Shown here: in pieces, positions 1 to 33,070 of the stretch
How the letters are laid out: every line of letters begins with the position of its first letter
How positions within the stretch are numbered: position 1 is the stretch's first letter
IMG/VR virus record: IMGVR_UViG_3300012286_000260
Span: 1-33,070 of that record
Length of the DNA: 33,070 nt
From: a virus
Lineage: Duplodnaviria > Caudoviricetes
Reading direction: 5' to 3' (one strand)
Translations under genes and position numbers: made by a program
The notes under the pieces: generated by a model
Database searches by the model: none
Told to the model about the DNA's origin: nothing
The model's input: the letters and a program-made list of their open reading frames with translations, nothing else

Positions 1-10
1 GTCTGTACAC

Positions 11-49
11 TATTAGGCCCTACTGGAGAAAATCTGGTAGGGCTTAGTA
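11..49 (+). terminator. 17-bp stem-loop (GAAAA loop), probable terminator of an upstream unit or RNA structure
   Basis: TATTAGGCCCTACTGGA (11-27) pairs with TCTGGTAGGGCTTAGTA (33-49) including G-U pairs; there is no strong U tract. Confidence 0.55.
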
Positions 50-66
50 CATTCTGTAGCCATATA

Positions 67-75
67 TGGTATACT
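67..75 (+). promoter_or_regulatory. extended -10 promoter TGGTATACT, leaderless configuration
   Basis: TGn+TATACT ends 7 nt before the ATG at 83, with no SD; the same motif recurs at other gene starts. Confidence 0.65.
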
Positions 76-82
76 AGAGTAT

Positions 83-478
83 ATGAACGGATTAATCAAC
101 CCAGAAACTGGGGAACCAATTGTCAAAAATGTACGTAGACAGGTTATTGAAAAGAAGTATAACTGGGGACTCTACGTCTATAAGAAATCTAACGGTAAGT
201 GGTTTACTGACGGAGAAGGAAATGTTTTAAACATTGAGTCAATGCGTAACGATGTTGCAAAGATTGCAGACCTAAAAGCAGCAGCAAGACACTTCGGTGA
301 TGACGGAGAAGGGGAAGCAGTATTTGTCCCTGGACTTACAAGAATTAGCGATGAAGAGCACTCAGAGCAGATGGATCGTATGAAGTCTGGTCTTATTCCA
401 TCAATGAATGACTTGGGAGCATGGCATGCAGCCCAGCAAACATTGAACAAAGCAGGCAAGGATGCATTTGATGACTAA
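83..478 (+). CDS. hypothetical phage protein upstream of the portal (131 aa)
   Basis: Open ORF with a promoter motif upstream; its stop overlaps the portal start; no recognisable family. Confidence 0.75.
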   Translation: MNGLINPETGEPIVKNVRRQVIEKKYNWGLYVYKKSNGKWFTDGEGNVLNIESMRNDVAKIADLKAAARHFGDDGEGEAVFVPGLTRISDEEHSEQMDRMKSGLIPSMNDLGAWHAAQQTLNKAGKDAFDD

Positions 479-2105
479 TAGCGATTACTTAGAGGCAAGA
501 CTTAGTACAGCTGAAAAGCCTGAGAGTCAATTTAAAAATAGTGACCCATTTAATAAATCTTGGGAAGAGCTAAAATCTCTTGGCGGTATTGAGGAAAACT
601 TTAAGCGTCGTGTAACAAGACAAGTAAATAAAGCAATGACCCAAGAAGGTTATCTTGCTACAAATGGAAACATTAATTTACTTAGTCCACAATATCTTGA
701 TTCTGCAAATGCTGATCCAAAAGGATTAAAGGATTCAGGATCTAAAGCAATCAACCCTGGCCTAGTTTATAGAAATGGCTATGGCCTGTTTGATGTTATT
801 ACTCCCCCATACAACATGTATGAGTTGGCTAATTTTTATGACACTTCTTTTGCTAATCATGCAGCTATTGATGCAAAGGTAGAAAATGTTGTTGGTCTTG
901 GATATCGTTTTGATGTTACAGACAGAACAATGCTGAGCCTTGAAAATAACGCAGACAAGGCAGCAACAGATCGTGCAAGAAAGAGAATTGAAAGAGCAAA
1001 GCTAGAGCTTCGTGATTGGATTGAGTCACTAAACGATGACGATAGCTTTACAAGAACAATGGAAAAGATCTACACTGACCTTCAGGCAACTGGAAATGGT
1101 TACATGGAAGTTGGTAGAACTGTATCTGGAGAAATTGGATACATCGGACATATTCCATCTACAACAGTTCGTGTTCGTCGCATTCGTGATGGTTTTGTTC
1201 AGATCATTGGACCAAAGGTTGTTTACTTCCGTAACTTCGGAGCAACTAACCAGAATCCATTAACAGCAGATCCACGTCCAAATGAAATTATTCATTTTAA
1301 AGATTATTCACCATTAAACACATACTACGGTGTTCCTGATATTGTTGCAGCATTGCCTTCTTTGATTGGTGACCAGCTTGCATCACAATACAACATTGAT
1401 TATTTTGAAAACAAAGCGGTACCAAGATATGTAATTACACTTAAGGGTGCAAAGCTATCAGCAGACGCAGAAGACAAGATGTTTAGATTCTTGCAGACAG
1501 GACTTAAGTCTCAGTCACACAGAACTCTTTACATTCCACTTCCTGGAGACAATGATCACTCTAAGGTTGAGTTTGATATGAAGCCAATTGAAAATGGCAT
1601 TCAGGATGGTTCATTTAAGGAATACCGCAAGCAGAACCGTGATGATATTTTGATTGCTCATCAGGTTCCTATCTCTAAGCTTGGAGGGGCAGACTCTGGA
1701 GCTATTGCAGCAGCACTTGCTCAAGATCGCACTTTTAAGGAGCAGGTATCTCGTCCAGAACAACAGCATCTTGAAAAAGTTATTGGAAAGATCATTAAGG
1801 AAAAGACAGATATTTTGCAGTTTAAGTTTAATGAGCTTACACTTACAGATGAGATTGCTCAGTCACAAATCCTTGAGCGTTATGTAAAGAACCAGATTAT
1901 GCTTCCAAATGAGGCACGTGAAATACTGGATCTTCCACAGGCAGAGCACGGGGATGAGCCACTTGAACTAGGTGCAAGACAGGCTGCAGATGCCAGGGCA
2001 AACGGGAATAGATCTCGTGATGCAGAGAGAACAAACAATCAGTCAGATGGATCTGCAACGGTTTCAGGACGCAATCCGAAGGGTGAAGGTAGAGCATCTC
2101 AATAA
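471..2105 (+). CDS. phage portal protein (Phage_portal/PBSX-like)
   Basis: Motifs DLQATGNGYMEV, NEIIHFKDYSPLNTYYGVP, YFENKAVP, ILIAHQVP and MLPNEAREILDLP; lies before the protease and MCP. ATG 471 (AAGGA 8 nt upstream) is preferred over 462. Confidence 0.93.
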   Translation: MTNSDYLEARLSTAEKPESQFKNSDPFNKSWEELKSLGGIEENFKRRVTRQVNKAMTQEGYLATNGNINLLSPQYLDSANADPKGLKDSGSKAINPGLVYRNGYGLFDVITPPYNMYELANFYDTSFANHAAIDAKVENVVGLGYRFDVTDRTMLSLENNADKAATDRARKRIERAKLELRDWIESLNDDDSFTRTMEKIYTDLQATGNGYMEVGRTVSGEIGYIGHIPSTTVRVRRIRDGFVQIIGPKVVYFRNFGATNQNPLTADPRPNEIIHFKDYSPLNTYYGVPDIVAALPSLIGDQLASQYNIDYFENKAVPRYVITLKGAKLSADAEDKMFRFLQTGLKSQSHRTLYIPLPGDNDHSKVEFDMKPIENGIQDGSFKEYRKQNRDDILIAHQVPISKLGGADSGAIAAALAQDRTFKEQVSRPEQQHLEKVIGKIIKEKTDILQFKFNELTLTDEIAQSQILERYVKNQIMLPNEAREILDLPQAEHGDEPLELGARQAADARANGNRSRDAERTNNQSDGSATVSGRNPKGEGRASQ

Positions 2106-2127
2106 CTGAGAAAACTCTATAAAAGTT

Positions 2128-2136
2128 TGGTATAAT
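2128..2136 (+). promoter_or_regulatory. extended -10 promoter TGGTATAAT
   Basis: Perfect TGn-TATAAT in the portal-protease gap, 10 nt before ATG 2147, no SD. Confidence 0.7.
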
Positions 2137-2146
2137 GGATTACAAC

Positions 2147-3478
2147 ATGAACATAAATAAGGCTTTTTGGACCACTGATGGCGACAATGTTCGCCTCTCA
2201 ATGCCCTTTGGCAAAGTAGACACAGAGAAGAGAATCGTTTCTGGTTTTGCGTCTCTGGACAATGTTGACAAGCAGTATGACATTGTTACAACAGAAGCAT
2301 CAATGGCAGCATTTGCAAAGTTCCGTGGGAACATCAGAGAAATGCATCAGCCATCAGCAGTAGGAAAAATGCTTAATTTTAAAGAAGAAAAATATTTTGA
2401 TCCAGAGACAAAGAAGTTCTATAAGGGAGTCTATGTCTCTACTTATATTTCTAAGGGTGCACAGGATGCATGGGAAAAAGTTCTTGATGGAACATACACT
2501 GGTTTTTCAATCGGGGGACGAATGAACAAGTGGGATGATGCATACAATGAAGAACTTGATAAAACAATTCGTGTCATCAAAGACTATGATCTGGTAGAAT
2601 TAAGTCTTGTAGATTCACCAGCAAATCAGTTTGCTAGCATTATGTCTGTTGAGAAAGTTGACGGCGTAGATGTTATTAAGGGAGAATTTGCAGATGTAGT
2701 TGTAGAAAATGTTTTCTATGACGAAGAGACAGGAATAGTTCTAACTTCTGATGAAGAAACATATGTTAGCCCAGTAAGTGGTAACGAAATGAAGAACATT
2801 GGTTTTGTAGAAAAGAATGACTCAGATAAAGCAAATATGATAAAATTCTTAGTTGATAGTGCTAAAGGCATTAATACACCTAAGATTACCAAGGAGGTAA
2901 ACCCTATGACAGAAGAAACAACAGCAGTTGTTGACGCTCCAGTTGCAGAAGCAGTTGAAGCTCCAGCAGCCGAAGCAGTAGTTGAATCAGTTGAGGTCGC
3001 TCCAGAGGCGGATGCAAAGGCAGATACCGTAGAGGCAGAAGAAGAAACAACAGAGAAGGCTGCAAAGCCACATGCTGATGAAGAAACTCCTGCAGAAGAC
3101 GCTGGCGAAAAGCCAGGGGATGAAGAAGCGGAAGACAAGAAGCCAATGGAACCAAAGTCAGATGAAGTAATTGCAAGTGCAATTTCTGAAATTAAAGAAT
3201 CTGTAACTAATGCCTTTGGCGATTTAACAGCAACAATTAAGTCACTTAGTGATGAAGTTGCTAACCTAAAGAAGTCTCTTGATGCCACAACAACTGATGT
3301 GAATCAGATCAAGGGTACTTTTAATGAAATTGGAAAGCGAGTTGATTCCGTAGAAAAGGACACAGCTTTCCGCAAGTCTGGCGATCTAGGCGAGATCGTG
3401 CAGGAATTGGACTCAGCTCCAGTTCAAAAATCCCTATGGGGCGGACGTTTCCTCAAATTCTCCGACCTATATAACTAA
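2147..3478 (+). CDS. HK97-family prohead maturation protease fused to an acidic scaffold region
   Basis: VSGFAS..VDKQYDIV, IREMH, GFSIGG and LVELSLVDSPAN (His/Ser/Glu of Peptidase_S78); acidic Ala/Glu linker and C-terminal coiled coil. The ORF-track ATG at 2135 lies inside the -10 box, so 2147 is preferred. Confidence 0.9.
   Translation: MNINKAFWTTDGDNVRLSMPFGKVDTEKRIVSGFASLDNVDKQYDIVTTEASMAAFAKFRGNIREMHQPSAVGKMLNFKEEKYFDPETKKFYKGVYVSTYISKGAQDAWEKVLDGTYTGFSIGGRMNKWDDAYNEELDKTIRVIKDYDLVELSLVDSPANQFASIMSVEKVDGVDVIKGEFADVVVENVFYDEETGIVLTSDEETYVSPVSGNEMKNIGFVEKNDSDKANMIKFLVDSAKGINTPKITKEVNPMTEETTAVVDAPVAEAVEAPAAEAVVESVEVAPEADAKADTVEAEEETTEKAAKPHADEETPAEDAGEKPGDEEAEDKKPMEPKSDEVIASAISEIKESVTNAFGDLTATIKSLSDEVANLKKSLDATTTDVNQIKGTFNEIGKRVDSVEKDTAFRKSGDLGEIVQELDSAPVQKSLWGGRFLKFSDLYN
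2838..2846 (+). promoter_or_regulatory. putative internal extended -10 promoter TGATAAAAT
   Basis: Matches TGnTAnnnT and lies about 60 nt upstream of the internal SD/ATG at 2891/2906. Confidence 0.4.
2906..3478 (+). CDS. nested in-frame scaffolding protein (190 aa, MTEETTAVV...)
   Basis: Perfect SD AAGGAGGT (2891-2898) 7 nt before in-frame ATG 2906, where the acidic/coiled-coil region begins; analogous to lambda C/Nu3. Confidence 0.7.
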   Translation: MTEETTAVVDAPVAEAVEAPAAEAVVESVEVAPEADAKADTVEAEEETTEKAAKPHADEETPAEDAGEKPGDEEAEDKKPMEPKSDEVIASAISEIKESVTNAFGDLTATIKSLSDEVANLKKSLDATTTDVNQIKGTFNEIGKRVDSVEKDTAFRKSGDLGEIVQELDSAPVQKSLWGGRFLKFSDLYN

Positions 3479-3505
3479 CATAAAAATCACTAGGAGGTGA
3501 ACAAT

Positions 3506-4618
3506 ATGTCAGAAGATATCGTAAAAAACTATCCAGGTACTAGCGAAGGCCACACTCATACAGGTGAAGGCGCAGTAGCATCTGGTTCTACATCAGACGC
3601 AGCAGCCATTGTTAATGGTCGTGTTGGCGTTATGGGTAACATTGATGGTGCAAATTACGGAACAACAGGTGCTAATGGAGTAAATCCAGTAGGTACACCT
3701 GGCGGTATCCTATTGCCTGAACAAGCTCGTCGCTTCATTGATTATGTGTGGGATGCTACAGTTCTCGCTAAGGATGGACGTAGAGTTACAATGAGAGCTA
3801 ACACAATGGAACTTGAAAAGGTTAACGTTGGTGAGCGTGTAATTCGTGCAGCAGCACAGGCAGACCCTACATTTACAAATGCAGGAGCAACTTTCTCAAA
3901 GGTTGAATTGACTACAAAGAAGATTCGTCTTGACTGGGAAGTTTCAACAGAAGCACTTGAAGACAACGTAGAAGGTGGAGCTCTTGAAGATCACCTTGTT
4001 CGTTTGATGACAACAGCTTTTGCTAACGACATTGAAGATCTTGCGATCAACGGTGACGGATCAACAGGCAACTTCCTTTCAATCATGGAAGGTTTTGTTT
4101 CAAAGGCACAGGGCGGAGACTCACACGAGTCACTCGTAACAGTTGAAAATAACAACTGGACAACACCTGTTCTCCAGGATATCATCCTTGCAATGCCACG
4201 CAAGTACCGTGCAATCAAGAACAATCTTAAGTTCTATGCTGGTACAGACGCATTCCAGGGTATTGTCAAGAACAACGGTACACTTGCTGATGCAATTGCA
4301 GAAGCATTTACACCACGTCTTGGTGGTACTGAGGCTAACCGTCAGGCATACTACGATGGAAACGCTCAGACATTCGGTGGAGCACGTACAACACGTGTCC
4401 TCGGTGTTGAAGTACAGGAAGTTCCTTACTACCCTGCAGGATATGTAGATCTTACATTCCCACAGAACCGTGTATGGGGATTCCAGCGTGATATCACTGT
4501 AAACCGTTTCTACCAGCCAAAGAAGGACACAATTGAGTACACAGTATTCGTCCGCTTTGGTATTCAGTGGGAAGAGCTTGATGCAGTTGCATACGCAACA
4601 GCAGCAGACAACTCATAA
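3506..4618 (+). CDS. major capsid protein (HK97 fold)
   Basis: GGILLPEQARRFID, KVELTTKKIRLDWEVSTEALEDN and FANDIEDLAINGDG; SD AGGAGGTGA (3492-3500) favours ATG 3506; follows the protease/scaffold. Confidence 0.93.
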   Translation: MSEDIVKNYPGTSEGHTHTGEGAVASGSTSDAAAIVNGRVGVMGNIDGANYGTTGANGVNPVGTPGGILLPEQARRFIDYVWDATVLAKDGRRVTMRANTMELEKVNVGERVIRAAAQADPTFTNAGATFSKVELTTKKIRLDWEVSTEALEDNVEGGALEDHLVRLMTTAFANDIEDLAINGDGSTGNFLSIMEGFVSKAQGGDSHESLVTVENNNWTTPVLQDIILAMPRKYRAIKNNLKFYAGTDAFQGIVKNNGTLADAIAEAFTPRLGGTEANRQAYYDGNAQTFGGARTTRVLGVEVQEVPYYPAGYVDLTFPQNRVWGFQRDITVNRFYQPKKDTIEYTVFVRFGIQWEELDAVAYATAADNS

Positions 4619-4630
4619 TCGCAAAACGAT

Positions 4631-4673
4631 TGACTTTGGGGAACGGTGTAAAAGCCGTTCCCTTCAGTCATTT
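4631..4673 (+). terminator. stem-loop after the MCP, probable intrinsic terminator or attenuator
   Basis: GGGGAACGGT-GTAAAA-GCCGTTCCCT extended by TGACT/AGTCA pairing, followed by TTT. Confidence 0.65.
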
Positions 4674-4727
4674 ATAAGGAGAATAAATGTCATATCCAGG
4701 AACACCGCAAGACCACACACACGTTGC

Positions 4728-5699
4728 GGTGCAAATTACGGAACAACAGGTGCTAATGGAGTAAATCCAGTAGGTACACCTGGCGGTATCCTATTGCCTG
4801 AACAAGCTCGTCGCTTCATTGATTATGTGTGGGATGCTACAGTTCTCGCTAAGGATGGACGTAGAGTTACAATGAGAGCTAACACAATGGAACTTGAAAA
4901 GGTTAACGTTGGTGAGCGTGTAATTCGTGCAGCAGCACAGGCAGACCCTACATTTACAAATGCAGGAGCAACTTTCTCAAAGGTTGAATTGACTACAAAG
5001 AAGATTCGTCTTGACTGGGAAGTTTCAACAGAAGCACTTGAAGACAACGTAGAAGGTGGAGCTCTTGAAGATCACCTTGTTCGTTTGATGACAACAGCTT
5101 TTGCTAACGACATTGAAGATCTTGCGATCAACGGTGACGGATCAACAGGCAACTTCCTTTCAATCATGGAAGGTTTTGTTTCAAAGGCACAGGGCGGAGA
5201 CTCACACGAGTCACTCGTAACAGTTGAAAATAACAACTGGACAACACCTGTTCTCCAGGATATCATCCTTGCAATGCCACGCAAGTACCGTGCAATCAAG
5301 AACAATCTTAAGTTCTATGCTGGTACAGACGCATTCCAGGGTATTGTCAAGAACAACGGTACACTTGCTGATGCAATTGCAGAAGCATTTACACCACGTC
5401 TTGGTGGTACTGAGGCTAACCGTCAGGCATACTACGATGGAAACGCTCAGACATTCGGTGGAGCACGTACAACACGTGTCCTCGGTGTTGAAGTACAGGA
5501 AGTTCCTTACTACCCTGCAGGATATGTAGATCTTACATTCCCACAGAACCGTGTATGGGGATTCCAGCGTGATATCACTGTAAACCGTTTCTACCAGCCA
5601 AAGAAGGACACAATTGAGTACACAGTATTCGTCCGCTTTGGTATTCAGTGGGAAGAGCTTGATGCAGTTGCATACGCAACAGCAGCAGACAACTCATAA
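4728..5699 (+). pseudogene. 5'-truncated second MCP copy (lacks the first 47 codons); possibly an assembly artefact
   Basis: Identical translation to the MCP from GANYG onward; no SD/ATG; the upstream ATG at 4687 is out of frame and stops at 4764. Confidence 0.7.
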
Positions 5700-5711
5700 T
5701 CGCAAAACGAT

Positions 5712-5754
5712 TGACTTTGGGGAACGGTGTAAAAGCCGTTCCCTTCAGTCATTT
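5712..5754 (+). terminator. duplicate of the post-MCP stem-loop
   Basis: Same sequence as 4631-4673, offset by 1081. Confidence 0.6.
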
Positions 5755-5767
5755 ATAAGGAGAATAA

Positions 5768-6010
5768 ATGTCATATCCAGGAACACCGCAAGACCACACA
5801 CACGTTGCAGAAGGTGCAATCGTAACATTGGGTAACCCAGGGGTTATAGTAATGGGTCCAGGAGGCTTACAGGCCAATACAATGGGCACTCTAGGGCAAG
5901 CAAACATGGGTGATACATCTGGTCCAAATGCTGTTAACCCCTCTGGAACTCCAAATGGAATTCGTTTACCATCACAAAATAATTTTGGTATAGGAAGAAG
6001 ACGACGCTAA
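5768..6010 (+). CDS. 80-aa paralog of the MCP N-terminal arm with an Arg-rich C-terminus
   Basis: SD AAGGAG; YPGT..HTH..EGA and MG...ANxG..G.N.VNP.GTP.GI.LP.Q are shared with about MCP residues 9-73. Confidence 0.8.
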   Translation: MSYPGTPQDHTHVAEGAIVTLGNPGVIVMGPGGLQANTMGTLGQANMGDTSGPNAVNPSGTPNGIRLPSQNNFGIGRRRR

Positions 6011-6013
6011 TTC

Positions 6014-6022
6014 TGGTATAAT
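6014..6022 (+). promoter_or_regulatory. extended -10 promoter TGGTATAAT
   Basis: Perfect motif in the intergenic gap, followed by SD AGGAGG and ATG 6039. Confidence 0.7.
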
Positions 6023-6038
6023 GACTTAGGAGGAATTA

Positions 6039-6383
6039 ATGTTTACTATTGAAGATTTGTCTAAAAAGACTGTTATGGAAATAAAGTCTTATGCAAAAAG
6101 AAATAACATTGATTTGTTGGGGGCAACAAAAAAGGCTGAAATGCTTGAAGTAATAGCAAATTGGACTCCATCAGAGCCAGAGGTTTTACTAGAAGAAGAA
6201 AAGCCAAAGCAAGAAAAAGTAGCACTATTTTCAGAGCGTAACATATTTTGGAATGGTGTTGGCGAAGTCGTAAAAGGCTATAACATAGTAACCAAGGAGG
6301 TTTCCGAAAAGTGGCTTACCCACAGCAAGGTTCGCATAGCGACACCCCAAGAAGTGGCAAGGTACTACGGTAAAAAAACATGA
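6039..6383 (+). CDS. Rho_N/HeH-domain protein (114 aa)
   Basis: EDLSKKTVMEIKSYAKRNNIDLLGATKKAEMLEVI fits the helix-extension-helix Rho N-terminal pattern; such genes are common after capsid genes. Confidence 0.7.
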   Translation: MFTIEDLSKKTVMEIKSYAKRNNIDLLGATKKAEMLEVIANWTPSEPEVLLEEEKPKQEKVALFSERNIFWNGVGEVVKGYNIVTKEVSEKWLTHSKVRIATPQEVARYYGKKT

Positions 6384-7366
6384 TAATTCTTAGACTCCCA
6401 CCATACCCTATTGATGTTAAGTATGATGTGCCAGCACCAAATACTAACTATCTTTTTACAATTGAAAATGCTCCACGAACCATTGAGGCATCAGAGGTTT
6501 TAACATCAGATGACAACTCACAAATAACATTCCGCCTCACAGGTGATTTTATTACATATGATCATGACTACTCTGTACAGATCTACGAAATCAACAATGA
6601 TCCAGAAGAGCATATCTTGGTTCAAGATATTTTAAGTATTGTTCGTCCATATGTTGATCCAAAAACTTTGGGGACAACAGCAACAGAAATTGCAGAAGCT
6701 ACATACAATGAACGTATTGCTAGAGCTATTGTTGACTCGCTGATTAATCGTGGGTTTACATTTGAGAAGAAGGTCCTTGAAGTAGTGGGACAAGGAACAG
6801 ATTATATGCCAGTATGGGAAACAATCTACAAGATTAATCAGGTTTACGAAAATGGCGTATTGGTTTATGATGTTACAAACACAACTGATGGTCCAGCACT
6901 TGCAGGATTTGACTATAGAGTTACACAAGACAGAACGTCTATTGTAAAGGTTCCAACAGATTCAAGTCAGTATGAGCCAAAAAATCGTTCAGAACGTAAA
7001 CCCCTTAAGTATAGAGATGCTGGATCAGACTCATTCTATGCTCATGCACCATATGAAAACTTTGATAATATGTGGACAAACACACGTAACCCAGCTGTAG
7101 CATTCCCTGAAGGACATGACTATATATTTATTTATGATGCTGGGTACAAGGTTATTCCTAACGATGTTCGTGATGCTGTAAAGATGATGATTGATGACCT
7201 TAAGTGTGGCAAGATGGATCACTACAAGGCGTACATTACTAACTATGAGACAGATCAGTTCAAGCTTCAGTACGACCCATCTAAGTTCTTTGGAACTGGG
7301 AATATTCTTGTTGACATTATTCTTGATAAGTATATGACAAACCTTCGCACTCCTGGGATGTTGTAA
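6380..7366 (+). CDS. head-tail adaptor/connector protein
   Basis: Position; C-terminal YDAGYKVIPNDVRDAVKMMI and VDIILDKY resemble gp6-like adaptors; ATGA overlap with the previous gene. Confidence 0.65.
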   Translation: MIILRLPPYPIDVKYDVPAPNTNYLFTIENAPRTIEASEVLTSDDNSQITFRLTGDFITYDHDYSVQIYEINNDPEEHILVQDILSIVRPYVDPKTLGTTATEIAEATYNERIARAIVDSLINRGFTFEKKVLEVVGQGTDYMPVWETIYKINQVYENGVLVYDVTNTTDGPALAGFDYRVTQDRTSIVKVPTDSSQYEPKNRSERKPLKYRDAGSDSFYAHAPYENFDNMWTNTRNPAVAFPEGHDYIFIYDAGYKVIPNDVRDAVKMMIDDLKCGKMDHYKAYITNYETDQFKLQYDPSKFFGTGNILVDIILDKYMTNLRTPGML

Positions 7367-7815
7367 TGGCAAATTGTGAATCTACAGATTTTATGTTTCC
7401 GCTTCTTGCAGATATATATTATGCTGTAATAACACAAAATGAATATGGCAAGCCAACAAAAGAGTGGATCTTTGACAGAACCATAGCCTGTAATGCTCAG
7501 CCTCTAACAAAAAGGGCTCAAGAAGACATTAGCCCAGCAGTATTTTTACAGCAAGATGGAAAGCTAGCTTCTAGATCAAGATCAGATATTAGAGTTTCAT
7601 CAAAAGGAGAAGACTACGCAATTACCAATATACTTGTAACTAATGTCAGACTCCCTGGAGATAGTATAGTTTACAGAGAAACCTCTGGACCAAGAAAGGG
7701 AAGAGGCACAATGTTTGAAGTTGCTTCCTTTGAGCCTTTTATCGGAGGCCTTCAGTCAATAGAGTATTATCATATGATGTGGCGTAGATCTGAAAACCAG
7801 ACAGTTGGTGAATAA
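7366..7815 (+). CDS. putative head-closure (stopper) protein
   Basis: Position, size, beta-rich sequence, QNEYGKPTKEW motif, TAATG coupling. Confidence 0.55.
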   Translation: MANCESTDFMFPLLADIYYAVITQNEYGKPTKEWIFDRTIACNAQPLTKRAQEDISPAVFLQQDGKLASRSRSDIRVSSKGEDYAITNILVTNVRLPGDSIVYRETSGPRKGRGTMFEVASFEPFIGGLQSIEYYHMMWRRSENQTVGE

Positions 7816-8492
7816 TGACTGTCACAATTAATACTAAAGATTTAGAAAATAAAATAAACAATGTAGTTAATTACTCATTTGGATTTTTAGAAGGTGCTCA
7901 AAAAGGCAAAGCCGTAATGCTCAAGCATATGGGAGAAAACATAGTTCTTCTTTTAAAAGAATACATAGACGCAGAAGCAAGATCAAATCAGAAGGCTCTT
8001 CACCATATTTACGAATGGTATCAAACAGGAAGTCCAGAAGCAAGACTATATGACTTTACATATACTGTCAGCAATCTAGGACTTTCTTTTAAGTCTAACT
8101 TTAGCCAGTCAAAGTCTTTAGCGGATGGATCAACTGTACCATTTTATAATAAGGCAAAGATTATGGAAGAGGGAATCCCCGTAACCATAGCACCTAAAAA
8201 ATCTAATGTTCTTGCATTTGATGTTAATGGAACAACAGTCTTTACTAAAAATCCAGTAACTGTTGAAAACCCAGGAGGAGATTTTGTTCAGGGGTCATTT
8301 GAGAAAATAGCAGATCAATTTTTTAATGTCTATTTTAGACAATCTTTTCTTAGATCATCAGGCCTTTATCAGTATATAAAGAAGCCAAGACTGTACAAGG
8401 ATAACTTTGCTTCTGGATCTAGACTAGGAAAGTCTTTAGGGGTTTCAACTGGATTTAAGTGGATAGCTAACGCACAAGTAGGAATGGGATAA
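7815..8492 (+). CDS. putative neck/tail-completion protein
   Basis: Synteny; IMEEG...IAPKKSNVLAF...V..PG resembles HK97 gp10-like neck proteins. Confidence 0.5.
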   Translation: MTVTINTKDLENKINNVVNYSFGFLEGAQKGKAVMLKHMGENIVLLLKEYIDAEARSNQKALHHIYEWYQTGSPEARLYDFTYTVSNLGLSFKSNFSQSKSLADGSTVPFYNKAKIMEEGIPVTIAPKKSNVLAFDVNGTTVFTKNPVTVENPGGDFVQGSFEKIADQFFNVYFRQSFLRSSGLYQYIKKPRLYKDNFASGSRLGKSLGVSTGFKWIANAQVGMG

Positions 8493-8495
8493 GAG

Positions 8496-9044
8496 ATGAC
8501 ATATACAGCTAAAGAAACGACAGGGTTTCCACCCTTACTATTAAACAAATATATTCTTGGACAGCTAGAGCTTCATGGCCTATATACCCCAAACCCAAAC
8601 GGTATGGGTGAGCCAATCATTACAGTTCAGTCTACCAATATTGATGACCTATTTGACGAGATCTTGCCACCAGATGGACTACCATTTTTGATAGTTTACG
8701 ATAGACTGGTCAGACTAAGACCAAACTCATTTTACAGAAACAAAAGAGAACAGCTTGTTTATACTATCCACTCTACTGACGAATCAAAGATGCTAGATAT
8801 TTCAAGGGTAATTATAGAAGCCCTAGACCGTGAAGACTCATCTGGACAGGATATCAACCAATGGCTTTTAGAAAATAAGGCAGCCCTTGGTAGTCTAAAC
8901 CACAATGTATTTTTCCATAGATCAAAGGTATTTCAGATTGATGAGACCAGGGACCTTCTTGAGCTGGGATCTATCAAGTTTAACTACCGTGGCAAGATAA
9001 TCATTGAGTATGACTACCACACCACAGGGTCATTATACACTTAA
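8496..9044 (+). CDS. putative tail terminator protein
   Basis: Immediately precedes the tail tube gene; size and a PFLIVYD strand pattern. Confidence 0.5.
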   Translation: MTYTAKETTGFPPLLLNKYILGQLELHGLYTPNPNGMGEPIITVQSTNIDDLFDEILPPDGLPFLIVYDRLVRLRPNSFYRNKREQLVYTIHSTDESKMLDISRVIIEALDREDSSGQDINQWLLENKAALGSLNHNVFFHRSKVFQIDETRDLLELGSIKFNYRGKIIIEYDYHTTGSLYT

Positions 9045-9050
9045 AAAAGC

Positions 9051-9059
9051 TGATATACT
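9051..9059 (+). promoter_or_regulatory. extended -10 promoter TGATATACT
   Basis: TGnTATACT in the 80-nt gap before the tail tube gene; SD GAGGTGA follows. Confidence 0.6.
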
Positions 9060-9124
9060 GTATTTTGAGGAAACACAACGCCAACACAATTTAATAACCC
9101 TATTTAGGAAAAAGAGGTGAAAAT

Positions 9125-9763
9125 ATGGCTAATTACAGTCGTGGTACATCAACCAACATTATCGTTGGTGCAGCAGCAATTTTCGTTGCTGACACAACTT
9201 TGGATGCAACATCAGTAACTGCTTTTGAGTCTTCAAAGACTTTTAGAGACACACTTACAAACGATGCAGACTACACAAACGTTGGTTACACAATGAACGG
9301 TCTTGAACTGCAGTTCCAGCCTGACTTCGGTGAAGTTAAGGTTGACCAGATTCTTGACGTTGCTAAGCTTTACAAGCAGGGAATGCAGGTCTCACTTAAG
9401 ACAGCATTTGCTGAGGCAACACTTGAAAACCTTCTTCTTTCTTTGGCTTATAGCGATACAAAGCTTACAGGAACAAAGTCAACTTCAGCAGGACAGGCAC
9501 TTGACCTTTCTGCAGGAGATATTGGCGAGTGTCCAGTAGAGCGTGGTATTGTTGCAGTAGGCCCAGGAACAGGAGACTGCGTAGATTCAGCTTATGTAGA
9601 GCGTGTTTACACAGCATACCGTGCACTCTCAATTGAGAATGTTACAGTATCTGCAAAGCGTGATGAGGCTTCAATGTTTGAAGTTTCATTCCGTCTCCTC
9701 CCAGAGGACTCATCTGGTTCATACGGTAAGATCGTAGATCGTACTTGGACACCAGCTTCATAA
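9125..9763 (+). CDS. major tail (tube) protein
   Basis: NIIVGAAAIFV, VGYTMNGLELQFQPDFGEVKVDQ, FAEATLENL and FEVSFRLLP are typical of siphovirus tail tubes; strong SD; followed by a terminator. Confidence 0.85.
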   Translation: MANYSRGTSTNIIVGAAAIFVADTTLDATSVTAFESSKTFRDTLTNDADYTNVGYTMNGLELQFQPDFGEVKVDQILDVAKLYKQGMQVSLKTAFAEATLENLLLSLAYSDTKLTGTKSTSAGQALDLSAGDIGECPVERGIVAVGPGTGDCVDSAYVERVYTAYRALSIENVTVSAKRDEASMFEVSFRLLPEDSSGSYGKIVDRTWTPAS

Positions 9764-9781
9764 TTTAATAAATTATACGAC

Positions 9782-9819
9782 AGGCCCATTACCCAAAAGG
9801 TAGTGGGCTTTGTTGTTTT
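9782..9819 (+). terminator. intrinsic terminator after the tail tube gene
   Basis: AGGCCCATTACC-CAAAA-GGTAGTGGGCTT 12-bp stem followed by TGTTGTTTT. Confidence 0.8.
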
Positions 9820-9820
9820 G

Positions 9821-9829
9821 TGCTAGAAT
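9821..9829 (+). promoter_or_regulatory. extended -10 promoter TGCTAGAAT, near-leaderless
   Basis: TGnTAnnnT ends 9 nt before ATG 9839; no SD. Confidence 0.55.
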
Positions 9830-9838
9830 AGATAGACT

Positions 9839-10549
9839 ATGGCAACAACAATATACCCTATAAATAAAATGTTTTTATTGGACGATAAGGAATTAGAAAT
9901 TATCCCATTAAAGATAAAATATCTTCGTGAGTTCATGGTGGTATTTGACAAGATAAAAGAAACAAAAAATGATGATGATGCTATAAATATTTTGGTGGAG
10001 TGTGTAAGAATATGCATGAAGCAGTACTATCCAGAAATATCAAAGTCAGTAGAGGATATAGAGGATAATTTTGATTTGCCAAGCATATACCAAGTTCTTG
10101 ACTACGCTGCTGGAATCAAAATTAATAGTCAGTCACAGGAACCAGTAAAATCTCAAGCAATACAAAGTAATACATCCTGGGATGATTTTGATCTAGCCAA
10201 ACTAGAATCAGAGGTATTTTTGCTGGGTATATGGAAAGACTATCAAGAACTAGAATTATCATTGTCTATGCCAGAGATAATAGCAACTCTGGAGTCAGCA
10301 AGAGAGTTAGATTATTCAGAAAAGAAATTTCTAGCTGCTATTCAGGGTGTGGACTTAGATAAAGAAACAGGATCCGATAAGGGTCAAAAGGAATGGGAAG
10401 ACCTAAAGGCAAGAGTATTCAGTAGAGGTGCTACATCTGATTCTGATGACGTTCTTGCTTTACAAGGAGTTAATGCCGAAAAACTAGGGTTTGGTATTGG
10501 CTTAGGTCTTGATTATGAAGATGGCAGAGACCCTAGTCTTATGCTATAA
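9839..10549 (+). CDS. tail assembly chaperone, long form (gpGT-like, 236 aa)
   Basis: Lies between the tail tube and TMP; the first ~95 aa are homologous to the next gene, followed by a ~140-aa extension. Confidence 0.75.
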   Translation: MATTIYPINKMFLLDDKELEIIPLKIKYLREFMVVFDKIKETKNDDDAINILVECVRICMKQYYPEISKSVEDIEDNFDLPSIYQVLDYAAGIKINSQSQEPVKSQAIQSNTSWDDFDLAKLESEVFLLGIWKDYQELELSLSMPEIIATLESARELDYSEKKFLAAIQGVDLDKETGSDKGQKEWEDLKARVFSRGATSDSDDVLALQGVNAEKLGFGIGLGLDYEDGRDPSLML

Positions 10550-10550
10550 T
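10542..10550 (+). promoter_or_regulatory. extended -10 promoter TGCTATAAT overlapping the upstream stop codon
   Basis: Consensus TGn-TATAAT, then SD AGGAGG and ATG 10577. Confidence 0.65.
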
Positions 10551-10576
10551 TAGGTTAGCCTATATAGGAGGAAAAA

Positions 10577-10909
10577 ATGGCAACAACAGTACATGAGGGT
10601 AAAGAACTTATTCTTATGGATGGAACAAAGATTAAGGTAAGACCTCTTAAGATTTCTTTGTTGCGTCCATTTATGTCTAAGTTTGAAAAAGTGGCAGAGG
10701 TGGCAGAAGATAACGAAAAGTCAATGGCTCTTCTTATGGAATGCGTACGAATTGCTATGGAGCAGTACAGCCCAGAACTAGCTAAGGATTCTGATAAGCT
10801 GGAAGATATTCTTGATCTTCCAACAGTTTATGAGATCATTGAAGCAGCATCTGGAGTAAAGTTAACAGACGCAAACGCTCTTCTTAACACAGTGCTTGCA
10901 AATAACTAA
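10577..10909 (+). CDS. tail assembly chaperone, short form (gpG-like, 110 aa)
   Basis: Directly before the TMP; LMDGTKIKVRPLKISLL beta-hairpin then helices; strong SD. Confidence 0.8.
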   Translation: MATTVHEGKELILMDGTKIKVRPLKISLLRPFMSKFEKVAEVAEDNEKSMALLMECVRIAMEQYSPELAKDSDKLEDILDLPTVYEIIEAASGVKLTDANALLNTVLANN

Positions 10910-10948
10910 AAAAATAAATAACAATTAAAAAGAGGGAGGTGCTAGTTT

Positions 10949-13900
10949 GTGGCTGACGTAAATGCTAATATAGGCGTAAATATAAATACGGCTTCTGCAC
11001 TTGCGGGTCTAAAAAACTTACAGCGACAACTAGCAACCTTTCACTCTTCTGTAGCACAAGGTAGTGCACAAACAGCAGCAGCCCAAAGAGGCTTGCAGAC
11101 AAATCTTTTAAATTCAATTAATGCAACAGGAATGTTCACGGCCAAGATGGGCCTTGTCAGAACATCCACAGAATCTTTTACACACGCACTTGAAAATAAC
11201 AAACTCACCATGCGTGAGTATTTCCGTTTTGCTGGGGCATCTACAAAGACATTCGGAAGAATGTTTAAGTCTGAGTTTGACACAATTGGCAAGGTAGCTC
11301 AAGATCGTGTCAAGAAGATGCAAACCCAGTACATCAAGATGGGCCGTGATGCATCTGGTGCAATGAAGGCAATGGCTATTACGCCAAATACCTTAAACAT
11401 GAAAGACTACGCAACACAGACTGCTGTTGCAGCACAGAAGCAAGCACTCTTTAATCAGCTTGTAAGACAGGGCTCTACAAACCTTCTTAACTTTGGTAAG
11501 AATACACAGTGGGCTGGTCGTCAGCTCATGGTTGGTTTCTCTATTCCTCTTGCATATTTTGGAACAGCTGCAGCTAAAACATTTATGAAGCTAGAAGAAC
11601 AGGCGATTAGATTTAAGCGTGTTTATGGCGAAATGTTTACTACATCTGAAGAAACAGATAAGGCATTAAAGGACATAGAAGGTCTAGCAAAAAGCTTTAT
11701 TCAGTACGGAGTTAAAGTAGAAGACACCATGAAGATGGCAGCTGATGCTGCTGCTATGGGTAAGATGGGTGCAGAGCTTACAGCACAAGTTGCACAGGCA
11801 ACAAAATTGGCGGTACTTGGTAGCGTAGAACAAGACAAAGCATTAGAGACAACAATCTCACTTACAAATGCTTTTGGTATTTCTGCTGATCAGCTTGCTC
11901 AAAAGATTAACTTTCTTAACGCAGTTGAAAACCAAACTGTAGTAAATATTGAAGACCTTACAACAGCTATTCCTAAAGCTGGACCAGTTGTTAAGCAGCT
12001 TGGTGGATCTGTAGAAGATCTTGCTTTCTTCCTTACAGCAATGAAGGAAGGTGGCATTAATGCATCAGAAGGTGCCAACGCACTCAAGTCTGGTTTGGCA
12101 TCTCTTATTAATCCAAGCAAGAAAGCATCTGAAATGCTATCTGGACTTGGAATTAATATTAACGCTATTGTTGAAGGAAACAAGGGAGATCTAAAGGGCA
12201 CTGTTATAGGATTTGCACAGGCACTTGATACTCTTGCACCACTTGAAAGATCAAGAGCAATTGAGCAGCTATTTGGTAAGTTCCAGTTTGCACGTCTTTC
12301 AACATTGTTCCAGAACATCACAAAAGATGGTACACAGGCAAACCGTGTTCTTGGTTTGACAAATGCAAGCGTTGAAGAACTTGCAATCTTATCTGAGCGA
12401 GAAATGAACAAGGTAAAGGATGCTGTTGGAACTAACTTCAAAGCATCTATGGAAAACCTAAAGGTTTCTATTGCTCCAATTGGAAAAACATTCCTTGAGG
12501 CAGTAACTCCAATTGTTAAGTTTTTGGGTAAGTTGTTTGAAAAGTTTAATGGATTAGATGATGGCGTAAAGAAGTTTATTGTAACAGCAGGAGCACTTGT
12601 AGGAATTATTGGTCCTGTTCTTCTTATGACATTTGGTTTGGTTGCTAACGGCGTTGCTAATATAATTAAACTGTTCTTGGCTATGCGTGTTGGTTTCATG
12701 AAAATTGGTGGCAGTAGCAAGATTCTGGCAGAACAAACAACATATTTAAATGCAGCACAGCTTGAATCAGCTACAGTTGCAGCATCTCTTAACCAGGCAC
12801 ACACACAGCTAACACAAAGATTTGAATTTGAAGCAGCAGCAGTAAGAGCATTGAGAAATGCCTATGTAGAGGCAACAGTTGCAGCAGCTAAGTTTGCTAG
12901 ATCAAATCCTGGAGCAATGATGGGACCAGGTGCTCGTCCAGCTGGCCCAAGAAGATATGCTGGAGGAACTACAAACGTACCTGGCCCAAGAGGAGCTGGA
13001 GATATTGTTCCAACACTTTTGAGTCCAGGTGAGGCTGTCATTCCAGCGGGAGTTGCACAAAGTCCAGACTTCAAGCCAATCATTGCTGGAATGGTTAATG
13101 GTTCAATTGCAATGAACGATGTAGGAACAACAGGAGCAGGAAATCCTGCAAACAATGGAAATGGAACAAGGGGAGTAACTCTTAAGAGCCTAGGCATTGC
13201 AGAGAATGCTCCTTCAGTTCCAAGAGTAATTCCAACACAAGAATCACCATTAACACTTTCTGCACAAGCAACTAGAAAGCAAAAAGCTCTTCAAAGATAT
13301 TTTGATATCAAGTACGGTCCAAACTCTGGTGCAAGCCCTGAAGCAAAAGCTGCGTATGCGTCTAATAAGAATGGCTTTAGAGACTTAACAAAGAGACTTG
13401 TCTTTGATCCTACCACTAAAAAGTATACATACATCAATGCAAAGGGCATAGCTGGAGCTCAAATTACAGCACGGGAAATTGAACAAAGAATTAAGTATAC
13501 TTTTAAAGAAGCTCAAAGTGGACTAGGAAAGTATTCAACAAAGTCTATAACTCCATCAACTCTGAATAGACACCTTGAACGAATTAAGCAACAAGGAACA
13601 GGTGCTCCTTCTGCGGTAAAGAGCTTGCGCCAAAAGATGAACCTTAAAGATTCTGCAATTGCAGCAAGAGAGGGAGAAAAGCTTCACAAGGAGCTAACAA
13701 AGGCGGGACTTAGCAAGGCAGAGATTCAAAACTTTATGTCAAATAAAGAAGAGTCTCATATCCTTAAGCCAAAAGACTCTGCAACAAAGTGGCAATCAGG
13801 GCACACCATATCTGATCATAGAGGATTAAATAACTACCTAAATCGTGCAGGTGGTTCTACTATGGGTAAGCTAATCAACAATCCAAAGCTTATTCTTCCT

Positions 13901-16900
13901 AAGTCACAAGGTGGACTAGGCCTAAGCCAGAAGGATGTTCTTCAGCTAAAGAACGACTATAAGTTTGCACAGCTAGAAAAGCACCCTACAACTCCGCAAG
14001 AGCTTAGTAAGTTTGCAAGACTAGCAGCTCTGGAAGTTGCAGCACACGAATCTGGAATAGCAAAGGTAGACAAGATCTACCAGTCAAAGGGCGTTCTCGC
14101 TTTGGCAAAGGTAAGAACTCCAGAGTACTACAAGGATATTGCAAAAAGAATTATTAAGCTTGGACCAACACCAAAGGCTTTATCTGAGGTTGTTGCTGTT
14201 TCTAAGGGTGAAAAGCAAAGTGCTCCAGGAAAGAAGCCAGTAACTCTAACAGGACAGAACACACAGCCAAAGCCTGCGGGAATGCAAACAACAAGCAGAA
14301 ACGTAGCAGACAATAGAATTACTACCCTTGATAAGGGCGGATCAATTATTCCAAAGGGAGTAAGAATTAGAGGAGGTATTGATGGAATTAATACAGTACC
14401 TCCAGGAATGGCTGTATCAGCTATTGACAGACAGTTCAATGCAGAGCAAAACTCTTTGCGTCGTCAAATTGAGCTTCAAGAAAAAAGAAGACTTGCAGCA
14501 CTTAGATTAGAAGCAAAACTTAAGGAACAAGAAAAGGCAAGACTTAAGGCAGAAGCAAATGCTAGAGCAAAGCAGGCACAGCTTGATGCAACAAATGCAG
14601 CAAAGGCTAGAGCAGGACTTGCAAAGTTTAGTGAAAGAGCAACACAGGGACTCGGAGCACTATCTGGGTTAACTATAGCAGCATCATTTGCTGGTGGTGA
14701 AATTGGCTCAATGGCACAAAAGATTATGCCATTCATATTTGGTTTGCAAGGCGTAGCAATGCTTCTTCCTGCTCTTGTCAAGTGGCAGGGACTTGTTGGA
14801 CTTACTGTAGCAGCTTTTGTGGCTGCACAAATGTGGATTAATAACTCTGCTAAAAATGCAAGAAATCAAATGCTAGACTTAGCAGAAGCAACAGGATCAG
14901 CATCTGAAAATATCAAGAAAATGTCTGAGTTTGCGGGTACAGTAAGTGCTGCAGAACTACTAGCATATAAGCAAGCTAACTCAAGAAGCCCACTTACTGT
15001 TGCACAAGGCAAGAGTTCTTTTGGAGAGATGTATGCAAAGTCTGATCAGGGTAAAGCTACTGCTGCAGGACTAAGAAAAATAATTGGTTCACAAGGCATG
15101 CAAGAAGGAGCTCAAGTATTAAAAGAGCAACTCTCTGCAGCCGTCGCTTCTGGAGTGTTTACAACAGCACAAGCTAGAAGCGTTGCACTTAGTATCGGAA
15201 GAGAAGTTGGAAATATTCAACTTGGACTTCGTGTTAACGCAGAGCTTGCAAATGTTTTTGGTCCAGATGGAAAAAATATTTTGGGTACAAATGGAATCAA
15301 TCTTAGAGTAAACTTAGTACAAGAGCAGATGGATAAAGCAAATAGTTTAGCTAAGCAGACCAATGGCGATGGAAGAGGGTTAGGAAGAATTCCTATTGGA
15401 AGCAATAGAGTTCTTGGCGGTGGAATGGATAAGGGTCTATTTACGGCAGCATCTATAATTGGTGCAGGATCTACTGGTGTTCAACTTGGTGCAGCATCAG
15501 GTGCTGCTGTTGGTTCATTGTTTGCAGGAGTTGGAGCAGCACCAGGAGCAGCAATTGGTTCAGTAGTTGGTGGAATAATTGCTTCTGCGGTAAAGAGCTT
15601 GCGCCAAAAGATGAACCTTAAAGATTCTGCAATTGCAGCAAGAGAGGGAGAAAAGCTTCACAAGGAGCTAACAAAGGCGGGACTTAGCAAGGCAGAGATT
15701 CAAAACTTTATGTCAAATAAAGAAGAGTCTCATATCCTTAAGCCAAAAGACTCTGCAACAAAGTGGCAATCAGGGCACACCATATCTGATCATAGAGGAT
15801 TAAATAACTACCTAAATCGTGCAGGTGGTTCTACTATGGGTAAGCTAATCAACAATCCAAAGCTTATTCTTCCTAAGTCACAAGGTGGACTAGGCCTAAG
15901 CCAGAAGGATGTTCTTCAGCTAAAGAACGACTATAAGTTTGCACAGCTAGAAAAGCACCCTACAACTCCGCAAGAGCTTAGTAAGTTTGCAAGACTAGCA
16001 GCTCTGGAAGTTGCAGCACACGAATCTGGAATAGCAAAGGTAGACAAGATCTACCAGTCAAAGGGCGTTCTCGCTTTGGCAAAGGTAAGAACTCCAGAGT
16101 ACTACAAGGATATTGCAAAAAGAATTATTAAGCTTGGACCAACACCAAAGGCTTTATCTGAGGTTGTTGCTGTTTCTAAGGGTGAAAAGCAAAGTGCTCC
16201 AGGAAAGAAGCCAGTAACTCTAACAGGACAGAACACACAGCCAAAGCCTGCGGGAATGCAAACAACAAGCAGAAACGTAGCAGACAATAGAATTACTACC
16301 CTTGATAAGGGCGGATCAATTATTCCAAAGGGAGTAAGAATTAGAGGAGGTATTGATGGAATTAATACAGTACCTCCAGGAATGGCTGTATCAGCTATTG
16401 ACAGACAGTTCAATGCAGAGCAAAACTCTTTGCGTCGTCAAATTGAGCTTCAAGAAAAAAGAAGACTTGCAGCACTTAGATTAGAAGCAAAACTTAAGGA
16501 ACAAGAAAAGGCAAGACTTAAGGCAGAAGCAAATGCTAGAGCAAAGCAGGCACAGCTTGATGCAACAAATGCAGCAAAGGCTAGAGCAGGACTTGCAAAG
16601 TTTAGTGAAAGAGCAACACAGGGACTCGGAGCACTATCTGGGTTAACTATAGCAGCATCATTTGCTGGTGGTGAAATTGGCTCAATGGCACAAAAGATTA
16701 TGCCATTCATATTTGGTTTGCAAGGCGTAGCAATGCTTCTTCCTGCTCTTGTCAAGTGGCAGGGACTTGTTGGACTTACTGTAGCAGCTTTTGTGGCTGC
16801 ACAAATGTGGATTAATAACTCTGCTAAAAATGCAAGAAATCAAATGCTAGACTTAGCAGAAGCAACAGGATCAGCATCTGAAAATATCAAGAAAATGTCT

Positions 16901-19822
16901 GAGTTTGCGGGTACAGTAAGTGCTGCAGAACTACTAGCATATAAGCAAGCTAACTCAAGAAGCCCACTTACTGTTGCACAAGGCAAGAGTTCTTTTGGAG
17001 AGATGTATGCAAAGTCTGATCAGGGTAAAGCTACTGCTGCAGGACTAAGAAAAATAATTGGTTCACAAGGCATGCAAGAAGGAGCTCAAGTATTAAAAGA
17101 GCAACTCTCTGCAGCCGTCGCTTCTGGAGTGTTTACAACAGCACAAGCTAGAAGCGTTGCACTTAGTATCGGAAGAGAAGTTGGAAATATTCAACTTGGA
17201 CTTCGTGTTAACGCAGAGCTTGCAAATGTTTTTGGTCCAGATGGAAAAAATATTTTGGGTACAAATGGAATCAATCTTAGAGTAAACTTAGTACAAGAGC
17301 AGATGGATAAAGCAAATAGTTTAGCTAAGCAGACCAATGGCGATGGAAGAGGGTTAGGAAGAATTCCTATTGGAAGCAATAGAGTTCTTGGCGGTGGAAT
17401 GGATAAGGGTCTATTTACGGCAGCATCTATAATTGGTGCAGGATCTACTGGTGTTCAACTTGGTGCAGCATCAGGTGCTGCTGTTGGTTCATTGTTTGCA
17501 GGAGTTGGAGCAGCACCAGGAGCAGCAATTGGTTCAGTAGTTGGTGGAATAATTGGAATTAGCACTGGAGCATTCATGGCTGCAAAGTACATGGGGCAAG
17601 CTGCAGCTCGTGTTGCAGGATTTGCTGCACAGACAACAACAGCCTATAAGACTGCGAATGATTTAAGCAATCAAATGCAAGCTGCTTTGCAATTGTCATA
17701 CGCAGATGCAATAAAGAAAGCAAAAGCTGATAAGGATATTTTGAAGGTAAGAAGACTTGAGCTAGAGCTTGCAAAAAAGAGTAAAAGACTACAGGAACAA
17801 GGACAAAAAACAAGACAAGACGCTGTTGACTTTTATGCAAACTCAAAGGGATTAACTAGAAGAGAAACAAGAAAAGCACTTGAAGAAACAACAAAGCGTA
17901 AGTATAAAGACGATGCTCAGCAGTCTATGTACGTAAATGATGCAACAAGTGTTGCAAAGAACATGAGTGGAACCCTTGAAGGTAAGATTCAAATGATGAT
18001 GGGCAATGGCTCAATGACTCCTGCACAGGTTGTTGCTCTTGATAACATGATTGCAGATGGACCACAGAAGACAAAAACTTTTAATATTGTTGCACAGATT
18101 GATACTAAGTTTGGTGGAGTTGCAGCAGGATCAGGTGTTGATGTAGCTGGTGGGTTTACTAACCTTATAGGAGAAACAAATACAAATGCAGTAAATACAT
18201 TCTTTGTTGATATTAGAAAAGCTAAGTCACAGAAGGAAGTTGATGACCTGCTAAACCTTTATGGAACATTGTCAATGGGTAATGGATATCTAGATGTTGG
18301 AATGCTTGTAGAGTATTACCAAAAGAATCCAAAAGCAGCAGAAGAACTTAATAGTCAGCTTGATGCACTTAAGGAAAACGGTGGAAAGATTGACATTGCA
18401 GTTCTTCAAACATTCTTGCCACCAAAGGTTATGGGTGCAATTAATCAGGACTACTTCAAAAACCTTGATCAAAATTCTCGTCAGGTTTATACAACTGTTA
18501 TTGCTCAAATTCTTGATGTTAAGGATCCAAAGGTAATTACAGAAAGCGGTGACTTTGACACATGGATGAATGACACTAGTGAGTTTGGTGGAGCAAAGTA
18601 TAAGGGACAAAAGCATGCAAGAGTCACATGGGCACAAATGTATGCAGCAGCAAAGGCTGAAAAGGTCACAACTGAAAACCCTGCTCTAACCCCAGTTGAT
18701 TACAATGGCGGTAAGCAGTCTGGTGCTGGAGAAAGAGATACGACATTTGATGAAACATTAACTGCTCTTAAGCGTACTAGAGATTCAAGAATTAATGAAA
18801 CAGGTGGAAAGAATGAACTTCTTCGCATCCTTGGTGGAAAGAAAGACATTAAGATATTTGAAGGACTTGATCAGCAGCTATCTAAGCTTGGTGCTAACAC
18901 AGCATTTATTGACTGGGTTGGTGGATTAGAGAAGAGTGTAAGAAACAAGTTAATCACAGTAGCAAAAGATGGAACAGTTGCTCTTAAGGCATTAGGTGAG
19001 GCAGCAAAGAAAGCATTTAACGAAAAGGCATTAGGAGCCTGGAGCGTGAGTTCTGTTCTTGCTACTCAGGCAGCTAAGGCACAAAGAACAGCCTTTGTAA
19101 AGTTAAAGAACTCAGGAGTTGAAACTTCAGAGGCAATGAATTTAGTTGCAGACGCTGACCTTGCAGTTGCAATTGCCAGCGTAAAAACTTCAGGGGAAGT
19201 TCAAAAAACTGTAGATCAGTGGAAAGAATCAAAGCGTCAAGCAGAGATAACTCTTGCCATGACAGATCCAAAACAGTACTTTAGTGATATCAATGATGAG
19301 TTAAAGAGACAGTATGACTATCAGCAAAAGATAATGGCATTACAGAGAAGTGCTACAGAGTCTAAGATTTCTGGAGACTATATTGGTGCATCTATGCTTG
19401 GTCAGCAAAAGATTCAAGAAGTTTCACAGTTTAATCAAGAATCAAAGCCAATTGATTTTGCTAACAAGTTAGCTGTAATGAAGGAAGCTCTTAATATTGC
19501 TAAGAACTCTAAGCTAAAGGATAAGGGGCAGATAGCATTAATTCAGTCAACTCTTAGCCAAGGCTCTCTTGGTATAGATCAGCTAAGATCATTTAGCCCA
19601 GACCTAACAAAGGCAGCTGCTCTTCAAACAGGAAATCCAGCAATTGCAAATACATTTAGTAATCAGGTATCAGCAACTACACCAACCTCTGGAACAGTGT
19701 ATAATGTTACTATGACAGTTAATGGGGCCAAGGCAGATGCTTCAGATATCGCTAATCAGGTTATCAAGAAGCTTGGTGTTAAAACAACACAAAATAACAA
19801 ATCAAATGCGGTGACCCCATAA
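10949..19822 (+). CDS. tail tape measure protein, TP901/PhageMin_Tail type (2957 aa as given; 2299 aa without the internal duplication)
   Basis: GTG start with SD GGAGG; core motif AVENQTVVNIEDLTTAIPKAGPVVKQLGGSVEDL...MKEGGINASEGANALKSGLASLINP; Ala/Gly-rich helices, hydrophobic segments and a Gly zipper; C-terminal YNVTMTVNG. Confidence 0.93.
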   Translation: MADVNANIGVNINTASALAGLKNLQRQLATFHSSVAQGSAQTAAAQRGLQTNLLNSINATGMFTAKMGLVRTSTESFTHALENNKLTMREYFRFAGASTKTFGRMFKSEFDTIGKVAQDRVKKMQTQYIKMGRDASGAMKAMAITPNTLNMKDYATQTAVAAQKQALFNQLVRQGSTNLLNFGKNTQWAGRQLMVGFSIPLAYFGTAAAKTFMKLEEQAIRFKRVYGEMFTTSEETDKALKDIEGLAKSFIQYGVKVEDTMKMAADAAAMGKMGAELTAQVAQATKLAVLGSVEQDKALETTISLTNAFGISADQLAQKINFLNAVENQTVVNIEDLTTAIPKAGPVVKQLGGSVEDLAFFLTAMKEGGINASEGANALKSGLASLINPSKKASEMLSGLGININAIVEGNKGDLKGTVIGFAQALDTLAPLERSRAIEQLFGKFQFARLSTLFQNITKDGTQANRVLGLTNASVEELAILSEREMNKVKDAVGTNFKASMENLKVSIAPIGKTFLEAVTPIVKFLGKLFEKFNGLDDGVKKFIVTAGALVGIIGPVLLMTFGLVANGVANIIKLFLAMRVGFMKIGGSSKILAEQTTYLNAAQLESATVAASLNQAHTQLTQRFEFEAAAVRALRNAYVEATVAAAKFARSNPGAMMGPGARPAGPRRYAGGTTNVPGPRGAGDIVPTLLSPGEAVIPAGVAQSPDFKPIIAGMVNGSIAMNDVGTTGAGNPANNGNGTRGVTLKSLGIAENAPSVPRVIPTQESPLTLSAQATRKQKALQRYFDIKYGPNSGASPEAKAAYASNKNGFRDLTKRLVFDPTTKKYTYINAKGIAGAQITAREIEQRIKYTFKEAQSGLGKYSTKSITPSTLNRHLERIKQQGTGAPSAVKSLRQKMNLKDSAIAAREGEKLHKELTKAGLSKAEIQNFMSNKEESHILKPKDSATKWQSGHTISDHRGLNNYLNRAGGSTMGKLINNPKLILPKSQGGLGLSQKDVLQLKNDYKFAQLEKHPTTPQELSKFARLAALEVAAHESGIAKVDKIYQSKGVLALAKVRTPEYYKDIAKRIIKLGPTPKALSEVVAVSKGEKQSAPGKKPVTLTGQNTQPKPAGMQTTSRNVADNRITTLDKGGSIIPKGVRIRGGIDGINTVPPGMAVSAIDRQFNAEQNSLRRQIELQEKRRLAALRLEAKLKEQEKARLKAEANARAKQAQLDATNAAKARAGLAKFSERATQGLGALSGLTIAASFAGGEIGSMAQKIMPFIFGLQGVAMLLPALVKWQGLVGLTVAAFVAAQMWINNSAKNARNQMLDLAEATGSASENIKKMSEFAGTVSAAELLAYKQANSRSPLTVAQGKSSFGEMYAKSDQGKATAAGLRKIIGSQGMQEGAQVLKEQLSAAVASGVFTTAQARSVALSIGREVGNIQLGLRVNAELANVFGPDGKNILGTNGINLRVNLVQEQMDKANSLAKQTNGDGRGLGRIPIGSNRVLGGGMDKGLFTAASIIGAGSTGVQLGAASGAAVGSLFAGVGAAPGAAIGSVVGGIIASAVKSLRQKMNLKDSAIAAREGEKLHKELTKAGLSKAEIQNFMSNKEESHILKPKDSATKWQSGHTISDHRGLNNYLNRAGGSTMGKLINNPKLILPKSQGGLGLSQKDVLQLKNDYKFAQLEKHPTTPQELSKFARLAALEVAAHESGIAKVDKIYQSKGVLALAKVRTPEYYKDIAKRIIKLGPTPKALSEVVAVSKGEKQSAPGKKPVTLTGQNTQPKPAGMQTTSRNVADNRITTLDKGGSIIPKGVRIRGGIDGINTVPPGMAVSAIDRQFNAEQNSLRRQIELQEKRRLAALRLEAKLKEQEKARLKAEANARAKQAQLDATNAAKARAGLAKFSERATQGLGALSGLTIAASFAGGEIGSMAQKIMPFIFGLQGVAMLLPALVKWQGLVGLTVAAFVAAQMWINNSAKNARNQMLDLAEATGSASENIKKMSEFAGTVSAAELLAYKQANSRSPLTVAQGKSSFGEMYAKSDQGKATAAGLRKIIGSQGMQEGAQVLKEQLSAAVASGVFTTAQARSVALSIGREVGNIQLGLRVNAELANVFGPDGKNILGTNGINLRVNLVQEQMDKANSLAKQTNGDGRGLGRIPIGSNRVLGGGMDKGLFTAASIIGAGSTGVQLGAASGAAVGSLFAGVGAAPGAAIGSVVGGIIGISTGAFMAAKYMGQAAARVAGFAAQTTTAYKTANDLSNQMQAALQLSYADAIKKAKADKDILKVRRLELELAKKSKRLQEQGQKTRQDAVDFYANSKGLTRRETRKALEETTKRKYKDDAQQSMYVNDATSVAKNMSGTLEGKIQMMMGNGSMTPAQVVALDNMIADGPQKTKTFNIVAQIDTKFGGVAAGSGVDVAGGFTNLIGETNTNAVNTFFVDIRKAKSQKEVDDLLNLYGTLSMGNGYLDVGMLVEYYQKNPKAAEELNSQLDALKENGGKIDIAVLQTFLPPKVMGAINQDYFKNLDQNSRQVYTTVIAQILDVKDPKVITESGDFDTWMNDTSEFGGAKYKGQKHARVTWAQMYAAAKAEKVTTENPALTPVDYNGGKQSGAGERDTTFDETLTALKRTRDSRINETGGKNELLRILGGKKDIKIFEGLDQQLSKLGANTAFIDWVGGLEKSVRNKLITVAKDGTVALKALGEAAKKAFNEKALGAWSVSSVLATQAAKAQRTAFVKLKNSGVETSEAMNLVADADLAVAIASVKTSGEVQKTVDQWKESKRQAEITLAMTDPKQYFSDINDELKRQYDYQQKIMALQRSATESKISGDYIGASMLGQQKIQEVSQFNQESKPIDFANKLAVMKEALNIAKNSKLKDKGQIALIQSTLSQGSLGIDQLRSFSPDLTKAAALQTGNPAIANTFSNQVSATTPTSGTVYNVTMTVNGAKADASDIANQVIKKLGVKTTQNNKSNAVTP
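13608..17555. repeat. 1974-bp in-frame direct tandem duplication inside the TMP (13608-15581 and 15582-17555)
   Basis: 658 codons repeated; sense and antisense translations are identical between copies; junction GGAATAATTG|CTTCTGCGG. Confidence 0.95.
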
Positions 19823-20328
19823 TGGCCTATGCAATTCAAGCAGGTATTCAGGTTTCTTTAAACGGTACCACATGGTATAAATTAACAGACCATAATCGTG
19901 AACCCATTCAAACGGACATAGAGCTTATTGAGAGCCAGTCTAGAATGGCCAATGGAAGCCTTAGAAAGTACATTGTAGCCAAGAAGCACAAGGTATCCAC
20001 CTCTTGGATCTTCCTACCCACCAAAACGGCTGAGACGGCTGATGGCAACTATGGAGCAGCATGGATTGAGTCATTTTATAATGCTAATTCTGGGATTCCT
20101 ATTTATTTAAAGATTGTTGAATCTGTTCTTGAGGCAGACCCAGCTACAGGGGCAGTTCCAGATGAATCAGGAAATAAATTTAAAACGGCAGCAACTGAGT
20201 CAACAGTAACAAATGCAACGGGGTCAAAAACTTATAGTGTATTTATAACTAACTTCTCTAAGACCATATCAAAGAGAAGTAGAATTGCTGACTACGTAGA
20301 TATAGATATTGAATTTACGGAGATCTAA
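19822..20328 (+). CDS. putative distal tail protein
   Basis: First gene after the TMP with TAATG coupling; RMANGSLRKY..AKKHKVSTSW..LP is typical of small Dit-like proteins. Confidence 0.6.
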   Translation: MAYAIQAGIQVSLNGTTWYKLTDHNREPIQTDIELIESQSRMANGSLRKYIVAKKHKVSTSWIFLPTKTAETADGNYGAAWIESFYNANSGIPIYLKIVESVLEADPATGAVPDESGNKFKTAATESTVTNATGSKTYSVFITNFSKTISKRSRIADYVDIDIEFTEI

Positions 20329-23300
20329 TGCTAACAAACGTAAGCTCTTCTGTATTCTCAAATTCAGATTCAGTTGGAATGATTCCCGTTGTTTCTGCTG
20401 AGTGGAACCACAATCTTTTTAATCCACCATTTATTACTGTAGCTGGTCCAGGAACACCAATGACTGTTGCACTGTCTTCATCTGAGGGAGCTGTGTCTTC
20501 TGTTACTGAAGGAGCAAAGCCTAACTTTACAACAAAAAGCCTACCAATGGATGAAGGAAAAGGATTTGTTGAATACACTGTTACTGCAAACAATAAAAAT
20601 GCTTACAAGATAATCACATATGTTAAAAGTAGCAGTCCAACTCCAGTAATGGTTTCGTCCTTTGCAGAAGGACCAAACTCAGAATTTGGATCAACACAAG
20701 AAGAAGTAACTTCTTTGGGTTGGACAAAGATTGTAACTTTAATGGGTGGGCCTTTATATTCAGATCAAACTATTGCAACTTTTAATTATAGAATGAACTT
20801 TAATACACTTAGCGGTATTGATGAAAGCCCAACTATCTATTTTACTGTCCCACAGGTCTATGAAACATCCTGGATGAACTACACAAATGATTCCCTGTGG
20901 CCTACAGATAGCGTGTTTCAGTTTTTTAGACCAGGGGAGTCTTACGTATCGTCTGGAAACGTTAACTGTTCTTTGCCTTCAAGCTATAGAAAAATCAACA
21001 CATCAATAATCAATAATTATTCTGGAGCACATTACTCACCAATTAGTTCTATCACGCAGACTCCATCTTTCTTCTTTGCATCGCCACCAGTGCCAGGAAT
21101 TAAAAATTCTTTGCCAACAGATATTTCTCCATACAAGTATTTTGTTTCTGACAGCATTAACTCAGAAAATAGTTATACCCCAAGCATAGCTGGACTATAT
21201 GAAAGTCCAATTCTAGCAAATAAAATTGTTATTAAGTTTAACACTCTTATCACTACTCCTACAATAAATATTAAGATCAATGATTCTTTAATTACTGTTG
21301 ATGGAAGTCAGAACATTACTCCACCATCAAACTCAGATAGCTTTGTAACGGGACTACTTACTCTTTATTGGACAGGTAGTGCATGGACAAAAACTAAATG
21401 GTCAGATATGCCAAAGTTCACAAACGCAGGGGCAGTAAGCAAGGTAACATCTATTAGTAAAATCTCTGTGACACAAGTATCTGTAGCAATAAAGACACAG
21501 TTTTCTTCGTATGATAATGTGTATACAGATGATGACTTCAAGGCTATGCATCTTGTGGAGATCTCTCCTAGACTTGAAATTGATCTATCTGATTTTGTAG
21601 AGAATTTGTCAGTGGATAAATCCTTGGACTCTCAGAGTACTGTGCTTCCCATATCGTCAATTAATGCTGACACAATGAGTGTTAGGCTTTCTGCAATACC
21701 ATTGCTCAATAATAATTTGCCAGTTAATATCTTTGCTGGCCAGACTGATAACAGTTCGGTAGTGCTTAAAAATCTGCTAAGAAAAAATGTAAAGTTTTAT
21801 GTTAGCTTTAACATTTTTGAGTATTCTGATCTAAGTGCAGGAACAACATCAACAGCAAGCTCATATATACCAGGCGGTGTCTTTTACTCTGACAGCTGGG
21901 ATGAAGAAGATATTAACTCTGTATCTGTGCAATGTTTTGATTCGTCCAGATATCTACAGTCTATGCCTGCACCAGACTATGTTGCAAATCTAAAGACGGT
22001 ATTTGAGATCATTACAAACATTCTTGACTCAGCAGGCTTTACTGACTATGACTATGACTCTTTGTATAGAGTATGTAATAGCAAAGCTATTCCAATGGAC
22101 ATTTCTTATTTTTATTGCAACTCAAAAGACTCAACAGTGATTGATGTTCTTAATAAGATTTTTATTGCCTATCAAATAGGATGTTATATTGATGAGTATG
22201 GAGTAATGAAATTCTTGAGCCTGTATGAGATTTTGTCTTCAACATCCTCTTCTTTATCAATATCTGATTTTGACATAGAGCAGGAAGGTTTTTCTGTTTC
22301 CAACAAAGCAAAGCCAGGAAAGATATCTCTAAGATATCAAAGCCCAAAAGTAAAGCAATCTCCTTCTTTGCAAAATGTTACAAACCCTGCAATTGCTGAC
22401 TCTCCTTCTTTTGTGTACACAACCTCTAACGATGTAGTTTGGCAGCAGCAGTCTATAGATTCTGTAGGATTTAATTACATCAAGGATGGAATGGATAAAC
22501 ATTCTAACGTTTTAAATATTAATATCAACGATCTTCAAAATATATTCCACACATTTAATCGTGATGCTAGCGGATATGTATTTATTGAAAATGAGATTGT
22601 TTCTTTCTTGTACAAAGAATACAGAATCTCCAAGGAAGATGGAACGTCAGTTCTTGTATCCATCAAAAATAACCTTGAGCTAGAGTCAGAGATTAACAAG
22701 TTTATTAAGCAATATAGCGTTGGCCTTAAGGTTTCAGACGGAACTGAGAAACAAGATTATGATGTAATAGTTACTCCAACAGGAAATATCACAAATGTTC
22801 AAAGAGGAATGTTTGGAACATTGCCAGCAGAGCATAAGCGAATTACAGACTTAGCAAGCAAGGGATTAATTGAGAAGTTGTACGATCAAAATAGTACAAT
22901 CACAAGCAGCCCTGGATTTACTTCTATTATTGATGGCTATGACTCTGATAATGCTTTGCCAAGTATTGACAAGATTAGTGTATCTTCAGACCTTGGGTCT
23001 TACAGTCAAAACAACAGCTTCTATGATCTTCTAGTGTTTCCAGAAAATGAAATTGATGATAACTATCAAACCTATTCTGTTAAATTTGACATGCCAGAGC
23101 AGGCAGTAGCCTCAGCAGGATTATTCTTTAATATGGAGAGCAATACCTCAGCATCTGGAATGTATAGAGTTCAACTTTTACGAGTAAATAAAATAGATCC
23201 AGTCACTTCTGCACTTTACTCTCCACCAGTGTATAAGTATATTTTGATGATAGACAATGGAGCAGAGATGTTCTGGTCAGAGGTTACTGGGGAATGCACA

Positions 23301-24512
23301 AATATTGTAGATAACTTTTCAAAGATTATCAAGAAGACACCAGTTACAAATGGGTTTGAATATTCCTATGTTAGTGATAATCCATTTAACCTAAAGGTAG
23401 TTCATTATCTTTCAGATGGATCTGATGGAGAACAAGGTTCTGAGGTAGAACCAAAAAGAATAGTTTCTGCCTTCATAAACAATGTGGAAATTATTGGATG
23501 GCAAACTGCTAAGGAAGATGACTATGACGCAGATACACACCCTGGAGGTTCTGGATGGAAGTCAACAGAGGTCAACACCTTAACTGGAATGAGACAGAAG
23601 CCATTCTTTACAGATACTATTGAGACTGGAAGAAAGTTTGGGTTTATGACAAGCCTTCAGCCAATTCAACCAGCGGATATTCATCCTTTAGTATATGACA
23701 ACCCTCTTTATGATTCACCGCAAAATACTCCAGTGTCACCATCTTCTCTTAGAGAAATTCATGCTACACAGAAACCTCTTAAAGAAAGAAGCGTTAGTTA
23801 TTTCTATCAGGATAGACAGTTCCTAAATGGACTCATTCAGGGTCAGCCACTGTACGGCAACTCAAAGACTTACATTATGCAGACTACACCAGAACTATCT
23901 GGAATCAATTACTACGATGTTCAGTACACAACACCTGCAGCAGTATCAGTTGATGTATTGCCAGTAGAGTATATGTGGAAATATTATCCAGGGAATTCGC
24001 AAGAAGATCAAATTTATTATGCAAAAAAGCTTATTGATGAATACTCTTTAGCATACTCAACCCCAATCAATACAGGGTTTAGAGCAAAGATGGCAATTGC
24101 AAACAACTCATCCAGCGTAGTATTTTTACACAAAGAAGCTGACAGCCTAAATGAGTTTACGATTAATCTAAACCTATGGACACACGAGATCGTAGCTCCA
24201 TCGGACCCTGAAATTATAGAACATATTGTTGATCAAACTAACCTATCAGAGGTAGCTCAGATAGACTCTGAGTGGATTCAGTCCAAGCAGTCAGCTCAAA
24301 GAATACTAAAGGTGGTATCCATGGGGGTTGAAGGATTCTCTAAGTCAGTAAACCTAAGCATCTTTGGAAATCCACTAATCCAGGTTGGAGATATAGTTAC
24401 ACTCTCATATTCCCTAAATGGCATATCTAACCAAAAGTACTTTGTTTCTGGAGTTTCTCATTCGTTTGACCAGGGGCTTTCAACAAATATAACGCTAAAC
24501 AGGATTTACTAA
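20328..24512 (+). CDS. large tail tip/baseplate hub protein (1394 aa)
   Basis: Position; hub-like YIDEYGVMKF and C-terminal GNPLIQVGDIVTLSY...YFVSGVSHSF motifs. Confidence 0.7.
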   Translation: MLTNVSSSVFSNSDSVGMIPVVSAEWNHNLFNPPFITVAGPGTPMTVALSSSEGAVSSVTEGAKPNFTTKSLPMDEGKGFVEYTVTANNKNAYKIITYVKSSSPTPVMVSSFAEGPNSEFGSTQEEVTSLGWTKIVTLMGGPLYSDQTIATFNYRMNFNTLSGIDESPTIYFTVPQVYETSWMNYTNDSLWPTDSVFQFFRPGESYVSSGNVNCSLPSSYRKINTSIINNYSGAHYSPISSITQTPSFFFASPPVPGIKNSLPTDISPYKYFVSDSINSENSYTPSIAGLYESPILANKIVIKFNTLITTPTINIKINDSLITVDGSQNITPPSNSDSFVTGLLTLYWTGSAWTKTKWSDMPKFTNAGAVSKVTSISKISVTQVSVAIKTQFSSYDNVYTDDDFKAMHLVEISPRLEIDLSDFVENLSVDKSLDSQSTVLPISSINADTMSVRLSAIPLLNNNLPVNIFAGQTDNSSVVLKNLLRKNVKFYVSFNIFEYSDLSAGTTSTASSYIPGGVFYSDSWDEEDINSVSVQCFDSSRYLQSMPAPDYVANLKTVFEIITNILDSAGFTDYDYDSLYRVCNSKAIPMDISYFYCNSKDSTVIDVLNKIFIAYQIGCYIDEYGVMKFLSLYEILSSTSSSLSISDFDIEQEGFSVSNKAKPGKISLRYQSPKVKQSPSLQNVTNPAIADSPSFVYTTSNDVVWQQQSIDSVGFNYIKDGMDKHSNVLNININDLQNIFHTFNRDASGYVFIENEIVSFLYKEYRISKEDGTSVLVSIKNNLELESEINKFIKQYSVGLKVSDGTEKQDYDVIVTPTGNITNVQRGMFGTLPAEHKRITDLASKGLIEKLYDQNSTITSSPGFTSIIDGYDSDNALPSIDKISVSSDLGSYSQNNSFYDLLVFPENEIDDNYQTYSVKFDMPEQAVASAGLFFNMESNTSASGMYRVQLLRVNKIDPVTSALYSPPVYKYILMIDNGAEMFWSEVTGECTNIVDNFSKIIKKTPVTNGFEYSYVSDNPFNLKVVHYLSDGSDGEQGSEVEPKRIVSAFINNVEIIGWQTAKEDDYDADTHPGGSGWKSTEVNTLTGMRQKPFFTDTIETGRKFGFMTSLQPIQPADIHPLVYDNPLYDSPQNTPVSPSSLREIHATQKPLKERSVSYFYQDRQFLNGLIQGQPLYGNSKTYIMQTTPELSGINYYDVQYTTPAAVSVDVLPVEYMWKYYPGNSQEDQIYYAKKLIDEYSLAYSTPINTGFRAKMAIANNSSSVVFLHKEADSLNEFTINLNLWTHEIVAPSDPEIIEHIVDQTNLSEVAQIDSEWIQSKQSAQRILKVVSMGVEGFSKSVNLSIFGNPLIQVGDIVTLSYSLNGISNQKYFVSGVSHSFDQGLSTNITLNRIY

Positions 24513-24524
24513 ACAGTGCCTTTA

Positions 24525-24533
24525 TGGTATAAT
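24525..24533 (+). promoter_or_regulatory. extended -10 promoter TGGTATAAT
   Basis: Perfect motif in the gap before ATG 24554; SD AGGAG follows. Confidence 0.7.
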
Positions 24534-24553
24534 TGACAAAATAGGAGAATAAT

Positions 24554-25072
24554 ATGGCATTTGTAAAGATATCGGATCCAAACATAATTGACCTTGCTGC
24601 TTGGCACCAGGTAATTAATGTTGTTAATCAGCACACAGATAGCATAAATGCTATAACTAATAATTTTGGTGTTCAGGGAAGTACCTCTGTTGACTGGAAC
24701 TCTGACAACGATGTTACTCATGAGTTTAGCAGCGGACCACAGAAAATGCTATACGGAAGAACAAAGATTAATACTGCATCTGCATCCTACAAGCATAACA
24801 AGCAATTCTTCTATGGAGAGATTTCGTTTGCTCCTAGTGGGTCAGGAACAACAGCCTTTAGTGCTAAGCCAGTGATTACTGGAACAATTCAATTTGGCCA
24901 TGCAAATATTGATGCTCTAGACGACACAGACCATAACATAATTGTAACAATCTTTGCAGTTACAGAGTCTAAGTTTAGCTATAGAGTAACAAGAGCAACA
25001 AGCACAGGTACAACACCCGCTGCATTAACAGGATATTTTTATTTAAATTGGCATGCAATGGGTCCAAAGTAA
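24554..25072 (+). CDS. small tail fibre/baseplate protein with an H-type-lectin/gp53-like C-terminal domain
   Basis: GEISF...AFSAKPVITGT...VTESKFSYRV...LNWHAMG pattern. Confidence 0.55.
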   Translation: MAFVKISDPNIIDLAAWHQVINVVNQHTDSINAITNNFGVQGSTSVDWNSDNDVTHEFSSGPQKMLYGRTKINTASASYKHNKQFFYGEISFAPSGSGTTAFSAKPVITGTIQFGHANIDALDDTDHNIIVTIFAVTESKFSYRVTRATSTGTTPAALTGYFYLNWHAMGPK

Positions 25073-25084
25073 AAGGTACCCAAG

Positions 25085-27967
25085 ATGAAATCAAAATATA
25101 CTAGCGGTAAATCTGTTGCAAAGAACCCAACGGTAACCATTAGTGTTGATGATCCAAGAGCAGCATGGAACAAGATAGTTCAAACAAGATCTCGCCAAGG
25201 AGCAGAAATTGATCTGCTTGGTTTAAACGGCAAGGCTCTTGTTGCTGGAGGTAGCAGTCTAGAGAATCCAACAAATAGTTCAGGACCAGTTGCACCACCA
25301 GACTCTACCGAAAAAGTTGTAGTTCCACCCATGAATGGTAGATCTTCTTATGTAATTGATCAAGCATTTTTGTCTCCAACATCAGTATCAAACATAGTGG
25401 CAGATTGGTCTGGAGATGATTTAGTAATAACATTTGACTGGGACTATGAGAATGTAGATAATCAGTCAGCATCAGAATTTATAGTTGAGCTAAAAGTTGG
25501 AACAACAATTAGTCAAACTCCTCTTCAGTCATTTTTGGTAAATAGAACACAGACCGCTCAAACTGTAACTGTAACAAAAGCAATGAATAAAGCTATGTTT
25601 GGTATTCAACAAACTGCCTTTACTACTATCTGTATTTTTGTTGCTGATCCATTTTATAATTTAAGTGAAAAAGTTTGTGCTGCAACTGTTCCAGAGTATA
25701 CATTAAACTTACCAGTTCCAGAAATAACTGTTACAGCAATAAGCAATGGATACAGTGTTGCCTATACAGCACCAACAGACCCAGCATATAACTCTATTGA
25801 AGTTGTTGAGTATGAGTCTACAGATTCATCAGCACCAACAAATGTTACATACTCAAGAACATATTTTGGAACTGTTAGCCCTGCAAATGTTATTGTTCAT
25901 AACTACAATGCTCGTTGGGTAAAAGCAAGATATCATTCAGACTCAGGGGCAACAACAGATTTTTCAACGGCATACCAAGTTACACCAACAAGCCCAGTAT
26001 CAGTAGACCTAACACCCCCTAATGAGGTAGCAAGCGTATCTGCAGCATGGTCTGGAGATAAGATCATTGTTAGCTATACCCTACCATCTTCAAGTCCAGC
26101 AGCTAGAATCCAGATACAGCTAACTGCACCAAATAGTTCTATCGGATATTTTTATGCATTCCCTACAGGATCTGGAACAAGTCAAACTCATACGATCACA
26201 AAGTCAGAGCTAGGCTATCAGTTTGGTACACACTACAGCTCGTATACTGGAGTATTAAAAAGTATTGATGCAAACGACAACAGAAGCTCTGGTGTTTCAT
26301 TTTTAGTTCCTGCAAGAACTAATCCACTGCTTGGTGTAGTTCCAACATTTTCTACTGTACCACTTTCTAATGGTTACTCTGTAAGCTACACACTTCCAAC
26401 AGGAGCTCAGTTTGCAGAAATTTATGCAAAGCATACACCTTGGTCAGGAGATCCTACAAATGATGAATATGTTGTCTATGCAGGTTTACCTCCAGCCATT
26501 GTTACTGACACAGACTACACAACAACCTATATAAAAATTCGTTACTATGATGACTTTGATAATACATCCAGTTATTCTTTAGAAGGAACAGTTACACCGC
26601 TTAATCCAGGAGAGATAACCTCTTTTGAAAATCCTATAACCTTTGGAGAAAATGCAGTAATCTATGCTGGCAATAGTCCAACAGAGGGAACTAGAACTCT
26701 ATTTAAATCTGGAGGTATCTTTGCTTACGATGCAACAAATACTTCTCCATCAACACAGATAGTTTCTAATGCTTCAGCAGGTACTCCTACGTTTATCACT
26801 ACTCAGGCTCAAATCGCTGATTGGAAAATATCAAGCACAAAGATTGAAAATACCTTGTCTGGAATACCAAGTAAATATACAGGACTTTCATCAACAGGGC
26901 CTTATTCTTTTTGGGCAGGTAGTGATGTATCTGGCGGTAACTCAGATGCTGACTTTACTGTTACAGCTGGTGGTGCAGTAACAGCAAGAAACATTACAAT
27001 TATTGGTAATGGAAATGCATCAAGTAATCTTATCAACGCAGGTGGACTATTTACAGTTAAAAATGATGGAACCTTTACAGCAACGGGAGCAAGCCTATCT
27101 GGAACCATCTATGCACAAGGGGGACAGTTTAATGGAAATGTCCTTCTCAATGGCGGAGCTCTTTACGCACCTGGAACTGGTGGCACAGCTAATAGCGGAA
27201 TAAGAACAGTATTTAATTCTTCAGGAATAGCAGCATTTAACGACGATGGGGGTTATGCACAAATGCTTACAACCCCACTTGCAAATGGTGCAGTGTTTTC
27301 AACTACAGCAGCAGACATTGGTGGATGGGAAGTTACATCTAGTAAAATTCAAAAAATGTCAATAACTGGCAAAGGCAACATTATTCTTGATTCAGATAAT
27401 GGGTATATTGCTGTATCTAATTCATCTGTTGCTACTTACCTTGCAGGAATTAATAGCCCAGGAACTGATCCAGCAAGCTCTGTATTTTGGGCGGGAGATG
27501 GAACAGGACCAAACGACACAGCAAACCCATTTAGAGTAACACTAGCAGGTAAACTATATGCACAGAGTGGACAGATAGGTGGCTCATCTAACTACTGGGA
27601 CATTACTGCAGATGGAATTGAAGCTAAGGGTAGCGGACATATTAAGATTGGTAACTACGTAATCAAAGCAGATAGTACTTCAGAGTTTGCTATTTTTTAT
27701 AAAAATCCAACAACAAATGCAGAGTCTTCTGTTTTGCTAACAAATACCATTGCTGGATATGATAGAATATATCTAGGCCAAACAGGTCGTCAGGTTGAAG
27801 TTGCAAAAAATGCAGAAATATCAGGATCGTATAGTGGAAGCGATCAGGACTATCGCTCAGGTGGGTTAAGAAATATGTATACAATTACAACAAGTCAGTT
27901 TACAGCAAACCCAACTGCGTTTCCAAATGCAGGCACTGGTGCAGTTCTTTTAGTGTATACCCCATAG
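25085..27967 (+). CDS. tail fibre/minor tail protein with FN3/Ig-like domains and beta-repeat shaft (960 aa)
   Basis: Paired repeats WSGD..V and SNGYSV.YT.P; shaft repeats IADWKI/IGGWEV and FWAG...F.VT..G. Confidence 0.75.
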   Translation: MKSKYTSGKSVAKNPTVTISVDDPRAAWNKIVQTRSRQGAEIDLLGLNGKALVAGGSSLENPTNSSGPVAPPDSTEKVVVPPMNGRSSYVIDQAFLSPTSVSNIVADWSGDDLVITFDWDYENVDNQSASEFIVELKVGTTISQTPLQSFLVNRTQTAQTVTVTKAMNKAMFGIQQTAFTTICIFVADPFYNLSEKVCAATVPEYTLNLPVPEITVTAISNGYSVAYTAPTDPAYNSIEVVEYESTDSSAPTNVTYSRTYFGTVSPANVIVHNYNARWVKARYHSDSGATTDFSTAYQVTPTSPVSVDLTPPNEVASVSAAWSGDKIIVSYTLPSSSPAARIQIQLTAPNSSIGYFYAFPTGSGTSQTHTITKSELGYQFGTHYSSYTGVLKSIDANDNRSSGVSFLVPARTNPLLGVVPTFSTVPLSNGYSVSYTLPTGAQFAEIYAKHTPWSGDPTNDEYVVYAGLPPAIVTDTDYTTTYIKIRYYDDFDNTSSYSLEGTVTPLNPGEITSFENPITFGENAVIYAGNSPTEGTRTLFKSGGIFAYDATNTSPSTQIVSNASAGTPTFITTQAQIADWKISSTKIENTLSGIPSKYTGLSSTGPYSFWAGSDVSGGNSDADFTVTAGGAVTARNITIIGNGNASSNLINAGGLFTVKNDGTFTATGASLSGTIYAQGGQFNGNVLLNGGALYAPGTGGTANSGIRTVFNSSGIAAFNDDGGYAQMLTTPLANGAVFSTTAADIGGWEVTSSKIQKMSITGKGNIILDSDNGYIAVSNSSVATYLAGINSPGTDPASSVFWAGDGTGPNDTANPFRVTLAGKLYAQSGQIGGSSNYWDITADGIEAKGSGHIKIGNYVIKADSTSEFAIFYKNPTTNAESSVLLTNTIAGYDRIYLGQTGRQVEVAKNAEISGSYSGSDQDYRSGGLRNMYTITTSQFTANPTAFPNAGTGAVLLVYTP

Positions 27968-27974
27968 GACTAAC

Positions 27975-29855
27975 ATGGCGATTAAGATAAAGGATGCTTT
28001 GGGTGATTGGAAAGATATTGCCTCCGCATACATTAAAGGGGCTACAGGAACCTGGAGAGCTTTATCTGCTGGATATATAAAAGCTTCAGACGGATGGAAG
28101 CAGTTCTTCTCTCTATCTGCCCCCTACATTCAATACTCTGTAACTATCTCATCATCAAGCTCAACAACCCCATCCGTATTAACTGGAACAAATTATCATT
28201 GGTATGGGGTTTCAGAAAACCCTAAATATTTATTTCAAAAGTCAGCAGATGGAACAACATGGACTGACATAGGAACTGAAACCACAATTTCAAACCCCTC
28301 TACTGGTTTATCAAATACCGTAACATATACAACTAAAACCTCTGACTTTACTCAAAACGATATGTATTTCAGGTTTTCTGTATTTGGAGTAAATGGAGCA
28401 GGGGTTATTTATACATCTTCAAGTGACTCTGTAATGGTTTCTTTAAGCTCAACCCCACCTCCTGTAACTCCTCCTCCACCAGTTACACCTCCATCGCTTC
28501 CTGCATGCCCAGGACAAACTACAAATCCAGCAGCCTATACATGTGCTGACCTTGGGCTAACATTGCTTGGAAATTCAACTCAGTATAATATTAATGCTGG
28601 GTATCAATGTTGTGGAGATCCTCTTCCTCTTGAGACTGGATTAACTCCAACAATATCAGCTGGAACCTACGTTACTTCTAGTAGTGTTAAATTTTCTGTT
28701 ACAAATTATAATAATTTATTTACATTTACTCCAACAACATATACTCCAAGTGGAACATTGATTAGTTATACAATTAGCTCTTCTGTTATAAGTTCAACCC
28801 AGATAGACTACACTGTTTCTGGCATTACACAAACGGGAGTAACTCTAAGAGTAACTACCTCAAGAACTGGATACACAACAGAATATAGCGAACAAGCTTA
28901 TTCATTTCCTCCTAACTATCCAACAGATGTTACTCCAACTGATGGACCTCAAAACTCAACAAATACTGCAAGAAAATTAACAGTGTCATGGACACCAGTT
29001 TCAGGAATAAACAGGTACATGCTTGCTATTGCTCCAGTAGGTCAGTTTAACTGGGCATATTTTTACAACATTAGCAATCCTTATACAACATCAGGGTATT
29101 ACGATGTTGGGGTTGAACAAAAAATGTATATCTATGGAACAGATTCTCAGGACAATATCATTAATGGATCACAGTCTTCTGTAGCATACTGGATACCGCA
29201 AGCTTATGTGGCTCCTCCTGTAACCCCACCAGTCACGCCACCACCAGTGACTCCGCCTGTTACTCCACCACCAGTTACTCCACCAGTAACGCCTCCACCT
29301 GCAACATTCTCAATTACATCTACATCTTCAACATCAAGTAGTGTTACATTTGGCTGGGCTAATGCACCAGCTCTAACAGTAATGTATGGAGTAAGACTTA
29401 ACAGTGGAACAATTTCTACAGTTACCACAACATCTCATACTTTTTCAGGTCTTACTGCTTCAACACAATATACTGTTACAGTATACGCAAGAGATTCTTC
29501 TGCAAATACACTGGACTATGCAACTACAACAATTACTACAACTGCTGCTCCTGTAACCCCACCCGTAACCCCACCGTCAGTCACACCTCCAGTCACTCCT
29601 CCTGTAACACCTCCCGTCACTCCTCCTGTAACACCTCCCGTCACTCCTCCTGTAACACCTCCTGTAACACCGCCCGTTACTCCTCCTGTGACACCTCCTG
29701 TAACTCCTCCTGTAACTCCACCGCCCGTACAAACTGGAAGTTTATGTACTACTTTGGATGTTAGAACTGGTACATGCAGGGCAACTGGTTGCGATAATGG
29801 AGGCTGTGCTAGTGGTGATCCATGCTTCTCAGCAGCAAGCAATAGGTGTCGCTAA
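27975..29855 (+). CDS. Pro/Thr-rich fibre/adhesin-like virion protein with FN3/Ig-like domains, (VTPP)n linkers and Cys-rich modules (626 aa)
   Basis: N-terminal IK...G.W repeats; FN3 motif HTFSGLTASTQYTVTVYARD; 22 VTPP units; 4-Cys and 6-Cys modules. Confidence 0.75.
   Translation: MAIKIKDALGDWKDIASAYIKGATGTWRALSAGYIKASDGWKQFFSLSAPYIQYSVTISSSSSTTPSVLTGTNYHWYGVSENPKYLFQKSADGTTWTDIGTETTISNPSTGLSNTVTYTTKTSDFTQNDMYFRFSVFGVNGAGVIYTSSSDSVMVSLSSTPPPVTPPPPVTPPSLPACPGQTTNPAAYTCADLGLTLLGNSTQYNINAGYQCCGDPLPLETGLTPTISAGTYVTSSSVKFSVTNYNNLFTFTPTTYTPSGTLISYTISSSVISSTQIDYTVSGITQTGVTLRVTTSRTGYTTEYSEQAYSFPPNYPTDVTPTDGPQNSTNTARKLTVSWTPVSGINRYMLAIAPVGQFNWAYFYNISNPYTTSGYYDVGVEQKMYIYGTDSQDNIINGSQSSVAYWIPQAYVAPPVTPPVTPPPVTPPVTPPPVTPPVTPPPATFSITSTSSTSSSVTFGWANAPALTVMYGVRLNSGTISTVTTTSHTFSGLTASTQYTVTVYARDSSANTLDYATTTITTTAAPVTPPVTPPSVTPPVTPPVTPPVTPPVTPPVTPPVTPPVTPPVTPPVTPPVTPPVTPPPVQTGSLCTTLDVRTGTCRATGCDNGGCASGDPCFSAASNRCR
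28452..28493 (+). repeat. Pro/Thr tract 1 (TPPPVTPPPPVTPP)
   Basis: Read from the translation. Confidence 0.85.
29214..29300 (+). repeat. Pro/Thr tract 2 (6 VTPP units in a 9-aa VTPPVTPPP period)
   Basis: Read from the translation; synonymous codons vary between units. Confidence 0.9.
29550..29729 (+). repeat. Pro/Thr tract 3 (14 VTPP units, 12-nt period)
   Basis: Includes the 24-nt unit GTCACTCCTCCTGTAACACCTCC(C/T) three times at 29592-29663. Confidence 0.92.
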
Positions 29856-29856
29856 T

Positions 29857-29885
29857 TTGACAATGTTTGGATATTGGTGTAATAT
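29857..29885 (+). promoter_or_regulatory. sigma70/SigA-type promoter TTGACA-N17-TAATAT
   Basis: Perfect -35 at 29857-29862, 17-nt spacer, TAATAT at 29880-29885; SD AAAGGAG before ATG 29903. Confidence 0.6.
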
Positions 29886-29902
29886 AGTATTAAAGGAGAA
29901 AA

Positions 29903-30307
29903 ATGTTAACTGATTGGGAAATTGAGTTTATTCCTGAAACACCACTAGAGGATTCAATAGCTCTTGTCTGGGTAATTGATGGGCAGTGCTTATATGATTT
30001 ACCATTGTTAAGTATTCATGCACGAATGTTTTTGGAGCATGATGATGTGATTGATATATCAGATGAGTATCCAGAGCATGATGGAATTACTGTTAGATTT
30101 ATGAAAAATAATGAAGTAATAGAAGAGTTTCAAACATCTGAATACTTTGGTTCTATACTTTTAAGTAATCCAGAACTATTTGATTTATCATTATATCCAT
30201 ATGGGCGATATGTAAGGTCTCCTAATGCTACCTTTGATGGGGAAAAATTTACTATAACTAATAGGGATATGACAGGATTAATGGAGTGGTATCCAAATAA
30301 TGTCTAA
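29903..30307 (+). CDS. hypothetical acidic protein (134 aa), possibly fibre-associated
   Basis: Good SD; C-terminal ATFDGEKF; follows the fibre gene; no family recognised. Confidence 0.7.
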   Translation: MLTDWEIEFIPETPLEDSIALVWVIDGQCLYDLPLLSIHARMFLEHDDVIDISDEYPEHDGITVRFMKNNEVIEEFQTSEYFGSILLSNPELFDLSLYPYGRYVRSPNATFDGEKFTITNRDMTGLMEWYPNNV

Positions 30308-30530
30308 AAGTAGATGGGAACAATATAGAGAAAAAAATGGAGTTACTCCATTAGATCTACTTAATCCAGCAACTAAAAGTGCTGACAAAGAGGTTGCTAT
30401 CTTAAGAATGCAAACATGTTTATCTTGTCCAGAGCTTATAAAAATTAGTCATCAGTGTAAAAAATGCGGGTGCTTCATGGATATTAAAACAAAACTAAGT
30501 GCAGCAAAATGCCCAATAGGAAAATGGTAA
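30300..30530 (+). CDS. small Cys-rich metal-binding protein, DUF6171-like
   Basis: R...CxxC...CxxCGC...K......CP..KW pattern. Confidence 0.7.
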   Translation: MSKSRWEQYREKNGVTPLDLLNPATKSADKEVAILRMQTCLSCPELIKISHQCKKCGCFMDIKTKLSAAKCPIGKW

Positions 30531-30537
30531 TAATCTT

Positions 30538-31551
30538 ATGAATGTATCCTGCAGCTCTTTATCTCAGTCACAATTTTTAGACTATGACTTTGATTATGTT
30601 TCCGTTAAAAATTTAAGCGTTGATAACGGTCACAAAGATACCATAACTTTTTCTGGAAAGACCTATCTGTTTGCCACATATTCCCATTATGGACACACAG
30701 TTATGGATATTTTTGCTCAGCTAAAAATACTTCAAATAGTACACCCTGACATAAAGCCTGTTTTTTATGAGCAAAGCTCTAAGGGTTTTATGTTTAATAA
30801 TTCTAAAGTTGTATCAGATATGATAAACATATTAGGAGAAAATTCTGAAAATATAATAGATATATCAAAAAATAATTATGTCTTTGAAGAGGTCATATTA
30901 TTTTTTGATATGTGCAATCTTTTTAGTGACGAGTTTTATTCAAAGCATGGAGCGACTAGAACACTAAACTATTTTCCTTTTTGCAAATGTTACATGGGAT
31001 CTGAGCCTTGCGGTACAAGTAAACACTTCAAATATAACTATCTTGCTATAGATACGCTAAGAAAATTTTTATCTCCCTATTTTTCTCAAACTTATGAAGA
31101 AAATGTTTATATATCTAGAGAGCATTACAATGCTAAATGGCTTAATGACATACTCCATTATGCCAACAAGGACAGTCTCTCTGAGGAAGAGAAGCATTTG
31201 CTTTGGGTCTCACAAATACGATACTACAAAGACGAACCGTTAATCCAATCATTCTTTAAATCCAGAGGGTATAAGATAATAAAACCAGAAGAGCATGGAT
31301 TTATTGATCAAATTAAGATATTTAGTAATGCTAAAAGAATAGTCAGCTTATCTGGAACAGGACTATTTAATGCTATGTGGTCAAACTCTACAGCAAATAT
31401 TTTTGAACTAATATCTATACCAGAGTACAAGTATCATTATGAGCAGTTCATAAAGCATGCTGGAGCTAATTATAATAAGGTAGATGTTTACGGTATGTCT
31501 GACTATGATATACTTAAAGTATTAATAAACAATGTAGAGGGGGCATCATGA
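30538..31551 (+). CDS. glycosyltransferase family 61 (DUF563) protein
   Basis: HYGHTVMD, VYISR, GYKIIKPEEHGFIDQIKIFSNAKRIVSLSGTGLFNAMW and IFEL match the GT61 signature. Confidence 0.85.
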   Translation: MNVSCSSLSQSQFLDYDFDYVSVKNLSVDNGHKDTITFSGKTYLFATYSHYGHTVMDIFAQLKILQIVHPDIKPVFYEQSSKGFMFNNSKVVSDMINILGENSENIIDISKNNYVFEEVILFFDMCNLFSDEFYSKHGATRTLNYFPFCKCYMGSEPCGTSKHFKYNYLAIDTLRKFLSPYFSQTYEENVYISREHYNAKWLNDILHYANKDSLSEEEKHLLWVSQIRYYKDEPLIQSFFKSRGYKIIKPEEHGFIDQIKIFSNAKRIVSLSGTGLFNAMWSNSTANIFELISIPEYKYHYEQFIKHAGANYNKVDVYGMSDYDILKVLINNVEGAS

Positions 31552-32123
31552 CCATAGATCTTTCAGTAATAGAACAAGCAAGAAGTGAAAATCGCATTCA
31601 CGTATTTAATAACCCATTCCCTGAACTTCCTTCGTGGGACAGCATATTAACTTTGATTGCAGGATACGTTGAGCAGGATGTGCAAAAGTTTCCAGATAGA
31701 TCGTATCTTTCTCCAGCAAACTTAGAGGAAGAATATTTAAGCTTTGAATTAAAATGTCGTTTTTGGTCAAGACTTGCTTTTCAGTTAAATGATCCAGATG
31801 ACCCATATATATCTGCTATACCAGAACTAAAGCCTGTCACTGACTGGGGACTATCTCAATATTCAAAACAGGTGTATTCTAATAATTTTGGTCTTGTTAC
31901 ATTTATGAAAAACAAAGGTGTGGTTGGAAGTAAACACTATGACATTGTTGATCAATTTCAGTGGGTTGTAAAGGGAGAGATGATCTGGCGCACAGGAGAA
32001 AATTTAGAACATGAGACTCATGTAAAAGAAGGAGATTTTATATTTGTTCCAAAGGGACTAATGCATGAGATTGAAACTTTTAAAGCTCCACGTGCTTGTT
32101 TTAACTTAGTTCTTAGAGATTAA
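31548..32123 (+). CDS. JmjC/cupin-fold 2OG-Fe(II) oxygenase
   Basis: HYD..D.F.W.VKG...W and EGDFIFVPKGLMHE give the HxD...H facial triad. Confidence 0.85.
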   Translation: MTIDLSVIEQARSENRIHVFNNPFPELPSWDSILTLIAGYVEQDVQKFPDRSYLSPANLEEEYLSFELKCRFWSRLAFQLNDPDDPYISAIPELKPVTDWGLSQYSKQVYSNNFGLVTFMKNKGVVGSKHYDIVDQFQWVVKGEMIWRTGENLEHETHVKEGDFIFVPKGLMHEIETFKAPRACFNLVLRD

Positions 32124-32163
32124 TAAGGTTATAAAAACATTTAATTAAAATTAGGGGTGTAAA

Positions 32164-32727
32164 ATGTTTAAAGCAAAAACAATAGAAAACTTTTTGTCCA
32201 AAGAAGATGCTGAATATTTAATTCAAAAAGCAAATGAATCTAATTTATGGGAAAGCGGTGGCAATGAGTTTTGGGATAACCGTGTAATAAATTATGCAAG
32301 ATTAAAAAACTTTGATAAAGAGTCTGCCATCATTCTGCTTGATGCAAATATAAGATGTGGTCAAAGAATAAAAGAAGAGTTTGATCTAGATGTTCCTGTA
32401 TATTCAGACACCTTACAAGTAATTAGGTGGTTTCCAGGAATGGAACAGCACCCCCATGCAGACGACATGTCTAACACTGACATAGTTGGATTTGATCACC
32501 GTGCTTTTGGATCAATAATATATTTGAATGATAATTATGATGGAGGGCACACATATTATCCAAATTATAATTTTGATATAACTCCAAAGGTTGGAACATT
32601 GGCAGTACACCCAGGAGATCCAGAGCATCTTCATGGAGTTACAAAGATTGAAAATGGAATAAGATATACAATTGCATCGTTTTGGACATTAGATAAGGAG
32701 AAAAGCCATGAATGGCCCACACCTTAA
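32164..32727 (+). CDS. prolyl-4-hydroxylase-like 2OG-Fe(II) oxygenase
   Basis: IENFLSKEDA, HAD, SIIYLNDNYDGG, PKVGTL and HGVTKIENGIRYTIASFW. Confidence 0.9.
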   Translation: MFKAKTIENFLSKEDAEYLIQKANESNLWESGGNEFWDNRVINYARLKNFDKESAIILLDANIRCGQRIKEEFDLDVPVYSDTLQVIRWFPGMEQHPHADDMSNTDIVGFDHRAFGSIIYLNDNYDGGHTYYPNYNFDITPKVGTLAVHPGDPEHLHGVTKIENGIRYTIASFWTLDKEKSHEWPTP

Positions 32728-33070
32728 TGATCCAGGATATGAGGTTCCAGAAAATACCATATTAGTTGTTCCAAGCTCACCTGATAATGATGGGTGGTAT
32801 AAAGAGATTATTATGCCACTAAAAGGAGAAGCAAAAAGAGATTGGTTTACTCCACACTTTTACTATTGTTTACCATTAAACATTGGCAACCAGTATGGTT
32901 TTGTAATTAAATCAATGAGAGACTTTGAGATTATTTGGGATGGATCAGAGCGTGATGCTGTTATTACCTTTTTAAATGATGACAATGCAGAGAAGCAAGT
33001 AATCCAAACAGGATTTCCAACAACAAATGCAGAGTCTTCTGTTTTGCTAACAAATACCATTGCTGGATAT
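32708..33070 (+). CDS. DUF6065-like protein, 3' partial and chimeric after ~33016 (absent from the ORF track)
   Basis: Hand translation MNGPHLNDPGYEVPENTILVVP...KRDWFTPHFYYCLPLNIGNQYGFVIKS...IIWDG; no stop before the window end. Confidence 0.65.
   Translation, partial: MNGPHLNDPGYEVPENTILVVPSSPDNDGWYKEIIMPLKGEAKRDWFTPHFYYCLPLNIGNQYGFVIKSMRDFEIIWDGSERDAVITFLNDDNAEKQVIQTGFPTTNAESSVLLTNTIAGY
33016..33070. repeat. terminal 55 nt identical to 27706-27760
   Basis: TCCAACAACAAATGCAGAGTCTTCTGTTTTGCTAACAAATACCATTGCTGGATAT occurs at both sites, offset 5310. Confidence 0.95.

Follow-up and report, generated by a model that had tools for sequence, protein, structure and literature searches.

The open reading frame (ORF) at 5768..6010 (+ strand) of the viral record IMGVR_UViG_3300012286_000260 encodes an 80-aa, free-standing paralog of the N-terminal arm that the major capsid protein (MCP) carries. 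It is a real and conserved gene without a name, which is often lost and is dispensable, and its N-terminal segment changes in step with the arm of its own genome. By analogy with other capsids we propose, at somewhat less than even odds, that its product is a low-copy virion protein which would pair with unpartnered MCP arms, probably at the portal vertex.

A free-standing paralog of the capsid N-terminal arm

The window, that is, the whole stretch of DNA that was analysed (33,070 bases, about 30% complete), covers a head-tail module with the gene order portal, S78 prohead protease that includes a likely scaffold part, MCP, and connector and tail genes. The MCP (3506..4618, + strand, 370 aa) has the HK97 fold by both profile and structure match: it scores above the cut-off of PF05065, and the top Foldseek matches of its model are T5-like DT57C, P2/P4 and HK97 (E 1e-13 to 1e-10), while no close relative with a solved structure was found for it. 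Among annotated MCPs, the closest come from Streptomyces phages (43% over residues 66-360); the two of these phages that were examined belong to the Stanwilliamsviridae. Sequencing runs with similar DNA are mostly labelled as freshwater, and the labels of metagenome-assembled genomes (MAGs) holding relatives are mixed, these relatives being probably mis-binned. Elsewhere in the window, one ORF (9839-10549) upstream of a tape-measure-like gene joins phrog_10504 and phrog_10474 in frame and is followed by a second phrog_10504 copy (10577-10909) with its own TGnTATAAT motif at 10542; together they look like a tail-chaperone G/GT pair made via duplication, not frameshift. At 27975-29855 and 30538-32727, a gene for a fibronectin-III protein with long Pro/Val/Thr repeats is followed by genes for glycosyltransferase 61, a cupin and a 2OG-Fe(II) oxygenase, which together possibly specify a modified virion surface protein.

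BLASTP aligned ORF residues 3-70 with MCP residues 9-73 at 33 of 70 identical positions (47%, E 8e-14), and the local score of 141 compares with a maximum of 67 in 2000 shuffles. The parent segment is the Gly/Pro-rich arm of the MCP (residues 8-73; 3527..3724, + strand). In profile-profile comparison, the ORF profile matched 29 long-arm MCPs with a probability of 99.4%, as against 1.9% for a 78-row MCP alignment in which short-arm proteins are the majority. The similarity stops at MCP Q73, at the onset of the confident part of the MCP model (residues 1-68 have pLDDT <50), and because that model is an HK97 fold with residues 1-68 unresolved, the homology covers the arm only, in agreement with the first-pass annotation, which had described a paralog of the capsid N-arm stopping where the HK97 core begins. 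Its statement that the two have diverged at the DNA level was likewise correct, since similarity between the genes is confined to one gapped stretch of about 60 nt. The ORF keeps the motif G-x-x-L-P-x-Q, and because this is the counterpart of the GG-x-L-x-P/A-EQ motif that is also present in short-arm MCPs, the direction of descent runs from MCP to ORF. The ORF family thus shows arm-limited homology, one origin and derivation from the MCP, as expected of an N-arm paralog; it is not a vertex paralog of the T4 gp24 type, as its homology ends at MCP residue 73 without a complete HK97 core.

No Pfam or PHROGs family matched the ORF, no PDB sequence was retrieved at E <= 10, and the ESM Atlas gave no usable match. 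The AlphaFold2 model of the protein (pLDDT 52, pTM 0.16) was too poor for a fold search and places, at low confidence, weak strands at residues 26-30 and 33-35. Prediction of a complex of two MCP copies (residues 8-370) with the ORF scored 0.00, which is no answer and carries no weight either way.

Three parts of the protein can be told apart. All 56 family members begin with MSY, and this start is followed by the N-terminal segment (residues 3-19; 5774..5824, + strand), in which the change in step with the arm is seen. A hydrophobic middle element (residues 25-33; 5840..5866, + strand), with invariant G25, I27 and G33, is specific to the ORF and absent from the arm. A basic C-terminal tail (residues 71-80; 5978..6007, + strand) stands in place of the HK97 core, and at least three K/R with no D/E occur in the last 10 residues in 54 of the 56 members. 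The tail is unlikely to be a by-product of a DNA element, since tails differ between clades and the Arg codons vary. The first-pass annotation was right that the frame is open, ends in NNFGIGRRRR and has a Shine-Dalgarno sequence (AAGGAG, 5757..5762, + strand; SD-like motif in 55/55 relatives). In contrast, the HTH..E pattern that it took to be conserved and possibly metal-binding is not family-wide: the ligand set H-x-H-x-x-E is found in 25/56 members and H-x-H in 47/56, while 9 have neither. That reading also overlooked the dispensability of the ORF and its own invariant middle element.

The region contains an exact 1081-bp tandem duplication (3647..5808; 3647-4727 = 4728-5808), which lies outside the system. 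The claim that the ORF is separate from this duplication stands in that the ORF is independent of the repeat, but 41 nt at the start of the ORF fall within its second copy, and a truncated start is also present at 4687-4727. The same contig has a second exact tandem repeat of 1974 bp (13608-17555) and a 55-nt end repeat (27706-27760 and 33016-33070), whereas a single copy is seen in each of the 380 fetched loci whose MCP core match is near-full; judging from the sequences, the three repeats are probably assembly artefacts. A 372-aa entry of the protein collection (P0134), which comes from a contig of 33,070 bases and is 100% identical over 87% of the MCP, is probably a chimeric second copy.

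Conservation of the ORF and its change in step with the arm

Members of the ORF family fall into 87 protein clusters, with lengths of 47-92 aa. When 1.84 billion representatives were searched with a profile, 13 matches were obtained, and the 10 that were fetched were four family members, five MCP N-termini or fragments, and one unrelated repeat protein. An MCP core was present in 153 records, and the 134 usable ones among them yielded 98 distinct MCP/ORF types, 56 of them with the ORF, which in every one of the 56 lies 64-78 nt behind the MCP stop. Among 30 close relatives the median dN/dS of the ORF was 0.173 (434 of 435 pairs, none >= 1, the pairs not being independent), compared with 0.248 for the arm and 0.146 for the MCP core, and the ORF ratio was 0.27 in a second clade and 0.48 in a set of mixed and diverged members. 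The check that the first-pass annotation had suggested, a search of relatives combined with dN/dS, therefore found the ORF in relatives at a ratio well below 1.

Among the best 80 loci, 75 had enough downstream DNA, and of these MCP-found loci 33 carry the ORF and 42 lack it. Even MCPs that are 99.5% alike (L039 and L038) differ in its presence, and a quick MCP-core tree requires nine changes of presence, three of which are forced by well-supported branches. The ORF was not found in 80 loci fetched with a Streptomyces MCP, in 8 MAG loci, or in annotated phages (2 chance-level matches). The lengths of the portal, protease, adaptor and next-gene products showed no clear difference between loci with and without it. 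All 66 ORF-bearing MCP types have K-N-Y ends and none of the 58 types with other ends carries the ORF, these counts coming from related lineages; a further 54 K-N-Y types are without it.

The relation between arms and ORFs was followed in a tree built from 36 arms and 24 ORFs, picked by hand to give a diverse sample of the 98 types. In it, one branch separates the ORFs from the arms, with support of 100/97, or 100/99 when the N segment (18 alignment columns) is left out. The trees fit a single old duplication and, together with the dN/dS values, uphold the earlier description of an old, maintained duplicate. After a single old duplication, an ORF would be expected to resemble the arms of other genomes as much as its own, but own pairs are closer. 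The N-segment score of own arm against own ORF was 60.0, compared with 46.5 +/- 1.3 for random pairing, the partial Mantel value given core distance was 0.65, and pair contrasts (n=1540) were positive in 1244 cases, negative in 133 and zero in 163. The HxH motif is present in both arm and ORF in 47/56 types and in neither in 9/56, which have the alternative xLN, so that all 56 are concordant, as are 10/10 further ORF-bearing MCP types read from a listing; such counts overstate the independent events, of which there were about 2-5, because the genomes are related. In the tree without the N segment, the motif switches between HxH and xLN two times among the arms and two times among the ORFs; the lineages match, but node support is weak. 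The signal is strongest at ORF residues 3-19 (14 of 15 group contrasts positive, one zero), becomes weaker in the middle of the ORF, and is absent from the means of the two C-terminal shared segments.

Recent gene conversion as the source of this pattern was rejected, as synonymous sites are without sign of recent DNA copying. Synonymous identity is 0.44 between own arm and ORF and 0.46 across genomes, with 0.42 expected from codon usage. At the youngest split the own arm-ORF value is 0.39-0.49, while arm-arm and ORF-ORF values across the split are 0.58 and 0.61. Five of six matched serines, several of them from close relatives, differ in codon family, and the longest exact arm-ORF match has a median of 9 nt in own and cross pairs alike. 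On these sequence data, short-tract conversion older than synonymous saturation may nevertheless be the source of the tracking.

The correspondence is not complete. An HGH-type arm is combined with an HTH-type ORF in one mismatched type, an apparent recombinant (L095); separately, an HTH-type N segment sits on an otherwise HGH-type ORF body in another apparent recombinant (L007). The N segments of arm and ORF are of unequal length in 9/56 types. The first-pass annotation had called the protein an N-arm mimic, and the in-step N segment and the register with the predicted mature end (see below) speak for this indirectly; but the ORF is no pure mimic, because GPNAVNP, a part of the arm motif, has been lost in one ORF clade, and every ORF has the middle element foreign to the arm.

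Expression context and the form of the arm that is copied

As described previously for this DNA, the ORF lies behind a hairpin that follows the MCP stop (5712..5751, + strand, z -4.6), likely an attenuator or a stabiliser of the mRNA 3' end. The hairpin is predicted in relatives both with and without the ORF, and neither its energy (p 0.79) nor its U count (p 0.90) differs by ORF presence, so that the idea of a leakier hairpin in ORF-bearing genomes was rejected. A consensus promoter and terminator scan showed no excess and did not call the hairpin as a terminator. An extended -10-like motif for the next gene, TGnTATAAT (6014..6022, + strand), occurs 3-8 nt after the ORF stop in 55/55 cases and never ahead of the ORF, and in ORF-less types it lies 54-78 nt after the MCP stop, behind the hairpin region (42/42). 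The ORF is thus a clean cassette between hairpin and motif. The same motif stands just ahead of four structural-module genes in the window (2128, 6014, 10542, 24525) and is likely a phage promoter, with no clear -35. In the product of the gene after the ORF (6039-6383), a helix-extended-helix-like N-terminal part, which matches phrog_3281, precedes a small C-terminal domain; relatives (L142, L143, L020) have lost the first part or carry the gene as tandem duplicates.

If TGnTATAAT is the promoter of the next gene, the ORF would be readable only from transcripts that pass the hairpin. Its codon bias is weaker than that of the MCP gene (preferred codons 0.435 vs 0.621 expected), which fits lower expression. 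A sub-stoichiometric product, as the first-pass annotation supposed, is plausible given this bias and the location of the gene after the hairpin and before the next promoter-like motif. Production of an MCP-ORF fusion by stop-codon read-through was ruled out, as the 64-78 nt spacing falls in all three frames. In contigs of the RNA runs, of which four out of six were covered, relatives of the MCP are present; cover over the ORF was seen in one run only and stems at least partly from the MCP arms of relatives.

The MCP begins with a short leader, M1-K7 (3506..3526, + strand), whose hydrophobic-x-Lys end is a predicted maturation cut. K7 is invariant in 29 aligned long-arm MCPs, and a hydrophobic-x-K motif occurs within the first 16 residues in 98/98 long-arm MCPs and in 75/78 of a second, mostly short-arm set. 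The motif followed by S or A is also conserved at four sites (K9, K380, K414, K432) of the S78-family prohead protease fused to a likely scaffold (2135..3478, + strand) and at one site of the portal protein (FNK/S at K32; 462..2105, + strand), although many other lysines there are conserved too. In HK97, according to the accessible part of the source, the MCP is cut at K103/S104 (PMC10275583). The distance from this lysine to the PEQ motif is about 16 residues in short-arm relatives, which is usual for an N-arm, and 61-75 in the long-arm group; for comparison, the SPP1 N-arm spans Ala2-Ala28 in the portion of the report available (PMC6813328). One MCP of the short-arm group (L227:1899-2942) has a longer arm, apparently lengthened independently, with a Gly/Thr-rich extension placed between its Lys and PEQ motifs.

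Long arms contain no lysine in 6722 residues (98/98 arms), against 4.2% in the core; one arm of a later set (L259) has a lysine, and the absence is maybe partly compositional, because Arg is also rare in arms (0.67%). No helix is predicted for the parent segment in the low-confidence model. The ORF starts in register with the predicted cut (M/SYPG against K/NYPG), and methionine aminopeptidase removes Met before Ser. From these sequence features we infer that the prohead protease takes off 7-14 residues and that the long arm stays. The register with the predicted K7 cut and the lack of any further lysine in 98/98 arms make it likely that the ORF copies the mature arm, which would be retained, and not a cleaved leader. 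The parent segment itself does not look like a cleaved delta-domain or scaffold-like leader, as it follows the conserved Lys and holds none in 98/98 arms. The HK97 delta domain and other cleaved MCP leaders resemble it in being N-terminal MCP extensions in systems with an S78 protease and a cut after Lys, in the available parts of PMC10275583 and PMC12749128; in those excerpts the delta domain is helical and lies ahead of the cut, whereas the arm here is Gly/Pro-rich, lysine-free and placed after a conserved Lys. The predicted K7 cut suggests that in this widespread group of freshwater phages the long Gly-rich arm stays in place as a built-in reinforcement and is not a scaffold.

A possible role at the portal vertex and its relation to known systems

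Capsid biology has long asked how a 12-fold portal is sealed into a 5-fold hole whose pentamer is missing, and a free arm copy would be a simple answer to it. In the proposed sequence of events, the prohead protease would cut the MCP after K7, leaving N-Y-P-G as the mature end, and the free protein, on losing Met1, would begin with S-Y-P-G and so match the mature arm without the protease. On expansion, the arms of neighbouring capsomers would pair across 2-fold axes, as in SPP1, where adjacent capsomers have their N-arms antiparallel to each other at both exact and pseudo 2-fold axes in the part of the report at hand (PMC6813328); this type of pairing need not hold for the longer arm here. By geometry, the absence of five pentamer subunits at the portal vertex would leave five hexamer arms partnerless, and about five free copies per virion would complete those pairs whose partner belonged to the absent pentamer. 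The basic tail of the free copy would then sit where the body of the missing subunit would begin, holding DNA or the portal/adaptor. Under like-with-like pairing, the tip of the free arm must follow that of the tethered arm. The free arm would be made by read-through past the post-MCP hairpin and serve as a reinforcement and not as an essential part. Against the proposal, the ORF is absent from 42/75 loci and nearly identical MCPs differ in having it, so that vacant arm sites are evidently tolerated; the imperfect match of arm and ORF, the ORF's invariant middle element and the loss of part of the arm motif in one clade also speak against it. The proposal makes a clear prediction, about five copies beside the portal that are motif-matched to their own MCP, and the natural HxH and xLN variants are ready specificity controls. 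The broader idea, that free copies of the mature arm which co-evolve with it and serve unpartnered arms at the portal vertex form an unrecognised "orphan-arm complementing" class, maybe arisen several times in unrelated HK97-fold phages, is more tentative still.

If the free arm were a cement that co-assembles with MCP arms at many symmetry-related sites (e.g. pentamer-hexamer or 3-fold joints), possibly via His-metal contacts in HxH clades, the change in step and the mature-end register would follow just as well, the strong SD in 55/55 would be natural, and small unstructured proteins do fold on capsids, as the available portions of the reports on Patience gp4 (PMC11965321) and Milano LP2 (PMC10491603) describe. 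Each lattice site, however, already has a tethered arm, a low copy number is suggested by the weak codon bias and by the location after the hairpin, and HxH is absent in 9/56, so that we regard a lattice-wide cement as unlikely. We give a similarly low likelihood to a competitor or decoy outside the virion, binding the MCP, scaffold or protease while the head assembles to time expansion or set head size, or soaking up a sensor of host defence that detects the arm. Such a decoy or modulator would fit the patchy presence of the ORF and its tracking of the arm tip, and in 80alpha there is competition for the N-arm helix between the scaffold and SaPI CpmB, according to the accessible text of PMC12749128; yet without the K7 leader the protein would be a poor protease substrate or decoy, a decoy would have no need of the invariant middle element or of the basic tail, and the dN/dS is without sign of an arms race.

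The ORF-specific invariant residues and the basic tail would also be at home in a duplicate that has taken on its own role, such as nucleic-acid binding inside the head, with the in-step N-terminus as a trace of old, short gene conversions, which could leave a tracking tract near the 5' end. This we consider improbable, as own synonymous identity at the youngest split lies under the arm-arm and ORF-ORF values, the serine codon families differ, and exact matches are no longer in own than in cross pairs. A decaying remnant or assembly artefact might be suspected in a contig with exact tandem duplications and for a gene that is often absent, but it is refuted by the 87 clusters, the dN/dS of 0.17 and the conserved start, SD and position, and its likelihood is negligible. 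The preferred reading, a low-copy partner of vacant arms at the portal vertex, has parallels in several known systems.

T4 gp24 is an MCP paralog with a vertex-specific job, which has the whole HK97 fold, forms pentamers and is essential. It shares with the ORF its descent from an MCP, but it is a whole and essential protein, in contrast to the arm-only duplicate and optional gene found here. The closest annotated MCPs, those of the Streptomyces phages (Stanwilliamsviridae), come with a similar gene order and the same hydrophobic-x-K start motif, but have a short arm and no free copy; their post-MCP gene encodes 131-133 aa and resembles the gene at 6039-6383. In full-text searches of a collection made up largely of openly available papers, some of them covered through passages, no description of a free MCP-arm paralog was found.

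The role proposed here is most nearly matched by gp57 of crAss001, an auxiliary protein at the portal vertex, which in the available part of its report (PMC10172136) is a small substitute for a lattice component, specific to the altered site at the portal vertex. It differs in replacing the auxiliary protein gp36 as a disulfide-linked dimer and is not described in that part as an MCP paralog (PMC10172136); for the ORF product, a place at this vertex is a proposal. In Milano, the 38-residue free protein LP2 (gp128) resembles the N-terminal strand of the capsid protein LP1 and occupies equivalent sites, but it copies the arm of a decoration protein and not of the MCP, is disulfide-linked and is present in many copies, as far as the accessible text goes (PMC10491603). 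The SPP1 gp13 N-arm is a retained N-arm of an HK97-fold protein that forms an antiparallel pair with the next capsomer's arm and thus serves as a model for the parent segment, although it has about 27 residues and no free copy is mentioned in the portion consulted (PMC6813328). Like the ORF product, gp4 of Patience and Adjutor is a small accessory protein, in this case of actinophages, a random coil alone that becomes ordered on the capsid; in the excerpt it fills split hexamers and is not described as MCP-derived (PMC11965321). Judged from its sequence, the ORF family is a variant of the MCP-derived accessory proteins, with a specific proposed mechanism.
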